A DNA stretch of 64,000 nucleotides from an uncultured Clostridia bacterium (GTDB lineage: Bacteria > Bacillota > Clostridia > Christensenellales > UBA1242). The position numbers and the translations under genes are program-made. The notes below the pieces were generated by a model. It worked only from the letters and a program-made list of their open reading frames with translations, did no database searches and was not told where the DNA came from. The stretch lies in assembly GCA_944372365.1 (NCBI GenBank), contig CALVYP010000001.1, forward strand, positions 85,279 through 149,278. The letters are read 5' to 3'. Position 1 is the first letter of the stretch. Every line of letters starts with the position of its first letter. Positions 1 to 64,000 of the stretch are shown piece by piece.

Positions 1-158
1 AATGATATTATAAATTTTAACATTTTAATTGTCAACAAAAACAATGTTTAAACAAACTTTTATATGTCAAAGAAAAATATAAATTTTTAAAATAGCCTGA
101 AAATATTTTTATTTAAAATTTTTTTATGCTATACTTAACTTATTAAAGTGAGGTGGGT

Positions 159-1268
159 ATGAAACTTGCAAAATCTAAAGTTTTTGTGTTTATATCTTTA
201 ATGCTTTTGTCGGCGCTTATTGTGCTTACAACAATTTTGGCTTTGCCAAGCACAAATTTAAACGCTGAGGTATATCTCGCAAACACTTTTTCAGATAAAA
301 TATCGGTGAAAGCATTTAATGATGAAGGCAGCGAGCAAACAACATCTCCTGCTTCAATCACTCTTGTTTCACCTGATGGAACAAGCACTCCAAACTACAC
401 AAGCTATTCATATAACTGGTCAAATATAGAGTATTTTGAAATCACGCTTGACACTTCGTCGTTGCCTGATGCAAAAGAGTATAATTATAACTTCACCGTA
501 ACATGGATTCCATCCTACATCACAAATTCAACCGCAAACTTGCAAGTGAATCACATTGACCAAAAAGTTATATTTTCAGAAAAGGTTTCAAGTAAAGACG
601 ACATCACAACAAGCTTCAAGTTTTATGTAGGAAACCAAGAAGATCAAGCATTGCCAAGCGGAAGCTATGCTGGCTCTGAAAAATTGGGCGCAGACTTCAC
701 CGAATATGGCGGATGGGGGCTTTATGTTTTCAGCTTCACCTATCAAGACACCATTCAATCTGCACTTTTTGAACTTAAACCAGACGATGTTTTATCACCA
801 TCTCTCAGCCGTGATCCAGTGCTCAGCTATCAAATTCAGCCAAGCTCAACCGGCCTTAGAAGCGCCTACCTTTTCTCTGTTGACGAAGGCTTTAAATATG
901 TAAACGGCTATCAAATTGTTTGGTCGGGTACAGGCACAGCAGCCGATGGCAGAAGTTTTGTTTTTTTTGAAGAAGATAAAACAAGCCCAACACAAAACGT
1001 ACTCTATCCAACAACATCCGAATCTTTAAGATACGGCCACACCTTCTTGTTCGATCCACCTTGGGAAGGATCTTGGACGATCACTTGTGAAATCTATGAC
1101 AAAGACTTGCAAAAAACTGGCTACAAAGCAGTAAGCGAGCAGCTTTCAACCGTTGAAGGCTTTGACAATATGTTGATTGTTTGGATTGTTGTTGCAGCGG
1201 CAGTTGTGATTGCAATAATTGTTGGCGTTGTGATTTACATCTCAATCAAAAAAGAAAAAGTTTATTAA
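159..1268 (+). CDS. hypothetical surface protein with an N-terminal signal/anchor and a C-terminal TM tail anchor
   Basis: ORF 153..1268. The ATG at 159 is preceded by GAGGTGG. The N-terminal hydrophobic segment is FVFISLMLLSALIVLTTILALP. The C-terminus MLIVWIVVAAAVVIAIIVGVVIYISIKKEK is a TM helix plus a basic tail. No family recognised. Confidence 0.6.
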   Translation: MKLAKSKVFVFISLMLLSALIVLTTILALPSTNLNAEVYLANTFSDKISVKAFNDEGSEQTTSPASITLVSPDGTSTPNYTSYSYNWSNIEYFEITLDTSSLPDAKEYNYNFTVTWIPSYITNSTANLQVNHIDQKVIFSEKVSSKDDITTSFKFYVGNQEDQALPSGSYAGSEKLGADFTEYGGWGLYVFSFTYQDTIQSALFELKPDDVLSPSLSRDPVLSYQIQPSSTGLRSAYLFSVDEGFKYVNGYQIVWSGTGTAADGRSFVFFEEDKTSPTQNVLYPTTSESLRYGHTFLFDPPWEGSWTITCEIYDKDLQKTGYKAVSEQLSTVEGFDNMLIVWIVVAAAVVIAIIVGVVIYISIKKEKVY

Positions 1269-1270
1269 AA

Positions 1271-1294
1271 ATCAGCCAAACGGCTGATTTTTTT
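1271..1294. terminator. bidirectional rho-independent terminator
   Basis: ATCAGCC-aaac-GGCTGAT stem-loop flanked by an A-run and a T-run, between convergent genes. Confidence 0.7.
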
Positions 1295-1688
1295 ATAGCA
1301 CATTATGCAAATTTGCGCCCATAAAATGCAGATAGCTTTGGCTGTAATATTTCACTGCGTCCAGACACGCCCTAAATTCTTTTAAATCATTTTGTTTTTG
1401 ATAAACTTTCAACTTGCTTATTTCAAGACCAATTTCTTGAATGTTTTTGTGATTGACTAAAAAGCACATGTTGCTTTCGTTGTTCTTCCAGTGATATTCA
1501 AGGTCGTCCACTGCCAATGCAATGGCCTGCGTTCGCACATCTTCTCTGTTTTCGGTTATCTCTTCCAAATAAAGACAGTCTGTCATCGCCTGCTTTAATC
1601 CGCCGCTGACAACCACTTCTTCGATGATTGAAATTGCAATCAAGAAAGCAAAAATCAGCGCAAGCATAATTTTTGAAAAAATCTTCAT
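1293..1688 (-). CDS. DUF4363-like small membrane-anchored protein
   Basis: 131 aa with an N-terminal TM segment, sitting immediately downstream of a DUF421/YetF-type gene, which is the usual pairing in Clostridia. The family assignment is from memory of that gene pair and sequence style. Confidence 0.55.
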   Translation of the reverse strand: MKIFSKIMLALIFAFLIAISIIEEVVVSGGLKQAMTDCLYLEEITENREDVRTQAIALAVDDLEYHWKNNESNMCFLVNHKNIQEIGLEISKLKVYQKQNDLKEFRACLDAVKYYSQSYLHFMGANLHNVL

Positions 1689-2395
1689 GCCACCCTCACA
1701 TTTTCAAAAATCTGCTTTTGCCCCTGTTTGAGCTGCAAATACACAATACCGTTATCATCGATTGTCATAACCAAAACATCTTTAATTTTGGCTTTGTTTA
1801 AATTGTTGTTTAAAAACTCCTGCAAAAAGTTTTCGTCTAAGTTTGCAAGCGCAAGATTTTCTTTCAGCACCTTGCCTTCGCTTATGATATTTATAGGGAT
1901 GGCCGCTTTTTCAACTTTTGCACCCACGCTTTGATTGGTTGCCGGCGCGAGTTCGGCTTTTGGCAGAACACTGATTTTGCCGTTGGTTTCCATAATGGCG
2001 TATTCCACCTGCTCCAACGAAAAATATCCCAGCCCGCGCATAGCCTCAAAAATGTCGTCGATGGTTATGCTCAATTTTTTCATAGCTTTGTAATCTATGC
2101 CGTTTGGATTTATCACAATAACTGGCTTGCCGCTTACAACAGAAGAAAATGTGCTGCTCAATCTTGTAAGCAGCGTAAGCATAAAATGCAAAATCACAAG
2201 TGTGAAAAGCGGAACAATCCCATGCAGCACTGGCACAGAAATCTCCGCCATAGGAATTGTGGCAAGGTCGGCGATTATAAGCGTTAGCACAAGTTCAAAG
2301 GGCTGCATCTGACCAAGCTGACGCTTGCCCATAATCCTGAACACAAAAAGCACAATAAGATAAATTATTATCGATCTTAAAATTATTGTCAGCAT
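1685..2395 (-). CDS. DUF421 (YetF/YrbG-like) membrane protein
   Basis: The N-terminus MLTIILRSIIIYLIVLFVFRIMGKRQLGQMQPFELVLTLIIADLA is typical of DUF421. The ATG at 2395 was chosen; the ORF track extends to a TTG at 2431. Neither start has a clear SD. Confidence 0.7.
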   Translation of the reverse strand: MLTIILRSIIIYLIVLFVFRIMGKRQLGQMQPFELVLTLIIADLATIPMAEISVPVLHGIVPLFTLVILHFMLTLLTRLSSTFSSVVSGKPVIVINPNGIDYKAMKKLSITIDDIFEAMRGLGYFSLEQVEYAIMETNGKISVLPKAELAPATNQSVGAKVEKAAIPINIISEGKVLKENLALANLDENFLQEFLNNNLNKAKIKDVLVMTIDDNGIVYLQLKQGQKQIFENVRVA

Positions 2396-2434
2396 GCGCT
2401 TAGTATAAGCAAACACGCAGTTTTTACACAAAAA

Positions 2435-3967
2435 TTAACTTTTTTTAACCTTTTTTATGCTTTTTATTTTAAATTTTGATGAAACTTGAACAAAATAACC
2501 TTTCACATCCACCACATTAAACACCATGCACAGCAGCATATAAAACACAGCGCCAACGCCGCAAGAGATGATTATTGAAAAAACCAAAGGCATAACAAAG
2601 CAGCAGAGTTTTGCAATAAACGCAACCAGCGCCGCGCAAGCGATAGATATGAAAATTAAACTGACAAGCGGCTTTAAAACTTTAAGTTTAACACCTGTTT
2701 TGCGTTTTAGCATAAACAAATTTAGCACTGCCGTAACACTCATGCAAAGTCCCATCCCCCAAAACAGCGCATTAACTCCACAAACAAGTGGCAAAACCCA
2801 AATTGCAACAAACATGAAAATTGCGCCTATAAAATAATTCAAGCACGATCGCACTTCGTAGCCCAGCGAATTTAAAAGTGACGATGTGATGTTGTTAAGC
2901 CCCATTGGAATCATAATCCATGCCGCTGATGCAAGCATGCTGCCGCTGAGCGAATTGCCATATAAAAACTGCCCAATCAAATCACCCGCACCCATAAAAA
3001 GTGGAACAACCATTGCCGACACAAACAGCGCAAAAATCACCGCCGAGCGAATGCGCGACTCTATGTGCATCTTGTCATCTTTGACAACCGCCATGGATAT
3101 ATCTGGCACAAGCGCGGTGGCAAGCGACCCTATTAGCGTTGTTGGAATAAACAGCAGCGGCAAACTCATGCCTACGGCCACGCCGAACAGGCTCATCGCT
3201 TGCGAAGAAGAATAGCCAATCGCCATCAATCGTGCAGGAACAATCAGCGCAATCAACGGCTGAGCCAAACTGCCCGCCACCCTGACACCCGTGATCGGCG
3301 TCGAACGGCGCAAAAGTTGTTTGAACTCTCCTTTAGGCTTAGAGACCCTGCCGCCGTGGATGAAGTAAAGCAAAATCACAAACACCATTGACATAGCGCA
3401 GGCGATGGTGAGCGACCAACCCACATTGACGGCATTTGAAATTGCACTGGCAGTTGGCGCAAGCATAAGCACGCACAAAAAAATTCTTGCAATCTGCTCA
3501 AAAAACTCACTGGCACACAGCGCAAAATAGTTGTCCTGCCCCCACAGCGCGCCCCTGAAAACGCTGTAAACTGCCGAAAACACAAGCGCCGGCAAAAGCG
3601 CAATCAAAATCATGATGCATGCGCCGTCTGTAAACATGCTTGAAAAAACATTTTTTAAAAGCAAAACAGCTGCGCAAAGCATCAAACTCGCAATCAAACC
3701 GATGATAAGCGCTGTTGATACCACCGCTCCTTGCCGTTTTTTGTTGCCGTCAACCCTGCAATTTGCTGTTAGGCGCGAAACCACAAACGGAAGTCCGCTT
3801 GAAACCACCGTCAACAGCACCATAAACACCGAAAACGCAACTTGATAAAGCCCCAAAGCCTCAGCGCCAACCGTGCGCGAAAGATAAATTCTAAACAAAA
3901 AGCCAACAATGCGGGTGGCGATTGAAAACCCAGTGATAAGCACAACGGTTTTGACAAGAGATTTCAT
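2435..3967 (-). CDS. MOP-superfamily flippase (SpoVB/MurJ/polysaccharide-biosynthesis type)
   Basis: 510 aa, polytopic. The N-terminus KTVVLITGFSIATRIVGFLFRIYLSRTVGAEALGLYQVAF is characteristic of SpoVB/Wzx-like proteins. Confidence 0.75.
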   Translation of the reverse strand: MKSLVKTVVLITGFSIATRIVGFLFRIYLSRTVGAEALGLYQVAFSVFMVLLTVVSSGLPFVVSRLTANCRVDGNKKRQGAVVSTALIIGLIASLMLCAAVLLLKNVFSSMFTDGACIMILIALLPALVFSAVYSVFRGALWGQDNYFALCASEFFEQIARIFLCVLMLAPTASAISNAVNVGWSLTIACAMSMVFVILLYFIHGGRVSKPKGEFKQLLRRSTPITGVRVAGSLAQPLIALIVPARLMAIGYSSSQAMSLFGVAVGMSLPLLFIPTTLIGSLATALVPDISMAVVKDDKMHIESRIRSAVIFALFVSAMVVPLFMGAGDLIGQFLYGNSLSGSMLASAAWIMIPMGLNNITSSLLNSLGYEVRSCLNYFIGAIFMFVAIWVLPLVCGVNALFWGMGLCMSVTAVLNLFMLKRKTGVKLKVLKPLVSLIFISIACAALVAFIAKLCCFVMPLVFSIIISCGVGAVFYMLLCMVFNVVDVKGYFVQVSSKFKIKSIKKVKKS

Positions 3968-4034
3968 TTTTCCTCCAAAATTATTGTATTGAGAAACTTG
4001 TCCGTTTAATACAATAAGATAAAGCGAGGTTTAA

Positions 4035-4196
4035 ATGAAAAAAGTTTTTGCACCATACTATATTGTAAAAAAAGGCGACACGCTTGCATCAATTGCCGCC
4101 AAGTTTGAAGTTAGCCCCACGCAGATTTTGGTGGAAAATTATTTGACGCCAAGCTCAATAAAAGAAGGCACAATTTTATCAATAACCAAAAAATAG
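4035..4196 (+). CDS. small LysM-domain protein (53 aa)
   Basis: Not in the ORF track because it is under 60 aa. AGCGAGG SD, then the ATG at 4035. YIVKKGDTLASIAAKFEVSPTQILVENYL matches the LysM core pattern. TAG at 4194..4196. Confidence 0.6.
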   Translation: MKKVFAPYYIVKKGDTLASIAAKFEVSPTQILVENYLTPSSIKEGTILSITKK

Positions 4197-4287
4197 GGGC
4201 TTTGCGCAAGCCTTGCGGCTTGCCCTTTCGCTCGGCAGAGCGAAAAAAAACAGCGAACGCAACCCGTCCGCTGTTTTGCAAAGCCCC
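4196..4287. repeat. GC-rich nested-hairpin intergenic element (copy A)
   Basis: Closing stem GGGGCTTTGC/GCAAAGCCCC encloses GCAAGCC-ttgc-GGCTTGC, TCGCTC-ggca-GAGCGA and CAGCG..CGCTG hairpins. It is much more GC-rich than its flanks. Confidence 0.6.
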
Positions 4288-4357
4288 GCTATATTCTCTC
4301 GGTGTCGTCTTGCAATCATCTTTATTTCAAAGCCCCGCTACATAATCTAACAACCCG

Positions 4358-5758
4358 CTACATAACCTTACTGTAGCCCAGCTCAATCAGTTTGTCTTCC
4401 ACGCTCTGCACAGTGGCAAAGTCGCCAACTGCCATAAATTCACGAATGGTTGGATGCTTGTCTGGAAAGACAAGCCACTGGTTGTTGCTGAAACCAGAGT
4501 AATATTGCTTTCTCGCCACATCAAACACACCAGCCATACTGGCAGTGTCATAAAAAGTGGCTGTCTCTGTGCATTGAATGTTGAAATAACTGTTTGTCCC
4601 TGAAACTGTATAACCATCCGCACCAAACGTAGCCCAGTCATATGCCGCTTTTTTAATCCCCACGCCTTCTAGTAAAATCCAGTTGCCAATCACCATGGTT
4701 TCGCTGTAAGAAAGCCCCGTTCTCTCTCCTGCCATTCCAACAAGCCCGCCTATAAAATTCACTGACCCGCTCAGTTCAGCACTGCCAAATTCGACATAAA
4801 TTTGATTTAAACTGCATGAAGCTAGTGTGTTGCTTCCTTCTATCGACACGCTGCCAATTACGCCGCCTACAACAATTTGAATAGATCCAGCAGAAGCTTG
4901 ATATGGTGCAGTAGTTAAAGTGCCAATACGAACCATGCAGCGAGATGTGTCAACTTGTAGCAGCGTTACATCGTCTCTGCCCTGCATCATGCCCCCTAAG
5001 ATTCCACCGAAAATCATATGTGTTTGAAGGTTGTGTATCGTAACGTCGCAATTTGTTATTGTTAATTTTGCAACGCCACCTTCCGTCTGGAACATACCCA
5101 CAATCCCGCCACCACACATATAACTTTGATTCTCCACCTTAATGCTGTTATATTCAACGCTGCAGTTGGCTATTATAGTCTCCATAAAAACAATGCCAAC
5201 AAGGCCGCCAAAATACTGCGACTGAGTAAGTGAAATTTCTCTATCTTCAACAATTTTTAAATTTATAATCGTGCATAAAGCTGTAAGCGGAAACAAAGCA
5301 TGAACTGACTCTTCTATCCCATACGAAGTAATGTTTAAATGGCTTATTGTATGCCCCTTGCCATCAAAAAAGCCGAAGAAGGGCGAGCCTATTGAAATAT
5401 TTTCATAATCAATCATATCTAAATCATTTTCAAGATAAAACTTCCAACTTGGGTCAAACTGTTCTCTAGCGGCTGTATAGTCACTTAAAACTTCCAAACC
5501 GCGCGGAGTGAAAATGTGATAACCTTCACTATCGAGTGTTATATCATTGCCGCCTTGAGTGGTTACAAATTCTTCAAGCGTAAGTGCGTTTCCGTCTTCC
5601 CCTGTCGGCCATGTGGCGGCAATGACTAGTGGCGAAGCAGAATCTTTTTTTTCAAAAGGGTTATATGTAAAAACAAGCAATAAACCAAGCAAAGCAAGCA
5701 AAATTATAATAATAAAATTTTGCATGAATGTGGATAACTTGCTTTTAACTTTTTTCAT
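4358..5758 (-). CDS. membrane-anchored surface protein with GLUG-type repeats
   Basis: N-terminal TM IIIILLALLGLLLVF. Repeated FGGLVG / GGGIVG / FGGILGG / VGGVIGS / IGGLVGMAG motifs, each followed by ..I.NC.., as in the GLUG motif. SD AGGGGTG. Confidence 0.7.
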   Translation of the reverse strand: MKKVKSKLSTFMQNFIIIILLALLGLLLVFTYNPFEKKDSASPLVIAATWPTGEDGNALTLEEFVTTQGGNDITLDSEGYHIFTPRGLEVLSDYTAAREQFDPSWKFYLENDLDMIDYENISIGSPFFGFFDGKGHTISHLNITSYGIEESVHALFPLTALCTIINLKIVEDREISLTQSQYFGGLVGIVFMETIIANCSVEYNSIKVENQSYMCGGGIVGMFQTEGGVAKLTITNCDVTIHNLQTHMIFGGILGGMMQGRDDVTLLQVDTSRCMVRIGTLTTAPYQASAGSIQIVVGGVIGSVSIEGSNTLASCSLNQIYVEFGSAELSGSVNFIGGLVGMAGERTGLSYSETMVIGNWILLEGVGIKKAAYDWATFGADGYTVSGTNSYFNIQCTETATFYDTASMAGVFDVARKQYYSGFSNNQWLVFPDKHPTIREFMAVGDFATVQSVEDKLIELGYSKVM

Positions 5759-5807
5759 ATTTTCACCCCTATTGTGGATAAAAATTTAGCGATTTTTCAC
5801 TAAAAGT

Positions 5808-5841
5808 AGTATATCTCGCTCGCTCGCTCGCTCTTAGTCAA
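5808..5841 (-). promoter_or_regulatory. predicted sigma-A promoter of the GLUG gene with a repeat-built spacer
   Basis: On the minus strand: TTGACT (5836..5841), a 22-nt spacer AAGAGCGAGCGAGCGAGCGAGA, then TATACT (5808..5813). Confidence 0.5.
5815..5833. repeat. tetranucleotide microsatellite (CTCG) x4.75
   Basis: ctcgctcgctcgctcgctc, read directly from the sequence. Confidence 0.95.
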
Positions 5842-5977
5842 GCAATTTTGACACGTTTTGACACTTTTCTAAAATTTATTTTTTGATAAATTGTGGATAA
5901 GTTAAATTGGATTTAAGTTGGCGGTTTAGTTTTTTTATGTTCCGTTGTGGATAAATTATGCGTTGGATTAAGGGCAA

Positions 5978-6071
5978 GGCGGCATTTGCGCGCGCGGCAG
6001 CGCGCATTTTGTGCCTCGTGCGGGGCGCAAAAAAAGCCTGCGCCTGTTGGCGCAGACTTGCAAATGCCGCC
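5978..6071. repeat. GC-rich nested-hairpin intergenic element (copy B)
   Basis: 12-bp closing stem GGCGGCATTTGC/GCAAATGCCGCC encloses TGCGCGC..GCGCGCA and CTGCGCC-tgtt-GGCGCAG hairpins. Confidence 0.6.
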
Positions 6072-6100
6072 GTCATTGGCAAAATTTTAGTGCTTTTGCT

Positions 6101-6128
6101 TTGACGAGAAACAAAAATAAAATATAAT
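6101..6128 (+). promoter_or_regulatory. promoter of comFC; the spacing suggests a leaderless mRNA
   Basis: TTGACG (6101..6106), a 16-nt spacer, TATAAT (6123..6128), then only 6 nt before the ATG at 6135. No SD. Confidence 0.5.
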
Positions 6129-6134
6129 ATACAT

Positions 6135-6884
6135 ATGAAATTTCAATCTTTGAAGGATAAACTCCACAAATTTTTTAGCGGCGTTTTAGAAGTGCTTTTT
6201 CCATCCAAGATAAAGTGCATGTTTTGTGGCAGAGAAATTTTTGACTATGAAAAGCAGCCTTATTGCGACAGCTGCGCCAAAAGCGCACCTTTCAATAACG
6301 CAAAGCGTTGCAAAATTTGCGATTGCGAGATGTATGACGACGGCGAAATTTGCGACGGCTGCAAAGATTATGCAAAACATTTTGACAGAGCCGTTGCGCC
6401 TATGAAATATGAAGGCGTGGCAAAAACGCTTGTGCTTAAACTTAAAAATGACAACGCTTTGTATCTTGCCGATGACATGGCAAGGCTGATGAGCGAGCGG
6501 CTTAACCAAGAAAGTTTTAATTTTGATGTGATTGTTCCTGTTCCGCTTTCGCCAAAATCACTTAAAGCACGAAAATACAATCAAGCCAAGCTGCTTGCCG
6601 ACGCACTCGGCAAAATTTTTGATAAGACTGTTGATGATTCGGTGCTGATTAAAATTAAAGAAACAAAACACCAAAAGAATTTAAACATCTCCCAACGAAA
6701 AACCAATTTGCACGGCGCATTTAAAATCCAAAACAAGCGTGCTGTTTTTGGCAAGAATGTTTTGCTTGTTGATGATGTTGTAACAACTGGTGCAACCGCA
6801 AACGAATGCAGCAGTGTGCTTAAAAAGTATGCAAAGCGCGTTTGGGTTGTTTGTTTTGCGCGCAATCCATTAAAAAATAAATAA
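6135..6884 (+). CDS. comFC: ComF-family protein (ComFC-type phosphoribosyltransferase domain with an N-terminal Cys-rich zinc finger)
   Basis: N-terminal CMFCG..CDSC..CKICDC..CDGC cysteines. C-terminal PRTase motif VLLVDDVVTTGATANEC. Confidence 0.85.
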   Translation: MKFQSLKDKLHKFFSGVLEVLFPSKIKCMFCGREIFDYEKQPYCDSCAKSAPFNNAKRCKICDCEMYDDGEICDGCKDYAKHFDRAVAPMKYEGVAKTLVLKLKNDNALYLADDMARLMSERLNQESFNFDVIVPVPLSPKSLKARKYNQAKLLADALGKIFDKTVDDSVLIKIKETKHQKNLNISQRKTNLHGAFKIQNKRAVFGKNVLLVDDVVTTGATANECSSVLKKYAKRVWVVCFARNPLKNK

Positions 6885-6947
6885 ATTCGCAAAAATGCTT
6901 GACTTTATAACAAATTTCACATATAATCAAAATCGTCGCTAAATTGT

Positions 6948-7022
6948 GGCCTCATGGTCAATCGGTTAAGACGCCGCCCTTTCACGGCGGAATGAGGGGT
7001 TCGACTCCCCTTGAGGCTACCA
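6948..7022 (+). tRNA. tRNA-Glu (anticodon TTC)
   Basis: Cloverleaf: acceptor GGCCTCA/TGAGGCT (G1:U72), anticodon arm CCGCC-CTTTCAC-GGCGG, T-arm AGGGG-TTCGACT-CCCCT, encoded CCA. Close to Bacillus-type tRNA-Glu. Confidence 0.9.
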
Positions 7023-7028
7023 AAAAAA

Positions 7029-7049
7029 ACTCGCGCAGCGAGTTTTTTT
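7029..7049 (+). terminator. rho-independent terminator after tRNA-Glu
   Basis: ACTCGC-gca-GCGAGT followed by T7. Confidence 0.7.
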
Positions 7050-7125
7050 AATACAATCAAATGGGGAGTCGAACCCTTGGGTTCGTCGGGTCCCCGAAAA
7101 ATGATTTATCATTTTTTGGGTATGG

Positions 7126-7143
7126 CTCCCCTTGAGGCTACCA
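7126..7143 (+). repeat. exact 18-nt duplicate of the tRNA-Glu 3' end (CTCCCCTTGAGGCTACCA)
   Basis: Identical to 7005..7022. Like the tRNA, it is followed by a hairpin terminator (AGGAATTGT..ACAATTCCT + T-run) and by a second AAATGGRGAGKCGAACCCT motif (7059..7077 and 7190..7208). Confidence 0.85.
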
Positions 7144-7225
7144 TGAGAGAAGGAATTGTTAAAATACAATTCCTTTTTTTGTTGCAACTAAATGGAGAGG
7201 CGAACCCTATTTAAAAAAACCAAGG

Positions 7226-8053
7226 TTAAACCTTGGCTTTATTTTTATTAAACTTCACTTCTATTGCAAGCACGCCGTCATTTATATCCTCTGGCGAATA
7301 ATATTTTTGCATATCTTGTGGCGAGGCCTCTTCATCGGCTTTATAGCCCAAGTATTTTTTATCATAATTTTTGTAAAGTTCGTCAAAACTATCAAACTTC
7401 TTGATGGCCGTTATTGTTGCCTTAAAAAATTTGCTTTCATCTTCTTGGTTTTTAAACAAGATGTGGTCGCCTTTTAAAAGCGTTTTTCGCTTTTCATCAT
7501 TTGCGCGCATTTCCACCCTTTTATCACCACTCACAAAACCCTCATATGCGCTTGGGCTGAGTTTCATCTCCACAGTTTTAGGAAGTGGCTTAGAGTTGAT
7601 GCTTTTTCTAAACACGAAAAACCTCTGCCACAAAAATTCGGTAACAAAGTTAATCACCATCATGATGAAAGTAACAAGTGTTCCATTCCAACCAATGTTT
7701 TCAAGCGCATCACCACCGAACACCGAAATTGGAATGAAGGCGGCATAATACAGCAGCGTCCAAGCCATGGCGATTGGCACATTGTTTGCCGATTTAAAAG
7801 TAAACTTGCGGTTGAAAGTGAAATTCCAAACCACCGACAAAATTATTGAGATTAAATAACTTGGCCACCACAGCCAGTGAATTACATCATATAACAGCGT
7901 GAAAGAAATAATTTGAATAACGCCCGCCGAAATTGAAAATCCCAAAAATGTAAGCGCCCTAAAAATTTCTTCCTTATTTAACTTTTTTGTTTTTTGCTGA
8001 GAAGCAGTTTGCGCCTCGCCCTGCACATTATTTTCTTTTTTCATAAAACCCAT
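7226..8053 (-). CDS. GtrA-like membrane domain fused to a C-terminal ASCH domain
   Basis: The N-terminal 4-TM part contains VVWNFTFNRKFTFKS (GtrA signature). The C-terminal part, MKLSPSAYEGFVSGDKRVEMRANDEKRKTLLKGDHILF, resembles ASCH domains. Confidence 0.6.
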   Translation of the reverse strand: MGFMKKENNVQGEAQTASQQKTKKLNKEEIFRALTFLGFSISAGVIQIISFTLLYDVIHWLWWPSYLISIILSVVWNFTFNRKFTFKSANNVPIAMAWTLLYYAAFIPISVFGGDALENIGWNGTLVTFIMMVINFVTEFLWQRFFVFRKSINSKPLPKTVEMKLSPSAYEGFVSGDKRVEMRANDEKRKTLLKGDHILFKNQEDESKFFKATITAIKKFDSFDELYKNYDKKYLGYKADEEASPQDMQKYYSPEDINDGVLAIEVKFNKNKAKV

Positions 8054-8105
8054 TATATCATAAAATTAGCAAAAGTTATGATAAATTTTGGGCATTTTAT
8101 TTTAA

Positions 8106-8594
8106 TTATTCCCCTGCAACAAACTTTGTTCCATCTGCCACTTTTATTATGTAAACCTGCGCTTCGGCGTCCTGCGTCCAAGTCACTTTTACTTCCAGCT
8201 GACGATTGTTTTCGCTGACAACTGGCGTAAGCACAAAGCAGTTCATCACCTGCCCATACACAGTTTGCATAAATCCGCCGCCGGTTATCTCTTCGCCTTG
8301 AAAATTGAGCTTGGCTTTGCTGTAATCCGTCACTTCGCAAGGCGCATAAATTTTAAAACCAATGCGATTTCCAGCCACTTGCCCAAGCCCCGCTTGTGCG
8401 GAATAATAAGCAATGGCTTCACCTTCGCCACCAAAAGTTGCGGTGTGCGTGGCTTCATCATATACAAAAGTCAAATTGCCGCCCGTAAGAGCACTGTCGC
8501 GCTCTACTTTTCCGTAGGAATATTCTTTGCCACAGCCAGCAAAGATAACGCAAAACGCCAAAATTAAACATAAAAATGTGATGCGACTTTTCAT
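8106..8594 (-). CDS. lipoprotein (hypothetical)
   Basis: The internal ATG at 8594 is preceded by GGAGAA. Signal peptide MKSRITFLCLILAFCVIFAGC has a lipobox (FAGC). The longer ORF to 8702 overlaps the divergent promoter region. Confidence 0.65.
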   Translation of the reverse strand: MKSRITFLCLILAFCVIFAGCGKEYSYGKVERDSALTGGNLTFVYDEATHTATFGGEGEAIAYYSAQAGLGQVAGNRIGFKIYAPCEVTDYSKAKLNFQGEEITGGGFMQTVYGQVMNCFVLTPVVSENNRQLEVKVTWTQDAEAQVYIIKVADGTKFVAGE

Positions 8595-8690
8595 ATTTTC
8601 TCCACTTATAGCATGCGTAAAACTCGTTAAAATATGCGCCAAGACAGCAAACTTGTCCTTTTTTTGAAAGCTTGAGCATATCATGTTGAT

Positions 8691-10112
8691 GTGAAAAAAC
8701 AAAACTCTTCACTTGCGTTTAAAAACAAATTGTTCTATGGCGTTGGCGGATTGGGATACAACAGTTTGGGGCAAACCATAGGCTCTTTTTTGATGTTTTT
8801 TTGCACATCAGTTATGGGGCTGTCTGGCACTTTGGTTGGGCTTGCCATTGGCATATCATCTCTTTGGGACGGCATAAGCGATCCGCTTGTTGGAAACATA
8901 AGCGATCATGCAAAAAACGGCAGGTTTGGCAAACGCTTAAAGTTTATGGTTGTTGCCGTGTTTTTGATTGCTGTGTGCAATGTGCTTTTGTGGAGCATGC
9001 CAAAAAGCTCGCAAGGCGTGATGTTTTGTTGGCTGCTTGTTTTTTTGCTTTTGCTTGAAACTTGCAACACCTTTTGGTCGACGCCATATTCCGCTCTGGC
9101 GCTGGACATAGCACCAGATTACAACGAGCAAAGCAAAATTCAATCATATAAAACCGCGTTCAACATAATTGGCATGATTTTGCCAAGTATATTGATGTTT
9201 TTGATAATCCCATCACTTTCTCTTGGCAGCGACGCCGCTCAGGCCAACCAAGCCGGATTTATAAAAATTGCTTTAATCAACTCGGCGCTGGTTATTGTTT
9301 TTGGGCTTATAACTGTTTTTGGAAGTTTAAGCCGCGTAAAAAATGTGAGATATTCTGCCTCCGCAAACCAAAAGCACAGCTTAAAACAGCTTATGCTTGG
9401 TTATTTTGAGGTTTTTAAAAATTCATCGTTTGCATGCGTGATTTTGGGCTATTCTATCGCACAAATTGCTTCGTCATTTTTAACTTCGGTTGGAATGCAT
9501 CTGTTCACATACTGCTATCATTTTTCATCCGCGCAAATTTCGCTGCTGCTGATTTTGCTGTTTGCTGCGGCGATAATATCTCAACCATTTTGGGTGAGCC
9601 TATCCAAGCGCATAGATAAAAAAGGCGCACTTATCTGCTCGCTGAGTTTGATTTTGCTGGGCATAGGGCTTACGCTTATTTCCTTTCTCTTCCGTCAATA
9701 TGTGCCAACGCAGTTTATATACTATTTTGTCATGCTCTGCATTTTTGTTTGCGGGTTTGGCATTGGCGCAATGCAATCTCTGCCAATATCCATGTATGCC
9801 GATGTCATCACTTTGCAGCAATATAAAAGCGGCGTAAACAAAACCGGCGCATACCTAGGATACTATTCCTTCACCTACAACCTTTCAAATTCAATCTCTC
9901 TGCTTTTGATTGGGATTTTGTTGGATGCAATCAAGTTTGATTCATCACAGCCAATTCAAGCGTTGAGTGTGCAAAGTGGGCTTGGGGTTATTGTGTTTTG
10001 CGGCTGTTCAATTGCTCTTGCACTTTCAATTTTAATTTTTTCAAGATATAAAATTAAAAGAGCTGATGTTTTAAAAGCGCAAATGAAACTTGACGAACAG
10101 CAAAAAGACTGA
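8691..10112 (+). CDS. MFS transporter, glycoside-pentoside-hexuronide (GPH):cation symporter-like
   Basis: 12-TM protein. The N-terminus KLFYGVGGLGYNSLGQTIGSFLMFFCT..GISSLWDGISDPLVGNISDH is typical of the MelB/YicJ family. GTG start with no clear SD. Confidence 0.7.
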   Translation: MKKQNSSLAFKNKLFYGVGGLGYNSLGQTIGSFLMFFCTSVMGLSGTLVGLAIGISSLWDGISDPLVGNISDHAKNGRFGKRLKFMVVAVFLIAVCNVLLWSMPKSSQGVMFCWLLVFLLLLETCNTFWSTPYSALALDIAPDYNEQSKIQSYKTAFNIIGMILPSILMFLIIPSLSLGSDAAQANQAGFIKIALINSALVIVFGLITVFGSLSRVKNVRYSASANQKHSLKQLMLGYFEVFKNSSFACVILGYSIAQIASSFLTSVGMHLFTYCYHFSSAQISLLLILLFAAAIISQPFWVSLSKRIDKKGALICSLSLILLGIGLTLISFLFRQYVPTQFIYYFVMLCIFVCGFGIGAMQSLPISMYADVITLQQYKSGVNKTGAYLGYYSFTYNLSNSISLLLIGILLDAIKFDSSQPIQALSVQSGLGVIVFCGCSIALALSILIFSRYKIKRADVLKAQMKLDEQQKD

Positions 10113-10213
10113 CACCAAAAAATTATTGAAAATGCTTCAATGCATTGAATATTCGCGCGCATTTTTGTTTGTTTTGCAAAATTCAGCAAAAAACCAAGCT
10201 GCTGGGCTTGGTT

Positions 10214-12451
10214 TTAATTAAAAAGTTCGCTTATTGTTTTTTGTTGTGTAATCAATAAATCGGCAAGCAGCGTGAACCTTTTTACTGTGTAGGCGTTTGC
10301 CACCATGCGTTTAAGATTTTTGCTTTCGCCAACAAGCACAACCATTTTTTTGGCACGAGTAACAGCCGTGTAAATTAAATTTCGCGTTAAAATTAAACTT
10401 GTGCCTGAAATTATTGGAATAACCACAACATCAAACTCCGAGCCTTGCGATTTGTGAATTGTGATTGCATACGCAAGTGAAAGCTCGCCAACATCTGCTC
10501 GCGAATAGGTGCAGCGCCTGCCATCTTCAAACATCACCGTGGTTTCACCTGTTTGAAAATCTATGCTCTCAATCTGCCCTATATCGCCATTGAAAACGCC
10601 CTCGCCTTCTTCATCTAAAAATCCATTGCGTCTATGCCAAACAAGATTGTAATCGTTGGAAGTTTGCATAACCTTGTCGCCTTCACGGAAAATGGTTGCA
10701 CCAACCACAATTTCCATTTTGCGTTGAGATGGCGGGTTTAAAATTTGCTGCAAGGTGCGGTTTAGGTTGTCTATGCCGCAAACGCCTGCTTTAAGTGGTG
10801 CAAGCACTTGAATTTGCATAGGGTCAATCTTGGTAAAAGAAGGTATGCGTGTGGTAACCATGTCAATAATCGACTTATGAATATCGTTTAAGTCCTGTTT
10901 TTGTTCAAAGAAAAAGTCGGCGGATTTGTTGTCTATAACCGGCATGCTTCCACTGTTAATTAAATGCGCATTGGATATTATCAAGCTTTGATCGCTTTGC
11001 CTATAAATTTTTGTAAGCATGGTTACCGGAAAAATTTTGCTTTTCAAAATATCGCCAAGCACATTTCCAGCGCCAACGCTTGGAAGCTGATCCTTGTCAC
11101 CAACAAGCACCAGCCTTGCGTCACGCGGCATAGCTTTAAGCAGACTGCACATAAGCATCACATCCACCATGCTGACTTCGTCAACGATCACCGCATTAAC
11201 CTTTAGGGTGTTGTTTTCATTATGCACAAACCTGCTTGCACCAGAAGCAAACTCGCCATTGACTTCAAGCGCACGATGTATGGTTTTGGCCTCCGCCCCT
11301 GTGCTGTCAGACAGCCGTTTTGCGGCTCTGCCTGTTGGAGCAAGCAAAAGCACTTCTTCGCCGTTTTGTTTTAAAATTTCAATTATGCATTTAACAATTG
11401 TGGTTTTGCCAGTTCCCGGCCCGCCGGTTATAACCGACACGCCATAGTTTACTGCCTGTTCTATCGCCTTTTTTTGATCATCGTGGAAAGACATTTTGTT
11501 TCTTAGCTCAAAATCTGCCACTTCGCGCGAGATATCCAACTTCTTCTCTTGCACCGAGTTGTTTAGCAGGCAAAGTTTTTGCGCTATGGTGTATTCATAT
11601 CGATAATACTTTGTAAGCATGACAATTTCATGCCCTTCATGCCAAAAATCCATGCAGCTTTTGTCTGCCGTCAACCCGTCAAGCGCACTGGCAAAAACTT
11701 CTTGATGTTCAAGTTCGTCAAGCTGCAAAAGTTGCGCGGTTTGCGTAAAAAGCATGCCTTTTGGCAAAAATGTGTTTCCGTTTTTTTCGGTGGCAGTGTT
11801 TAAAATATGCACAAGTGCAGCGCGTATTCTAAACTCGCTGGCTTTTGGTATGCCAAGATTGTTAGCAATTCGATCGGCTGTTAAAAAACCTATGCCGTCA
11901 ACATCTTCAACAAGTTTATATGGATTGCGTTTGACAATTTCAATGGTTTTTGCCCCGTATGCTTCAAAAATTTTTAGTGCCATGTTGACGGTTATGTTAT
12001 ATTCCTGCAAAAACATCACAGCATTTTGTATGTTTTTAAGTTCGTTAAACTTGCTTGAAATTTCAAACGCTTTGTTTTTGCTTATACCCTTAACTTCGCT
12101 CAGCCTTTCTGGCGCCATCTCAATTATTGCAAAGGTATCTTTGCCAAATGCTGAAACAATGTTTTTTGCAGTGACTGGCCCAACACCTTTGATCAGCCCC
12201 GAGCTTAAAAACTTTTCAATTCCGCCCAATGTCTTTGGCAAAACCACTTCATATGATGAAAACGCAAATTGATAGCCGAATTTTTTATTGTTTACAAACT
12301 CGCCTTCCAAACTTAAATTTTCGCCCACATTTGCACTGATAAGTTTGCCAACCACGGTTACAGGCGTGTCGTTGTATGACAAAATGCCAACCGTATAGCC
12401 GTTGTCTTCGTTGCGAAATATAACTTCTTCCAAAGCGCCTTGAATGATCAT
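10214..12451 (-). CDS. recD2: ATP-dependent RecD-like DNA helicase (RecD2, SF1B)
   Basis: 745 aa. Has HhH-type GVGPVTAKNI, Walker A GGPGTGKTT, a Walker B-like DEVSMVD motif, and C-terminal YAITIHKSQGSEF. Confidence 0.9.
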   Translation of the reverse strand: MIIQGALEEVIFRNEDNGYTVGILSYNDTPVTVVGKLISANVGENLSLEGEFVNNKKFGYQFAFSSYEVVLPKTLGGIEKFLSSGLIKGVGPVTAKNIVSAFGKDTFAIIEMAPERLSEVKGISKNKAFEISSKFNELKNIQNAVMFLQEYNITVNMALKIFEAYGAKTIEIVKRNPYKLVEDVDGIGFLTADRIANNLGIPKASEFRIRAALVHILNTATEKNGNTFLPKGMLFTQTAQLLQLDELEHQEVFASALDGLTADKSCMDFWHEGHEIVMLTKYYRYEYTIAQKLCLLNNSVQEKKLDISREVADFELRNKMSFHDDQKKAIEQAVNYGVSVITGGPGTGKTTIVKCIIEILKQNGEEVLLLAPTGRAAKRLSDSTGAEAKTIHRALEVNGEFASGASRFVHNENNTLKVNAVIVDEVSMVDVMLMCSLLKAMPRDARLVLVGDKDQLPSVGAGNVLGDILKSKIFPVTMLTKIYRQSDQSLIISNAHLINSGSMPVIDNKSADFFFEQKQDLNDIHKSIIDMVTTRIPSFTKIDPMQIQVLAPLKAGVCGIDNLNRTLQQILNPPSQRKMEIVVGATIFREGDKVMQTSNDYNLVWHRRNGFLDEEGEGVFNGDIGQIESIDFQTGETTVMFEDGRRCTYSRADVGELSLAYAITIHKSQGSEFDVVVIPIISGTSLILTRNLIYTAVTRAKKMVVLVGESKNLKRMVANAYTVKRFTLLADLLITQQKTISELFN

Positions 12452-12535
12452 GCTTAAATTTTATCACCTAGCGAAAAGAAAAACAAGCAAAACACTTGCT
12501 TAGTGTAAAAAAAAGGGTTATAATAACTTTTAGTT

Positions 12536-12919
12536 ATGAAAATATCACAAAAACTTATCGAAATTGAATCGCTTATTGAAAATATTTTAAAAAAGCATGC
12601 AACAGGCGGGCTTTTAAAATATAAGGTTCTTTCATTCGCCGATCAATATGAAAACCTTTCTGTAAGCATGATCATTGAAAAACTTGGCATAAAAAAATCT
12701 AATTTTGCCTTGCTTTCTGCCGAGCTTGAAAAAGATGGTTTGGTTGAAATCAAACACGCCGAAATTGACAGGCGCTGTCGGTTTTTAAAGCTAACTGCAA
12801 AAGGCAGAAAGGTTTTAGAAGATTATTTATCATCGCTTGAAGACTGTTTTTCCATGATGGATATTGACACTGAAACCGCAATAAACATATTAAATAACTA
12901 TCTAAATAAAAGGATTTAA
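12536..12919 (+). CDS. MarR-family transcriptional regulator
   Basis: 127 aa with a winged-helix pattern SMIIEKLGIKKSNFALLSAELEKDGLVEIKHAEIDRRCRFLKLTAKG. Its stop is 2 nt before the cysS start. Confidence 0.7.
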   Translation: MKISQKLIEIESLIENILKKHATGGLLKYKVLSFADQYENLSVSMIIEKLGIKKSNFALLSAELEKDGLVEIKHAEIDRRCRFLKLTAKGRKVLEDYLSSLEDCFSMMDIDTETAINILNNYLNKRI

Positions 12920-12921
12920 GC

Positions 12922-14280
12922 ATGAAAATTTTTAATTCTTTAACAAGACAAAAACAAGATTTGGTTACTCATGACGAAGGCTTGGTGCGTATGTATTCTT
13001 GCGGGCCAACCGTTTATTCCTATCCGCACATTGGAAATATGCGCGCATACTTGTTTATGGACGCTCTCAGGCGCACTTTAAAATACAACGGCTACAAAAT
13101 TGACGGAGTGATGAACATCACCGACGTTGGGCATATGACAAGCGATGAGGATGAAGGCGAAGACAAAATGCTTGTGGCTTCCAAGCGCGAACATAAATCA
13201 CCTTGGGAAGTTGCAAAATACTACACCGACATCTTTATCAGCGAAACCAAACGCCTTAACATCGACATGCCAGAACACATCTGCCCTGCAACAAGCGTTA
13301 TGCCAGAAATTATTGTGTTTGTTAAAAAACTTATCGAAAACGGCAACGCGTATGAAACAAGCAAAGGCATATATTTCGACATCGCCACATTCGCCGGCTA
13401 TGGCAAGCTTGGCGGAGTTGGGCTTGAAAACAAATTGGCAGGCGCAAGAATCGACATTGATAAAGAAAAACGCCACCCTGCTGACTTCGCACTTTGGATT
13501 AAAGCACCAAAGCAACACATCATGCAGTGGGATAGCCCTTGGGGCAAAGGCTACCCTGGCTGGCACATCGAGTGCAGCACGATTGGGATAAAATATCTTG
13601 GCGAATACATTGACATTCACACCGGCGGCGTGGAGCACAGGCCAGTGCATCACGAAAACGAAATCGCACAGGATGATGCATACGCAGGCCATCAGGTTGT
13701 AAGCAACTGGATGCACCTTGAACATCTTTTGGTAGACGGCGGCAAAATGAGCAAAAGTTTGGGCAATGTTTACAAACTTGACGACCTTGTTGCAAAAGGT
13801 TTTTCGCCAGAAGATTATCGCTACTTCTTCTTCACCACTCACTATGCAAAACAACAAAATTTCACTTGGGAAGGCTTAGAAAGCGCAAAAAATGCTTTAA
13901 AAAGCATGAAAAACATATTAAAAGAGCATAAAGAAAGCACTGACAACACAAAAGTTAAGATAGATAAGGCAGAAAAAGATTTCCTTGAAGCAATCAATGA
14001 TGACCTAAACCTTCCAAAAGCACTTGGCATTGTTTGGACGCTTTTAAAGATGCCGCGTGATAGAAAAATATATGATGCGATTATAAAATTCAACCAAATT
14101 TTTGGCTTTGATTTTGAAGGCGACATAATTCCAACCGAAGTGCAAGAACTTGCAAAACAACGCTGGCAGGCCAAACAAAATCGTGACTTTGCCACAGCTG
14201 ACGAACTTAGAAACAAAATTTCACAGTTAGGTTTCAGCGTCAAAGACACCAAAGACGGATATGAAATTGTGAAAAATTAA
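12922..14280 (+). CDS. cysS: cysteine--tRNA ligase
   Basis: HIGN (YPHIGNMRAY) and KMSKS motifs. Length 452 aa. Confidence 0.95.
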   Translation: MKIFNSLTRQKQDLVTHDEGLVRMYSCGPTVYSYPHIGNMRAYLFMDALRRTLKYNGYKIDGVMNITDVGHMTSDEDEGEDKMLVASKREHKSPWEVAKYYTDIFISETKRLNIDMPEHICPATSVMPEIIVFVKKLIENGNAYETSKGIYFDIATFAGYGKLGGVGLENKLAGARIDIDKEKRHPADFALWIKAPKQHIMQWDSPWGKGYPGWHIECSTIGIKYLGEYIDIHTGGVEHRPVHHENEIAQDDAYAGHQVVSNWMHLEHLLVDGGKMSKSLGNVYKLDDLVAKGFSPEDYRYFFFTTHYAKQQNFTWEGLESAKNALKSMKNILKEHKESTDNTKVKIDKAEKDFLEAINDDLNLPKALGIVWTLLKMPRDRKIYDAIIKFNQIFGFDFEGDIIPTEVQELAKQRWQAKQNRDFATADELRNKISQLGFSVKDTKDGYEIVKN

Positions 14281-14281
14281 A

Positions 14282-14310
14282 AGTAAATCCACTTGGATTT
14301 ACTTTTTTTT
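14282..14310 (+). terminator. rho-independent terminator after cysS
   Basis: AGTAAATCC-actt-GGATTTACT followed by T7-8. Confidence 0.8.
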
Positions 14311-14328
14311 ATGTTTTTTTATTAAATT

Positions 14329-14964
14329 TTACAGACTTTTTATGATTTTTCTTACTTCATCTAACATTTTGGCAATCAACTTGCCGTCGATCGCCGCGTG
14401 ATTTACTTGAAGAGAAACATTCACCCACTTCTCACCTTTTGAGTTTGTTTTGATTTTATCAAAGCTAATATGAGGCACAAAGCTGTTTTTTTGAACATCT
14501 TGCGGATAAGTTATATGAGTGAACTCAAACCATGGCGCACATGAAATGTATGCGATTGTTTGACTCTTTCTTGCTCCCGCTGGCAACGGCTCCATAAACT
14601 GCGTTTGCTTTTGCAATTTGCTTTTAAGTTGCTTGCAAAATTTTTCGATGCCCGGATGATACTTGCTAAACACAATTTTAAAAACTTCTTCATCATCTTT
14701 GATTGCGCAAACGTTGGCATACACGCCGTCTTCAATCACAATTTTGCCGTTGATCGAGCGTATCATAAACTCTTCATACTTTAAAAGCGCCGTGTAAAAC
14801 ACATGGCACAGGCAAAAATAAAACGACAATCCTTTTGACTTTGCAAATTTGTAGACATTTGACACTTCAATCGGCGTGCAAAGTGAAATTTGCGGAATGT
14901 CATATTGATAATATAAATTAAAAATATCTCTACGATTCCATGTTTCCAAATCTAATTCTTTCAT
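14329..14964 (-). CDS. chloramphenicol-acetyltransferase-like (CAT family) protein
   Basis: ATG at 14964 with a GGAGAG SD. ETWNRRDIFNLYY at the N-terminus and VNHAAIDG in place of the classical HHAVCDG, with the catalytic His retained. Confidence 0.7.
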   Translation of the reverse strand: MKELDLETWNRRDIFNLYYQYDIPQISLCTPIEVSNVYKFAKSKGLSFYFCLCHVFYTALLKYEEFMIRSINGKIVIEDGVYANVCAIKDDEEVFKIVFSKYHPGIEKFCKQLKSKLQKQTQFMEPLPAGARKSQTIAYISCAPWFEFTHITYPQDVQKNSFVPHISFDKIKTNSKGEKWVNVSLQVNHAAIDGKLIAKMLDEVRKIIKSL

Positions 14965-14999
14965 GTTCTCTCTCCTGCAAATTGAATTTTTGCAATTAT

Positions 15000-15389
15000 T
15001 AAACATTCCGCTCGCTTGCAAAACCTGCTTCGGATGGCAGGTGCGGCGGCGTCACAAACGGCGCTTTTGGCAATTTGCTACTCGCAAATGTCCGCTGTCG
15101 CTTGTTTGTTCCTTTTCCCATGAAATTGTAAACAATTTCACGGGGACCCGTTTTTGTCGACTTGCGTCTGGCCGCGAGAAGAAAATTTCCAGCGTCAAGG
15201 CGCATAATTTTGTAAACATTCCGCTTGCTTACAAAACCCGCTTCGGATGGCAGGTGCGGCGGCGTCACAAACGGCGCTCTTGGCAATTTGCTACTCGCAA
15301 ATATGCCGCTATCGCTTGTTTGTTCCTTTTCCCATGAAATTGTAAACAATTTCACGGGGACCCGTTTATGTCGACTTGCGTCTGGCCGC
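15000..15389. repeat. ~213-bp tandem direct repeat, two copies, noncoding
   Basis: Copy 1 is 15000..15212 and copy 2 starts at 15213; they are more than 90% identical by eye. A further exact 28-mer, GGCCGCGAGAAGAAAATTTCCAGCGTCA, occurs at 15170..15197 and 15523..15550. Confidence 0.9.
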
Positions 15390-15606
15390 ATAAACAAAAA
15401 TTGCGCCTGTCCGCGCGAACTAACGAAAAGAAAGTGAGCTTTCAAGGCGACTTTGTTATATTCTTCAACGCTCCCACTTTCAAGTCGCGGCAAAATCGCC
15501 AGCGCAAGTGCGATTTTCGTTTGGCCGCGAGAAGAAAATTTCCAGCGTCAGAGCGCAGCTTTTCGGGCAAAGCCCGAAAACAAGCAAACAGCGCAGAAAT
15601 TTTCTC

Positions 15607-15688
15607 TGGTGCGGCTGAGAGGACTTGAACCTCCACGGTTGCCCACTGGAACCTAAATCCAGCGCGTCTGCCATTCCGCCACAGCCGC
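15607..15688 (-). tRNA. tRNA-Leu (anticodon TAG)
   Basis: Minus strand: GCGGCTG acceptor, anticodon arm CTGGA-TTTAGGT-TCCAG, long variable arm, T-arm GGAGG-TTCAAGT-CCTCT, encoded CCA. Promoter TTGAAA-N18-(TGc)TATAAT at 15749..15778. Confidence 0.9.
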
Positions 15689-15833
15689 ATGTTTATTAAA
15701 CTTAATGCCTTTTGCTCAACGCTATTTTCAAGCCACGCCACATGGCTTATTATAGCATAAAAGTTGAAATGTTTTCAACAATTTTTTTGTGCATTTAATT
15801 ATAAAAATACTAGTCAAAATAATCTCTGCGCAA

Positions 15834-17156
15834 CTATTTTTCATTGTTTATGCTTTCATCTGCTATAAGTTGCACTTTGTCGGCTTCTGCTATTGGAAAG
15901 CCTATCTGTTCGCTTTCAGTTTGTTCTGCTTTTATTTTATCGCGGTTTGTTTGATTTAAATATTTAACATAAAAAACTAAAGCCGGCACGGCGATGCAAA
16001 TTGTTGCAACAAAACAAATTAAAAGAGCCCATCCTAGATTAAGTTTGTCGACTATGAAGCTTGCAATAAACGCAAATATTGCTCCTCCAAGATTTTCAGC
16101 GATAAAGTAATAGCTAAACATTTTCTCTAATGCCAGCCCATCAAAACAATGCGTCATTGTGCTTTTCATACTTATCCTATATGGATTTCTTGCCACATAC
16201 ATTATGCAAACAACGATTGAAACAATAATCAGTTTCGCCATAAATGACATGTCTATAAAATATGTAATACACATCAGCAAAACGCTTGTAAAAAACACAC
16301 CAATCAACACTGGCAAAAATTTTAATCCAAGTTTTTTCTCTGCGTGATGCATCAACAAATTAGCCGTTGCTGTAAACATTTTTGCAGCAAAATAAATCCA
16401 TCCTAATATAACTGAATCTGTGCCTATCTCCTGCAAAAAAGTTTTAGCACCGCTTTCAAACATTTCTGCTGCACCCCAAAAAGAAAACGCCAATATTATA
16501 ATAGCAATCACAAGTTTTTTGTATTTTCCAAATAAATTGATTTTAGGTTGTTTGTTTTCAATGTTGGGTTGTGACGAAACATAATTATCTTGCTTGTTTA
16601 TTTTAAAGAAAAATGTTGCGGCAAACGCCAAAACAAGCATCGCCATATAAATATAATAGGAAACAAACGGGTCAATTTGAAAAAAACATCCTGCCACAAC
16701 TGCACTTACAGCTTCAAAAACCCACCAAGCAGCAGTTGCCTTTCCTTCCAACTTAGAAGTCTGGTCTTTGTCATTGCCAATAATCACATCTAATAAAGAT
16801 GTTGTGTTGATTGATATGGAAAGATTGCCAATAGATTTAAAAATAACAAGCGCACACAACACATAGATATTGTTTGTCAACAAAAAGATTAAAATATATG
16901 CAAAAAAGCATAAAGTGCCTATACGCAATCTGTTTAAAATGGAAACCCTTTTGAATATAAAATTTAATGGCAACGCCAAAACAATTACAAAAAACAGGTC
17001 GATAGAAGTGATTAAAAACACTTGAGAAAAAGAAAAACCTTTCACCAAAGTTAAAAACATTGTTTCTAGTGTGTAATAAAACAACAAATCATAGGTGATG
17101 GTTTTAAAAAGTACATACAAAATTTTATTTCTTTTTTGGTCGTTTGCTTTATCCAT
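15834..17156 (-). CDS. MFS-type transporter (polytopic membrane protein)
   Basis: 440 aa with about 12 predicted TM segments and a hydrophilic C-terminal tail. Family-level call only. Confidence 0.55.
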   Translation of the reverse strand: MDKANDQKRNKILYVLFKTITYDLLFYYTLETMFLTLVKGFSFSQVFLITSIDLFFVIVLALPLNFIFKRVSILNRLRIGTLCFFAYILIFLLTNNIYVLCALVIFKSIGNLSISINTTSLLDVIIGNDKDQTSKLEGKATAAWWVFEAVSAVVAGCFFQIDPFVSYYIYMAMLVLAFAATFFFKINKQDNYVSSQPNIENKQPKINLFGKYKKLVIAIIILAFSFWGAAEMFESGAKTFLQEIGTDSVILGWIYFAAKMFTATANLLMHHAEKKLGLKFLPVLIGVFFTSVLLMCITYFIDMSFMAKLIIVSIVVCIMYVARNPYRISMKSTMTHCFDGLALEKMFSYYFIAENLGGAIFAFIASFIVDKLNLGWALLICFVATICIAVPALVFYVKYLNQTNRDKIKAEQTESEQIGFPIAEADKVQLIADESINNEK

Positions 17157-17254
17157 TTGTCTATTCTCTTCAATTTTTAATTATAATAAAAAAATAATAA
17201 TTTTGTCAAAATTACTTTATAAAAAATTATTGTTTTGTTATAATTTGATTATAA

Positions 17255-18973
17255 ATGAAAAAACTTTTTAGATTTTTTAAAAACTATAAGAAGGATATGT
17301 TTGCTTCGCCTATTTTTAAAGTTTTTGAAACCATCTCTGAAATTGCAATCCCCCTTCTTGTTGCACAAATGATTGACACAGGCGTGGCAAATCACGACGC
17401 CAAGTTTGTCATCACCTATGGTTGCATTGTAATCGCACTGTATATTGTTGGAATAACCGCATCAATCTTGTCACAAAAATTTGCAGCCAAGGCAGCAACC
17501 GGCATCGCCTACGATATAAGAAAAAGTATGTACGAGCATATCAACACCTTTTCGCACAAAGAACTTGATAAGTTTGGAACAGCTTCGCTTAACAACCGCA
17601 TGACGCACGACATTGCAAGGGTGCAAAATGCAATAGGCAGTTTTTTGAGAATAATCTTGCGATCACCACTTATTTTGATTGGCTCAATCATCTGCGCGAT
17701 GGTTATCGACATCAAACTTTCACTCATCTTTATTGCAATAACGCCGATTATCGTTGCAATAGTTTTGTTTACGCTTAAAATCACCGATCCGCTTTACAAC
17801 AAAGCCCAAAAAAGTTTGGATAAAGTTTCAGACATCGCACGCGAAAATCTGCAAGGCGTAAGAGTTGTTCGCGCGTTCAACAAGCAAGCTGATGAAGAGC
17901 GCCGCTTTGTTGTCGCTTCAAAAAACTTAAGAAAAACCGGCATACAAGTTACAAACATCTCTTCAATCTTAGCCCCACTCACCACCGCAATAATCAACTT
18001 TGCAATTATTGCAATCATGTGGTTTGGCGGGTTGCAAGTAAACATTGGCTCGCTTTCGCAAGGCGAAATTGTGGCATTCGTCAACTACATGACACAAATT
18101 TCAAGCGCGCTGATCACGGTTTCAAATATGATTGTGTCGCTGATTAAAGCACAAACCTGTGCCAAAAGAATAAATGAGGTTTTCGACACCAAGCCAAGCG
18201 TTGTTGAAACCAACACCCAGCCTATTGAAATTAAAAAAGATCCGCTCACCCCTAAAATTGAATTTCAAAATGTAAGTTTTGCTTATAACGATGGCGCAAA
18301 ATATGCAATTAAAAATCTCAATTTAAAAATAATGCCCGGCCAAACCATCGGCATCATCGGTGGAACAGGAAGCGGGAAAAGCAGCATAATCAACCTTATC
18401 CCTCGCTTTTACGACGCCTCGCAAGGCTCAGTTTTTGTTGATGGTGTGAATGTAAACAACTATTCTTTCCATCAACTTCGCTCTAAAATCGGGCTTGTTC
18501 CACAAAAAGCAGTGCTGTTTAAAGGCTCACTTAAAGACAATCTGCGCTGGCGCAAGCAAGACGCGACCATGGAAGAAATCGTCAAAGCAGTTAAAATTTC
18601 GCAAAGTGAAGAATTTGTCAACGAACTCGACGGAAAATATGAATATAAAGTGCAATCCGGTGGTAAAAACTTTTCTGGCGGGCAGCGCCAACGTTTGACC
18701 ATCGCTCGCGCACTTGTTGGCGACCCTGAAATTGTGATTATGGACGACAGCGCAAGCGCACTAGATTTTGCAACAGATGCCGCTTTGCGCAAAGCAATTA
18801 AAAACAACATAAAATCAACAGTGATTTTGGTTTCGCAGCGTGCAGGCACAGTTAAAAATGCCGACCAAATTGTTGTGTTGGATGGCGGCAATGTTGTGGG
18901 CATAGGCAAACATGCCGACCTTTTAAAATCCTGCCCTGTGTATAAAGAAATTTATGAATCTCAAACTAAATAA
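17255..18973 (+). CDS. ABC exporter, fused permease/ATPase (heterodimer subunit A)
   Basis: TMD followed by an NBD with Walker A GGTGSGKSS, signature FSGGQRQR and Walker B IVIMDDSASALD. Confidence 0.9.
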   Translation: MKKLFRFFKNYKKDMFASPIFKVFETISEIAIPLLVAQMIDTGVANHDAKFVITYGCIVIALYIVGITASILSQKFAAKAATGIAYDIRKSMYEHINTFSHKELDKFGTASLNNRMTHDIARVQNAIGSFLRIILRSPLILIGSIICAMVIDIKLSLIFIAITPIIVAIVLFTLKITDPLYNKAQKSLDKVSDIARENLQGVRVVRAFNKQADEERRFVVASKNLRKTGIQVTNISSILAPLTTAIINFAIIAIMWFGGLQVNIGSLSQGEIVAFVNYMTQISSALITVSNMIVSLIKAQTCAKRINEVFDTKPSVVETNTQPIEIKKDPLTPKIEFQNVSFAYNDGAKYAIKNLNLKIMPGQTIGIIGGTGSGKSSIINLIPRFYDASQGSVFVDGVNVNNYSFHQLRSKIGLVPQKAVLFKGSLKDNLRWRKQDATMEEIVKAVKISQSEEFVNELDGKYEYKVQSGGKNFSGGQRQRLTIARALVGDPEIVIMDDSASALDFATDAALRKAIKNNIKSTVILVSQRAGTVKNADQIVVLDGGNVVGIGKHADLLKSCPVYKEIYESQTK

Positions 18974-18980
18974 GGAAAAA

Positions 18981-20996
18981 ATGCAAAAAAGAATTCTGCC
19001 AACAACTAAAAAGGATGAAAAACAGTTTAGGAAATTGCAAAAAGCAATCGCGTCACTTCCTAAGCCATCTTTCAACAATCCTGAAAAAATTCAACCAACA
19101 AAAAATGTAATCACGCCAACCGCCCTGCCCGCATCGTTGTGGCAAGAGAGCAATAAAGGCTATATTGAAAGCGAAGAAAAACAACTGCGCGTCACCGACA
19201 GCGAAATTATTTTAGACAGCGGTGGCAAAAAGATTGAACGCGTTGCAAACATTAAAAAGCCTAAAAAACGCACCACCTTTTTGCGAGTTTTAAAATACGC
19301 CAAAAAGCATTGGTATCTGTTTGCTCTTTCACTGTTTTTTGGCTTTGCAAACACCCTGTTTGAAATTTCAATCCCACTTTTAATCGGCCGCGGCATAGAC
19401 TACATCGTCGGCGCGGGCAATGTTGATTTTGATATGCTTTTAAAATACATACTTTTGCTTATTGGCTGTATAGTTGCATTTGCCGTGCTAAAATGGCTGA
19501 CAAACAAAACCGCAAACGATCTTTCATATAAAATGGAAGAACAGATGCACAACGACATGTTCAAAAAGTTTAACAAAGTGCCGCTTAAAATCATTGACGG
19601 CTCAAGCCACGGCGATTTGCAAAGCAGAATGGTCAACGACATTGAAAACATCACCGACGGATTTGTGACAGGCCTTACAACATTTTTTGACTGCTTTTCA
19701 ACCATCGTTATGACTGTTGTGTTTATATTTATGATCAATGTGCCGATTGCCGCCGTGATTGTTTGCGCAACGCCAATCTCACTGCTTGTTTCACTTTACA
19801 TTGCCAGAAAAACCAACAAACTTTTCAAAAGGCAAGCCAAAGAGCTTGGCGATATGTCGGGAACGTTTGTAGAACTTATTGGCAATCAAAAGATTGTTAA
19901 AGTTTTTGAATATGAAGGCCGTTCGATACAACGCTTTGATGACATCAATAAAAAACTGCAAGATAGTTCTAGAAAATCTATGTTCTTCTCAACGCTCACC
20001 GCGCCGACATCAAGATTTTTAAACGGGCTGCTCTATGCCGCTGTTGCGCTTATGGGTTGCTTCTATGCAATGGATGGCATTTTAACAATCGGCACTGTGT
20101 CAACTCTTCTCTCCTACGCCAACAGATATACAAGGCCGTTCAACGCCATCACCGAAGTGTTCTCTGACATTCAAGCCGCGTTTGCATCGTCTGCAAGAAT
20201 GTTTGCGGTTTTGGATATACCAGACGAAATCAGCGATGCAAATCTGCCATCGCTCAAACGCTGCACCGGCACTGTGGCATTTAAAAACGTGGCATTTTCA
20301 TATGTGCCAGACAAAAAGCTTATAACCAACTTAAACCTAACCGTTTCAAAAGGACAAAAAATTGCCATAGTCGGGCCAACCGGTTGCGGGAAAAGCACGC
20401 TCATCAACCTTTTAATGCGCTTTTATGACGTAAGCGACGGCAGCATTGAAGTAAGCGGCAAAGATGTTCGCACCGTAAAGCGGCGAAGTTTGAGAAAACA
20501 ATTTGGAATGGTGCTGCAAGAAACTTGGCTGTTTAACGCATCCATACGCGACAACATTGCCTATGGCAAACCTAACGCCACCGACGCCGAAGTGCGCAGA
20601 GCCGCAAAAAATGCGGGAGCAGATTTCTTTATTCAAACCATGCCCGAAGGCTACAACACTCTAATAAGCCAAAATGGTGACAATCTCTCGCAAGGGCAAA
20701 AACAACTTTTGTGCATTGCAAGGCTTATGCTAATGCGTCCGCCTATGCTGATTTTAGATGAAGCAACCAGCAATATCGACACGCGCACAGAGATTGCAAT
20801 TCAAACTGCATTTAACAAAATGATGGCTGGAAAAACAAGCTTTGTTGTTGCTCACAGGCTTTCAACCATAACCTCATCTGATGTGATTTTGGTTATGAAT
20901 AAAGGCAACATCATAGAGCAAGGCAGCCATAAAGAGCTGATTGCTAAAAAAGGCTTTTACTACAACCTTTATAACTCACAATTCAGCAACTATTAA
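18981..20996 (+). CDS. ABC exporter, fused permease/ATPase (heterodimer subunit B) with a ~100-aa N-terminal extension
   Basis: Walker A GPTGCGKST, signature LSQGQKQL, Walker B LILDEATSNID. The start is either ATG 18981 (AAGGA SD) or ATG 18954, which overlaps the upstream stop. Confidence 0.85.
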   Translation: MQKRILPTTKKDEKQFRKLQKAIASLPKPSFNNPEKIQPTKNVITPTALPASLWQESNKGYIESEEKQLRVTDSEIILDSGGKKIERVANIKKPKKRTTFLRVLKYAKKHWYLFALSLFFGFANTLFEISIPLLIGRGIDYIVGAGNVDFDMLLKYILLLIGCIVAFAVLKWLTNKTANDLSYKMEEQMHNDMFKKFNKVPLKIIDGSSHGDLQSRMVNDIENITDGFVTGLTTFFDCFSTIVMTVVFIFMINVPIAAVIVCATPISLLVSLYIARKTNKLFKRQAKELGDMSGTFVELIGNQKIVKVFEYEGRSIQRFDDINKKLQDSSRKSMFFSTLTAPTSRFLNGLLYAAVALMGCFYAMDGILTIGTVSTLLSYANRYTRPFNAITEVFSDIQAAFASSARMFAVLDIPDEISDANLPSLKRCTGTVAFKNVAFSYVPDKKLITNLNLTVSKGQKIAIVGPTGCGKSTLINLLMRFYDVSDGSIEVSGKDVRTVKRRSLRKQFGMVLQETWLFNASIRDNIAYGKPNATDAEVRRAAKNAGADFFIQTMPEGYNTLISQNGDNLSQGQKQLLCIARLMLMRPPMLILDEATSNIDTRTEIAIQTAFNKMMAGKTSFVVAHRLSTITSSDVILVMNKGNIIEQGSHKELIAKKGFYYNLYNSQFSNY

Positions 20997-21001
20997 CCAA
21001 A

Positions 21002-21820
21002 ATGCTTCACTGTGAATACATAACACAGATGAAGCATTTTTTTAGCGCCTACAACTTTGCCTGTAAAAGCATGTGGAAAGACTCAACCGACAATCAAACA
21101 ATCATCAACAAGGCAAAACAGGCATACGATTTTTACAAAAAAAATTGCACGCGCGGCAAACGACTTTTTAGGCTGACCGGTCAGAGCGGCTCGGGCAAAA
21201 CCTCTCAACTTTTAAGCGCAACACTCAACTTTTGCAACAATCATAAAATCAAACCCATTCATATAGCAGTAAGAAATTATGCACAATTTCATCCTGATTA
21301 TGAAAATCTTAAAAACAGCAAAAACATGCGCGAGCAGACAAACGGTTTCGCTCTTAAAGTGCTGTTGTGGGTGCTTAAATTTGCTTTTGAAGATGGGCTT
21401 GACATCATATTAGAAATTGCATTATTAAATAAAAAATTCGAAAATTACATATTTTTTGAGATTTTTTCTAGAAATTATCATCATTTTTTTCAAATTATGG
21501 CAGTCAATAAAAAAATCAGTGATATTTTTATTTTTAAACGCCAAAAAAAATTACACCGAAACACTTCTTTAAAATCGGCAAAATATTTTGATTCATCACT
21601 GCAAAAAACCTTTAATTATCTCACAAAAAAATATAATTTTAATTGCGTTGTTTGGTCGGTTTCAAGCACTGAACCATGCTTTGTTGGAAGAGGCAAAAAC
21701 GCCTATAAAATATTTAAGAAAAATAGAAAAATAATTCCAAAAAAATTTATCAGCGAAAGCAAGCTTGTTTGTGCTAAGCAAAATTTTTTGGAAGAATTAT
21801 ATCGGGATGGTTTAATTTAA
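21002..21820 (+). CDS. P-loop kinase, zeta-toxin-like
   Basis: Walker A LTGQSGSGKTSQLLS resembles the GGQPGSGKT of zeta/PezT kinases. It starts 6 nt after the ABC gene stop. Family assignment is tentative. Confidence 0.4.
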   Translation: MLHCEYITQMKHFFSAYNFACKSMWKDSTDNQTIINKAKQAYDFYKKNCTRGKRLFRLTGQSGSGKTSQLLSATLNFCNNHKIKPIHIAVRNYAQFHPDYENLKNSKNMREQTNGFALKVLLWVLKFAFEDGLDIILEIALLNKKFENYIFFEIFSRNYHHFFQIMAVNKKISDIFIFKRQKKLHRNTSLKSAKYFDSSLQKTFNYLTKKYNFNCVVWSVSSTEPCFVGRGKNAYKIFKKNRKIIPKKFISESKLVCAKQNFLEELYRDGLI

Positions 21821-22592
21821 TATATTCAACATATTTTTTTTCAACATATTGCCACACCGACTGCAAAGCGCAAATTTGTTTGACATCAACACGCAAGTTA
21901 AATTTGTTTTCAAATGCCTTGATCAAATGTTTTTCAAAACTTTTTTCGCACCTTGCAAGCAACCTTGAAACATCATTAAAAACCGAAGAGTAACTTACAA
22001 ATGCAAAATCAACCACTGCCACAAGCTTGCCGTTTTTAACAATCAGGTTGCCGGGGTTTAAATCGCCATGCGTTAAAATCAAGCCTTGTTTTTCTGCCAA
22101 AACAAGCGGTTTGTGTTTTTTTATATCATAACCTTGCTTATCGCTGACTTTTGAAAGCTGATTTAAAAAAGTTGAGGTTTTGGGCAATTTAAAAGCCGGC
22201 TTGATTTTCGAAAGTGCAAGCAAAAATTCGGCTATATCTTTTGCAATCCTTTTCTTTTGCCAAAAAAACAATTTGGCCTTTGAAAGCGACTTGCCTTTTA
22301 TATATTCATGAACAGAATAAGGTTTGCTTTTATAATAACAAAGTTTTAACTTGGGCAGCATAACGCCCAACTCTTTGCCGCCAAGTTGCTGCAAAAACAT
22401 GCATTCCTTTACAAGCGCGTTTGCAAAAAACGCATTGCGCGGAAACCTAAAAACAAACTTGCCGGTTTTTGTTGAGACGATAAAAACAAAATTCGTCCAG
22501 CCGCTGCTTTCCTGCTTTATGCTTTTAACATTTTTTAGCTGCAAGTTTATTATGTCAAAAAAGTTGTCAGTCGCTTTAAAAAATTTTCTCAT
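21774..22592 (-). CDS. aminoglycoside/macrolide phosphotransferase-family kinase (APH-like)
   Basis: Catalytic loop THGDLNPGNLIV and metal-binding VVDFAF motifs. Confidence 0.75.
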   Translation of the reverse strand: MRKFFKATDNFFDIINLQLKNVKSIKQESSGWTNFVFIVSTKTGKFVFRFPRNAFFANALVKECMFLQQLGGKELGVMLPKLKLCYYKSKPYSVHEYIKGKSLSKAKLFFWQKKRIAKDIAEFLLALSKIKPAFKLPKTSTFLNQLSKVSDKQGYDIKKHKPLVLAEKQGLILTHGDLNPGNLIVKNGKLVAVVDFAFVSYSSVFNDVSRLLARCEKSFEKHLIKAFENKFNLRVDVKQICALQSVWQYVEKKYVEYIKLNHPDIILPKNFA

Positions 22593-22646
22593 GGCTTTTT
22601 ATATGCAATTCAACTGACTTTTGACTATATTTTATGTCTTTGGATG

Positions 22647-24413
22647 TTATTCAACCGTCACGCTTTTTGCAAGGTTGCGCGGCATATCTGGATTAAGCCC
22701 TTTCAATATGCTTACGTTATAACTTAAAAGCTGCATTGGAATTATCGCCAAAATGCTTTTAAGCGGCTGACAACATTTTGGCAAAGATAGGCAAAACGCA
22801 AAATTTTCAAGTTGATTTTCTTGCGGCGGATTGTATGAAATCAAGTAAAGCTTTGCACCTCTGCTTTTGGCTTCAAGAGCGCTGTTCATAACCTTATCAT
22901 CAACGCTTTTGTTGGTTGAAATCACTATAACTGGTGTGTTGCGCTCGATTAAAGAAAGAGTGCCGTGTTTTAACTCGCCTGCTGGCATCGCCCAACAGTT
23001 GATATAAGAAATCTCTTTCAGCTTTAACGCTGCTTCAAGTGCGGTTATATAGTCGCAGCCCTTTCCTATAAAATATATCTTGTTTTTTTGATAAATATCC
23101 TGTGCAAAATCAGACATGTTGATAAAAAACTTTTCAAGCGTTTTGGAAAGCTGCGCAACATTTCTAACCGACTGATAAAAGCTGCGCTCGCCTTTAAGCG
23201 CCATAACCAACAAGTATAGCCCCGCCACTTGGCAACTATATGCCTTGGTTGACGCCACCGCAATTTCACTGCCGGCGCTGATTGGAAAAACAAACTGTCC
23301 CAGCGATGCCAATGTGCTGTGCAAAACATTGGTTAAAACCACAATTTTTGCATGCTTTTTAATCGCTTTTTCCGCTGCGGCTATCGTGTCGGCGGTTTCG
23401 CCACTTTGGCTTACAAATATGCAAAGCGTTTTTGAATTTATAATTTCGCTTGAATATCTAAATTCACTGGCATAGGCTGCTTCGGCGTCTGTTTTTAAAT
23501 ATTTTTTAAAATATTCCGCACCTATCAAACAGGAATGATACGCGCTGCCACAACCAATCAGTTTAACTTTGTTGAACTTAACTTTTTTTAGTTTATCGAA
23601 ATTGGTGTTTAAAAAATTTTTTGCAAGTCTTGCGAGCGCTTCCGGCGTTTGATAGATTTCTTTAAGCATATAGTGCTGATAGCCGTCTTTGTCACAATCC
23701 GATGAAATTTTTTTATATTTTTGCTTGCTTGGATAAATTATGTTGCCATCATTATCATAAAAAACAATCTTGCCATCGCTAACTTTACACATTTGCCCGT
23801 CTTCGAGTTTGTAGTAATCGCCTTGCGGGAAGCAAATTGGATCGCTTGCAACCATTGCAATTTCTCCGTTGCAATAGGCATAAAGCGGACTTTTATATTT
23901 TGCTGCATATAAACAGTTTTTATCTTGTTTTTTCACCGCGCAAAAGGCATAACTTCCTTTAAGTTGCCTTTTCGCCCAAAGCATATTTTTTATAGGATCT
24001 TCAAAGTTGTTTAAAGAAAGCAAAAGCGCAATCGCTTCAGAGTCTGTTTGGGTTTTTGCTATCTCGCCTTCCTTTTGCAGCTGACTGATCAGGCTGGAAT
24101 AATTTTCAATAATGCCGTTGTGAACAATAACCCACTGCTGATTTTTGCCAGCAATTGGATGTGCGTTTTCTTCGTTGACTTCGCCATGTGTCGCCCAACG
24201 CGTGTGCCCCATCGCAACCTGTGCACCTTTAAGCGGCTTGGTTTTTTCAATAAGCTTATCAATCAAACCTTTTGTTTTGTCAATTTGAATGCTCTCTCCC
24301 GCCTTTTGGCAAATGCCCACCGAATCATAGCCCCTATATTGCACGCGCCGCAAGCCTTTAAATATGTAGTCGCAACAATTTTCTTTGCACACAACGCCAA
24401 CAATTCCACACAT
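22647..24413 (-). CDS. glmS: glutamine--fructose-6-phosphate aminotransferase
   Basis: N-terminal MCGIVG (Ntn Cys), SIS domains and C-terminal AKSVTVE. 588 aa. Confidence 0.95.
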   Translation of the reverse strand: MCGIVGVVCKENCCDYIFKGLRRVQYRGYDSVGICQKAGESIQIDKTKGLIDKLIEKTKPLKGAQVAMGHTRWATHGEVNEENAHPIAGKNQQWVIVHNGIIENYSSLISQLQKEGEIAKTQTDSEAIALLLSLNNFEDPIKNMLWAKRQLKGSYAFCAVKKQDKNCLYAAKYKSPLYAYCNGEIAMVASDPICFPQGDYYKLEDGQMCKVSDGKIVFYDNDGNIIYPSKQKYKKISSDCDKDGYQHYMLKEIYQTPEALARLAKNFLNTNFDKLKKVKFNKVKLIGCGSAYHSCLIGAEYFKKYLKTDAEAAYASEFRYSSEIINSKTLCIFVSQSGETADTIAAAEKAIKKHAKIVVLTNVLHSTLASLGQFVFPISAGSEIAVASTKAYSCQVAGLYLLVMALKGERSFYQSVRNVAQLSKTLEKFFINMSDFAQDIYQKNKIYFIGKGCDYITALEAALKLKEISYINCWAMPAGELKHGTLSLIERNTPVIVISTNKSVDDKVMNSALEAKSRGAKLYLISYNPPQENQLENFAFCLSLPKCCQPLKSILAIIPMQLLSYNVSILKGLNPDMPRNLAKSVTVE

Positions 24414-24502
24414 ATTTTGCCTCCATAGAGCATATTATGTAGTTTGGCGAAATATCGTGAATTTTGTTTTGTAAAAAATGCATAATTTGGTATAATATTT
24501 TT

Positions 24503-25111
24503 ATGAAAAAGTTAAAAATTAAGCCAATTAACAACATTATAAAAGTTAAAGAAGCCTTTGATTTTTTTAAAGATTCGTTTTTGCATATGACTCAAACCGA
24601 AGCCAGCGTGTTTTTGCCTATGCACGAAATTTATCAAACGATGGTTGATAATTTGGAAAGCAAAACCAAAATTCAGTTTTATGCAGAACTTGATGAAAAA
24701 ATCATTGGCTGCGTTATCGGCAACATAAAAAGAGAAGAAATGTTTTTGCCAGTTATCGCAGTAGATTATCGCCTTCGAGACTCTGGAATTGCATCTCAAC
24801 TATTGTATGCGGTTTCGCTTTATGCAAAAAAATATAAAGTTAAAAAACTGACTGTTCGTTCTTCGGTTTCATCATCTGGGTTTTTTAAGCGAAACGGGTT
24901 TAACTGCTATCTTTACATCACCGCCTATCCACCACAAACAACCAAAGATATCAAGGATGCAAACAAAGATGATTTGCCTATTATGGCAGAAGACGAAAAT
25001 CAACAGATGGTTAAGTTTTTAACGCCAAAAATTGATAACAAATACATCTTGCCGTTCAAGCGCAAGCTAAAAAATTTGGATTTCGACTTTATGATGGAAA
25101 AACGCATTTAA
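24503..25111 (+). CDS. GNAT-family N-acetyltransferase
   Basis: IGCVIG..VIAVDYRLRDSGIASQLL..FFKRNGF matches GNAT motifs A and B. ATG 24503 lies 6 nt after TGgTATAAT. The ORF-track TTG at 24464 is less likely. Confidence 0.7.
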   Translation: MKKLKIKPINNIIKVKEAFDFFKDSFLHMTQTEASVFLPMHEIYQTMVDNLESKTKIQFYAELDEKIIGCVIGNIKREEMFLPVIAVDYRLRDSGIASQLLYAVSLYAKKYKVKKLTVRSSVSSSGFFKRNGFNCYLYITAYPPQTTKDIKDANKDDLPIMAEDENQQMVKFLTPKIDNKYILPFKRKLKNLDFDFMMEKRI

Positions 25112-25113
25112 AG

Positions 25114-25136
25114 CTCTGCCGAAGCAGAGTTTTTTT
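25114..25136 (+). terminator. rho-independent terminator
   Basis: CTCTGC-cgaa-GCAGAG followed by T7. Confidence 0.75.
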
Positions 25137-25185
25137 ATGAATAAAGTTTGTTTTTTTATGCATGTTAAGTATAGGAGAACAAACT

Positions 25186-25908
25186 ATGCAAATTTCAAAA
25201 AAAATTCAAAAATATGACACCCTATCGCTTAAAAGCAAAAGTGAAGGAAAATGGTTTGAGCTGGTGCTTGCAAATGTTTTAGGCGCAACAATTGTGGCGC
25301 TAGGCATGTTTATGCCTGTTTTAAGTTTGGCGCTGGCGTTTATAGCGTTCAGCTATATGCAAGTGGGCGTTTATGGATTTGTGCTTAAAACCTATCAAGA
25401 ACAAAACCCAGAATTTGAAAGCGTGTTTATTTCATTTAAAATAATCATAAAAACCCTGTGCCTCAAAATTATTGTTATGGCTGGAATTGTTATTTGGGGG
25501 CTGCTGCTTATTGTTCCCGGCGTGATTTTTGGTTTGAATTATAGTTTTGCAGCGCTTATTCTTGCCGAAAATCCAAGCCTTTCATGCAAACAAATTTTGT
25601 TGCAATCCAAGCAACTTACAACCGGCAAAAAGTTTGAAATTTTTGTTATGGCTTTGGCGATGCTTGCACTTGTTTGCCTTGGGGCAAGCGCAGGTGTTGG
25701 CGTTTATCTTATCATCAACATATTTGCAAAAGTGCCAGCCGTGGTTGCCGCAATTTTAATTTTGATTCCAACAATTTTGATGCTTTTTATTGTTGCCTTG
25801 CCACTGTTTGAGTTGTATCTTGCCGCTCTATATGAAAACGCAAAACTCGCCACTCAACAAAAACCTGCAAAGCAAAACAAATACACTAAAAAAGTTTCAA
25901 AAAGTTAA
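25186..25908 (+). CDS. polytopic membrane protein, DUF975-like
   Basis: AGGAGAA SD before the ATG at 25186. The TM layout and N-terminal region resemble DUF975. Tentative. Confidence 0.5.
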   Translation: MQISKKIQKYDTLSLKSKSEGKWFELVLANVLGATIVALGMFMPVLSLALAFIAFSYMQVGVYGFVLKTYQEQNPEFESVFISFKIIIKTLCLKIIVMAGIVIWGLLLIVPGVIFGLNYSFAALILAENPSLSCKQILLQSKQLTTGKKFEIFVMALAMLALVCLGASAGVGVYLIINIFAKVPAVVAAILILIPTILMLFIVALPLFELYLAALYENAKLATQQKPAKQNKYTKKVSKS

Positions 25909-25944
25909 AATTTATGTTATAATCTCTTTATAAGGAGATGTAAA

Positions 25945-26505
25945 TTGGATAAGAAAGATTTTATCACAAAAAAAGACGGCTTTGAAGGTTTTACAAGGCT
26001 TAGGCGCGTGCTTAATGATTGCTTGCAGAATCCAAAAGATTATAGAAAAAGCTTCATGGATATGTTCACCGATGTTGGAACGCTTGCCATGGATGGCAAC
26101 TGCATCGCACAAGATGTGATGAGCTACTATTATAAAGACGGCGTTAAAAAATTCATCCCTGAAAACTATGATCTTTACATGCAATGGGCAATTTTGGCTG
26201 CCGCAAACGGCAATGAATTTACCATTGAAAAACTGCAATTCTTTTTAAACTATGCCTTTGAAGAAATTGTAAGCAGCGACAAGTTGCCGCAGATTTTATC
26301 TAAAAACGGCATTGATGAAACAAATTATATGTATATTTTGGGCAACCTGCTTTGCGAAGGCGTGGTTGATGAATTGCAAATCACACCAAAAAAACTTGTT
26401 GAAATGCAGGGGCAAACCAGCAAATATTCGCCTGAAAAGCTTAGAGACTATAAACGCGCGCTGGATAGAGCGTTGCCAAAAGTTTTAGAATATCTGCTTG
26501 CATAA
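25945..26505 (+). CDS. hypothetical protein with a Sel1/TPR-like segment
   Basis: TTG start with an AAGGAGA SD. AQDVMSYYYKDGV..YDLYMQWAILAAANGN is Sel1-repeat-like. Confidence 0.45.
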   Translation: MDKKDFITKKDGFEGFTRLRRVLNDCLQNPKDYRKSFMDMFTDVGTLAMDGNCIAQDVMSYYYKDGVKKFIPENYDLYMQWAILAAANGNEFTIEKLQFFLNYAFEEIVSSDKLPQILSKNGIDETNYMYILGNLLCEGVVDELQITPKKLVEMQGQTSKYSPEKLRDYKRALDRALPKVLEYLLA

Positions 26506-26530
26506 AAGTTTCCGATTGGAAACTTTTTTT
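26504..26530. terminator. bidirectional terminator
   Basis: AGTTTCC-gatt-GGAAACT flanked by A and T runs. Confidence 0.7.
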
Positions 26531-26999
26531 AATTTAACGAAACACTCATAATGTCGCCAACCTCATATAAATCGGCTGCAAGGCGCAATCTCTGAAAGCA
26601 AAGCCCGATAAGTTTTTCATATTCCTCACCTTTTTGTGCAAGCAAAAATAGTTTTATAAGCAGCCTATTTTCAAGCCCGATTGCATTTATAAAACATTTG
26701 GTTTTGTTCCAATTGATTTTAAAACTACGATTTTGTTTATACGAAAATAGCTCACGCAAGATTTCAAGCTGCTCTTCATTCAATGCGTAAAATTTATCGC
26801 TGCCCATAAAATTGCCAAGCATGCGATAGGATGATCGCAACTTGAACATCAAGTCAAAAACTTCATCAATTAAAATGTTTTTGCTTTCATTATCCAAACT
26901 TATAAACACAAAGCCTTTTTGTTTTAACGAGTTTGAATATGCTTTGGCAAGCGCTTGATATTCATCGGGCGTGGGACAAACAAAATCATCATATTCCAT
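26529..26999 (-). CDS. hypothetical protein (156 aa) downstream of the coupling protein
   Basis: ATG at 26999 preceded by GAGGTG. The longer ORF to 27095 runs through the GC-rich hairpin region. Confidence 0.5.
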   Translation of the reverse strand: MEYDDFVCPTPDEYQALAKAYSNSLKQKGFVFISLDNESKNILIDEVFDLMFKLRSSYRMLGNFMGSDKFYALNEEQLEILRELFSYKQNRSFKINWNKTKCFINAIGLENRLLIKLFLLAQKGEEYEKLIGLCFQRLRLAADLYEVGDIMSVSLN

Positions 27000-27148
27000 A
27001 TTGCACCTCGGCATTTGATATGATTTTGCATAGAAAAGTGTGACACGCGCTCGCGCGCGGCAGTGCTTTGCGCGCTGCCGCTTTTTGCGCCGCAAAGCCG
27101 CGGCACAAAAAAAACCTTGCCTTACGGCAAGGTTTTGCGCGAACGCGG

Positions 27149-29140
27149 TTAGAAGAAATTTGGTCTGCCAAAAATTACTTGATTGCGCTTATCAATATCG
27201 TAGAACACTTTTGCCTCATCCAAATACTTGCTGGTGCGAGGAAGAACAAGCGGTGGATATTGCGTCATCTGCGGTGTTTTAAAGAATGGTGCTAAATTAC
27301 AACGGATTGGGTTGTATCTAAACACTTTGATAATTGCCTGCCCAAATGGCAAACGGCTGAGTTCGTAAGGGTCAACAAGCGGCACAACAGTTTTTTGTGT
27401 TTGCAGCGAAGTTGACTGTGATGTTGAATCCTTTCCTTCGTTTTTAGTGACTTGCTCTTCTCTTGTGATAAGTTGAACATTTCCGCAGCTTTTTGAAAAT
27501 GCTTCACGAGTGGAAGTGTCTTCCGAACCCAAGAATATTTGAATGTTGAAGTTACCTTTTATTGTTTCAGCTGTTTCTTTGCCATACTTTGTATCCAACT
27601 GTGTGAATGATTGAACAATGATTTCAAAGAAAATGTTTCTTGAACGCGAAACTGTAACCATTGTTGCAAAATCTTGAATCACTGGCAGGTTACCAAACTC
27701 ATCAAGCAAGAAATAAACATGTCTTGGAAGTTTTTGCATTGGGCGATCATTAGCAATATCAACAAGCGTTCTGTAAAGTTGCGCAATGCAGATTGTTGCA
27801 AGCGGATGACGCTCTTTTTTGTGATCTGGAATTTTGATAAAGAAAGCTGTTGGTTTATCAACGAATTTGTTAAAGTCTATATCTGTGCCACTGGTTGCAT
27901 AGCAAATGCCCATATCTTGCATAAGCGCGTTAATTTTGCCCGACATAACACTGAGATATGATTTTGTTGTAGTAGGCGCACTGTCGATAACGTTTGAAGT
28001 CAAGCCGCCCACTTGCGAAGTTTTCGCTCTGCCAGTGCAAAAGCGCTTAATTGAAGCGTATTGATTGTCTGGATCGTTATCACGCTTATTGACAATTTTA
28101 TAAAGGTTGTAAAAGTTGAATTGATCTTTTCTAAGTTTATTTTCGCCAAGCCTTGGATCAACCGAATCTTCAAGCATCGCCAACATCACGCCGTAAAGGA
28201 AATCCTGTGCACCCTGCTCCCATATTGTGTCATTTGTTCCCGGCGAGACTGGGCAGACAGCTGCCGCAACGCCTCTTAAATCAAAGGTGGCTTCGTTTAT
28301 CATCTTCTGCTTTGCAGCGGAAAGTTCACGAGCAAGATCTTCTTCCGTTGGATATGCCACACCATGAAATTCATACCATGTGTCGCCATATTGAACGCCA
28401 TACAGTGCTTCTTTGCCAGCCTGCGACGGAGTGCAGCCAGAATATTTTTTTGCCTCTTGTGCCAAATTCATTGCCTTGTTGTAGGTGTTAAACGCCCTTT
28501 CCAATGGGTTCCATCTTGAAGAAGCATAAGGGTCATCAAGGTCGTAGATTTGCACATCATATCCTTCTTCAATAAGTGCGCGTGCGTGTTTTGCGTAAAG
28601 TTCGCCTTTTGGGTCGGCAATAACAAGCGACGGCTTTTCGGCGGTGCGCGCGTAAATTCTAATTGCAGGATCGATAAGCATGGTTGTTTTACCTGTTCCC
28701 GTTGTACCTATAACCAACGCGTGCATTTCGTCTTTCATTGTCACTTCATATCTGCCGCCAACTTTTTCGTTACGGATGACTGTGCCTGTTTTTGTAAGAC
28801 TTGGAAGTGAATTCCATGTTTGATTTATCAAAAATTTATCATTCAAAATTTGGTCGTGGCTCATAAAGCCAGAGTCGAAGTGTAAAGCAAACTCCTCGCC
28901 TCCTGCGGTTTTTCCTGTTCTGGCAACTTCTGGATGCTTGTTCCTGCGCATAGAGAAATAAAGTGCCATGCAAAAGCCAATCAATGCGCCAACGCCCAAC
29001 CCTATAAAAGACATTTGGTTGGTAAGCAATCCAATATCCCATGCGCCCGCTTGAGCAAACGATATGCCAAAGCCAATGCCATAGCCAAGAATGGTGCAAA
29101 CCAGCACCCAAACCACAAATCTTACAACTGCTTTTTTCAT
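27149..29140 (-). CDS. type IV secretion coupling protein (VirD4/TraG/TraD family ATPase)
   Basis: Two N-terminal TM helices, Walker A VIGTTGTGKTT and Walker B YFLLDEFGNLP. ATG at 29140 with a GAGGT SD. Terminator CCTTGCC-ttac-GGCAAGG at 27115..27132. Confidence 0.8.
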   Translation of the reverse strand: MKKAVVRFVVWVLVCTILGYGIGFGISFAQAGAWDIGLLTNQMSFIGLGVGALIGFCMALYFSMRRNKHPEVARTGKTAGGEEFALHFDSGFMSHDQILNDKFLINQTWNSLPSLTKTGTVIRNEKVGGRYEVTMKDEMHALVIGTTGTGKTTMLIDPAIRIYARTAEKPSLVIADPKGELYAKHARALIEEGYDVQIYDLDDPYASSRWNPLERAFNTYNKAMNLAQEAKKYSGCTPSQAGKEALYGVQYGDTWYEFHGVAYPTEEDLARELSAAKQKMINEATFDLRGVAAAVCPVSPGTNDTIWEQGAQDFLYGVMLAMLEDSVDPRLGENKLRKDQFNFYNLYKIVNKRDNDPDNQYASIKRFCTGRAKTSQVGGLTSNVIDSAPTTTKSYLSVMSGKINALMQDMGICYATSGTDIDFNKFVDKPTAFFIKIPDHKKERHPLATICIAQLYRTLVDIANDRPMQKLPRHVYFLLDEFGNLPVIQDFATMVTVSRSRNIFFEIIVQSFTQLDTKYGKETAETIKGNFNIQIFLGSEDTSTREAFSKSCGNVQLITREEQVTKNEGKDSTSQSTSLQTQKTVVPLVDPYELSRLPFGQAIIKVFRYNPIRCNLAPFFKTPQMTQYPPLVLPRTSKYLDEAKVFYDIDKRNQVIFGRPNFF

Positions 29141-29396
29141 TTTTACCTCTGTTGTTAGTATATCATACATAAACAGTTTTTAAAAATATAATCCAATAAA
29201 AAATACAAAAAAACAACATAATTTTTGATTAAGTTGTCAGCAATTCAGCAAAATATCTAATGTTTTTATACCATTTGCTTGAAAAAACTGCAAAAATGAC
29301 ATATAATTTAGTATCCATTCAGTTCTCGCCACACCCCGCAAGCAAGTTCGCCCTTCTCGTTTAATGCACAATGGCCACTAAACCAAAACCTTTTTT

Positions 29397-29471
29397 GCTC
29401 TCGTGGTGTAATGGATAGCACAATGGTCTTCGGAACCATTTGTTCGGGTTCGAATCCTGACGGGAGCACCA
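29397..29471 (+). tRNA. tRNA-Arg (anticodon TCG)
   Basis: Acceptor GCTCTCG/CGGGAGC, anticodon arm ATGGT-CTTCGGA-ACCAT, T-loop TTCGAAT, encoded CCA. Promoter TTGAAA-N17-TATAAT at 29279..29307. Confidence 0.9.
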
Positions 29472-29537
29472 AAAAAGCCGCGACTCATCAAATGACTGGC
29501 GCGACTTTTTTTATTCCGTCTTTCTTTGACAAGACAA

Positions 29538-30020
29538 CTACATGGTGATGCGCTGTGAAGGGATTTTAACCGTTTTAATTGGTGTTAAAAGCTGCCTTGT
29601 TTTTAAGGTGCTTGTAAAATTTTTCTTGCTCTCTAAAATCAATTTATCATGCTGGATGATATGTTTTTCAGCAAGCACGGCAATAAATGTTGCAAGGTGC
29701 GGCTTTTCATAACGCTTTAAATATTTAATCCCAAGCACATTGTTGACATTTTCAATTTTTCCATCAAAATAAGCAACATCCAAAGCATATCTGCATGCTT
29801 TTTCTATGTTTTTGGGCTTGATGTTATAAAACTCTGCAATCTTTGCAAACAATTTTGCAATGCCCATTTCAACCAATCCGCGCTTTTGCATGGTGAAAAA
29901 TATCGCGTGAGATAAATACACGAAAGCTTTGGTGTTTTTATTGAAGCCAATCTGCGCCAAATCTGACGCAATTGAATTTAAACACATCATATCAAATTTA
30001 TTTTTACATACTCTAAGCAT
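29538..30020 (-). CDS. standalone Spo0A C-terminal (DNA-binding) domain protein
   Basis: Collinear with the Spo0A effector domain: KAFVYLSHAIFF.. / ..LFAKIAEFYNIKPKNIEKACRYALDVAY.. / ..KPHLATFIAVLAEKH. There is no receiver domain. AGGAGA SD. Confidence 0.65.
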   Translation of the reverse strand: MLRVCKNKFDMMCLNSIASDLAQIGFNKNTKAFVYLSHAIFFTMQKRGLVEMGIAKLFAKIAEFYNIKPKNIEKACRYALDVAYFDGKIENVNNVLGIKYLKRYEKPHLATFIAVLAEKHIIQHDKLILESKKNFTSTLKTRQLLTPIKTVKIPSQRITM

Positions 30021-30124
30021 TTGTTTTTCTCCTTATTCAAACTCTTTTAGTTTACGCAAAACAACAAATTTTTCAAAACATATTATTATGTATTTTTTGT
30101 CGAATTTTTAATGTAAAAATGCGC

Positions 30125-30153
30125 TTGCTAAACTTATAAAAAATTGTTACAAT
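30125..30153 (+). promoter_or_regulatory. engB promoter; the spacing suggests a leaderless mRNA
   Basis: TTGCTA, a 17-nt spacer, TACAAT, then 6 nt before the ATG at 30160. No SD. Confidence 0.5.
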
Positions 30154-30159
30154 ATATGT

Positions 30160-30738
30160 ATGATAATCAAACAAGCAACATTCTTAACAAGTGTGGTTGA
30201 CGAAAAAAATCTGTTGCAAGACGATTTGCCTGAATTTGCATTTGTTGGAAGAAGCAATGTTGGAAAAAGCAGTATAATCAATAATTTGACAGGCAAAAAA
30301 GGCTTGGCAAAAACTTCTTCCACGCCTGGACACACAAAGATGATAAACTATTTTGAAATCAATCAAACTTTTAGGTTTGTAGATCTTCCCGGCTATGGCT
30401 TTCACAGAGCCGGCAAAAAAAATCAAAACCTTTGGTCAAAACTTATTCAAACATATCTGCTTAACAGCAAAAGCCTAAAAACAGTGTTTATGCTTGTTGA
30501 CAGCCGAATAACTCCAACCGATCTTGATCAAATCATGTGCAAATTTTTAATTCAAACAGGCAGAAATTTTATTATCATTGCAACAAAAGCCGACAAGCTT
30601 TCAAAATCAAAACAAAATCTTGCTAAAAAACATATTGCCGCCGCCCTAGGCGTGCGAGAAGACATCATCATCTTCCACAGCAGCCTAAACTCTCAAGGCA
30701 AGCAACAAATTTTGGATTACATTGAAAATTTGGTTTGA
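30160..30738 (+). CDS. engB: ribosome biogenesis GTP-binding protein YsxC/EngB
   Basis: FVGRSNVGKSSIIN (G1), DLPGYG (G3) and TKADK (G4). Confidence 0.9.
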   Translation: MIIKQATFLTSVVDEKNLLQDDLPEFAFVGRSNVGKSSIINNLTGKKGLAKTSSTPGHTKMINYFEINQTFRFVDLPGYGFHRAGKKNQNLWSKLIQTYLLNSKSLKTVFMLVDSRITPTDLDQIMCKFLIQTGRNFIIIATKADKLSKSKQNLAKKHIAAALGVREDIIIFHSSLNSQGKQQILDYIENLV

Positions 30739-30773
30739 TATATAAATTTGCTTCAGCCGGCTATAATATATTT

Positions 30774-31493
30774 ATGTCAAACTCTAACAGCTTTTGGAAA
30801 AAGTTTTTTAGAAGCCTTTTAGTTTTAAGCGCATTTGGGCTTTTTGTTTTGCTTGTTTATTTAATTTTGCTTTGGACGGGACTTTGGGAAAGTTTAAACT
30901 CAATCGAAAAACTTAGAACGCTGATTTTAGACTTGGGCTTTTATGGAAGAATCACGTTCGTGCTTTTGCAACTTTTGCAGGTGACATTTATTCCAATCCC
31001 GTCAACAATCTTAACCATTGGCGGAGCAATCATATATGGCCCGTTGCAAGGCGGGCTGCTAAGCCTGTCGGGCATCTTGCTGGGCAGCGCATTGGCGTTT
31101 ATGCTTGGTAAAAAATTTGGCAAGCCACTTGTCCGCTTTATGGTTGGCGAAGAAACTTGCGAAAAATGGATAAATTTTTTATCAAAAGCACAATATTCCT
31201 TTTTTATTATGATGTTGCTTCCAATTTTTCCCGACGATGTGCTATGCTTAGTTGCGGGGCTAACAAACATGAGTTGGGCGTTTTTTGTGACAACCAATCT
31301 CATTACTCGCCCCATCGGGATATTTACAACAAGCTACTTAGGAAGCGGAGAAATAATCCCCTATCATGGCTGGGGCTTGATTGTTTGGGCAATAATCATC
31401 ATCGCGGCGATAATTTTGATGTGGCTTGCAACCAAATATCAAAAAAATATTCAACAATTTATTTCCAAGTCTTTTAGGAAGAAAAAGCAATAA
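30774..31493 (+). CDS. TVP38/TMEM64 (DedA-related) family membrane protein
   Basis: VTFIPIPSTILTIGGAIIYGP..GSALAFMLGKKFGKPLV is the family core. ATG 30774 lies 6 nt after TATAAT. The ORF-track start at 30735 overlaps engB. Confidence 0.75.
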   Translation: MSNSNSFWKKFFRSLLVLSAFGLFVLLVYLILLWTGLWESLNSIEKLRTLILDLGFYGRITFVLLQLLQVTFIPIPSTILTIGGAIIYGPLQGGLLSLSGILLGSALAFMLGKKFGKPLVRFMVGEETCEKWINFLSKAQYSFFIMMLLPIFPDDVLCLVAGLTNMSWAFFVTTNLITRPIGIFTTSYLGSGEIIPYHGWGLIVWAIIIIAAIILMWLATKYQKNIQQFISKSFRKKKQ

Positions 31494-31573
31494 ATTTTTA
31501 AATTTTTTTAAAAAAATGTAAAAATCGCTTGTGTTTCCAGTTAACTATAATGTTAAAGTTAAGTAGAAATTGG

Positions 31574-31789
31574 ATGAAAAACGCAATGAAAGGCAAATAT
31601 GAAAGGCCAGAAGATGCTGCACCCGCTGTAAAACAAACCGACGAGAAAGTTGGTGATATATCAGTTTTAATAAAATGCGATGACATCAACATAGACTTTG
31701 CCCTTAACGATGCTCCAAAGCATGTGCTAAACTCTATTAAAGCAACTCTTTCATCAATAATTGCCGATTTTTATAGCGTTTTTAGATAA
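31574..31789 (+). CDS. hypothetical small protein
   Basis: ORF 31529..31789. Start is uncertain (ATG 31574 or 31586). No family recognised. Confidence 0.3.
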   Translation: MKNAMKGKYERPEDAAPAVKQTDEKVGDISVLIKCDDINIDFALNDAPKHVLNSIKATLSSIIADFYSVFR

Positions 31790-31820
31790 AAATTTAAAAA
31801 AATAATAAAAAAAGACGAAA

Positions 31821-32591
31821 TTATTCGTCTTTTTTTTCTTCCTGTTCTTCACCTTCCTTAGGCTTTTTCTTTAAGCTTTCTTTAAACGCTTTTTTATCAA
31901 ATTTATGATTAGGATCTTTTGGTTTAAGCAATCTTTGTGCAATTTCAAATCTGCTTTCTTTATAAATCAAAAGTTCTTTACATCTGGTTTCAACGGCTGA
32001 GAGCACTTCGTCATATTCCTTTTTAAATGTAGGATCGTTTGGCAAAGTTAATGTTGCGCCGCGGCGTTTAACCTTTCTGCCAGAAACCATATCTTTGTAA
32101 ATAACCTTTTCAAACACGATGCTGCCGCGCATCCCCGAGCCACTTGAAAGCTCATACAAATCACCCTTGATTTTAATTTCATATTTTGGAATGGTTTGCT
32201 TAACAACTTCCACAAGGTCGATGGTGAATATGTTTGCAAACGCGTTGTTTATTGCAGATGCGATTTGCAAAGGATAATCCTTTGGCGATTCGTTGCCATT
32301 GCACTCTGCCAAATGAAATTTTTGGCTTGGCTTTCTTAACTCGGTTGGCAGATAGGAAAGCTTTCTAACCTTGAAAAAAACTTTGTCTTCTTCATATTGT
32401 TTGCTAAGCACCAATCCAACGCCTGCAAGCAGATTGTTTGGCGTGTCGTAGATAATCTCTCTGCTGCCAATTTTTCTTACAAAATATATACGATAAAAAG
32501 CCAATTCTCTGTCAAGCTTGGCAAGAATTTGCTTTTGATTGTTTCTAATCATGTCATAGTGCACTTTGACACCAGAAATTTCTGTTGGCAT
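31821..32591 (-). CDS. hypothetical protein, possibly CYTH-like, with a K/E-rich tail
   Basis: REIIYDTPNNLLAGVGLVLSK resembles the CYTH DTYYDTP..L...g..LR segment. Weak assignment. Confidence 0.35.
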   Translation of the reverse strand: MPTEISGVKVHYDMIRNNQKQILAKLDRELAFYRIYFVRKIGSREIIYDTPNNLLAGVGLVLSKQYEEDKVFFKVRKLSYLPTELRKPSQKFHLAECNGNESPKDYPLQIASAINNAFANIFTIDLVEVVKQTIPKYEIKIKGDLYELSSGSGMRGSIVFEKVIYKDMVSGRKVKRRGATLTLPNDPTFKKEYDEVLSAVETRCKELLIYKESRFEIAQRLLKPKDPNHKFDKKAFKESLKKKPKEGEEQEEKKDE

Positions 32592-32689
32592 ATTTTTCTC
32601 CTACAACTTAATTTTACACATTTTGCGTTAAAAATGCAAATGTTTGAAAGTTTTTTAAATGTCTATAATAAACTTTGGAGGAAAAAAAC

Positions 32690-33277
32690 ATGACAGATTT
32701 TTCACAAAGCAAAACAAAAGAAAATCTAGCCCGCGCATTTGCGGCTGAATGTCAAGACGGGGCAAGATATCAATTTATTGCCAAAGACGCCAAGCAAAAC
32801 CAGTTCAACTATATTTCAACCGTGCTGAAAATGCTTGCTAAAAACGAAATGGCTCATGCAAAAATGTTTTATCAATATTTGATAGACAATCTGCAAAACA
32901 GCAGCTCAAATGTAAACATTGAAGCAGGCTTTCCGTTTAAACCAAGCGAACTTAAAAGTTCGCTAAAAGAAGCTTCTCTGGTTGAAGAATATGAGGCAAA
33001 CAACATCTATCCTTCTTTTGCAAAAATTGCAAAGGACGAAGGTTTTGCCGAAATTGCAAAAATGTTTTTGCAGGTGGCGGAAGTTGAAAAGGTTCACGCA
33101 CAAAAACTTGCCGCGCTGGCAGAGATGTATAGCAAAAAATCATTGTATAAATCTCAAAATCCAAAGCAATTTGAATGCTCAAACTGCGGTCACCGCGAAT
33201 ACAAAAAGCAGGCGTGGAAAACCTGCCCTCTTTGCAACTATCCACAAGGGTATGTGATCATAAATTTTGAAGAATAA
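32690..33277 (+). CDS. rubrerythrin-family protein
   Basis: GGAGGA SD. Ferritin-like N-domain ENLARAFAAECQDGARYQFIA..EMAHAKMF..EKVHA, and a C-terminal rubredoxin-like CSNCGH..CPLCNYP. Confidence 0.85.
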   Translation: MTDFSQSKTKENLARAFAAECQDGARYQFIAKDAKQNQFNYISTVLKMLAKNEMAHAKMFYQYLIDNLQNSSSNVNIEAGFPFKPSELKSSLKEASLVEEYEANNIYPSFAKIAKDEGFAEIAKMFLQVAEVEKVHAQKLAALAEMYSKKSLYKSQNPKQFECSNCGHREYKKQAWKTCPLCNYPQGYVIINFEE

Positions 33278-33282
33278 AAAAA

Positions 33283-33308
33283 GCTCTTCTTGCGAAGAGC
33301 GTTTTTTT
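33283..33308. terminator. bidirectional terminator
   Basis: GCTCTTC-ttgc-GAAGAGC flanked by A and T runs, between convergent genes. Confidence 0.75.
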
Positions 33309-33585
33309 AGTTAAAAATATCTTTAAAACTATTTCCGAATTTGAAAGCAGGTGCGTTTGATGCTTTGATTTGCACTTTCTGCTTTGTCATTGGATTGATG
33401 CCAACCCTTGCAGGTTTTTTCTTAACTTCATAAGTTCCAAAACCAGCGATAGCAATTTTTTCACCTTTTTTAAGTGTGTCAACAATTGTTGCCACCATAG
33501 CTTCAAAAGCAATACCTGCATCTTTTTGAGTGAAGTTTGCCTTTTCTGCAAATGCTTTGATAAATTCAGATTTGTTCATATTCAT
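33307..33585 (-). CDS. hup: HU-family DNA-binding protein
   Basis: MNKSEFIKAFAEKANFTQKDAG..IAGFGTYEVKKKPARVGINPMTKQKVQIKASNAPAFK is typical of HU. Confidence 0.95.
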   Translation of the reverse strand: MNMNKSEFIKAFAEKANFTQKDAGIAFEAMVATIVDTLKKGEKIAIAGFGTYEVKKKPARVGINPMTKQKVQIKASNAPAFKFGNSFKDIFN

Positions 33586-33723
33586 TTCTCCCTTTTTTGA
33601 ATTTGCATTATCAATGCTATAAAAATAGTAGCATATTTTTTAATTAAATCAAAACGATTTTAGCCATTTTTGCCATAATTTAAACCTAAAACACAAAAAA
33701 ACACCCTATTTTAGGGTGTTTTG

Positions 33724-34551
33724 CTACCTTGCAAAGGCATCTTCCAGCTTGTTCCAGTAAAATGAGAACAATGCGTTGATTTTGATTGCAAGCAGGTTTG
33801 CGTCCTCTTCCGCCCCGCCCGGCAAGATGATTTCTGCCACGCCTTCCAAACTATCTAAACTTGCAGTGCCACGCACGCGCGAGTCTGATGACTTTCCGCG
33901 ATTGTCGCCAAGATAGAAAATTTGATTGTCTGGCACTTCAAAGAAATAAACGCCTTCAAACTTGACAACATATTCTTTTAACTGTGGGTTGGCAATAAAC
34001 TCTTCATAAAATTTTGATTCATATTCTTCGCCAAGCACCTGAACGGAGCTGTCGTAAACCGAGTCTGGCCCGTATGTCCAATCTTCGTAGCTTTTAACAT
34101 AGCTTTCATACAAACAATCTATCTTTCCTTCCTGACGATTAAGCGTAAACACGTGAAAGTAACCATCGTCTGCCTTTTTGATTGTCACATAATCGCCCGG
34201 CATGCCTATAACGCGCTTGATAAGCTTAATTTCGCTGCCATCGGCGTTATGATCGTTGATCACCACAATGTCATAGCGGTTTGGCTGGGCTTTGATGTTG
34301 ATGTAAACCAAGTCATCGCCTTCATTTTCGTGAAGAATGTCAGGATTTAGCGTGTTTTGCATGCTTGTGCCGTCGACTTCCGAAAGTTCATATGTGTTTC
34401 TAAAATAAATATACCAAGAAATGTAAACCGCAAACAGCACAAAATAGACAAGAAAAATGTAGAACACAATTTTAGGGAATTTTTTAACCTGCCTATCTAT
34501 GTATTCTTCCTGCTTAGCAGTTTTTTTAGTTTGCCTAAACTTAAAGTTCAC
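33724..34551 (-). CDS. lepB: signal peptidase I
   Basis: S26 motifs GTSMQNTL (catalytic Ser), a catalytic Lys region (KRVIGMPGD) and GDNRGKSSDSR. Confidence 0.9.
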   Translation of the reverse strand: MNFKFRQTKKTAKQEEYIDRQVKKFPKIVFYIFLVYFVLFAVYISWYIYFRNTYELSEVDGTSMQNTLNPDILHENEGDDLVYINIKAQPNRYDIVVINDHNADGSEIKLIKRVIGMPGDYVTIKKADDGYFHVFTLNRQEGKIDCLYESYVKSYEDWTYGPDSVYDSSVQVLGEEYESKFYEEFIANPQLKEYVVKFEGVYFFEVPDNQIFYLGDNRGKSSDSRVRGTASLDSLEGVAEIILPGGAEEDANLLAIKINALFSFYWNKLEDAFAR

Positions 34552-35089
34552 TTTTCTCCTTTCTTATCGAAAACCTGCACCCGCAATAATTTTGTCTGTA
34601 AAGGTTGTATTGCTTTGAAAGCCTTATGCTGTCAAGATAGCCATCCTGCTTTTTAAAGTTCTCTGGCAAAAACTCGACGCCATATTGCTTTGCAACCTTT
34701 TGACCGATGCTGTTTATCTGCGCGGTGTTTTTATGCGGACTAACCGAAAGCGTTGTGGCAAACAAATCAAACCCACGCTGCTTTGCAACTTTGGCGGTTT
34801 GGCCTAGCCTGATTTCAAAGCAGATGCTGCATCTATCTCCGCCTTCTTTGTCAAGCTCATGCCCTTTTGCAAGCTGCAAAAATGTCTGTTCGTCATAGTC
34901 GCCTTCGATCACATCGATATGCATAAGTTTAGCATATCTTTTTTGTTCTTCCAAACGCTTTTGATATTCTTCAAATGGAAAAATATTAGGATTAAAGTAG
35001 ATTATTGTCAAATCATACCTATCCTTTAAAACTTCAATAACATGCGTAGAGCATGGACCGCAACAGCTGTGCAACAATAATTTTTTCAT
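34541..35089 (-). CDS. queH: epoxyqueuosine reductase QueH (DUF208)
   Basis: LLLHSCCGPCS, GGDRCSICF and YRQNYCGCRFS motifs. Confidence 0.85.
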   Translation of the reverse strand: MKKLLLHSCCGPCSTHVIEVLKDRYDLTIIYFNPNIFPFEEYQKRLEEQKRYAKLMHIDVIEGDYDEQTFLQLAKGHELDKEGGDRCSICFEIRLGQTAKVAKQRGFDLFATTLSVSPHKNTAQINSIGQKVAKQYGVEFLPENFKKQDGYLDSIRLSKQYNLYRQNYCGCRFSIRKEKSEL

Positions 35090-35547
35090 TTGTTCACCTT
35101 CATAATTTCAACAATTTCGTTTAGCACAGGATTTTTTTGCGCATAGTCACTAAAATTTTCACCCTTTTGATTTATAAATGTGATAAACGAAAGCGTTTGT
35201 CCCTGTTTTTCAATCACGCTTTGCGCAATCAGCATGTTGTTTTCGCCTTCTATTATATATATAGGATAGACAGCCCCTGCAAGTTTGATGTTAAACTTTT
35301 TTTTCAGCTTCAAATTATCGGTTACTTTTTTGTAATCTTTAATCATCAAATCAATGGCAGTGCTGCCCACAAACTGCTGCCCCTTAAATAACGAAATAAC
35401 ATTGCCTTGCTTAGAAATTATGTTTGCAACAAAATCTAAACCCTGATCATTTTTTAAGTTATATCTTTGCCTTGCCCAAGCAAAACCTTTTGGCAAAATT
35501 AAGTTTTCCATGGCTAGAATTGTAGCAGAAAATGACAAAAAAGTCAA
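35086..35547 (-). CDS. hypothetical protein
   Basis: ORF only. The TTG at 35547 abuts the ArsR-family stop. An alternative ATG is at 35511. Confidence 0.4.
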   Translation of the reverse strand: MTFLSFSATILAMENLILPKGFAWARQRYNLKNDQGLDFVANIISKQGNVISLFKGQQFVGSTAIDLMIKDYKKVTDNLKLKKKFNIKLAGAVYPIYIIEGENNMLIAQSVIEKQGQTLSFITFINQKGENFSDYAQKNPVLNEIVEIMKVNK

Positions 35548-35880
35548 TTACAAATACTCCACCGCATACATCATTACATCGCTGATTGATTGCTCTTGCA
35601 GCGAATAAAGCAAAATTTTGCCGTCGCGCCGATAGTTTACCAAACCTTGATCTTTTAAAATTTTAAGCTGATGCGAAACCGTGGTTTGGTTTATATTCAA
35701 TAGGTTTGATATGTCTCCCACACACATATCACAAACCGAAAGGCATGTGATTATTTTAAGGCGCGTGGAATCTGAAAAATTTTGAAAATAATCCGCAAGT
35801 TTGCTTATTTGGCTGTCGGTTGGCAAAAATCCTAAAATTTGGTTTTTACGCCTTTCCGTCAGCATCAAAAAATCTGGCAT
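35548..35880 (-). CDS. ArsR/SmtB-family metalloregulator
   Basis: LKIITCLSVCDMCVGDISNLLNINQTTVSHQLKILKDQGLV. The wHTH carries a Cys-containing alpha3-type site (CDMC, in the position of ELCVCDL). Confidence 0.85.
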   Translation of the reverse strand: MPDFLMLTERRKNQILGFLPTDSQISKLADYFQNFSDSTRLKIITCLSVCDMCVGDISNLLNINQTTVSHQLKILKDQGLVNYRRDGKILLYSLQEQSISDVMMYAVEYL

Positions 35881-36034
35881 TTAATTCTCCTTTGCAGTGA
35901 CATTTTTTCAAATGCACTCATATATATTTCCGTAACAAAAATAACATTGCATAAGATAAATATCAAAACTGATTTTTAAATAAAAAATTGGTTTTTTGCA
36001 GAAAAACAAATTTATTTGTAGAATGGGAGGAATT

Positions 36035-36217
36035 ATGAATCAGCAAGATATTTTATTGGTGCTTTTGCTTTCAATTTTTTCAAGCAGCAACGATGTCAAT
36101 TTAAACACCAACACAAACTTTTTGCTTTTGTTGCTGTTGGCTCTCTCTGGCAACAACTCTGGCGGCTGTTGGAGTGGCTGCTCCAACACCTGCGCTTGCG
36201 CCGGCAGAATGTTTTAA
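36035..36217 (+). CDS. 60-aa Leu-rich peptide with a Cys-rich C-terminus
   Basis: GGGAGGA SD, then the ATG at 36035. Sequence MNQQDILLVLLLSIFSSSNDVNLNTNTNFLLLLLLALSGNNSGGCWSGCSNTCACAGRMF. Followed by a GC-rich hairpin terminator. Confidence 0.5.
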   Translation: MNQQDILLVLLLSIFSSSNDVNLNTNTNFLLLLLLALSGNNSGGCWSGCSNTCACAGRMF

Positions 36218-36233
36218 TCTCACCCCCAGCCAC

Positions 36234-36326
36234 CCGCGCAAGCATTTTCTTGCGCCGCGCGCAAGAAAAGCCCTTGGGCGCTGCCCAAGGGCGCGCTTTT
36301 TCAAGCGCCGCTTGCGCGGTTTTTTT
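36234..36326 (+). repeat. GC-rich nested-hairpin element (copy C), which also acts as a terminator
   Basis: Closing stem CCGCGCAAGC/GCTTGCGCGG plus T7 encloses GCGCAAG..CTTGCGC and GCCCTTGGGC-gct-GCCCAAGGGC hairpins. Confidence 0.6.
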
Positions 36327-36523
36327 CGCTGCGAAATATCATTTATTTAAACGATAAAAAAAGAAGAAAAAAATTTTTTAATTTTTTTTAAAAAAATATG
36401 TAAAATCGTTTGGTGATTATTTTTTTTTATGCTAATATGTGTTTGTAAATAAGATTGAATATTAAATCTTTTTTTACAAATATTAAAAAAGAAAGCATTT
36501 TGTCAAACTTCAACCTATTTCAA

Positions 36524-36623
36524 ACATAAGGAGGATGGGCGGAAGGTTGCTGAAAGAATGGCAACAAACATGGCAGAGTGTGAAATGGAGGTTTTCTTAT
36601 GAATCTATTTTCTTTATTAGGTG
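36524..36623 (+). repeat. left arm of the ~100-bp inverted repeat (5' UTR, SD, ATG and first 8 codons of the pilin-like gene)
   Basis: Its reverse complement matches 37063..37163 apart from about 4 mismatches and 1 indel. Confidence 0.9.
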
Positions 36624-36985
36624 CTTCTGTTAGCGGCTGGACTGATTTGGCTGATAAGCTTGAGCAAGATTGGATAAAGCAAATGTTTGATATTTTAAGC
36701 CCTATCCTTTGGGCGATCATGGCGGTTGTGGGCGCAGCTGGCATTGTTTATTCTGTTTTCTTGGGCGTAAACTTGGCAAGAGCAGAAGATCAATCCAAGC
36801 GTGACGAAGCTAAAAAGCGTTTGATTACAACAATTATTGCAGTTGCTGTTGTGGTTGTATTGATCATATTCTTCAACACGCTGCTGCCTATGATCATCGG
36901 CGCCTTCATTGATCCAACCAAAGATTTAGGAGGCAATGTTGAGACTGGTGGTGTAATTCAACTTGCCATTTCACTTATAAAATAA
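36599..36985 (+). CDS. small two-TM protein, TrbC/VirB2 pilin-like
   Basis: GGAGG SD. The TM1-charged loop-TM2 layout (ILWAIMAVVGAAGIVYSVFLGV-NLARAEDQSKRDEAKKR-LITTIIAVAVVVVLIIFF) resembles Gram-positive conjugative pilin-like proteins. Tentative. Confidence 0.45.
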   Translation: MNLFSLLGASVSGWTDLADKLEQDWIKQMFDILSPILWAIMAVVGAAGIVYSVFLGVNLARAEDQSKRDEAKKRLITTIIAVAVVVVLIIFFNTLLPMIIGAFIDPTKDLGGNVETGGVIQLAISLIK

Positions 36986-37003
36986 AATAATATAAAAAAT
37001 TAA

Positions 37004-37030
37004 ACGACCCTTTTGGGGTCGTTTTTTTTT
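37004..37030. terminator. bidirectional terminator inside the IR-bounded segment
   Basis: ACGACCC-ttttg-GGGTCGT followed by T9, with an A-run upstream. Confidence 0.8.
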
Positions 37031-37062
37031 GCGCGCGCCTTCCTACCAACTGTTAATTGCAT

Positions 37063-37163
37063 CACCTAATAAAGAAAATAGATTCATAAGAAAACCTCCA
37101 TTTCACACTCTGCCTTGTTTGTTGCCATTCTTTCAGCAACCTTCCGCCCCTCCCCCCTTATGT
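37063..37163 (-). repeat. right arm of the inverted repeat (it reads inward and encodes only MNLFSLLGDAINSW-stop)
   Basis: See the left arm. On the minus strand: ATGAATCTATTTTCTTTATTAGGTGATGCAATTAACAGTTGGTAG. Confidence 0.9.
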
Positions 37164-37266
37164 TTTTTAATGATTTATTGTGTTGTTGGCTTGAAAGCTT
37201 TTTGAAATGGATTTAATTTTTTAGTTGTAAAATTTTTAACTACATGCTATACTTTAAAGGATTGTT

Positions 37267-37359
37267 GGAGACGTATCGAAGTGGTCGTAACGAGCTTGAC
37301 TCGAAATCAAGTTGTCCGCTAACCCGGGCACGTGGGTTCGAATCCCACCGTCTCCGCCA
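37267..37359 (+). tRNA. tRNA-Ser (anticodon CGA)
   Basis: Acceptor GGAGACG/CGTCTCC, anticodon arm CTTGA-CTCGAAA-TCAAG, long variable arm, T-arm GTGGG-TTCGAAT-CCCAC, GCCA end. Promoter TTGTAA-N17-(TGc)TATACT at 37225..37253. Confidence 0.9.
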
Positions 37360-37464
37360 TAATTTTATCGCGGGGGTAAATGAAAAATATGCGCGGGCGG
37401 GCTATGCGCTAGCCGCGGCTATAAAACATTTGCAAACAAAAAAAAACACCGTTTGGTGTTTTTT

Positions 37465-38124
37465 TTATTTTTTGCTGCCAGAGTCAGATTCATACTGCGT
37501 AGAAAAGCCTTCGTTAACTTTCGGGCGCAAATTGTTTGGAAAATGTACATCGGTTTTTATGTCGTTGACAACTTTTTGCAGTTTGGTTGTTATGTTGTAA
37601 GGATCAGCGATATCCCACAACACAACCGAGCTTGACGTCGCGCGAATGTATATATCACCAACCTTAAACCACTTGTCGCTTAGCCCTACTTTCAAGTTAA
37701 CGCTTTGAATGTCGGCATAGTATATATTGCGCATGTCAATGCCGATAACCCCGCTGCGCACAATTATTCGCGTGTTTGTGAAAACATATTCAATATTTTT
37801 TTGCTGAGTTGACGCCGTAACCATATTTGCAATCCAAATCCATACAGGAGTTAGGTGAATCACAAAAAATATGCAAATAATTAAAGTGAAATACCACGGC
37901 AGTTGCCCAAAAATGTCAAAGCCAAACATACAACCTAAAAATGCGCCGTCAAAAATCAGCCAGATAAATGCAAACGGCATCATCCTAAAAATCTGCCCGC
38001 AAATAAATGCAGAACGCTTTGGTTTGCCGCGCCACAAAATCTGCTCGTCTTTTGCAAGCGTATCTTCAATTGTGGTTGCCTTCATGCCGTCGTTTTTAAA
38101 ATAATTTTCATTGAACTTTGCCAT
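37465..38124 (-). CDS. membrane protein with a bacterial PH (YdbS/YdbT-like) domain
   Basis: ATG 38124 with a GGTGGGAA SD. EQILWRGKP.., then 2 TM helices, then ..YVFTNTRIIVRSG....IYYADIQSV, as in bPH_2 proteins. Confidence 0.65.
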   Translation of the reverse strand: MAKFNENYFKNDGMKATTIEDTLAKDEQILWRGKPKRSAFICGQIFRMMPFAFIWLIFDGAFLGCMFGFDIFGQLPWYFTLIICIFFVIHLTPVWIWIANMVTASTQQKNIEYVFTNTRIIVRSGVIGIDMRNIYYADIQSVNLKVGLSDKWFKVGDIYIRATSSSVVLWDIADPYNITTKLQKVVNDIKTDVHFPNNLRPKVNEGFSTQYESDSGSKK

Positions 38125-38180
38125 TTCCCACCTACAAAAGCATTTTAACATATAAATTAAAAAAAAGCCAATATATTTGG

Positions 38181-38669
38181 CTATCTTTCAAAGTGTTGTT
38201 TTTTACTTTTTATGCCGCACTCCACGCTTGCAACTGCTCGTAGTTCGGGCAATATTCCATTTAAATTATCAATTTCCTGCTGTATTATTCCCGCAAGTTT
38301 GCCGCTCAGCCAAACGCTTTGCCACTGAGCGCCCTCATCCTGAAACTTTACACATATTTCAAACGCTCGCAAGTTTTTATATAGCATTCGCGGACGGCAC
38401 ATGTTGTCTTCCCAAAAATCCATTTCCTGCTTGAATTGAATAATTTTTGGATTAAACAGCGCTCTAATTTCCCCGCCTATATGTGCGCTGACAACCAATA
38501 TCTGCTGATTCTCTCCAATTTGATTCGCCGAAAGGCTGCAACACGACCTGCCTTCTTCCCAATTAAAACTAAGCGTGTCACACAAATCCTGTGCAATGCG
38601 CAAAGAGTTTTCGTCGATCGGCGAATTTTTGCATGCGTTTTGCGGAAAACTTGTTATCGGTTTTATCAT
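38181..38669 (-). CDS. peptide-deformylase homologue lacking the HExxH metal ligands
   Basis: Collinear with PDF. Motif 1 is CSLSANQIG (normally GVGLAANQIG). Motif 2 is WEDNMCRP (normally EGCLS). Motif 3 is IIQQEIDNLNGIL (normally QHEIDHLNGIL). Confidence 0.6.
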   Translation of the reverse strand: MIKPITSFPQNACKNSPIDENSLRIAQDLCDTLSFNWEEGRSCCSLSANQIGENQQILVVSAHIGGEIRALFNPKIIQFKQEMDFWEDNMCRPRMLYKNLRAFEICVKFQDEGAQWQSVWLSGKLAGIIQQEIDNLNGILPELRAVASVECGIKSKKQHFER

Positions 38670-38732
38670 ATTTCACATTATATGAATGCAAAATATATTT
38701 TATGAAATAAAAAAAATCGGTTGCCCGATTTT

Positions 38733-39227
38733 TTATTCTTCGTCTTCGGTTTGTTCTTGGCTGTCGTCTTGATTCTCTGCTGGTTTTTCCGCAGATTTTT
38801 TTGCAGCTTTTTTTGATTGCGATTTTTCTTCAACGCCTGCGATTTTGTTTGCCCAGCCACCAACAACCGGAACATCTTTTTTCAAGCAAATGAAAACCAA
38901 AGCAACAATTTCCAATGCCACAAGCACGGTAAGCAAAATAACTTGAATGATGAGATATGCCATTTGTGCATTCACATCGCCACCCATTGTGATGATGATG
39001 TAGAACAAGAAATCAAAGAACAATCTTACAACTGCAATGGCTGCAAGAATGATGTATGGCTGCAAAGTTTTTGAAGCAGTTTGTTTATCCTTAACCCCAA
39101 ACATTGCAACAAGCACTGGAATTATTCCAAACAAAACACTGCAAAACGGGCCAAGTGTTGGCACAGCAAAAAGCAAAACGCCAATAAAAACTAATGAAAT
39201 TAAAAATGCTTGCATTGATTTATTCAT
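38733..39227 (-). CDS. hypothetical 4-TM membrane protein with a charged C-terminal tail
   Basis: ATG 39227 with an AGGAGA SD. Terminator ATCGG-ttgc-CCGAT downstream. Confidence 0.55.
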   Translation of the reverse strand: MNKSMQAFLISLVFIGVLLFAVPTLGPFCSVLFGIIPVLVAMFGVKDKQTASKTLQPYIILAAIAVVRLFFDFLFYIIITMGGDVNAQMAYLIIQVILLTVLVALEIVALVFICLKKDVPVVGGWANKIAGVEEKSQSKKAAKKSAEKPAENQDDSQEQTEDEE

Positions 39228-39310
39228 ATTTATTCTCCTATAAGTAAAATATATCACAAAACTATTATTTTGTCAATTATATATGCAAAACATTTGTTTT
39301 TTGTTAAAAA

Positions 39311-40732
39311 TCACCCCAAAATATCACTTTTATCACTATATGATGTGTGTAAAAGCGGATTTTCAAAATCCTTTAAATAATTTTGATATAATCTTTTAAT
39401 CAGCGGATTTTCATGACAGAGCCTAATAGTAGATTTTTCGTCTAAGCTGTAAATTGCGCTGCTGCGCTGCTGACGCGCAACTTCGTTTGTTATGTTTATG
39501 TTTTTAGGCTGTCCGCCGCCGCCTAAACATCCCCCAAGACACGCCATAACTTCAACAAAATCATAGTGCGCGCCCTTTTCAATTTCGCTTAGCAATTTTC
39601 TAACATTCACAAGCCCCGAAACAACAGCAACTTTAAGTTTTTTGCCCGCCAAATTGACTTGGCTTTCAACAAAACCACTTAAACTGCGCACTTTTTTAAA
39701 TTCTAAACGCTTTAAGTTTTTGCCTGTTAAAAAGTAATACGCCGTGCGCAATGCCGCTTCCATAACTCCGCCAGATGTGCCAAAAATCACACCCGCGCCG
39801 CTGCCCTTGCCCATCAAGCTGTCAAACGCAGAGTTTTTTAACTCTCTGAAATTTATTCCGCGCTGCTTGATCCAGTCTGCCAGTTCGCGCACTGGCAAAA
39901 CAAAATCATAGCCGCCCTCTTTAATCGCTTCCGCCTTTTTGGCTGTGCACGGAGTGATTGCAACATTGACAATGCTCTTGCTGTCGATTCCCTTTTCTTG
40001 CGCCCAGTAGGTTTTAATCATGCTAGATAGCATGGCAATCGGGCTTTTGCAAGTTGAAAGAAAATTTATTTTTTCAGGATAGAATATCTCTAAAAACTTA
40101 ACCCACGCCGGGCAGCACGATGTAAACATCGGCAAATTTTTTCCACTTTTAAGACGCTCAACCAGCTCGTGTGCTTCTTCCATTATGGTTATGTCCGCGC
40201 CAAAAGTTGTGTCAAAAACATAGTTTGCACCAAGCTCTCGCAAAGCAGCCACCATTTTGCCAGTGCAAATTTCGCCTTTCTGCCCGCCAAACTCTTCTGC
40301 AAGTGAAACCCTAACCGCTGGCGCTGTTTGGAAAACAAAAACTTTGCTTTTATCTCTCATCATCTCTTCAAGTTGAAGATAATGATTTTTATAACTAATT
40401 GCACCTGACGGACACGCCAAACTGCACTGCCCGCAATCGACGCACACGGTTTTGCATTTGCATTTTTTAATGTCATAATGCCCATACACGCCCTGCTTAA
40501 ACCTGCAAACCGACTTGCAATTTCCGCACTTTACGCACTTTGACGGATCACGACAAATTGACGGATTATCGTCATCCACATCAATATAAACAGTTTCTTC
40601 GCGCTCTGCTTTTTCGGCTTCTTCAAAAAACTGCTTCCCCACTCCGCACATAGGGCAAACCCAATCTTCTGGCAGACTTTCAAAATCGCCTTCAAAAACA
40701 TATCCGCAAACTTGACATACATATTTCGCCAT
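39311..40732 (-). CDS. [FeFe]-hydrogenase catalytic subunit with an N-terminal rubredoxin-like domain
   Basis: Rubredoxin knuckles CQVCG / CPMCG, two 4Fe-4S Cys clusters, and H-cluster motifs FTSCCPAWV (L1), TPCTAKKAE (L2) and [16 protein letters not shown] (L3). Confidence 0.85.
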
Positions 40733-40763
40733 AAAAAACCACCTTTTACAGCAAAATTTTACA

Positions 40764-41843
40764 TTATTTTAAAGAATTTTCAAAACAATTAGCGAAAAAA
40801 TTATTATTATGCACCACAGAAACATGATTTGGATTGAGTTTTTGACAAACCAAATGAAATTTATATGAATTTTGCAGATCACCTTTTAAATAATAAAGGT
40901 GACAAAGTTGCAACGCTGGAACAAAATCATACATCTCTCTTTGCACAAACGCACCGCTGTTTAAGTTTGGTTTTAGCGACAGCGCTAAATTATACCAAAA
41001 AACAGCATCGTCATATCGCTTTTGATTTAAAAACAATTCTCCCAGCGCACAAACCGCTTCGCCGCGTGGCGGAGCAAACACAAAACTTTTTAAAACTGCA
41101 TCGCAAGCTTCTTCAAATTGATTTAAGTTTTGATGACAACTTGCCAAATCTATGCACGCCTGAATTTTGTTTTCAATCCAGCCATCTGGCATGCGCAAGA
41201 ATTTTTTAAATTCGGTGATCGCTTTTTTATAAAAACCATTAAACATAAGCTCGCGCGAGTAATAAAATTGCTGCCGTGGCGAAAAAATAACCTTTTTTTG
41301 CTTTAATTTTTGATAAATTTTTAAATTTCTGCCCTTTAGGGTTGGTCTAATTTTTTCGTGATAGATTTTTATGTCAACATATTCAATTTTCCCGCTTGGC
41401 ACAATAACTTCATGAATAGGATCCACCCACCTATAATTTTTGCTTTTTAAAAACATTCGTTCTCGTGCATACGAAAATTTTGCAACCATGTTTTCATCAT
41501 GCGTCAACACATACTCAAACATATACATATCGGCATGCTGATCTCTATTCTTTAAACTATTTATTTTTTTAATGTCTTCGCTAAGCACAACATCATCGGC
41601 ATCCAGCCACATGATCAGCGGACACGACGCCTGCGAAAAACTGTAATTTCGGGCGGCAGAAAAATCATAATTCCATTTAAAATTAAAAACCTTGTTTGTA
41701 AATTTTTTTGCAATTTGAATGGTTTGATCGGTTGAGCCAGTGTCAACCACCACAATTTCATCCGCAAACTGCTTGACGCAATTTAGGCATCTTTCAAGCA
41801 CATCCTGCTCGTTTTTTACAATTAAACAAACTGAAAGTTTCAT
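40764..41843 (-). CDS. family-2 glycosyltransferase with a C-terminal TPR-like region
   Basis: [33 protein letters not shown] and WLDADD (DxD). The C-terminal half has helical repeats. Confidence 0.8.
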
Positions 41844-42161
41844 ACAAACTCTCCCACAACAATTTATTCAAGAAAATAAAAAATTGTGAAAAATAATTAA
41901 ATAATAAAAAAATATTATAAAAATGCCTGTTTTTTATAAAAAAATTGATTTTTTTTGCGTATTTTTTAGAAATTATTTATTTTTAAAATTATTTTTTATT
42001 TTTATTTCAACAAATTATTTTGGCGCTTGGCTTTTCATAATGAAAAATATGTTTATTAAATAATTATATATTATATATATTACATACATAAATTATTTTG
42101 TTTTTGCAAAAAATTATGTTAGAATGTTTTTGTCAAAATATGACAAAAAGAGGTGTTTAGC

Positions 42162-45100
42162 ATGAACAAAATAAAAAAAGTTTTAAGCGGTTTTGTTTTG
42201 GGCGCGGCAGCAACTACAATGATTGTGGCGGGCAGCCTTTTTGCGCAACAAGAAAAAACCCAAACTTACAATGCTGCTGTAACCGAGCAACAAATTGTAA
42301 ACACGCTTCCAGCATTTGTAGATCAGTCCGGTTTGCAAAATGACTACTATTTCACCGAAGAAGTGCCAATCAAATTTAATGTTGCAGTGGAAGGTTCGTC
42401 AAGTGCTGATTATATCTTTAAATATTATCCAGATGGCACGGCAACCGATGAAGCAAAAAACCACTTTTATTATTTTGACATTGCAAGCGTTTCAATTTAT
42501 ATTGACAATGTTCGTTTAAACATAGCTGCAGAGAATGCTGAAAAATTGATTTTAAAATCGGCAGGCACTGTTTCAATAAATCAACAAGGCGGCGATCAGG
42601 CTGGACAAAGCAACATTTCGCCAGAGATCGTGTGCTTTAAAATTGTTTATGACTCCTCTGCAACAGAGCCGGGGGTGGTTGAAGGATCCGTTAAATACGA
42701 CAATAATAGCTACACAATCACTCCGGCAGAATTGCGCATCAACCAAACCGGCTTGCTTAGAGTTGATGTGCAGTATGACCTTTACGACACAACCAACATC
42801 AAGGGCGCAGGTGCTGGAAACGATATGCAAGTTTCAAACATCCACACATCGCAATCATTCTCATATTCTTGCTTCTTTTTAAATGCAAGTGACTATTTCG
42901 AATCTACCCTTGACAAGGATTCTCCAAAACTCACATACCCTGGCTTTACAAGAACGCCAAGTGAATCGGCAATTTATAGATACAACTATTTCTATAATTA
43001 CGGCACAAACTATCTGCCATACATATCTTTCGATCCAAGCAAAGTTAGGCTTGAAGTAACAAGATACTACAACAACCAAACTCAAAATGCGGTTTTGCAG
43101 TATAACCCAGAAGCGAACACCATCTCTCAACCAGATTTTGTTTATCAAACAATGATCATGCCAGACGGCAGCGCACGAGTTTATTTCAACGATGTTGGGC
43201 AATATAACTTTAATTTTGAATTTATATATATCGTTGAAAATCAAACTGACTATCAAATCTACACAGTAGATTATCTGCTGCCAGACCAAAAGGCATATCT
43301 GTTTGGTGCACAGCTTAATTTCACCAACTATCAAACAAACGAATACAACGAATTTAAGCAAATCGCAAACAAAACAACCGACTCGGACGAGATTGAATAC
43401 AATCAAATTCTTCAAAATGCAGATGTGACTTATCTGTATGGCGAATCAACTGGCAGCGAAGCATTTCGAGAGAGTTTTCTTGCAAAAGGAGCAAATGCAA
43501 ATGTCACTCCTGTTGCAACCGATCAAACGCCACTTCGTTTTACAACAAATTTAAGTCAACTTACAAGCGAAGAAGCTACATTGCAAGTTTGGAGACTTGG
43601 CACAGATGACTGGAAGGCATATGATAAAATAAGCGACATAACTTCAACCATCAACGAGTCTGGCACATACTTTATTGAACTTACATATGATTTTGCTTCT
43701 CACACCAACACTTCTGGCGCAATTGACTCAACCAATGGCAACAATCACTTTAAACAATATTTCTACTTTAAAATTGACAAAACCGCGCCTTTATTCACAA
43801 TGCAAGCGCGCGGCGATTACAATGAAAAAAACCAAACATACGACTGGAAACAACTTTTATCCAAAGAATACACAAACACAGAAGAAGTAAAACTTACATA
43901 CGCTGGCTTTTCAAACATCTTCCACTCGGCTGTAAGATTTGAATATGAAAGATATGACTTTATAAACGACGGATTCACTTCTGGCACAATACAATTTAAT
44001 GAAAATGGTGAATATATCTTTGATCAAGAAGGCAACTACACCATCAAAGTATACTACGGAAAGCAAGGCACCGCCCAAGATCCAAGCATATCTTCTTTCA
44101 CAATAGATAGACAACAAATTCAAGATTTGGCAGCGTATGCAGTAAGCACAAGCGGAGCCAACAACGACTATCACATCAGCAATCCGCTTAATCAATTTTC
44201 AACAAACCAAAACTTTGTTTTCTCTTGGCAAGTCACCAAACCAAGTGGCGCAAAAACATATGGTAAATATAAATACTTTGCCCTTGATTACACCGACTAC
44301 TACGCATCGGTTGCCTCGGATTCACTTTCACTATTGCTTGGCTCTTTGCTTAGAAACGGAATTTTGGCAACAGACGCAGTTTTGAATATGGGCAATGCCG
44401 AAAGCAACTCTTGGATTGATTATTCCAACGCTTCGGCTCTTATTCAAAACAACAACATCGTGCCTGCATCATATGTAAAATCAAACGCAGGGCTTTATAT
44501 CTTCCAAATCTACGACCAAGCAGGCAACAGCGAAATTTATGCTATCTTGCTTGATAACTCTCAGCCATACTTTGTTTTAGAAACAGATGAAGGCTATGCA
44601 CTCATCAGTGCCAACCACACGGTAACAAGCGATGCAGTCCTTCATTGGGCCGACAACAAAGCAATTCAAGTAAACGGCTTTGTTAACGGTGATTTTAATG
44701 AAAAAGTTTATTACAACAAAGACGGCAAAATGGACGACGAAATTGTAAGTGCTTTGCAGCAGTTAAAAGATTCTATTAAAACCTTTGCTGCTTCTTCCAC
44801 CAGCGATTCAATAGGCTATGGCAAAGACGGAAGCTACTATCTATGCGAAATTGATGACACATTCTTGTTTAAACATAAAGACACCGAAACATACACCTTA
44901 GAAACCGGCAACAGCATGAACATTCAGTTCTCCTACACTGTGCACTACACGCTTGTTAATGGGCTTTACACATTCTACTATTCAACCACAAACGACTCAA
45001 ACTATATCGATGCGGCAACTGGCGAAATTGTTGAAGCACTTATTTTCAATGATGTGCCACAGATTAACGGAAACGAACTGCACGACGCAAACATATATCT

Positions 45101-48100
45101 TTACCAAGCAAATGGACAAAGGGCTTTCTACTACGGCGTGCCTGGCTCGCTAAACCTTTTCTCAACAACTGGTGAAGCTGTGACAGCAACCGAAGGTGAA
45201 AACGGGCTTATGCTTAATGGCGTTGCTTTGCAAGCCACAAACTTTGTGGATATGGAAGGCACATATGTGTTCTTAATTAGAGATGCATCAAACACAGAAG
45301 GGTCAAACCTTTCAGAAGATCAAAAGTTTATGCAATATGCTTCCAACTATCAATACCTGCGTGTAACCGGCGATCAATCTCTCACACAAATTTACTACAA
45401 AGAAACTAACGGACAGGGCGAAGAGAACTTGGTTACACTTACCGACGCATCATATGCAAACATCAGTGTTGTAAACACAGATCAAAACTGGATGGCAAGA
45501 TCAAGCTACTACAACCCTACTTCAATAGAGCAAACTCTTTACCTTTCGTTTAGGCCAACAATCGAACATGACGACAACACAAAAACACAAGTTGATCAAA
45601 TTGTGTTAAGTTACTATCCATATCAAAACCAAATTAAAACATACTACACTTCAACTGGACAGGTTAGATATGTGTTCTACAAAACACTTGCGTCAACGCC
45701 TGAATTTACACAAGTTGTATATGATTTTGATGAAAACGGCGCAAACACTCAAACCATTGAAGAGCCAATTCACATTACTTCAAACATGACAAGCGAAGGC
45801 AGGTATATTGTTACAAGAACATATGTTATGGAAGAAGGCTACACAGTTGATGTTTTTGACTACTATCAAAGAAACATCACCGCAACAGTTGACAGATATG
45901 GCGTGCTTACCCTGCCTGAAACAATCAGCTACAGCGCCGAAGTAAAATCTTACTCGCTAGATAATAACCAAAAAAATGTAACGGCAACTTTATATGAAAA
46001 CCTGCTTGTTCTGTCAACGCCACAAAACGGCAGCCTCCGCCCATTCGATGGCATAACTTTGAAATACAAGGCAACAGAAGATGGCGAAGAACTTGACACC
46101 GATAACATCACAACGGAAGACATTTATACAAACGATACAGCACTCCGCTTCTATCAATTTGATCAAATTTATTCATACGAATTGTATTATGCTGGCAATA
46201 AGGTTGACGCCTCTGGCACTGATGTTGTTGTTGACGACTCGCTTGAAAGCATCGTCGGCGGCGACATGATGATAAACATGTATGACGGCATAGTTGAGAA
46301 CTCTGGTATAATTTCAGTGGCCTTTCCATACTATGAAGCTGATTCAATCTTGCCGTCTGGCGACAGTTTCTACACCGAGAACATAACAAACTGGACGGAA
46401 AATGACAATGTAAACCCAACCCTTATCACAAACAAACTGCCGGTTAAGGTTTACATACCGCAATATAAATATACAATTCAAAACACAGAATCAGAAGTAG
46501 AAGCAAGCCAAGATGGTTTTTCAAAAGCGTATTCAAATGTCGCAAACGATTATTTGATAAGATTTAACCAAAATGATGAATATTCTGTCGTTTCATACTA
46601 TCAGCTTGTTGCAAGCATCTCTTACACAAGCAGCGATGGCAAAACTCACACATTCACTTCCACAACTGGAACTGACGGATACTTGGCGTTTGTTGATGAA
46701 ACAGGCTTGCCAGTGGAGCATTTTACACAACCTGGCACTTACTATGTAACCATAACGCAAGGCTATAACTCTGACTCAAATTCAAGCAACAATTTTAGAA
46801 AGAACTATAAATTTGCTTTCACTATTCAAAACAATAAGCCAGAGTTTACAATCACTCAATCCGGCGCTCCGCTTTCAACACTTGACGACGAAGAAAGCGT
46901 TGAAGTGCCAAACTACTACACAAATTCTAAAACAATCACCTATTCTTGGGAAGATTTAAATAATCAATACATTGCAAACATAGATAAAAAGAACATTGCA
47001 ATCACCTATTACGCTTCTATTTTATCAACAGCAATTGAAAATGTAATTCAAATAGACAATGGCATCCTTTCGCTGCAAAAAGAAAATCCGTTGTTGCTTA
47101 ACGCTCTTTCCTACACAAGCACAACCGACAGCCGCGGCGTGACAACCAACTATCTTACAATAGATTTGCAGGCACTTGGAATCTACCAAAACAATGCCGG
47201 CGTAAGATTGACCATGCAGTTTGAAGGGCACAATGATGATTACTACAAAACAACAACCAAACTTGTGACGGTTGATAAGCAAGCGTCATATCAAACAGTA
47301 AACTCGTTGATCGAAAAACTTCAAGGGCTTTCATCGGCTGGGCTGACACTTAATGACTCATCACTTAGAACTTACTTAGATGTTGAATATAAACAAGTTT
47401 CCAGCGCATATGATGCAGCCTACAACATCACAACCAATGCAACCGCAGGACAATTTAGAAATTACAGCTATCTTGTAGACGCAGCATTCTTTGATGAGCT
47501 GAAAGATATGGCGAATCAAAATGCAAACCAAGACAATGCAAGCAATTATAATGGTGGCACAATAAGGGCATACTTCCGTGAGATTGACGACCCTTACAAC
47601 AGCACCTATGAAGAATCTTACAGCGATTTTGCAGCGGCGTCTTACATCGATATGTCAAGCTCGGATGCAAACAGCTATCTGGAACAAAACAAATATTATC
47701 AAATTGTTGAAGAAGACTTGGCTGGCAACCTGACATTCTATATTGTTTACTACTTCTCTGTTGATGATGGCACTGGCTATCAACCAGATGACCAATATGA
47801 TGAAGAAGGCATGCCTATAACAATCTATCAAGGCATCACTTTCACCGATCATGACACAGTAAAATATGCAAGTGACGCTCAAATTGCAACCGGCAAGCTT
47901 AACTTATATTCATCAACAAACTTCACTCTCGACAACTTAAACTATCAAGGCGACGGCTGGCTTATCATCACAATCAATGGCGAAACATTTATGACAAGCC
48001 CATGGCTGGATGCAGGAAATGTTTACAAAGTTTCGCAAGGGCAAATTCAAACTGTTTCATTTGCAAGCATATTCCAACAATTTGCTTCGTCAAGCACTCC

Positions 48101-50945
48101 AATTGCGCTCACATTGTCGAACCGCTTCACAGGCAACTTTGCAGCGGTAAACCTTACCCTGCTTGATGGCGTTCAGCTTAACACAACGCTTTCATCTTCA
48201 CAGGTTGAAGAGTTTGTGAATGTTTCATATTCAAACGCAGTGTTCCCTGTTGAAATTGAAATTTCAAACAACAATTCGCTTGTCTTCGCTGACTCAAATA
48301 ATCCAAACAGCTTAGATAACCTTACAAATGCAAGCTATGTTTATTCAGCCGGCTGGCAAAGCGCGAACGACATTATTGTAACGCTTCAAGATATGTATTC
48401 TCGCTTTAACTTTGCATTCAGCACATTGCCTGCAAGCGACAGCAAAATTAGATACGCCATCACCGACAACTTTGGCAACACAACAATTTTAGTGCATATC
48501 TTTGGGCAATCTGCAATTCAAGAAATCACAAGCGAAGCAAACAGATATGAAGTGCAAATCAACGATCAAACAACTGACGGCAAACTTGTAACCTACAACA
48601 TCAGCCCTGTTTCGTTAAACTATAACTTCAACTCACAGCTTCACTACGTTAAAGTTTTAACATGGGATGGTTTTAGCTGGCGCGACGCACTTATCAAAAC
48701 CGACTATAATTCATCTCAATCAGGATCGCTGGTTTCATATAAGTTTGAAAACCTTGCAGGTGGCGATCTTGCAAACTTAAAATTTAAACTTAGAGTTTAT
48801 GAAGTTTCAGAAGATCAAGAGCTTGCAAGCGACGATGAATCGCTGTGGGTAAAAGATGTATATCTGCAAATTTATCAAATGCTTCCACACCTTCTTGATG
48901 CAGAAGAAGAAGCAAGCAACTTTGTTTCAAGCTTGCGTTTCACCGACAACTACGGCGAAAATGTGACTAATGAAATTTTAACCGATCTCACTTCCTATCG
49001 TGTTAACATTGGTGGAACAACCTACACCGTGACAAAATCTGGTCAAACCTTTGCAAGCAGGCTGACACTCACCTATTCAAACTCAGCAAACTTTGACTTC
49101 CCATTCACTGTGCAGGTTTACAAAGAAGATGGCTCGATGGGTTCAAACTTTGTTGAAATTCCATCCGGCAGCAATCTTTCACAAAGCGGCATTTACTACT
49201 TCCTTGTAAAATATACTGACTCGCTCACCAACGAATACAATCTCTATCGCATTGAAATTTTGGATTCTTCAACCGAATTCTATCGCGTAACAAACAACGG
49301 CAGAGTGGTTGAAAAAGCATCCACCTACTATAAAGATTCTTCGGGCATGGAGCATTCAGAATATTACATAGTAAATGTTAACTACAACACTTCGTCATCA
49401 CTTGTGGAAATTGTGCCAAATGATTATCAAAACATCACAGTTACACAAATTGGCAGCCCAATTTCAGAAGGCAACAATGTTATAACCGTTGCATATCGTG
49501 TAACCAACTATGTTGACAACACGCGCCCAAGCGGCGGAGTATCACCTTTTGACAGAACGGTGTTTATCACTTACATTCCACCAACATCCTCACCTGTCAC
49601 AGAGGCTTACTTCACATATAATTCTGCCGAACAAACCGACATGCTTTCACAAAGCTCAATTGTATCGGCAATCAGCATTGAAAATGTTGATTCTGGCGCA
49701 CTTACAATTTACTTCTCGCAATCATACGGCCTTGCAAGCAACTTGATTAACATTTCAGTGCTTAAAGACGGCGTTGCTTACTATCCACAAGTGCAAACAA
49801 CATCATCAAACGGCAGAACACTTTCATATGTTCAACTTGATCGCTCTGGCACTTACTCAATTTCATTCACTGACACAGCTGGAAACCAACAGGTGTTTGC
49901 TTCTGGCACAAGCATGGCATCAACTTCTCTTTCACTGCTGTTCCTTAAAGATGTGTCATTCTCAATGACATTCACCGATGCCAACGGCATGCAACAAACA
50001 ACCGATCCTATTCAAAAAGGTGTGTTTAACAGGCAGGTTAGCCTTAACCTGATAAACCCTAACGCTTACTACACCGCACAATCAATAGGAAGCGGAGCAA
50101 ACATGATTACTGCAACAAAAAATGGTGAGCCTTACAGCAACTTCACCTACGACGCACAAACATCATCATTTACATTCGCAGAACCTGGATATTACAGCGT
50201 ATACTTCTCAGCAACCGCATCAAATGGAATTGAACTTAGGCATGAGATTTACAACTTCACCATAGTAAACCCAAGCGAATCAAGATACTCACTTGAATTC
50301 TCGCCATATGAAGATTACTACATCAAATCTATTGTAAAAGATGATTTGGGCGACATAACAAAAACCGCTGACGGCAAAGTGCCTCAACAGTTTAAAGATA
50401 ATTTCCAAACCATAGTTGTTGATGGGCAGGAATATCTTAAAAATGTGGTGGCTTCATTCCAAGATTCATTCACTGGCGAAGGTTACTACACAATCACAAT
50501 TGCAACCAATCAAACATTAAATCGTGATGACTACACCACGCCAACAGAATTTTCATTCAGTTTCTGGATCAACACAAGCGATGTTCCAATCGATGTTTCA
50601 GTTATTGAAGGAGAATCATCATCAAACGACATAACCGTGTCATTTAACTCTGAAAGAGTGTTTGAGGCAGTTGGTGAATGCACAATCTATGTTGCAAACA
50701 ACGCCTTCCACATCAGCGCCGACAACCTTGCACAACTTGGCACAGTTACTGTAACAATCTCAAGCGCAGGCACTTACTTTATAACAGTAAGGTCGATGAG
50801 CGGAAACTTGCTTTACAGCTATAAAGTGGTTAAAACCGAACCGCTAAACGGCTGGGCAATCGCGGCAATAGTTATCGGCGGAGTTGTTGCAATCGCTGTT
50901 GTGATTATAATCATCAAAACTCGAAAGAGAATTAAGGTTAAATAA
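42162..50945 (+). CDS. giant (2927 aa) secreted surface protein with a C-terminal TM tail anchor
   Basis: AGAGGTG SD. Signal peptide MNKIKKVLSGFVLGAAATTMIVAGSLFAQQ. N/T/S/Y-rich throughout. The C-terminus GWAIAAIVIGGVVAIAVVIIIIKTRKRIKVK is a TM helix plus a basic tail. No LPXTG motif. Confidence 0.85.
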   Translation: MNKIKKVLSGFVLGAAATTMIVAGSLFAQQEKTQTYNAAVTEQQIVNTLPAFVDQSGLQNDYYFTEEVPIKFNVAVEGSSSADYIFKYYPDGTATDEAKNHFYYFDIASVSIYIDNVRLNIAAENAEKLILKSAGTVSINQQGGDQAGQSNISPEIVCFKIVYDSSATEPGVVEGSVKYDNNSYTITPAELRINQTGLLRVDVQYDLYDTTNIKGAGAGNDMQVSNIHTSQSFSYSCFFLNASDYFESTLDKDSPKLTYPGFTRTPSESAIYRYNYFYNYGTNYLPYISFDPSKVRLEVTRYYNNQTQNAVLQYNPEANTISQPDFVYQTMIMPDGSARVYFNDVGQYNFNFEFIYIVENQTDYQIYTVDYLLPDQKAYLFGAQLNFTNYQTNEYNEFKQIANKTTDSDEIEYNQILQNADVTYLYGESTGSEAFRESFLAKGANANVTPVATDQTPLRFTTNLSQLTSEEATLQVWRLGTDDWKAYDKISDITSTINESGTYFIELTYDFASHTNTSGAIDSTNGNNHFKQYFYFKIDKTAPLFTMQARGDYNEKNQTYDWKQLLSKEYTNTEEVKLTYAGFSNIFHSAVRFEYERYDFINDGFTSGTIQFNENGEYIFDQEGNYTIKVYYGKQGTAQDPSISSFTIDRQQIQDLAAYAVSTSGANNDYHISNPLNQFSTNQNFVFSWQVTKPSGAKTYGKYKYFALDYTDYYASVASDSLSLLLGSLLRNGILATDAVLNMGNAESNSWIDYSNASALIQNNNIVPASYVKSNAGLYIFQIYDQAGNSEIYAILLDNSQPYFVLETDEGYALISANHTVTSDAVLHWADNKAIQVNGFVNGDFNEKVYYNKDGKMDDEIVSALQQLKDSIKTFAASSTSDSIGYGKDGSYYLCEIDDTFLFKHKDTETYTLETGNSMNIQFSYTVHYTLVNGLYTFYYSTTNDSNYIDAATGEIVEALIFNDVPQINGNELHDANIYLYQANGQRAFYYGVPGSLNLFSTTGEAVTATEGENGLMLNGVALQATNFVDMEGTYVFLIRDASNTEGSNLSEDQKFMQYASNYQYLRVTGDQSLTQIYYKETNGQGEENLVTLTDASYANISVVNTDQNWMARSSYYNPTSIEQTLYLSFRPTIEHDDNTKTQVDQIVLSYYPYQNQIKTYYTSTGQVRYVFYKTLASTPEFTQVVYDFDENGANTQTIEEPIHITSNMTSEGRYIVTRTYVMEEGYTVDVFDYYQRNITATVDRYGVLTLPETISYSAEVKSYSLDNNQKNVTATLYENLLVLSTPQNGSLRPFDGITLKYKATEDGEELDTDNITTEDIYTNDTALRFYQFDQIYSYELYYAGNKVDASGTDVVVDDSLESIVGGDMMINMYDGIVENSGIISVAFPYYEADSILPSGDSFYTENITNWTENDNVNPTLITNKLPVKVYIPQYKYTIQNTESEVEASQDGFSKAYSNVANDYLIRFNQNDEYSVVSYYQLVASISYTSSDGKTHTFTSTTGTDGYLAFVDETGLPVEHFTQPGTYYVTITQGYNSDSNSSNNFRKNYKFAFTIQNNKPEFTITQSGAPLSTLDDEESVEVPNYYTNSKTITYSWEDLNNQYIANIDKKNIAITYYASILSTAIENVIQIDNGILSLQKENPLLLNALSYTSTTDSRGVTTNYLTIDLQALGIYQNNAGVRLTMQFEGHNDDYYKTTTKLVTVDKQASYQTVNSLIEKLQGLSSAGLTLNDSSLRTYLDVEYKQVSSAYDAAYNITTNATAGQFRNYSYLVDAAFFDELKDMANQNANQDNASNYNGGTIRAYFREIDDPYNSTYEESYSDFAAASYIDMSSSDANSYLEQNKYYQIVEEDLAGNLTFYIVYYFSVDDGTGYQPDDQYDEEGMPITIYQGITFTDHDTVKYASDAQIATGKLNLYSSTNFTLDNLNYQGDGWLIITINGETFMTSPWLDAGNVYKVSQGQIQTVSFASIFQQFASSSTPIALTLSNRFTGNFAAVNLTLLDGVQLNTTLSSSQVEEFVNVSYSNAVFPVEIEISNNNSLVFADSNNPNSLDNLTNASYVYSAGWQSANDIIVTLQDMYSRFNFAFSTLPASDSKIRYAITDNFGNTTILVHIFGQSAIQEITSEANRYEVQINDQTTDGKLVTYNISPVSLNYNFNSQLHYVKVLTWDGFSWRDALIKTDYNSSQSGSLVSYKFENLAGGDLANLKFKLRVYEVSEDQELASDDESLWVKDVYLQIYQMLPHLLDAEEEASNFVSSLRFTDNYGENVTNEILTDLTSYRVNIGGTTYTVTKSGQTFASRLTLTYSNSANFDFPFTVQVYKEDGSMGSNFVEIPSGSNLSQSGIYYFLVKYTDSLTNEYNLYRIEILDSSTEFYRVTNNGRVVEKASTYYKDSSGMEHSEYYIVNVNYNTSSSLVEIVPNDYQNITVTQIGSPISEGNNVITVAYRVTNYVDNTRPSGGVSPFDRTVFITYIPPTSSPVTEAYFTYNSAEQTDMLSQSSIVSAISIENVDSGALTIYFSQSYGLASNLINISVLKDGVAYYPQVQTTSSNGRTLSYVQLDRSGTYSISFTDTAGNQQVFASGTSMASTSLSLLFLKDVSFSMTFTDANGMQQTTDPIQKGVFNRQVSLNLINPNAYYTAQSIGSGANMITATKNGEPYSNFTYDAQTSSFTFAEPGYYSVYFSATASNGIELRHEIYNFTIVNPSESRYSLEFSPYEDYYIKSIVKDDLGDITKTADGKVPQQFKDNFQTIVVDGQEYLKNVVASFQDSFTGEGYYTITIATNQTLNRDDYTTPTEFSFSFWINTSDVPIDVSVIEGESSSNDITVSFNSERVFEAVGECTIYVANNAFHISADNLAQLGTVTVTISSAGTYFITVRSMSGNLLYSYKVVKTEPLNGWAIAAIVIGGVVAIAVVIIIIKTRKRIKVK

Positions 50946-50955
50946 AAATAAAAAA

Positions 50956-50988
50956 ACACTTAAACAAACATGTTTAAGTGTTTTTTTT
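50956..50988 (+). terminator. rho-independent terminator of the giant gene
   Basis: 11-bp stem ACACTTAAACA/TGTTTAAGTGT followed by T8. Confidence 0.85.
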
Positions 50989-51055
50989 GGAGCATTTTAT
51001 TCCAAAATTTATTTATATTTTTTTTGTTTTCACCTTCGTTTAATTTTTAAAAATA

Positions 51056-51126
51056 TGTGGATAAGTGGCGTAAGTTATTATACACATCGCATGGTTAACA
51101 AATTTTTTTCATAATATTGTGGACAA
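51056..51126. promoter_or_regulatory. second DnaA-box cluster
   Basis: TGTGGATAA at 51056..51064 (perfect). TTATACACA at 51078..51086 (fits TTATNCACA, opposite orientation). TGTGGACAA at 51118..51126 (one mismatch). Confidence 0.5.
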
Positions 51127-51130
51127 AATT

Positions 51131-51159
51131 AAAAAAACACCGACTTTTCGGTGTTTTTT
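51131..51159. terminator. bidirectional terminator (ends the rplKA operon)
   Basis: ACACCGA-cttt-TCGGTGT flanked by A7 and T5. Confidence 0.8.
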
Positions 51160-51169
51160 AATAGTTTTA

Positions 51170-51853
51170 TTATCCCAAAGTTACAACTTTCACGCCTGGG
51201 CCCATTGATGAGCAAATTGAAATATTTTTGAAATATTGTCCTTTTGCTGCTGCTGGTTTTGCCTTTTGAAGCGCTTCGATAACTGTTGTGTAGTTATCCA
51301 TAAGTTTATCTTTGCCAAAGCTTACTTTGCCCAAAATTACGTGAACATTGTTTGTTTTGTCAAGCCTATATTCAACTTTTCCGGCTTTAACATCATTGAT
51401 TGCTTTTTTAACATCCATTGTAACAGTGCCGCTTTTTGGGTTTGGCATCAAGCCCTTAGGGCCAAGCACTCTTGCAACTCTGCCCACAACACCCATCATG
51501 TCAGGAGTGGTGATGCACACATCAAAATCAAGCCATCCGCCTTGAATCTTTGCAACCATCTCTTCTGCGCCAACATAGTCTGCGCCCGCTTTAACAGCAT
51601 CGTCTGCCTTGTCGCCTTTTGCAATTACAAGCACTTTAACGCTTTTGCCTGTTCCATGAGGAAGAACAACAACGCCACGCACTTGCTGATCTGCGTTTCT
51701 TCCGTCAACGCCAAGTCTTACATGAAGTTCAACTGTTTCATCAAACTTTGCCTTTGCAGTTTCAAGCATTTTATCGAAAGCTTCGCTTACAGAATAAGCC
51801 TGAGTTTTATCATAACTGGAAAGGGCTGCTTGCATTCTTTTGCCTTTTTTCAT
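51170..51853 (-). CDS. rplA: 50S ribosomal protein L1
   Basis: Typical L1 sequence ([26 protein letters not shown]) in the expected operon context. Confidence 0.95.
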
Positions 51854-51864
51854 ACTTTTCCTCC

Positions 51865-52293
51865 TTACTCAGTTACGGTAACGCCCATGCTGCGAGCTGC
51901 ACCTTCAATCATGCTCATTGCTGCTTCAATGCTGCCTGCGTTGAGATCTGGCATTTTAAGTTCTGCAATCTCTCTGATTTGAGCTTTGGTGATTGATCCG
52001 ACTTTTGTTTTGTTTGGTTTTGCCGAGCCTTTATCCAAGCCGATAGCCTTTTTAATTAAAACGGCTGCTGGTGGAGTTTTAAGCACAAAGCTAAATGACC
52101 TGTCTTGGTAGATTGTGATTACCACAGGTATGATAAGCCCTGCCTGAGATGCAGTCTTATCGTTGAATTCTTTGGTAAATGCCGCGATGTTGATTCCATG
52201 TGGGCCAAGTGATGAGCCTACTGGAGGTCCTGGTGTGGCTTTACCTGCTGGGAGTTGAAGTTTAACAACTGCCCCAATCTTTTTTACTGCCAT
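51865..52293 (-). CDS. rplK: 50S ribosomal protein L11
   Basis: [39 protein letters not shown] is typical of L11. Confidence 0.95.
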
Positions 52294-52400
52294 TTTATCC
52301 TCCTTATTGTGGTGAAATTTGAGTGGTGCAGTTCCACTCTCCCACGATTTTGCCGAGTTTTAAACCCGTATATTAAGCAATTTCTTGCAAAATACCATTT

Positions 52401-52982
52401 TTATGCATCTATTCTACGCATCTGCGTGTAGTCAAGTTCCACAGGCGCTTCTCTGCCAAACATCTCAACAATAACTGTTGCGATGCTGGTTTCAGGATTC
52501 ACAGATTGAACTGTGCCGATTGTGCCTTCAAGCGGGCCGTCGATGACTTCAACTTTGTCGCCAACTTTTAAGTCAACTTCAACCTTAATTTTTTCAAGTT
52601 TGTTTTTGCGAACCTCTTCATCGGTAAGCGCAAGTGGTCTGCCGTTTGGCCCAACAAAACCTGTGATTCCCCTTGTTCTGGTAACGTTGTGCCACAAGTC
52701 GTCGCCATAAATCATTTTCACGAATATATAGCATGGCATGCTTTTTCTTTCAACAAGCTTTTTCTTGCCATTTTTTTCTTCAACCACGCTTTCCATAGGA
52801 ATGATGATATCGAAAATTCTGTCTTGCAAGCCAAATTTTGAAACAACCGTTTCCAAATTTTCTTTTGCCACATTTTCATATCCCGAAAAGGTGTGAAGCG
52901 CATACCATTTTGCTTCGTTTGACGGAACAGCGTCATGAGTGATTTGCTGTGATTGTTGATTGATTTTTTCTTTTTCTTCCAT
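52401..52982 (-). CDS. nusG: transcription termination/antitermination factor NusG
   Basis: KWYALHTFSGYENVAK (NGN domain) and GDKVEVIDGPLEGTIGTV (KOW domain). GGGGGAG SD. Confidence 0.95.
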   Translation of the reverse strand: MEEKEKINQQSQQITHDAVPSNEAKWYALHTFSGYENVAKENLETVVSKFGLQDRIFDIIIPMESVVEEKNGKKKLVERKSMPCYIFVKMIYGDDLWHNVTRTRGITGFVGPNGRPLALTDEEVRKNKLEKIKVEVDLKVGDKVEVIDGPLEGTIGTVQSVNPETSIATVIVEMFGREAPVELDYTQMRRIDA

Positions 52983-52992
52983 GTTCTCCCCC

Positions 52993-53367
52993 TTAGGTTA
53001 AAAGCCCAAACAAATAATAAAGCGCAACATCCAAACCAAAAAGCACAACACCAAAGATCACCACAACCGAAAGCACTATGCCGGTTTTCTTGCAAACTTC
53101 ACCAAAACTTGGCCAAGAAACTTTTTTAAGTTCGCTGGTGGTTTCACGCACTTTTTTTCTAAACTTTTTTTCCTTTGGTTTTTTCTCTTTTTTGCCTTTT
53201 ACATCTTTTTTATCGGCTTTTAATTGCTTTTTGTCTTGCTTAACCTGTTTGGTTTGCTCTTCAACCACAACAGACTCTGCGCCGTTATCTTCAACAACGG
53301 CTGCGTTTTCTTCTTCGGTTTGAGAAACTAAAACTTGCTTTTGTAAGTTTTTATTTTTCTTAGACAT
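52993..53367 (-). CDS. secE: preprotein translocase subunit SecE with a ~65-aa Lys-rich N-terminal extension
   Basis: C-terminal ETTSELKKVSWPSFGEVCKKTGIVLSVVVIFGVVLFGLD is the SecE core. Position between rpmG and nusG. Confidence 0.9.
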   Translation of the reverse strand: MSKKNKNLQKQVLVSQTEEENAAVVEDNGAESVVVEEQTKQVKQDKKQLKADKKDVKGKKEKKPKEKKFRKKVRETTSELKKVSWPSFGEVCKKTGIVLSVVVIFGVVLFGLDVALYYLFGLLT

Positions 53368-53381
53368 TTCTCCCCCTTGAA

Positions 53382-53543
53382 TTATTTGGTTTCTTTATGA
53401 ACAGTTCTTTTGCCACATCTTGGGCAGAATTTTTTGATTTCAATTCTTTCTGGATTTGCAGTGCTGTTTTTAGATGTAGCATAATTTCTTTCTTGACATT
53501 CTGTGCAAGCAAGAGTTATGTTTTTGCGTTTTGGTGCTGCCAT
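53382..53543 (-). CDS. rpmG: 50S ribosomal protein L33 (53 aa)
   Basis: Not in the ORF track. Minus-strand translation is [61 protein letters not shown]. Confidence 0.9.
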
Positions 53544-53594
53544 AATTTTATCTCCTAACAAAAAACTAACACCCCGATTTGGAAGTGTTAGTGT

Positions 53595-53623
53595 ATTTTA
53601 ACAAATATAAAATTTTTTGTCAA
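53595..53623 (-). promoter_or_regulatory. promoter of the rpmG-secE-nusG operon
   Basis: On the minus strand: TTGACA (53618..53623), a 17-nt spacer, then TAAAAT (53595..53600). Confidence 0.6.
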
Positions 53624-53636
53624 GAGAAAAGCAAGC

Positions 53637-53930
53637 CTATTTTGAAGATTTTTTAAAGTTTTTAAGATCTACCGGCGTTATGATTGCGTCAATTAAAATT
53701 GGCGTTTGATTTTGGCTGCACTTTTTGCTGATTGATTCAAAATCTGATGGCAAGTTAAAATCAAGGTCATTTGTTGCGACATACAAAAAATAAACTCTCA
53801 ACAAATCTTTTGCAAACAAAAAGGCATCTTCAAAATTTTCGCCAGAGGTTGAGATGTCTAAGTCTGGAAAATAAACTTTTGTTTGATTGTCATCCTGATA
53901 AAAAATTGCTGGATATATAAACTGCTGCAT
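53637..53930 (-). CDS. HicB-like (UPF0150) antitoxin-fold protein
   Basis: MQQFIYPAIFYQDDNQTKVYFPDLDISTSGENFEDAFLFAKDLL parallels the HicB N-domain YPAxF..dg.y.v.fPDLpgc.t.G.t.eEA. ATG 53930 with a GGAGA SD. Confidence 0.55.
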   Translation of the reverse strand: MQQFIYPAIFYQDDNQTKVYFPDLDISTSGENFEDAFLFAKDLLRVYFLYVATNDLDFNLPSDFESISKKCSQNQTPILIDAIITPVDLKNFKKSSK

Positions 53931-54020
53931 AACATTCTCCATTATCATTTTATCATTATTTTTAACTTTTGCCAAACAAATTGCATAAAAAAACAGGCTT
54001 TCGCCTGCAATTTTGATAAA

Positions 54021-54158
54021 TTATAAACTTCTGCCGCCTATCTCTTTAACTTTTTTATTTTCAAAAGAAACATCTTTTGTTCTTAATGCTTTCAAATTTG
54101 CACAAACAGGATCGCAAACATATCCATAAACTGTTGTCCTATTTTTAATTACTGGCAT
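54021..54158 (-). CDS. hypothetical 45-aa protein
   Basis: Perfect AGGAGG SD 6 nt upstream of the ATG at 54158. Sequence MPVIKNRTTVYGYVCDPVCANLKALRTKDVSFENKKVKEIGGRSL. No family recognised; it is not HicA-like. Confidence 0.45.
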   Translation of the reverse strand: MPVIKNRTTVYGYVCDPVCANLKALRTKDVSFENKKVKEIGGRSL

Positions 54159-54264
54159 TTCAACCTCCTTACTAACAGCCTTAATATATCACAAAAATTT
54201 TAAAATGTAAATAGTTTTTTAAAAATTTTTTAATATATTTTTTCACCTTTATTTTAAAGCATTA

Positions 54265-55998
54265 TCACATTTTATCAGGCACTTCGATTGCCAAAATATC
54301 GCACGCTTCTTCGATAAATTTCAACACGATTTTAAGCAAAGTTAAATGCGCACTTTGAAGGCTTTTGTCTTGTTCTGACAAAATGTGGCAAGAATTGTAA
54401 AAACTTGAAAACGCACTTGCAAGATCATACAAACTTCCGCAAAGATCGTTTAGACTTTTGTTTTCAAAACATATGCGATAAGACGAGGCCAAACGGTTTA
54501 GCGAGATAAGCATTTCTTTATGCTGCGACGAGAAACTATAATTCTCTTCAAACTTTGGTGCTTTTGATAAAATTGATTTAATCCTGCATGCTGTGTATTG
54601 AATATACGGCCCTGTTTTGCCATCAAACGACAGCACTCTGTCAACATCAAAGTTATAGTCTTTTTCAACGCTGTTGGATAGGTCGGCAAACTTTAATGCG
54701 GCATTGCCAATCTTGCGTTTTAAATCATCATCATGCTCAGTGCCGTTTTCAACAAGTTTTTGTTCGGCTTTTTCGTAAAGCATATTCAAAAGGTCGCTTA
54801 ACTGCATATTGCCGCCGTCACGAGTTTTAAGCGCCTTGCCATCCTTGCCGTTTATCGTGCCAAAGCCTGTGTGCAACAAAAGTTGCTCTTGCGGCGAAAT
54901 GCCCGACTTTTTGCACGCCCTGAAAATTTGAATAAACCTTTGATTTTGCCTTGCATCGGTGAAATAATGAATGATGTCAGGATGATAGAACTTGTTTCTA
55001 TAATATATCGTTGCAATGTCGCTGGTTTCATATTTATCGCCGCCATTTGACTTTTTAAGCATCAGCGGCGGCATTGGATTTTCATATCTCTGCACTTCAT
55101 CAGGCGACTTTTTTGGAATTGGAATTTGTTCGCCTTCTTCGGCAACATCCACCACAAGCGCGCCTTCGCTTATGCGAGAAAGTTTTTTCTCTTCAAAAAT
55201 TTTCAATATGGTTGAAACATATTCGCTTGCATTGCTTTCGCCGTTCCATAAATCAAAATCCACATTCAAAAGCTTACAAACTTTTTTTATTTCTGCAACC
55301 GACACGTCACGCAGCCTTTTCCAAAAATCATAATAAGGTTGCTGCTTTTGCTGGAAAAATAGTGTGATCTGCTCTGCGCGCTGCTTAAACTTTTCATCTT
55401 GCGTTTTAAGTTGGCTCGCCTGCGGATATGCTGTGTTCATCACTTCGATGGTAAGCTGCTTTTTGCCAGAGTAATAATCGTCAAACACGCCTTGCTTTTC
55501 AAGCATAGCCATGATAAGCCCCATAGGCATGCCCCAATCACCGAGAAAAATGTCGCTTACAGTTTCAAAACCAAGTTTTCGGTAAAGCCTTTTAAAAGCT
55601 TCGCCAATGTTAAACGAACGCATATGCCCAATATGCATAGCCTTGCCAATGTTTGGCCCACCATAGTCTAAAAAGATTTTTTTGCCGTCTCCTAAATTGA
55701 ATTGTTGAGAAAGCAAAACCTGCGACATGTGCTTTAACCCTTGGTTTGTAAGGGTTATGTTTATAAACGCAGGACGCGCCACCGAAAATGTAAAAAACTG
55801 ATTTTGAGGGATTGCTTCAACAATTTGGCATGCTAAATCATATGGATTTTTGCCAAGTTTTTTGGCAACAGCAAAGCATGAGTTGCATTGAAAATCGCAT
55901 AAATTTGGCATCGCAGAAAAAGATACGCAAAAGTTTTCATCAATATTTTGCGTTTTTGCCGCTTCGCATAAAAGTTTTTGAATTTCATCCCTAATCAA
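54265..55998 (-). CDS. argS: arginine--tRNA ligase
   Basis: GPNIGKAMHIGHMRS (HIGH motif). 577 aa. C-terminal anticodon-binding region. Its start overlaps the recR stop by 4 nt. Confidence 0.9.
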   Translation of the reverse strand: MIRDEIQKLLCEAAKTQNIDENFCVSFSAMPNLCDFQCNSCFAVAKKLGKNPYDLACQIVEAIPQNQFFTFSVARPAFINITLTNQGLKHMSQVLLSQQFNLGDGKKIFLDYGGPNIGKAMHIGHMRSFNIGEAFKRLYRKLGFETVSDIFLGDWGMPMGLIMAMLEKQGVFDDYYSGKKQLTIEVMNTAYPQASQLKTQDEKFKQRAEQITLFFQQKQQPYYDFWKRLRDVSVAEIKKVCKLLNVDFDLWNGESNASEYVSTILKIFEEKKLSRISEGALVVDVAEEGEQIPIPKKSPDEVQRYENPMPPLMLKKSNGGDKYETSDIATIYYRNKFYHPDIIHYFTDARQNQRFIQIFRACKKSGISPQEQLLLHTGFGTINGKDGKALKTRDGGNMQLSDLLNMLYEKAEQKLVENGTEHDDDLKRKIGNAALKFADLSNSVEKDYNFDVDRVLSFDGKTGPYIQYTACRIKSILSKAPKFEENYSFSSQHKEMLISLNRLASSYRICFENKSLNDLCGSLYDLASAFSSFYNSCHILSEQDKSLQSAHLTLLKIVLKFIEEACDILAIEVPDKM

Positions 55999-56588
55999 AT
56001 TTCAACTCTTCCTTCCATCGCCTTTGAAAGTGTGATTTCATCGGCGTATTCTAAATCGCTGCCAGTGGATATCCCCTGTGCCAGCCTTGTAACTTTAATG
56101 CCCATGGGTTTTAATATTTTTGCCACATACATAGCAGTGGCATCGCCTTCAACATCGGGTGGCGTTGCCATTATAACTTCCTCAGTGCCAAGCTGATTGA
56201 TGCGTTGTAAAAGCTGCTTGATGTGGATGTCGTTTGGGCCTTTGTTTTCAAGCGGACTGATAAGCCCAAAAAGAACATGGTAAACGCCATCAAAACTTTT
56301 TATCTTTTCGATGGAAAGAATATCTTTTGGCTCTTTAACCACGCAAATGGTTTTTCCGCTACGGCTTTGGCATATGTCGCAAACAGGTTTGTCGGTGTAA
56401 TTTCCGCACTTTTGGCAAAGCCCAATTTTTTGCTTGACATCTTTTATCGCGTCGGCAAAATTATCGGCGCGCTCGCTGCTGCCTTCAATAATTGAGTAGG
56501 CATAGCGCTGAGCGGTTTTGTATCCAACGCCCGGCAAGCTGCGAAAATACTCTATCAGCCTTTCAATAGGTTCGTCAAACTTAGCCAT
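55995..56588 (-). CDS. recR: recombination protein RecR
   Basis: LIEYFRSLPGVGYKTAQRYAY (HhH), a C4 zinc finger CQKCGNYTDKPVCDIC, and a Toprim region. Confidence 0.95.
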   Translation of the reverse strand: MAKFDEPIERLIEYFRSLPGVGYKTAQRYAYSIIEGSSERADNFADAIKDVKQKIGLCQKCGNYTDKPVCDICQSRSGKTICVVKEPKDILSIEKIKSFDGVYHVLFGLISPLENKGPNDIHIKQLLQRINQLGTEEVIMATPPDVEGDATAMYVAKILKPMGIKVTRLAQGISTGSDLEYADEITLSKAMEGRVEI

Positions 56589-56591
56589 TTT

Positions 56592-56909
56592 TTACATCCC
56601 TGGAATTTGAGGAATTGTTTGCTTTTCCTCTATATCAATTTTTGCCATAACATCATTGAATGCAGATACAATCAAATCTTCCAGCATTTCAACATCATCT
56701 GGATCGACAACTTCTTTTTTAATTTTTATTTGTTTAAGCGTTTTGTCGCCAAGCATGGTGATTTCAACCATTCCGCCGCCAACTACGCTGGAAAACTCTT
56801 TCGCGTCAAGCTCTGCCCTTGCCCTTTGCATTTCTTGCTGCATTTTTTGTGCTTGGCGCATGAGTTGTTGCATGTTGCCTCCGCCAAATCCGCCAAATCC
56901 GTATGCCAT
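56592..56909 (-). CDS. ybaB: YbaB/EbfC-family nucleoid-associated protein
   Basis: NMQQLMRQAQKMQQEMQRARAEL..GGGMVEITMLGDKTLKQIKIKKEVVDPDDVEMLEDLIVSAFNDV. Confidence 0.95.
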   Translation of the reverse strand: MAYGFGGFGGGNMQQLMRQAQKMQQEMQRARAELDAKEFSSVVGGGMVEITMLGDKTLKQIKIKKEVVDPDDVEMLEDLIVSAFNDVMAKIDIEEKQTIPQIPGM

Positions 56910-56918
56910 ATTATCCTC

Positions 56919-57284
56919 CTAATTTAAAATTTCAAATTTTTTGCCAAACATTTTTTGCAGCAGTGCCTTGTCTTCATCTGCTGCGGTTGGTTTAAGCACT
57001 TTTTGCATTATTTTAACATCAAGTTCCGCGCCCTGCCAACTGAGCGCACGCTGTATTTCGCGCTTGCCGTCTTCAAGCAATGCAAACACTGTGTTGTCGG
57101 GAGTTGTGATTACAAGCGCGCCGTCAGTTATCTCAACTTCGGTTATATCGCCGCAAGCCACATGCATAGCCACATGGTTGTGCTCTTTCAAAAACAACAC
57201 CACCTTTCCCCACACGTCTTTTGCGCTGCCCTGCATAGGCTTTTTAATTGTCAGTTTTTTTTTGCGTCTTCGCCATTGATGCAT
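56919..57284 (-). CDS. dnaX: C-terminal (tau-specific) part of DnaX, in the -1 frame relative to the upstream dnaX ORF
   Basis: KDVWGKVVLFLKEHNHVAMHVACGDITEVEITDGALVITTPDN.. resembles the C-terminal domain of Gram-positive DnaX. The frame is entered at the A9 tract 57255..57263. The ATG of the listed ORF has no SD. Confidence 0.6.
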   Translation of the reverse strand: MHQWRRRKKKLTIKKPMQGSAKDVWGKVVLFLKEHNHVAMHVACGDITEVEITDGALVITTPDNTVFALLEDGKREIQRALSWQGAELDVKIMQKVLKPTAADEDKALLQKMFGKKFEILN

Positions 57285-58402
57285 GAAATTGCCACACTTT
57301 CAATCAACAGCCTTGTTGAAAGAGTGTAGCGCAACTGATTTTCACAAGCAGCAAAATTTTGCATGTATAAAATAAGTTGCCCATCAGTTGCCTTATCCGC
57401 TTGTTGCATATATTTTTGCAGAACATCGCCGGCAAAATTTAAAATTTCTTGTGGATTTTCACATGTTTTGCAAACAAGCAAATCTCTGGCATGCTTTGCA
57501 AGGTCTTTAACAAAAACCGCAAGATTTTTGCCCATGCGATCAATTTTATTCACAAGCGACAGCACCCCGCCAATATCCTTATCAATAATTTTGTCAAACA
57601 TTTCAATCATAAGGTCATGATCGGTTGTGCCAAGCACTTTAAGCACATCTTCTTTTGTTATATTCCCGCCCGCATAAGCATTTATGCTGTCAGCGATTGA
57701 AAGGGTGTCTCGCACACTGCCTTCGCCGCTTGCGGCGATCATCTTAACTGCCTCTGGCTGCGCGTTGATGCCTTCACTTTCAAAAACATGATCAAGCACT
57801 TTGCATAGATCGTCGGTTGAAAGCAACCTAAAATCAAACCTTGAGCACCTTGAAAGAATGGTGGCAGGAAGCTTTTGCACTTCGGTGGTTGCCAAAATAA
57901 AAATCACATACTTTGGCGGCTCTTCAAGTGTTTTTAAAAGCGCGTTGAATGCGCTGTCTGAAAGCATATGCACTTCGTCGATGATGTAAACTTTATATTT
58001 CGCACCGATAGGTGCAAACTTAACTTTTTCTCTTAGCTCGCGAATATCATCCACGCGGTTGTTTGAAGCTGCATCTATTTCAATAACATTGATGTCGTTT
58101 TCAGCGCTCAGCCTTTTGCACACTTCACACTCGCCACATGGTGAGCCAGTTGTGTTGTTGATGCAATTCACAGCCTTGGCAAATATTTTTGCAACGCTGG
58201 TTTTGCCAGTTCCGCGTGAGCCTGTAAAAAGATAGGCATGCGAAATTTTGCCAGCCAAAATTTGGTTGGCAAGCGTTTTTGTGATGTGCTGCTGCCCAAC
58301 AACTTCTTCAAAAGTTTTTGGCCTGTATTTGCGATACAGCGCCAGATGAGTGTTTTCCATGGCCATATTATACAATTTTTCCTTTTGTTTGTCCAGTGTC
58401 AC
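57251..58402 (-). CDS. dnaX: DNA polymerase III subunit gamma/tau; the zero-frame product is 383 aa
   Basis: YRKYRPKTFEEVVGQQH.., Walker A GSRGTGKTS, Zn module CGECEVC, Walker B YIIDEVHML, and SRC motif LSRCSRF. It ends ..GEDAKKN-TGA immediately after the A9 run. Confidence 0.9.
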   Translation of the reverse strand: MTLDKQKEKLYNMAMENTHLALYRKYRPKTFEEVVGQQHITKTLANQILAGKISHAYLFTGSRGTGKTSVAKIFAKAVNCINNTTGSPCGECEVCKRLSAENDINVIEIDAASNNRVDDIRELREKVKFAPIGAKYKVYIIDEVHMLSDSAFNALLKTLEEPPKYVIFILATTEVQKLPATILSRCSRFDFRLLSTDDLCKVLDHVFESEGINAQPEAVKMIAASGEGSVRDTLSIADSINAYAGGNITKEDVLKVLGTTDHDLMIEMFDKIIDKDIGGVLSLVNKIDRMGKNLAVFVKDLAKHARDLLVCKTCENPQEILNFAGDVLQKYMQQADKATDGQLILYMQNFAACENQLRYTLSTRLLIESVAISCINGEDAKKN

Positions 58403-59148
58403 TTTATATTGTTTGCAATGTTTAAAAACGCATCGACATTCAGCGAAAGCCCGCCGATCAACCCGCCGTCGATTCCTGTGGCGTTAAGCAGAGGTGAATA
58501 ATTTTTTTCGTTGATGCTTCCGCCGTAAAGCACTTGAATGTCGCGGCTAGCTTTTTCAGAAAAGTTTTCTAAAACCACCTTTCTTATAACTTTTGCTGCG
58601 TTTTCAACATCTTTAACCGATGCGTTGTTGCCTGTTCCAATAGCCCAAACAGGTTCATAGGCGATGATCACACTTTCAAGTTCGTTTTCATAAAGCCCGC
58701 GCAAATCTTCTTCAAGCTGCTTGCGAATGACTTCATATGTGCGCTCGGTGTTTCTATCCGCCAAGCTTTCACCAACACACACGATGCATTTTAAGCCATT
58801 TTTAAGCGCGGTTTTAATTTTTTTGTTTACAAGCCTATCGCTTTCCTTGAACTTAATTCTTCTGTCGCTGTGCCCTATCAAAACATATTCAACGCCGCAT
58901 GCTTTAAGCATTTTGGCGCTAACTTCACCTGTAAACGCACCTTGCTCTTCATCGCTGACATTTTGCGCGCCAATTTTAACTGGGCTTGAATCTGTTAAAA
59001 ACTTTGCAAGCGGAATGCTTACATATGATGGACAGATTACAACATCCGCCCTTACGCCAGTAAACTGCGCAGCAAACTTGGTGAAATATTGCTTAACTTG
59101 ATCTGGCTGTTCGTTCATTTTAAAGTTTGCAACAATCAATTTTTTCAT
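58399..59148 (-). CDS. tpiA: triosephosphate isomerase
   Basis: VANFKMN, GHSDRR and AYEPVWAIGTG motifs. Confidence 0.95.
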   Translation of the reverse strand: MKKLIVANFKMNEQPDQVKQYFTKFAAQFTGVRADVVICPSYVSIPLAKFLTDSSPVKIGAQNVSDEEQGAFTGEVSAKMLKACGVEYVLIGHSDRRIKFKESDRLVNKKIKTALKNGLKCIVCVGESLADRNTERTYEVIRKQLEEDLRGLYENELESVIIAYEPVWAIGTGNNASVKDVENAAKVIRKVVLENFSEKASRDIQVLYGGSINEKNYSPLLNATGIDGGLIGGLSLNVDAFLNIANNIK

Positions 59149-60326
59149 ATATATTTCTCCTGAATAACTTCGATACCCGGAAGTTCTGCTCCTTCAAGCA
59201 ATTTTAGTGTAGCGCCGCCACCTGTTGAAACATGGTTGATCAAATTTAAGCAACGCGCTTGTTTAACCGCGCTCACGCTATCCCCGCCACCAACAATTGA
59301 ATAGGCATTGCTGTGCCCAATGGCTTTGGCGATTTCAAAAGTGCCTTTTTTAAATTTGTCATCTTCATACTTGCCAAGCGGCCCATTCCAAATCACTTGT
59401 TTTGCCTCGTCAATCTCTTTTTCAAACATCTTTATTGTTTTTGGGCCAATGTCACTGCCAACCATTTCACCTGATAGCGTTTCGGTTACAAATGTTCGCT
59501 GCTTCTTGTCTGCGTAATCATACGCAACATGATCAACTGGAAGCAACAACTTTTTACCAGCGGCCTGCGCCTGATTTAAAATTTCTTCGGCTGTTTTAAC
59601 GCTTTCCATGCTTGAAAAACTTCTACCGATTGTCTGCCCGCGCGCCATCATAAATGAATATGCCATTGCTCCGCCTATAAGCACGCTGTCGGCAGTTTTT
59701 AAGATGTTTAAAATTGCATCTATTTTATCTTCCACCTTAGCGCCGCCAAAGATTGCCACAAACGGGCTTTTTGGATTTTCTAACGCGTTGGTTATGATGT
59801 TTATTTCATTTTCAACTAAAAAGCCAATCGCATTTGGCAAAAGCCTTGCCACGCCATAAGTTGAAGCATGCTTTCTGTGGGCAACACCAAAAGCATCGTT
59901 TACATATATGTCAGCAAGCGAAGCAAGTTGCTTTGCAAAGTTTGGATCATTTTCGGTTTCTTCTTTATAAAACCTTACATTTTCAAGCAAAAGAATAGAG
60001 CCGTTTGAAAGGCTGTCGACTTGCAGTTTAACTTCATCGCCCACAACTTTATGCGCAAACTGCACTTTGCCTGGGAAATATTTCATAAGCATAAGCGAGA
60101 TTGGCCAAAGTGACAGCCTAAAATCAAAGCCCTTAGGCCTGCCCAAATGTGAACAAATGATGACCTTTGCGCCACGCTCCACCAAAAATCTTATGGTTGG
60201 AAGTTCGTTTACAAGCCTTGTTGTGTCGGTAAATCTGCCAACCTTATTCATAGGAAGGTTAAAATCTGCTCTTAGCAAAATTTTTTTGCCTTCAATGTTA
60301 ACTAAATCTCTTATGCTTCTTTTCAT
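59145..60326 (-). CDS. pgk: phosphoglycerate kinase
   Basis: LLRADFNLPM.., SHLGRPKG, and C-terminal STGGGATLKLLEG. Confidence 0.95.
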   Translation of the reverse strand: MKRSIRDLVNIEGKKILLRADFNLPMNKVGRFTDTTRLVNELPTIRFLVERGAKVIICSHLGRPKGFDFRLSLWPISLMLMKYFPGKVQFAHKVVGDEVKLQVDSLSNGSILLLENVRFYKEETENDPNFAKQLASLADIYVNDAFGVAHRKHASTYGVARLLPNAIGFLVENEINIITNALENPKSPFVAIFGGAKVEDKIDAILNILKTADSVLIGGAMAYSFMMARGQTIGRSFSSMESVKTAEEILNQAQAAGKKLLLPVDHVAYDYADKKQRTFVTETLSGEMVGSDIGPKTIKMFEKEIDEAKQVIWNGPLGKYEDDKFKKGTFEIAKAIGHSNAYSIVGGGDSVSAVKQARCLNLINHVSTGGGATLKLLEGAELPGIEVIQEKYI

Positions 60327-60356
60327 AAAGCCCCCTATAAGTAATATACACTTTTT

Positions 60357-61280
60357 TTATTGGTTTTCAAAATGATTGACAAGGCTTTGAAACAATTTCA
60401 AACTTTCGTCAATATTCGTTTGCAGTGCAAATTTTTGCCTTTCTTTGACTGGTGCATGAAGCTTTGCCGCATATGCCAAAAAATGTTTGCGAAGCATAAG
60501 CACCAAAAGCCGCTCTGGATATATTTGCCTTAAAATTTCAACATGTTTAGAAATCGCTTGAATTTTGTCTATATCTCCGCTGCGATTTTTAAGCTGACTA
60601 AAAATCCATGGGCTGCCAATCGCGCCCCTGCCAATCATAACGCCGTCAACGCCTGTTGCCAGCATGCCCGCACAGGTTTGCGCGTCGGTTACATCTCCAT
60701 TGCCAAAAACAGGAATTTTAACACTGGCTTTTGCCAAGGCAATCGCATCAAGATCCGCCCTGCCGCTATACATCTGCTTGGCTGTTCTGCCGTGAACAGT
60801 GACAAAATCCGCGCCGCTATCTTCACACATTTTTACAATTTCAACAATATTATTCTCGTCAAAACCTAATCTAACTTTAACTGAAAGCGATTTGTTTTGA
60901 ACTTTGCGCCTGCACTCGCTGATAATTTTGCTTGCCAGTGGCAAATTTTTAAGAAGCGCCGAGCCTTCGCCGTTTTTAACAATTTTTGGTGCTGGACAAC
61001 CCATGTTGATATCTATGCCATCAAAGCATTTAAACAGCGGGTTTTCACATGCCTGCGCCATTGCGTCAGCATCCTTGCCAAATATCTGGGCTATGCATGT
61101 TTTTTCGCCAGACGCTCTAAACGCCAGCGCCTTTGTTTTTTCACTATCATATTTAATTGCCTGTGCAGAAAGCATTTCGGTGAAGGTTACATCTGCACCA
61201 AAATCTGCACACACTTCTCTAAAACCTGCGTCGCTATACCCCGCCATAGGAGCAAGCAAAAACTTGTTTTGCATAGCCAT
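60357..61280 (-). CDS. dus: tRNA-dihydrouridine synthase
   Basis: LAPMAGYSDAGFREVC, DINMGCPAPKIVKNGEGSALL and VTVHGRT motifs. Confidence 0.9.
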   Translation of the reverse strand: MAMQNKFLLAPMAGYSDAGFREVCADFGADVTFTEMLSAQAIKYDSEKTKALAFRASGEKTCIAQIFGKDADAMAQACENPLFKCFDGIDINMGCPAPKIVKNGEGSALLKNLPLASKIISECRRKVQNKSLSVKVRLGFDENNIVEIVKMCEDSGADFVTVHGRTAKQMYSGRADLDAIALAKASVKIPVFGNGDVTDAQTCAGMLATGVDGVMIGRGAIGSPWIFSQLKNRSGDIDKIQAISKHVEILRQIYPERLLVLMLRKHFLAYAAKLHAPVKERQKFALQTNIDESLKLFQSLVNHFENQ

Positions 61281-61313
61281 ATTTTAGCAAAAAAACCGTC
61301 GCCAAACAAACGA

Positions 61314-62852
61314 TTAAAGCGACTGATTTGTATTATTTGTTTTTGCCTTGGCTTTGCCAAACACTCCGCATATTATTTCTGATAAAATTGGATAGGTTAA
61401 AAGCGCATAAACCGTGCCACCAACCGCTATATTGAAAACAATCTGCATCAGGTTTGACATGGCAAGCCTGCTTGTAAAGAGTGAAAGTGAAAGCGCCATA
61501 GCAAACGAAGCAAGCAGTGGAAGCGCCATATCAAAAAACGCCATAGAAATTTTGCGTCTGTTTTTGATGATTGCCATAACACACACAGTTGCGCTGAGTG
61601 CAATGTTTCCAACAACCACACCAAAGATGTTTATGCTCTCTATTCCGCACAACACATACACGCACACAACTTTCAACAAGCCGCCAACGGCATACGCCGT
61701 CAAACAAAACCCAAATTTTCCCTTTGCCTGCAAAAGCGCGATGTAAAACTGCATAAGCGCCGACACGATCACCGAAGCAGCACCAAAACATGTCAATCGC
61801 ACTGCATAATCTAGCATCTGCGGGCTGAGCGAGCTGTAAAACAGTTGATAAAGCGGCTTGCATATGCAGCATATCCCACTGACCAGTGGAAGCAACACAA
61901 ACCACATGATTTTTAATGTTTTTGCAATGGTTTGATGCCTTTGTTCGTCAAACTGCGCCTGCATATATGAAACCGCTGGCAGCATCGCCGCGCAAATTGA
62001 TGTGGAGATTATAAGCGGAAAGTTTAAAATCGCACCCACAACCCCGGTTTGCAGCCCAAAAAGAGCGGTTGCAGTTTGCGCCGAAAAGCCTGCCGCAACA
62101 AGCCGCGACACAACAATAAAACTGTCAAGCGCTGACACAAACGGAAGCACTGCTGCGCCGAAGGAAAGCGGCACACATGATTTAAGCAGCACCGCTGAAA
62201 AACTTTTTGATTTTTCACTTGGCAATTTAACCTTAATTTTCAAACAAACATACAAAAACACCAGTGCAACAATCTCACCCGTAGCAATCCCCAAAAACGC
62301 CCCAAAAACGCCCGCTTGGATGCCGCGCTTGCCAAGAATAAAGCTAAAACAAAGCCCCAGCGCAAATTTAAAAATCTGTTCTAACACTTGGCTCATGGCT
62401 GTTGGAAACATGTTTTCATAGCCTTGAAAAAATCCCCTGAAAGCAGCAATCATCCCACCAAGCGGAATTATTAAAGCCATAAGAAGATAGGCGCTGCAAC
62501 CGCTTGAAGCGCCTTGCAACATTGATATCGGCCTGCAAAATGCACAAAGAATCCCTCCGCCCAATGCACCAAATATAAAGCTGTAAAGCACTGCCGTCTT
62601 TAACAAACTTTTAATTTTTTGATAATCTCCTATGGCGCGCGCCTGAGAAACATGCTTTGAAAGCGCAGTTGCAACTCCGCCGCTGGTTAGAATCAAAACA
62701 AAAGAATACATTGACATAACCATTTGAAACACGCCAATGCCTTCTATCCCCAAGATTGATGTAAGCGGCAACCTGAAAAATGCGCCAAGAAGTTTGCATA
62801 TAAGAGCGCTTGCAATCAGCACCAAACTTCCCTTTCCTATGCTTTTATTCAT
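61314..62852 (-). CDS. second MOP-superfamily flippase (MurJ/SpoVB/Wzx-like)
   Basis: 512 aa, polytopic. The N-terminus GSLVLIASALICKLLGAFFRLPLTSILGIEGIGVFQMVMSMY is family-typical. Confidence 0.75.
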   Translation of the reverse strand: MNKSIGKGSLVLIASALICKLLGAFFRLPLTSILGIEGIGVFQMVMSMYSFVLILTSGGVATALSKHVSQARAIGDYQKIKSLLKTAVLYSFIFGALGGGILCAFCRPISMLQGASSGCSAYLLMALIIPLGGMIAAFRGFFQGYENMFPTAMSQVLEQIFKFALGLCFSFILGKRGIQAGVFGAFLGIATGEIVALVFLYVCLKIKVKLPSEKSKSFSAVLLKSCVPLSFGAAVLPFVSALDSFIVVSRLVAAGFSAQTATALFGLQTGVVGAILNFPLIISTSICAAMLPAVSYMQAQFDEQRHQTIAKTLKIMWFVLLPLVSGICCICKPLYQLFYSSLSPQMLDYAVRLTCFGAASVIVSALMQFYIALLQAKGKFGFCLTAYAVGGLLKVVCVYVLCGIESINIFGVVVGNIALSATVCVMAIIKNRRKISMAFFDMALPLLASFAMALSLSLFTSRLAMSNLMQIVFNIAVGGTVYALLTYPILSEIICGVFGKAKAKTNNTNQSL

Positions 62853-62946
62853 AAAAAATAGTGTGCGCTTATTAAAAAAAGTTATGCCTAAGGTATTTAC
62901 AAAACAAAAAAACTGTGTTATAATCTAGCCAAATAAAGGAGGAACT

Positions 62947-63447
62947 ATGGCAGCACAACCATTGGATACGACATTTATTACAAATACAAACTCATTGACA
63001 AAGAAAGAGTTAATTCAAGTCACCATGGGTATCATGCGCTCGGCATACTTTGACGAATTCCCAGAAGGCGCTATGAGAGAATGGCTTGATTTGCAACGCA
63101 ATTATAACTTCTATGGAACAGAAAACTATCAATTAGAGCAAAAATGCAGAACATTTTTAAATTTGTTCCTTAACAATTTTGATATTGTTAAAGAATATCC
63201 ATGTTTTAAAGAGTTTAAAACCTATCTTCCAAACAAAGAAGCAAGGCACACCTACATCTCTTCAAAAGAACAGACAACTGTTTTTGATTTAGAAAAACTT
63301 ATTGATTCAACAATCGAAGCAAGTGGTTCACTTTACAATTTTAAACCGCTTGACCAAATCAATGCTGCCGTGCCTGCACCAGCTGTGAAAGATGGTTTAA
63401 CATCACAAATAAATGTAATCAATCAAAACATTGTTTTCAGCAGATAA
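62947..63447 (+). CDS. hypothetical protein
   Basis: AAGGAGGA SD before the ATG at 62947. Terminator ATGAAGCC-gttt-GGCTTCAT downstream. No family recognised. Confidence 0.6.
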   Translation: MAAQPLDTTFITNTNSLTKKELIQVTMGIMRSAYFDEFPEGAMREWLDLQRNYNFYGTENYQLEQKCRTFLNLFLNNFDIVKEYPCFKEFKTYLPNKEARHTYISSKEQTTVFDLEKLIDSTIEASGSLYNFKPLDQINAAVPAPAVKDGLTSQINVINQNIVFSR

Positions 63448-63490
63448 AATCAAATTAAAAAAATGAAGCCGTTTGGCTTCATTTTTTTGT

Positions 63491-64000
63491 TTATCTTGAC
63501 AGCTCGTTCATCTCCATCCTAAGCTTTGGAGAAATTGTCACTTCGGATGTCATGGTTTTGCTTTTTTCAACGCATTCTTCCAGTTTTTTGTCTTCCAGGC
63601 TTAGCAGCGAGGTTCTAAACACGCCCGGTTCGCTTGTGCTTAATTTTGCAGCAGCATTTACGCTTGCCATCCCAACTGGCGGCGCTATCACAGGCGGCTT
63701 TGACAGATTAACTTTTTCTGGCCCTGTCAACTTGGTTTTGAAAGGTTTTTTCTCTTTCGCCGCCGCACCAGCTTTTTGTTTGAAATATGGCTCACGCGGC
63801 TTGACTTGATATTTTGTTTTTGGAATGATGATAACTGGCTTGCTTGGACTAAACTTTTTTGCCCCACCGCTGCTGGCTGCTGGTTTTTCCGACTTAAATG
63901 GCTTTGGTGCTTGTGCTTCATCAAGTTTTTGTGAAACAATGTCAAATCTTTTAATCGGTTTTGTAAAAATTTGCGAAACTTTAACAAAATCTGGGTTCTC
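63491..64000 (-). CDS. hypothetical K/P-rich protein, 5'-truncated by the window edge
   Basis: My translation shows the frame of ORF 63491..63730 stays open on the minus strand up to position 64000 (..KPFKSEKPAASSGGAKKFSPSKPVIIIPKTKYQVKPREPYFKQKAGAAAKEKKPFKTKLTGPEK..). The gene therefore starts outside the window. Confidence 0.55.
   Translation of the reverse strand, partial: ENPDFVKVSQIFTKPIKRFDIVSQKLDEAQAPKPFKSEKPAASSGGAKKFSPSKPVIIIPKTKYQVKPREPYFKQKAGAAAKEKKPFKTKLTGPEKVNLSKPPVIAPPVGMASVNAAAKLSTSEPGVFRTSLLSLEDKKLEECVEKSKTMTSEVTISPKLRMEMNELSR

Follow-up and report, generated by a model that had tools for sequence, protein, structure and literature searches.

The locus described here is probably a DNA-inversion cassette switch, in which homology-driven recombination between one expression site and one silent site would govern a surface-exposed VirB2-like protein of the T4SS_pilin family. 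It lies near the middle of a 64,000-nucleotide stretch of DNA that was analysed as a whole and is called the window below. The inversion itself is well supported; the ON/OFF effect, the purpose in surface variation and the enzymology of recombination are what we infer from it. Inversion switches are well known, and this one is unusual in that the repeat is the whole untranslated leader of the gene and that no invertase gene is found nearby.

An inverted repeat duplicates the leader and start of a pilin-like gene

The repeat flanks a pilin-like gene and lies next to a tRNA gene. Its parts are as follows.

36522–36623, plus strand: left arm, with a purine-rich 5′ leader from AAACATAAGGAGG, the SD GGAGG, the ATG at 36599 and codons 1–8 (MNLFSLLG)
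36599–36985, plus strand: pilin-like gene, 128 aa, with variable codons 9–36 and 103–128 around a conserved two-helix core
36624–37062, unstranded: invertible body, with pilin codons 9–128, the terminator and the tail of the mini-ORF; in opposite orientation to the right flank in contig L002
37002–37024, unstranded: bidirectional intrinsic terminator, predicted on both strands and kept in strains and in L030
37043–37087, minus strand: mini-ORF of 14 codons, MNLFSLLGDAINSW followed by a stop; from the 5′ start of an alternative pilin allele, as a remnant or a converted copy
37063–37165, minus strand: right arm, with inverted leader, SD, ATG and 8 codons; presumed silent site
37267–37359, plus strand: tRNA-Ser(CGA), which marks the right flank and holds a syntenic position in related species

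A repeat search returns arms at 36530–36640 and 37046–37156, which are 111 nt long and 91% complementary. Alignment and base-by-base comparison define a near-identical core, in which 36522–36623 pairs with 37063–37165, and weaker similarity continues for a further 17 nt, out to 36640/37046. Within the core, the arms differ by three mismatches (36532/37154, 36536/37150, and 36571/37115) and, within a G run, by an indel of 1 nt. The inverted repeat of about 100 bp reported in a first-pass annotation of this DNA is thus real and its single indel is borne out, with three mismatches instead of about four. The exact stretches common to both arms are 36572–36623 (52 nt) and 36537–36570 (34 nt). Because the 25-mers and 32-mers of the arms are present in exactly two copies in the window and never appear in 100 shuffles, the repeat is not a product of chance.

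Each arm consists of a purine-rich leader with the start AAACATAAGG, the SD GGAGG, the ATG and the MNLFSLLG codons; this composition, claimed from the first look at the sequence, is seen base by base. Translation agrees as well that the left arm runs into the 128-aa ORF and that the right arm, read on the minus strand, stops after 14 codons, and the bidirectional terminator said to lie between the arms is found there.

A search for other copies of the arm, proposed earlier for the genome and run here within the 64-kb window, finds only the two arms. Among the JGI metagenome contigs scanned, the arm of the window has no match, and among the GTDB species representatives the window's own species is not found, the best match being 70% at the amino-acid level. 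We also considered a MITE or transposon, in which the pilin cassette would be mobile and the arms would be its terminal inverted repeats. This reading is rejected because the arms are present only twice in the window, and it is disfavoured by the pilin occupying the same syntenic slot in species without the repeat.

A contig from a near-identical strain carries the inverted arrangement

The first-pass annotation predicted that recombination between the arms would flip 36624–37062, and this arrangement, together with a recombinant arm, is present in L002, a 24.9-kb SPAdes-style NODE contig from a strain 99.9% identical to the window. The order in L002 is right flank, right arm, then 36624–37097 in plus orientation. 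The arm next to the tRNA-Ser flank is chimeric: it matches the right arm at 36532 and 36536 but has the T of the left arm at 36571, which places the crossover in one interval.

36537–36570, plus strand: crossover interval of L002, 34 nt, from arm variants

The exact stretches of 34 and 52 nt are shorter than k=55, the usual metaSPAdes top k and the value assumed for the L002 assembly, so the junction should rest on real reads. L002 is the one inverted contig among ~17 informative contigs of the window's species, ~16 being in the reference orientation. Four short Logan contigs (L050–L052 and L040) have both ends inside the arms and are uninformative on orientation. L002 has a low coverage of 4.6x and four mismatches within its final 60 nt, and a chimeric read or a misjoin is still conceivable. 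Template switching at inverted repeats can make chimeric junctions, and a junction like that of L002 could arise in this way.

The right arm is the stump of a second cassette

Two full-length pilins, P0004 and P0006, begin with MNLFSLLGDAINSWEDLAQ, which is the mini-ORF sequence exactly. In L041, from the same species as the window, the left site holds an allele of the P0004/P0006 type, preceded by the left flank that the window has, and the mini-ORF remnant is kept on the right; the repeat here is 120 nt long and 98% identical. In the related species L013, L016, L018, and L021, two full-length pilin genes in convergent orientation occupy the slot that is flanked by the ArsR side and tRNA-Ser. 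Since the mini-ORF is the start of an alternative allele and relatives carry convergent pairs, the right arm is the stump of a second cassette. Part of this stump varies between strains.

37046–37101, minus strand: 56-nt stretch (SD, ATG, mini-ORF), present in this strain and missing from the right arms of many strains

In L005–L011, L054, and L055, the right arm comes without this stretch and is leader only, about 64 nt. A single pilin gene with no inverted repeat is found in L012, L014, L015, L017, L022, and L028, and the switch is dispensable, because several related species are of this single-gene form.

A decayed inverted duplication had been named as the alternative to a switch. As history it holds, with the right arm as the remnant of a second convergent cassette and 56 nt shorter in many strains; as an inert fossil it does not, because ongoing exchange keeps the arm identical to the left leader, as described below. 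A stronger form of this alternative takes the locus as a functionless leftover of a convergent paralog pair, the recombination of the arms as neutral noise, and L002 as an assembly or PCR chimera. It would draw on the remnant nature of the right arm, on its shortening in many strains and absence from some species, and on there being a single, low-coverage inverted contig in the window's species. We consider a functionless leftover improbable; the L002 junction needs reads that span the recombinant arm, and the behaviour of the arms in other strains and species also speaks against it.

The arms evolve in concert

Two polymorphisms, GGG[C/T]GG and ACA[T/A]GG, segregate in both arms across strains. 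They are found in reciprocal form: L006 combines a left C with a right T, L009 a left T with a right C, and in L005 both arms carry T. L030 comes from a different species, with neighbouring regions 77–79% identical in nucleotides. Its right arm is leader-only, a perfect 39 nt, and ends at the same TAGGAAGGCGCGCGC junction as in the short-arm strains, and its sequence equals L030's own leader, unlike the leader of the window. With a shared junction and a leader of its own, the L030 arm indicates that the arm is older than the species split and has since changed together with the resident leader. A leader-only arm that has outlasted the split of two species, and that in each of them still matches the resident leader exactly, is hard to reconcile with a functionless leftover.

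The convergent pairs present the same picture. In L013, L016, and L018, the two paralogs have leaders that match at 100% over 70–83 nt, and their upstream sequence and the first 90 nt of the CDS are only ~45% identical. These alignments show concerted evolution of the arms through ongoing exchange.

Sister species shuffle two cassettes in two zones

To describe the L018-type species, the four states that arise from crossovers in the leader and in the gene core were modelled on L046 (UBA11517) and compared with independent assemblies for colinearity. L043–L047 and L067 are in the reference state. L048, L049, and L069 are leader-inverted, with cassette N1C1 on the tRNA-side flank, and L070, with N1 on the tRNA-side flank, is indistinguishable from the double-recombinant state. 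L066 is core-inverted, with N2 joined to C1. L042 has both crossovers, and its product P0022 is an exact N1 + C2 chimera on the tRNA-side flank. L068 is a divergent allele and was not assigned to a state.

Rearranged states make up roughly half of the informative sister-species assemblies, which come from differing samples and, judging by contig naming, from different assemblers. Alternative arrangements that are this common across samples and assemblers are not what a functionless leftover with a chimeric L002 would lead one to expect. Both ends of L048 carry sequence of the tRNA-side flank, a hint that the population in that sample was mixed.

Both orientations thus exist in natural populations, through L002 in the window's species and through the four arrangements of the L018-type species. 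The comparison of the locus across related genomes that had been proposed to test the switch therefore finds that a single orientation is not universal, L002 being inverted and the sister species repeatedly flipped. The arrangements could be fixed strain differences rather than switching within one population.

The L021-type species, in which the leaders have diverged, serves as a control. All 10 contigs shown, among ~22 similar places, are colinear, and the right cassette carries a −1 frameshift. Loss of leader identity goes together with an absence of rearrangements and with decay of the right cassette, which again argues against neutral noise at a functionless leftover.

Recombination follows sequence identity

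No tyrosine or serine recombinase, DEDD or transposase domain is found in the 48 window ORFs scanned with Pfam (52 ORFs are listed at ≥150 aa, and the other four lie inside or overlap larger ones). This agrees with the earlier statement that the 64 kb hold no invertase gene. The adjacent invertase gene expected of Hin/Gin/Cin, FimB/E, Piv, and Rci shufflon invertons is accordingly not seen in the 64-kb window. Because the arms are the longest identical stretches and no recombinase gene lies nearby, recombination is probably driven by homology. Crossovers are seen both in the leader and in the gene core, two zones unrelated to each other, and each of these is the stretch of highest identity; the crossover of L002 is the one that is mapped, to a 34-nt interval. 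The arms are homogenised along their whole length (39–120 nt). Recombination also tracks the identity of conserved 5′ and central paralog sequence: rearranged states are confined to places of high identity, and none is seen among the contigs shown (10 of ~22) with diverged leaders.

Most characterised invertible cassettes use dedicated site-specific recombinases, and the same switch could be driven by a distant enzyme of this kind (tyrosine, serine, or Piv-like) acting on a short core site in the leader, of which the surroundings of the conserved AAACATAAG boundary are one example, and perhaps also on a site in the gene core. In recombinase-driven invertons, such inverted core sites are about 10–35 bp long. 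Besides this precedent, the outer boundary motif ACATAAG recurs across species, the L030 arm of 39 nt is short for efficient homologous recombination, and the window is only 64 kb of the genome. We regard a distant recombinase as unlikely. ACATAAG is also present in single-gene species without the repeat (L012 and L022), so a feature of the mRNA fits the motif better than a recombination site. The Pfam scan of the 48 ORFs and the location of crossovers in two unrelated zones count against such an enzyme, and a short-core system neither needs nor yields homogenised arm identity over 64–120 nt.

A candidate promoter and a conserved 5′ element lie on the left flank only

Upstream of the left arm are two elements.

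36410–36438, plus strand: candidate promoter, TTGGTG, a 17-nt spacer and TGcTAATAT (36430–36438, extended −10), with an A/T-rich tract upstream
36443–36487, plus strand: conserved 5′ element with nested palindromes TTGTAAA...TTTACAA and AAGATT..AAATCTT, on the left flank only

The candidate promoter motif is kept in 11 of the 11 species aligned, and the promoter-linked motif ATGTAAAATCGTTTGGT is unique in the window; a simple consensus scan does not list this promoter at its threshold. The 5′ element ends in the 18-mer TTTTTTACAAATATTAAA, which is invariant across 11 species and has a single exact copy in the window. The region of the promoter and the 5′ element is 87–89% identical between species, compared with ~75–80% for neighbouring genes. 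The 5′ element may be either an operator or a 5′ mRNA element.

On the other side, the stretch of ~100 nt that separates the right arm from tRNA-Ser holds no counterpart of the promoter and 5′ element motifs. A consensus scan of the minus strand at 37166–37266 gives no promoter match, and the promoter of tRNA-Ser (TTGTAA-17-TATACT) is directed away from the switch. The condition set earlier for an ON/OFF switch, a promoter (TGcTAATAT) on the left side only, thus gains support, as the candidate is kept in 11 species and the right flank has no copy of it. With these motifs on the left flank only, the left side would be the expression site and the right side a silent one, and the orientation in the window would be pilin ON and the inverted one OFF.

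A structured, riboswitch-like leader was considered and dropped, as the fold of the leader RNA is no more stable than that of shuffles (z = −1.19). An Rfam search of 35000–39000 at a permissive threshold returns tRNA-Ser only and leaves the arms unmatched. These results also bear on a role of the arms at the RNA level, in which a short tRNA-side transcript would titrate a regulator, or read-through would let the arms of the pilin mRNA pair. Exact leader copies around a bidirectional terminator would suit such a role, as would the SD-like AAGGAGG at the start of the leader, which we take to resemble 5′ mRNA stabilisers. We judge it very improbable: beyond the unremarkable fold and the unmatched arms, the minus strand at 37166–37266 has no promoter match, the terminator between the CDS and the right arm means that the two arms would rarely be on one RNA, and the inverted and shuffled arrangements would be left unexplained.

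The pilin-like protein has a conserved core and variable termini

The protein matches PF18895 (T4SS_pilin, Pfam) over residues 28–94 with 30.1 bits against a cut-off of 26.6 (E = 5e-07), and precomputed matches to this family are on record for most of its homologs. The score against NCBIfam NF045849 (Mbov_0395 pilin-like conjugal transfer protein), 34.5 bits, is below the cut-off of 40; the window pilin is related to that family and is not a member. In the AF2 model, the protein is a helical hairpin of H24–61 and H65–103 with a 3-residue turn (pLDDT 71, core 83–88). The loop of the two-helix core is ARAEDQSKRDEAKKR, and the loop AEDQSKRDEAKKR is invariant across the pilin family alignment; the model and the alignment together display the two hydrophobic helices and short charged loop typical of PF18895. 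With the AF2 model, Foldseek returns no match in the PDB at E ≤ 0.001, and a PDB sequence-profile search gives a single weak match (E = 0.43), which is taken as spurious. Since no structure match is significant, the predicted fold adds nothing beyond Pfam, and any fold-level homology to the solved VirB2/TraA is putative.

More than 160 homologs of the pilin were collected, mostly from ENA and Logan metagenome assemblies, and the related genomes are MAGs named 'uncultured Clostridia/Firmicutes bacterium'. The homologs have a nearly invariant core, LGVNLARAEDQSKRDEAKKRLITT, and variable N- and C-termini. By the positive-inside rule, the K/R-rich loop would be cytoplasmic and both variable termini would face outward. 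Within the species, the flanks are 97–99% identical, and between allele types codons 9–36 are 51–56% and codons 103–128 64–75% identical. Mosaic alleles exist as well; L053 has the N-terminus of the window and the C-terminus of another allele. Varied termini between near-identical flanks point to the segment between the arms as a hypervariable, surface-facing cassette.

A gene for a VirD4/TraG-type coupling protein lies at 27149–29170, 7.4 kb from the pilin (PF02534, 3e-45). No VirB4 or other T4SS component is recognised among the window ORFs scanned with Pfam, and the other neighbouring genes are housekeeping genes, syntenic across species. The 'conserved pilin' of TANB77 (PMC11680825) is a different protein, being Tad/type IV-pilus-like, 143–236 aa long and with one N-terminal helix.

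Proposed mechanism

In the homology-driven switch that we favour, the left expression site would be made up of the conserved promoter, the 5′ element and then the leader, and a presumably promoter-less, inverted copy of the leader stands on the right, adjoining tRNA-Ser. Recombination between the two leaders would flip the whole segment between them. In the sister species, and presumably in the ancestral form, two full-length convergent pilin cassettes lie between the leaders. A crossover in the leader would change the cassette at the expression site, and a crossover in the second zone, the conserved gene core, would swap the C-terminal tails, so that four protein variants could be made.

In the window, the right cassette is cut to 14 codons. 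The flip would then remove the sole complete pilin from the promoter, which would be the OFF state, and the promoter would read the leader, the 14-codon stub, and then the terminator. The same ON/OFF logic would apply to strains and species with a leader-only right arm (L005–L011 and L030). The purpose of surface variation may be escape from recognition by phage, the immune system, or partners.

A wider reading, which we offer tentatively and hold to be possible rather than probable, extends this switch to a whole clade of uncultured gut Clostridia. These would carry a chromosomal, recombinase-less, two-zone shufflon of VirB2-like pilins, in which homogenised leaders and an invariant core would give four N/C combinations (ON/OFF in the window's species) at one expression site. 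The pilin would be part of a chromosomally fixed T4SS-like apparatus, with the coupling protein 7 kb away, and this apparatus would be co-opted for surface interaction, not conjugation, as proposed for Patescibacteria.

Significance

The cargo of the switch is a pilin of the VirB2 type (type IV secretion), a class for which paralog arrays are known, and the sister-species locus would act as a two-zone shuffler of the exposed termini of such a pilin. Identical leaders would thereby be able to serve as recombination handles. The locus offers a testable case of surface variation in abundant uncultured gut Clostridia. In addition, metagenome assemblies break or flip at the locus, so pilin alleles and their orientation in MAGs are not to be trusted at face value.

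Comparison with known systems

In the literature searched, no report of inversion switching of PF18895/VirB2 pilins was found, and the papers on intragenic invertons and PhaseFinder contain no pilins and no such arrangement. Divergent paralogs of VirB2-type pilins in Patescibacteria, Bartonella, and Anaplasma are thought to vary the surface of the T4SS, and PF18895 arrays are described (10.1101/2025.01.22.634366). The arrays in that work are tandem and inversion switching is not reported for them, whereas the present locus and its relatives have convergent pairs, homogenised leader repeats, and rearranged states that are seen in assemblies.

By its logic, the locus comes nearest to two systems, the spnIII hsdS shuffler and the Piv pilin inversion of Moraxella, and it also resembles Campylobacter fetus sap and Mycoplasma vpma/vsa. 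In Mycoplasma vpma/vsp/vsa, one expression site is combined with silent cassettes, and the recombination sites lie in the 5′ untranslated or 5′ coding region common to all cassettes. These systems differ in that a tyrosine recombinase of the Xer-like or HvsR kind is encoded next to them and acts on short sites, in their many cassettes, and in their products, which are lipoproteins and not two-helix pilins. In C. fetus sap, inversion proceeds on long homology, the conserved 5′ regions of surface-protein paralogs, and one promoter serves alternative cassettes. However, the sap promoter is carried by the invertible segment and lies between divergent genes, with conserved regions of ~600 bp; the present locus has a fixed promoter, convergent genes, and arms of 40–120 nt.

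In the tfpQ/tfpI locus of Moraxella bovis and M. lacunata, a pilin is switched by inverting the variable coding segment, with the promoter and the constant 5′ part outside. The Moraxella protein is a type IV pilus subunit, with an unrelated fold and secretion route, its inverted repeats are short and lie within the coding region, and the Piv gene is beside the locus, while none is found here.

The spnIII (ivr/cod) locus of Streptococcus pneumoniae likewise sets one expressed gene against promoter-less inverted partial copies. It has at least two recombination zones, in conserved 5′ and central gene sequence, and its N- and C-terminal variable domains are shuffled. Its cargo is hsdS, the DNA-specificity subunit of a type I R-M system, not a surface pilin, and it has its own tyrosine recombinase that acts on a 15-bp repeat, whereas here the leader is the repeat and no recombinase gene lies nearby. 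Even so, spnIII inversions on repeats of 85 bp and 333 bp go on without CreX and without RecA (PMC6620402), which is a precedent for the homology-driven recombination proposed here. Taken against all of these systems, the present locus is set apart by four differences: a VirB2-type pilin as cargo, the whole untranslated leader as the repeat, a promoter that stays fixed beside convergent cassettes, and the absence of a recombinase gene next to the locus.

Upstream region of the pilin gene

The pilin gene is preceded by a conserved 5' element at 36443-36487, which consists of nested palindromes with TTTTTTACAAATATTAAA at its end. The element is invariant in 11 species, a degree of conservation that the surrounding coding genes do not reach, and may function as an operator or, alternatively, as a 5' mRNA element. 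On the opposite strand, 560 nt upstream of the element, is an ArsR-family gene. Between this regulator and the candidate pilin promoter, a further small ORF is present:

35996-36217 (+), small ORF, 60-73 aa

The product is hydrophobic in its middle part, has a tail rich in Cys (..SGGCWSGCSNTCACAGRMF), and matches neither Pfam nor NCBIfam. The ORF is followed by strong terminators (36270-36320), and related contigs have a gene call of 60 aa at the corresponding position (998-1180 in L056).

Other genes in the window

Three other loci in the window comprise the following features:

14329-22592, gene cluster typical of accessory or resistance functions
27149-29170 (-), type IV coupling protein, VirD4/TraG-type (PF02534, 3e-45; TraG-D_C; TrwB)
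29538-30020 (-), protein with the Spo0A C-terminal domain only, adjoining the coupling protein
42153-50945 (+), single ORF of 2930 aa

Neither a relaxase nor VirB4 is recognised within the window, and the two ORFs next to the coupling-protein gene (25945-26505 and 26529-27095) have no Pfam match. The surroundings of the coupling-protein gene are housekeeping. The accessory cluster contains a CAT-family acetyltransferase, two ABC exporters, a Zeta-toxin domain protein, and an APH-family phosphotransferase. The 2930-aa ORF, which matches zero Pfam families at E <= 1e-6, may encode a giant surface protein.

Frameshift and chimerism in pilin cassettes of related species

In the L021-type species, which carries two convergent pilin cassettes, comparison with the intact form P0030 shows a -1 frameshift (TGGGTGG to TGGTGG) in the right-hand cassette of contig L021 (~5603-5900, minus strand). 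The frameshifted cassette is called as a 90-aa fragment (93-aa in L065), and this holds for 10 of the 10 contigs examined, all of the L021 type and including L056-L065. P0030 and another pilin protein, P0039, are paralogs located on one shared 105-kb contig. In terms of the types found in the related contig L013, each is an N-terminus/C-terminus chimera, and the two are reciprocal: P0030 joins an A-type N-terminus to a B-type tail, and P0039 has the reverse combination. Their chimerism is consistent with a core crossover, that is, recombination in the conserved core of the pilin gene that swaps the C-terminal tails, fixed in their lineage.

Insertions and leader-derived repeats around the pilin locus

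In L012, a syntenic relative without the inverted repeat, tRNA-Ser and the bPH_2 gene are separated by an inserted ADP-ribosylglycohydrolase gene (4745-5530). The tRNA-side flank of L046/L018 (UBA11517, DPGI01000009.1; L046 3486-3612 and 4148-4648) contains ~54-nt tandem repeats that partially duplicate the leader's outer end; 650 nt beyond these repeats, and only in some strains, lies an IS200-type Y1 transposase gene. In L026 (4888-4979 and 5440-5757), a contig of another species, a tandem array with a unit period of ~22 nt comes after the pilin gene. The array units are inverted copies of repeats within the leader of the same pilin gene, and the array therefore offers many potential recombination partners, as opposed to one arm.

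Follow-up and report, generated by a model that had tools for sequence, protein, structure and literature searches.

The dnaX gene in the 64-kb stretch of DNA analysed here (the window) is split at a run of nine adenines, which raises the question of how full-length tau could be made from such a gene and whether the split is real. We found that the split, the tract and the part of the gene beyond it are conserved among relatives, and programmed recoding at the dnaX A9 tract, yielding a gamma-like and a tau product, is very probably the explanation of these sequence patterns. Because dnaX is split at a conserved A9 tract, full-length tau would arise only through a programmed slip.

The split dnaX locus and its neighbours

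The initial annotation had taken the gene for dnaX, and profile searches agreed: the N-terminal part matched NCBIfam PRK05563 (6.5e-152) and TIGR02397 dnaX_nterm (3.5e-133), and the Pfam models DNA_pol3_delta2, DNAX_ATPase_lid and DNA_pol3_gamma3. The minus-strand mRNA was correctly read there as ...GGC GAA GAC GCA AAA AAA AAC TGA, and the A9 run (T9 on the plus strand) lies where it had been placed (Table 1). The TGA at 57253-57251 is the zero-frame stop. The 383 aa given for the zero frame are obtained when counting from the first possible start, the GTG at 58402, which yields the longest zero-frame ORF and overlaps the tpiA stop. An ATG at 58366 (371 aa) or at 58360 (369 aa) appears to be the likelier start, since these lengths agree with the 366-375 aa of the relatives. 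The -1 frame, which had been expected to add about 110 aa, contributes 111 residues beginning KKKLTIKKPMQGSAKDVWGKVV... (the -1-frame ORF as listed in the window spans 56919..57284), and the full product, put at about 490 aa, would have 494 aa with the GTG as start and 482 aa with the ATG at 58366.

Table 1 Features of the dnaX locus in the window.
Feature	Position	Strand	Remark
dnaX zero-frame ORF, domains I-III, gamma-like	57251..58366	-	371 aa from ATG 58366
A9 tract (putative slippery site), phase GC[A AAA AAA AA]C	57255..57263	-	conserved run
-1-frame continuation: short linker and tau C-terminal domain	56919..57263	-	TAA stop 56921-56919
Stretch 3' of the tract in which both non-tau frames close	57233..57254	-	stop positions
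ybaB/ebfC, next gene downstream of dnaX	56592..56909	-	context, outside the recoding signal

Upstream of dnaX are tpiA (58399-59148) and pgk (59145-60326), and downstream ybaB/ebfC is followed by recR (55995-56588) and argS (54265-55998). The dnaX neighbourhood has the same order, by Pfam labels, in the relatives L117 and L120-L122. Neither an rRNA nor a tRNA-Lys gene was found in the 64-kb window.

The tract contains two in-phase -1 heptamers, A_AAA_AAA and A_AAA_AAC, and is long enough for RNA-polymerase slippage. Both frames other than that of the tail close shortly after it. The zero frame of the window stops immediately (AAC TGA) and the frame of an A8 transcript reads ACT GAC AAT TAA, and in 27/27 junctions a stop follows the NNA codon after 4-6 codons in the zero frame and within 4-13 codons in the A8 frame. 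The longer an A/T run in the window, the less often it lies in coding sequence (84% of the runs of five, 25% of the runs of nine); the window as a whole is 88% coding. The dnaX A9 is the only A/T run of at least nine within coding sequence in the 64-kb window, the other three being intergenic, and KKK elsewhere in the 39 long ORFs of the window is never encoded as A9. Being the sole coding run of this length and being kept in the relatives examined, the A9 in dnaX is beyond chance.

The -1-frame tail as a tau C-terminal domain

Neither Pfam nor NCBIfam matched the tail alone, and when the tail was compared by tblastn with 77 unsplit DnaX loci of other Firmicutes, nothing was returned at E < 0.01, so that hhalign was needed to identify it. 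The tail profile aligned with the tails of unsplit Clostridia DnaX proteins with a probability of 98.6% (E = 7.7e-16, 106 aligned columns), in line with the resemblance to the C-terminal domain of Gram-positive DnaX that the initial annotation had pointed out. In the PDB, the same profile found only noise (PARP2, E ~0.6). In alignment A1 the tail has the invariant core WGKVVLFLKEH..ALHVACGDIT, and peptides in the tail frame include VVLFLK, EIQR and ALSWQGAELDVK.

A structural model of the tail was predicted by AF2 (pLDDT 75.5). Its best Foldseek matches, whose E-values are weak (at least 0.013), were 4tps (DnaA domain I; TM 0.69-0.71 by target, rmsd 2.4 Å), 2jmp and 2e0g, with DciA (8a3v) at ranks 24 and 27; 2AYA was absent among the 50 Foldseek matches listed for the tail. 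DnaX domain V (PDB 2AYA), DnaA domain I and the DciA N-terminal domain have a common KH type II fold (PMC8216460). The predicted fold of the tail is of this KH type II, domain-V-like, as in DnaA domain I. By profile comparison and predicted fold, the tail is the canonical Firmicute tau C-terminal domain. In characterised systems, the tau C-terminal domain tethers the replicative polymerase to the clamp loader.

We also considered that the tail ORF is translated from its own internal start, giving a small protein beside a truncated DnaX. Gene callers annotate a separate ORF of 72-233 aa, labelled 'hypothetical protein' at NCBI, and the window has an ATG nine codons past the tract. However, scanning from 60 nt upstream of the tract (or from the nearest in-frame stop there) to the invariant Trp codon, we found no ATG, GTG or TTG in the tail frame in 13 of the 27 distinct junctions. 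Where candidate starts are present, all but one are without an SD-like element, and some of the called starts sit inside the conserved core (P0011, P0014). A start in the tail frame would also leave unexplained the invariant A9 and the translated KKKL signature with which the tail frame opens, and a free tail would be unable to tether anything to the clamp loader. We regard two separate genes as extremely unlikely.

Substitution patterns give pN 0.28 against pS 0.77 for the tail, and a dN/dS of 0.01 for the pair L002/L097. The tail is under purifying selection, and it appears to be functional and dependent on upstream translation. Pseudogene decay was also considered as a reading of the locus, and it was rejected or down-weighted.

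Conservation of the tract among relatives

The exact 383-aa protein of the window is also encoded on two independent ENA assemblies, whose A9 junctions match that of the window; the junction is identical across the independent assemblies L120-L125. In a species with 92% identity, the short ORF was observed on 18 contigs from separate samples, and all four fetched loci (L122-L125) have A9. Of the 120 closest protein clusters, 111 have the short form, drawn from ENA, NCBI, JGI and Logan on contigs of up to 568 kb, and 100 of these 111 end in xKKN. In each of the 30 metagenome loci that contain both halves, the break falls at NNA AAA AAA AAC and the tail follows in the -1 frame. An exhaustive HMM search returned 145 tail-bearing representatives (50% level), all but ~5 of which are short stand-alone ORFs, and even deep relatives with tails of 196-233 aa have the junction GAA AAA AAA AAC TAA. 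The nearest named genome, Ca. Caccovivens faecavium, has 61% identity over the best tblastn segment. Judged from these junctions, a large lineage of uncultured gut Clostridia, relatives of Candidatus Caccovivens, has kept the putative recoding site.

Within the 27 distinct junctions, positions A1-A9 and the following C are 100% conserved, whereas the flanking positions range from 33 to 88%. With a median pS of 0.77, synonymous sites are saturated, yet A9 and C are invariant, which points to selection on the tract itself. The tract is nine A's long, or ten when the codon before it ends in AA; the single exception is L131 (one 1.8-kb contig), which has only A7 and retains both the in-phase A_AAA_AAC and the split.

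The split at A9 proposed in the initial annotation is therefore what most relatives have, but not all: in ~8% (about 9 of the 120 closest clusters) dnaX is in frame, in every case through A10 or A11. The A10 relatives with a continuous ORF include L001 and L117-L119; A10 was also found in two JGI samples of P0066, and P0040 has 14 fused members. In-frame dnaX occurs in at least six separate lineages scattered amid split ones, and none of the in-frame clusters among the 120 closest has an interrupted homopolymer.

These comparisons bear on the possibility, raised from the outset, that A9 is a homopolymer sequencing or assembly error and that the true genome has A10 and a single ORF. Homopolymers are error-prone on some platforms, the A10 minority does have a continuous ORF, and the L132 assembly contains a second frame change at another A8 run, suggesting errors there. 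Against this, the same A9 was recovered in the many independent assemblies described above, both in the two ENA assemblies with the window's protein and in the 92%-identical species, and the split recurs in every two-half locus and in the great majority of the nearest clusters. An error at the same position and in the same direction in more than 100 species is implausible, and the nearby zero-frame stop would not persist. The error explanation is effectively ruled out, its probability being negligible. The A9/A10 distribution fits a slippage site with two viable states, not error.

The same distribution could be read as DNA phase variation, in which slipped-strand mispairing toggles A9 and A10 and so gamma-only and tau cells, with no recoding at the RNA or protein level. 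Homopolymers of 9-10 bases are mutable, and the A9 and A10/A11 states across lineages involve at least six switches. However, the state is stable within 90%-identity clusters (P0042, 18 contigs, four fetched with A9; P0040, 14 fused members; P0066, A10 in two samples). By established knowledge the tau C-terminal domain links the polymerase to the clamp loader, so that a heritable state with gamma alone would not be expected to be viable in ~92% of lineages. Furthermore, the strong purifying selection on the tail in split genomes, seen in the L002/L097 pair, implies that it must be expressed from the A9 genotype. Phase variation is accordingly rated as very unlikely, and programmed recoding remains the preferred reading.

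Possible transcriptional and ribosomal routes to tau

That recoding would be needed for the long form, as the initial annotation had stated, is borne out by the templated frame, which stops at A9 with the tail in the -1 frame. On an A9 message, standard decoding would end just after the tract and produce a gamma-like clamp-loader subunit of ~370 aa with domains I-III. In a fraction of expression events, a shift to the -1 frame at the tract would add the linker and the KH-fold domain, giving a product of ~482 aa. The most likely route of this frame change appears to be transcriptional slippage, in which RNA polymerase, on reading T9, would insert a single non-templated A, and the resulting A10 transcripts would encode tau directly; the in-phase A_AAA_AAA and A_AAA_AAC may add some -1 ribosomal frameshifting. 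The production of both proteins, their ratio and the slipping machine are what we infer from the sequences. A point against the transcriptional route is the warning of Baranov et al. 2005 that AT-rich organisms may suppress slippage on 9-nt runs.

Alternatively, and still within programmed recoding, ribosomes could be the main agent, slipping back on A_AAA_AAA or A_AAA_AAC of a homogeneous A9 mRNA. Both heptamers follow the X_XXY_YYZ pattern with a phase that is invariant in all junctions, and in A9 forms a C always follows the run, even where the tau frame has Arg (CGA) in place of Leu (CTN). The zero-frame stop usually adjoins the tract and could pause the ribosome, and the A7 variant L131 keeps A_AAA_AAC together with the split. 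In dnaX of E. coli, the -1 frameshift takes place on A_AAA_AAG, which has an SD upstream and a stem-loop downstream. Atkins et al. 2016 (PMC5009743) name a candidate from Chlorobium whose arrangement is reversed and of the frameshift type.

We searched the junctions for stimulators of this kind. Per-sequence folding against shuffles gave a mean z of -0.5 for downstream RNA structure, where the hairpins had no position in common, and of -0.6 for upstream structure; the coding sequence folded is short and diverged, and a weak or lineage-specific stimulator could be missed in it. RNAalifold on 20 junctions returned 0 consensus pairs, and Rfam, including its DnaX element, had no match at the junction. 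No consistently placed SD-like motif was found upstream, GG-rich motifs being present in some lineages only. Classical frameshift stimulators (a conserved hairpin or SD) are, as judged from these searches, absent.

The invariant codon phase and the following C of the A9 forms fit ribosomal -1 frameshifting and polymerase slippage alike, and the phase may merely reflect common ancestry. Several observations weigh against the ribosome. In E. coli, A_AAA_AAA and A_AAA_AAC are far less shift-prone than A_AAA_AAG (PMC5009743), and AAG was never seen here. Seven A's suffice for the ribosome, yet A8 and A9 are invariant, and in-frame relatives always lengthen the run to A10 or A11. The lack of a conserved structure, SD or Rfam element and the invariance of A8 and A9 beyond the first heptamer favour transcription over the ribosome. 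We hold with moderate confidence that transcription would be the main route within recoding, and consider a mainly ribosomal shift rather unlikely.

Relation to known dnaX recoding and implications

The initial annotation described the polarity as reversed, with the long form made by recoding. The templated frame does give the short form here, but the reversal is not new, since Antonov et al. 2013 (NAR 41:6514, PMC3711429) had reported two-ORF poly-A dnaX genes with tau made by recoding in Chlorobi, Bacteroidetes and Verrucomicrobia, as restated by Atkins et al. 2016 (PMC5009743). Their genera include Flavobacterium, Cytophaga and Capnocytophaga (Bacteroidetes) and Coraliomargarita (Verrucomicrobia), mostly with A10 followed by G (PMC3711429); the string 'Clostridi' is absent from the supplements of that paper. 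In those genes, as in the present one, an ORF for domains I-III closes just past the poly-A, the tau part has to be read in the -1 frame, relatives keep the tract, and annotation pipelines overlook the arrangement. The case described here differs in belonging to Bacillota (Clostridia), in having A9 followed by C, in its Firmicute-type C-terminal domain and in its very short linker, and it looks like an independent origin. The reversed arrangement is known in other phyla and, as far as the searched literature shows, not in Firmicutes, so that the Clostridia case extends it to a new phylum.

The dnaX gene of Thermus thermophilus undergoes transcriptional slippage on A9 (Larsen et al. 2000, as summarised in PMC1088944 and PMC5009743). 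As in the window, A9 is located at the gamma/tau boundary and stops are near in both alternative frames. One gene gives two products there with no need of RNA stimulators, as would also be the case in the window. In Thermus, however, the templated message encodes tau and slippage gives gamma, whereas here the templated message is gamma-like and slippage would be needed for tau; tau is not in the templated frame in the window or in ~92% of the related clusters. The Thermus polarity is reproduced by the A10 relatives L001 and L117-L119. Compared with E. coli dnaX, the boundary after domain III, a lysine-codon heptamer in X_XXY_YYZ phase, and gamma and tau with a common N-terminus are alike; the polarity is reversed, the heptamers are A_AAA_AAA/A_AAA_AAC, and neither an SD nor a stem-loop is detectable. 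Transcriptional slippage also fuses two overlapping ORFs in Shigella flexneri mxiE (cited in PMC1088944), where a non-templated nucleotide at a homopolymer is likewise required for the longer fused product. The gene, function and tract are different, and mxiE is a regulator, not an essential replication protein.

In a neighbouring Clostridia lineage (L008, and at least one further example, L133), we observed GGAG-N5-CCC_TAA at the dnaX split. These genes may arrive at the same outcome through a +1 frameshift like that of prfB, of which we know no description for dnaX.

In related MAGs, the annotation gives DnaX as a truncated gamma/tau protein and lists the essential tau tail separately as a 'hypothetical protein', which indicates that hundreds of gut Clostridia genomes have a mis-modelled core replication gene. 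Such models can be corrected by a simple rule, namely to look for NNA AAA AAA AAC with a stop after it and the tail read in the -1 frame. More generally, when a homopolymer 'frameshift' is conserved across metagenome assemblies, sequencing error should not be the default verdict.

To our knowledge, DnaX in the Firmicute phylum is generally thought to make tau only. With the present locus, the range of dnaX genes in which poly-A recoding gives tau would come to include Bacillota. A tentative further reading, which we think somewhat less probable than its opposite, is that this lineage evolved gamma/tau dual coding on its own, with a bare A9 setting the ratio near 1:1 and repeated A9/A10 flips being harmless. 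Atkins et al. 2016 (PMC5009743) predicted a 'single-nucleotide role reversal'; if this reading is true, lineages that changed repeatedly from one state to the other, with slippage giving tau at A9 and gamma at A10, would demonstrate it in nature. The repeated A9/A10 toggling, in which the homopolymer is always kept, would also provide a natural experiment on how near to 50% the recoding efficiency must be. Programmed recoding at A9 would imply that a Firmicute lineage makes a gamma-like clamp-loader subunit by default, which bears on the old question of a separate function for gamma.

The split dnaX gene and the identity of its two halves

The dnaX mRNA, on the minus strand, reads ...GGC GAA GAC GCA AAA AAA AAC TGA, with the A9 run and the zero-frame stop just after it where the initial annotation had placed them. 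The 383-aa zero frame that it reported was recovered as an ORF from the first possible start, a GTG at 58402 that overlaps the tpiA stop as GTGA (58399-58402), but translation would more likely begin at ATG 58366 (371 aa) or ATG 58360 (369 aa), given that the proteins of relatives measure 366-375 aa. One added A, or a one-base backward slip, yields an unbroken 482-aa protein from ATG 58366.

Features of the dnaX junction in the window
Feature	Position	Strand	Source
A9 run	57255-57263	-	window sequence
dnaX zero-frame stop TGA	57253-57251	-	window sequence
dnaX zero-frame ORF, 383 aa from GTG	57251..58402	-	ORF listing
Tail ORF, 121 aa, -1 frame	56919..57284	-	ORF listing

The N-terminal part comprises domains I-III (NCBIfam PRK05563, 6.5e-152; TIGR02397, 3.5e-133) and also matched Pfam DNA_pol3_delta2, DNAX_ATPase_lid and DNA_pol3_gamma3, and the 114-residue tail alone had no match in Pfam or NCBIfam. 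The tail is nevertheless the tau-specific C-terminal domain, on account of its conserved core (WGKVVLFLKEH..ALHVACGDIT..GKREIE.AL.WQG in an alignment of 25 tails, A1), its profile-profile match to the C-terminal regions of unsplit DnaX from Clostridia (A2, 16 proteins; 98.6% probability, E = 7.7e-16, 106 columns) and its KH-type fold resemblance. The profile match bears out the likeness to the Gram-positive DnaX C-terminal domain first proposed from the sequence. The AlphaFold2 model of the tail (pLDDT 75.5; topology alpha-alpha-beta-beta-alpha-alpha-beta-alpha) had DnaA domain I as its best Foldseek matches in the PDB (4tps, 2jmp, 2e0g), with weak E-values, the best being 0.013; against 4tps the TM score was 0.69-0.71 normalised by target and the rmsd 2.4 Å, and DciA (8a3v) followed at ranks 24 and 27. 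According to Marsin et al. 2021 (PMC8216460), DnaX domain V (2AYA) has the same KH type II fold as the N-terminal domains of DnaA and DciA. In the window, the linker between domain III and the tail domain has only ~15 residues.

The tau tail is systematically unannotated in databases. In the records P0029 and P0138, NCBI names a tail ORF 'hypothetical protein [Treponema sp.]' and an N-terminal section 'DNA polymerase III subunit gamma/tau [Clostridia bacterium]'; the name Treponema points to a contig that was binned wrongly.

The window contained four A/T runs of nine and none longer, and the single coding one was the dnaX site. The coding share of A/T runs of length 5-9 was 84%, 74%, 55%, 43% and 25%, in a window that is 88% coding. 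The three intergenic 9-runs (T9 at 36420, T9 at 37022 and A9 at 37438) cluster in 36420-37446, surround a small ORF and tRNA-Ser(CGA) at 37267-37359, and may be terminator or promoter tracts. Elsewhere, a giant ORF of 2930 aa with a GTG start occupies 42153-50945 (+).

Conservation of the A9 tract

The exact 383-aa protein of the window (P0039) was also found, with the junction unchanged, on two other independent ENA assemblies, and a cluster of 92% identity (P0042) on 18 contigs from separate samples, with A9 in all four loci fetched (L122-L125). The tail query returned 38 clusters, every one a short ORF of 72-123 aa. The best 120 clusters for the fused-protein query, drawn from ENA, NCBI, JGI and Logan on contigs of up to 568 kb, included 111 short forms (366-393 aa), 100 of them ending xKKN, and 9 long forms (478-485 aa). 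Both halves were present in 30 of the 35 loci from a metagenome scan, and all 30 were split: the tail was in the -1 frame, and the tract was exactly A9, phased as NNA AAA AAA AAC. Tract length in relatives, which the initial annotation took as the gauge between a split gene and a continuous A10 frame, was A9 in every two-half locus of that scan but A10 or A11, with a continuous ORF, in the in-frame loci L001 and L116-L119. Its alternative of a homopolymer error, A9 called for A10, is refuted by the same A9 in independent assemblies and the clade-wide split.

Conservation across the 27 distinct A9 junctions was 100% at every A of the tract and at the C after it, and 33-88% in the flanks. The A9 tract itself is under selection, because it is invariant despite saturated synonymous sites in the tail (median pS 0.77), only 75% of Lys codons are AAA, and no other KKK is encoded as A9 in the window's 39 long ORFs. 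An exhaustive HMM search over 1.84 billion representatives recovered 145 tail-domain proteins, all but ~5 being short stand-alone ORFs, and many of the longer ORFs start ...(R/K)KKKLI(D/N)... In two deep relatives the DNA reads GAA AAA AAA AAC TAA, the tail again lying in the -1 frame, and three SRA runs reproduced this; L126-L130 have this junction, so the recoding site long predates the window's short-linker clade. These deep relatives have a long linker, acidic or rich in Asn, that separates the KH domain from the tract, and their tails measure 196-233 aa.

Upstream of dnaX, the window and the closely related L117 and L120-L122 have pgk-tpiA, and L118/L119 (P0066 lineage) have gidA-gidB (mnmG-rsmG). 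Downstream, ybaB and recR are constant across sublineages, with argS next in the window and in L118.

The A9 dnaX arrangement is real and conserved, and it is almost certainly functional; architecture and conservation support the original reading that recoding is needed for the long form.

Inferred expression of the tail and the probable route of the frame change

In split genomes the tail is under purifying selection (median pN 0.28 against the pS of 0.77; in the close pair L002/L097, pS 0.38, pN 0.01 and dN/dS about 0.01), which rules out a decaying remnant. In 13 of the 27 junctions we found no tail-frame ATG, GTG or TTG in the stretch that runs from 60 nt 5' of the tract, or from any closer in-frame stop, to the invariant Trp codon; of the candidate starts elsewhere only one had an SD-like element, and some gene-caller starts fell inside the conserved core. 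Initiation of the tail as a gene of its own is therefore ruled out, and the tail appears to be made by reading on from dnaX.

Neither the 70 nt after the tract nor the 60 nt before it folded more stably than shuffled sequences (mean z -0.5 and -0.6, respectively), predicted hairpins had no common position among junctions, RNAalifold gave no consensus pairs in 20 junctions, Rfam, including the DnaX element, had no match at the junction, and no SD-like motif was consistently placed near it. Stimulators of the E. coli dnaX type were thus not detected at these junctions. The frame change would then come from RNA polymerase slippage on the tract, the mechanism used in Thermus (PMC1088944), and transcription is probably, though by no means surely, the main route, because stimulators are undetected, A8 and A9 are invariant beyond the first heptamer, the run is at least nine in nearly all cases, and in-frame forms keep the homopolymer. 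The ribosome, whose slippage is compatible with that of the polymerase, is a less likely main route but may contribute: the invariant codon phase creates two in-phase heptamers, A_AAA_AAA and A_AAA_AAC, and the base after A9 is always C in A9 forms. In L131, a single 1.8-kb contig, only A7 is present (~690-712; CAA CAA AAA AAC TAA), yet the in-phase A_AAA_AAC and the split with a -1-frame tail are kept; if real, this variant argues for a ribosomal component.

In-frame forms, known systems and implications

A10 occurs in L001 (Ca. Caccovivens faecavium) and L117-L119 (GTA or GCA, then AAA AAA AAA CTG), and A11 in L116 (CAA AAA AAA AAA TTG); P0066 showed A10 in two JGI samples, and all nine long clusters have ...KKKL... 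at the junction. The nearest short-form neighbours of the long clusters vary among them (identity 71-94%), which indicates at least six separate in-frame lineages. In-frame forms thus arise repeatedly and always through run lengthening, and none had the tract swapped for an interrupted Lys-coding sequence. Both non-tau frames close within 4-13 codons in A9 and in-frame genotypes alike, matching the case of Atkins et al. 2016 (PMC5009743). L132 (NCBI GCA_028748485.1, 1069-1240) also has an A10 junction, but its frame changes once more ~160 nt downstream, at an A8 run; this likely reflects homopolymer errors in that assembly, and L132 was left out as evidence for this reason.

Antonov et al. 2013 (PMC3711429) described 17 genes in 12 genera, 12 of them with poly-A tracts (nine A10, one each A9, A8 and A7). 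Their supplement lists Chlorobium, Prosthecochloris, Pelodictyon, Flavobacterium, Cytophaga, Capnocytophaga and Coraliomargarita, mostly with A10 then G, and no Clostridia; Atkins et al. (PMC5009743) restate this two-ORF arrangement. Full-text literature, of which coverage is incomplete, yielded only Antonov et al. on dnaX slippage in Firmicutes. The recoding principle has thus been in the literature since 2013, and poly-A recoding of tau would be new to the phylum here. The host is a very large uncultured lineage near Ca. Caccovivens, which uses A9-C, in contrast to the mostly A10-G cases of Antonov et al., and the Clostridia case probably arose independently.

In a different Clostridia lineage, dnaX is split without poly-A in L008 (goat-cecum MAG RGIG1719, 4132-4149; zero frame ending GGA GAG TGC CCC TAA G) and in L133, an independent 541-bp contig (~103-125; GGA GAT TGT CCC TAA A). 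The two tails are 56% identical and lie in the +1 frame, where CCC gives way to CCT and then to AAG or AAA; GGAG stands 5 nt upstream of CCC. In these two sequences the split looks like a programmed +1 frameshift of the prfB kind, to our knowledge not described for dnaX.

The split gene bears on the annotation of many gut MAGs, and a gamma-like protein is predicted to be the default dnaX product in a Firmicute lineage. The A9 and A10 states would represent natural role reversals, and the neighbouring lineage may hold a second (+1) solution for dnaX.
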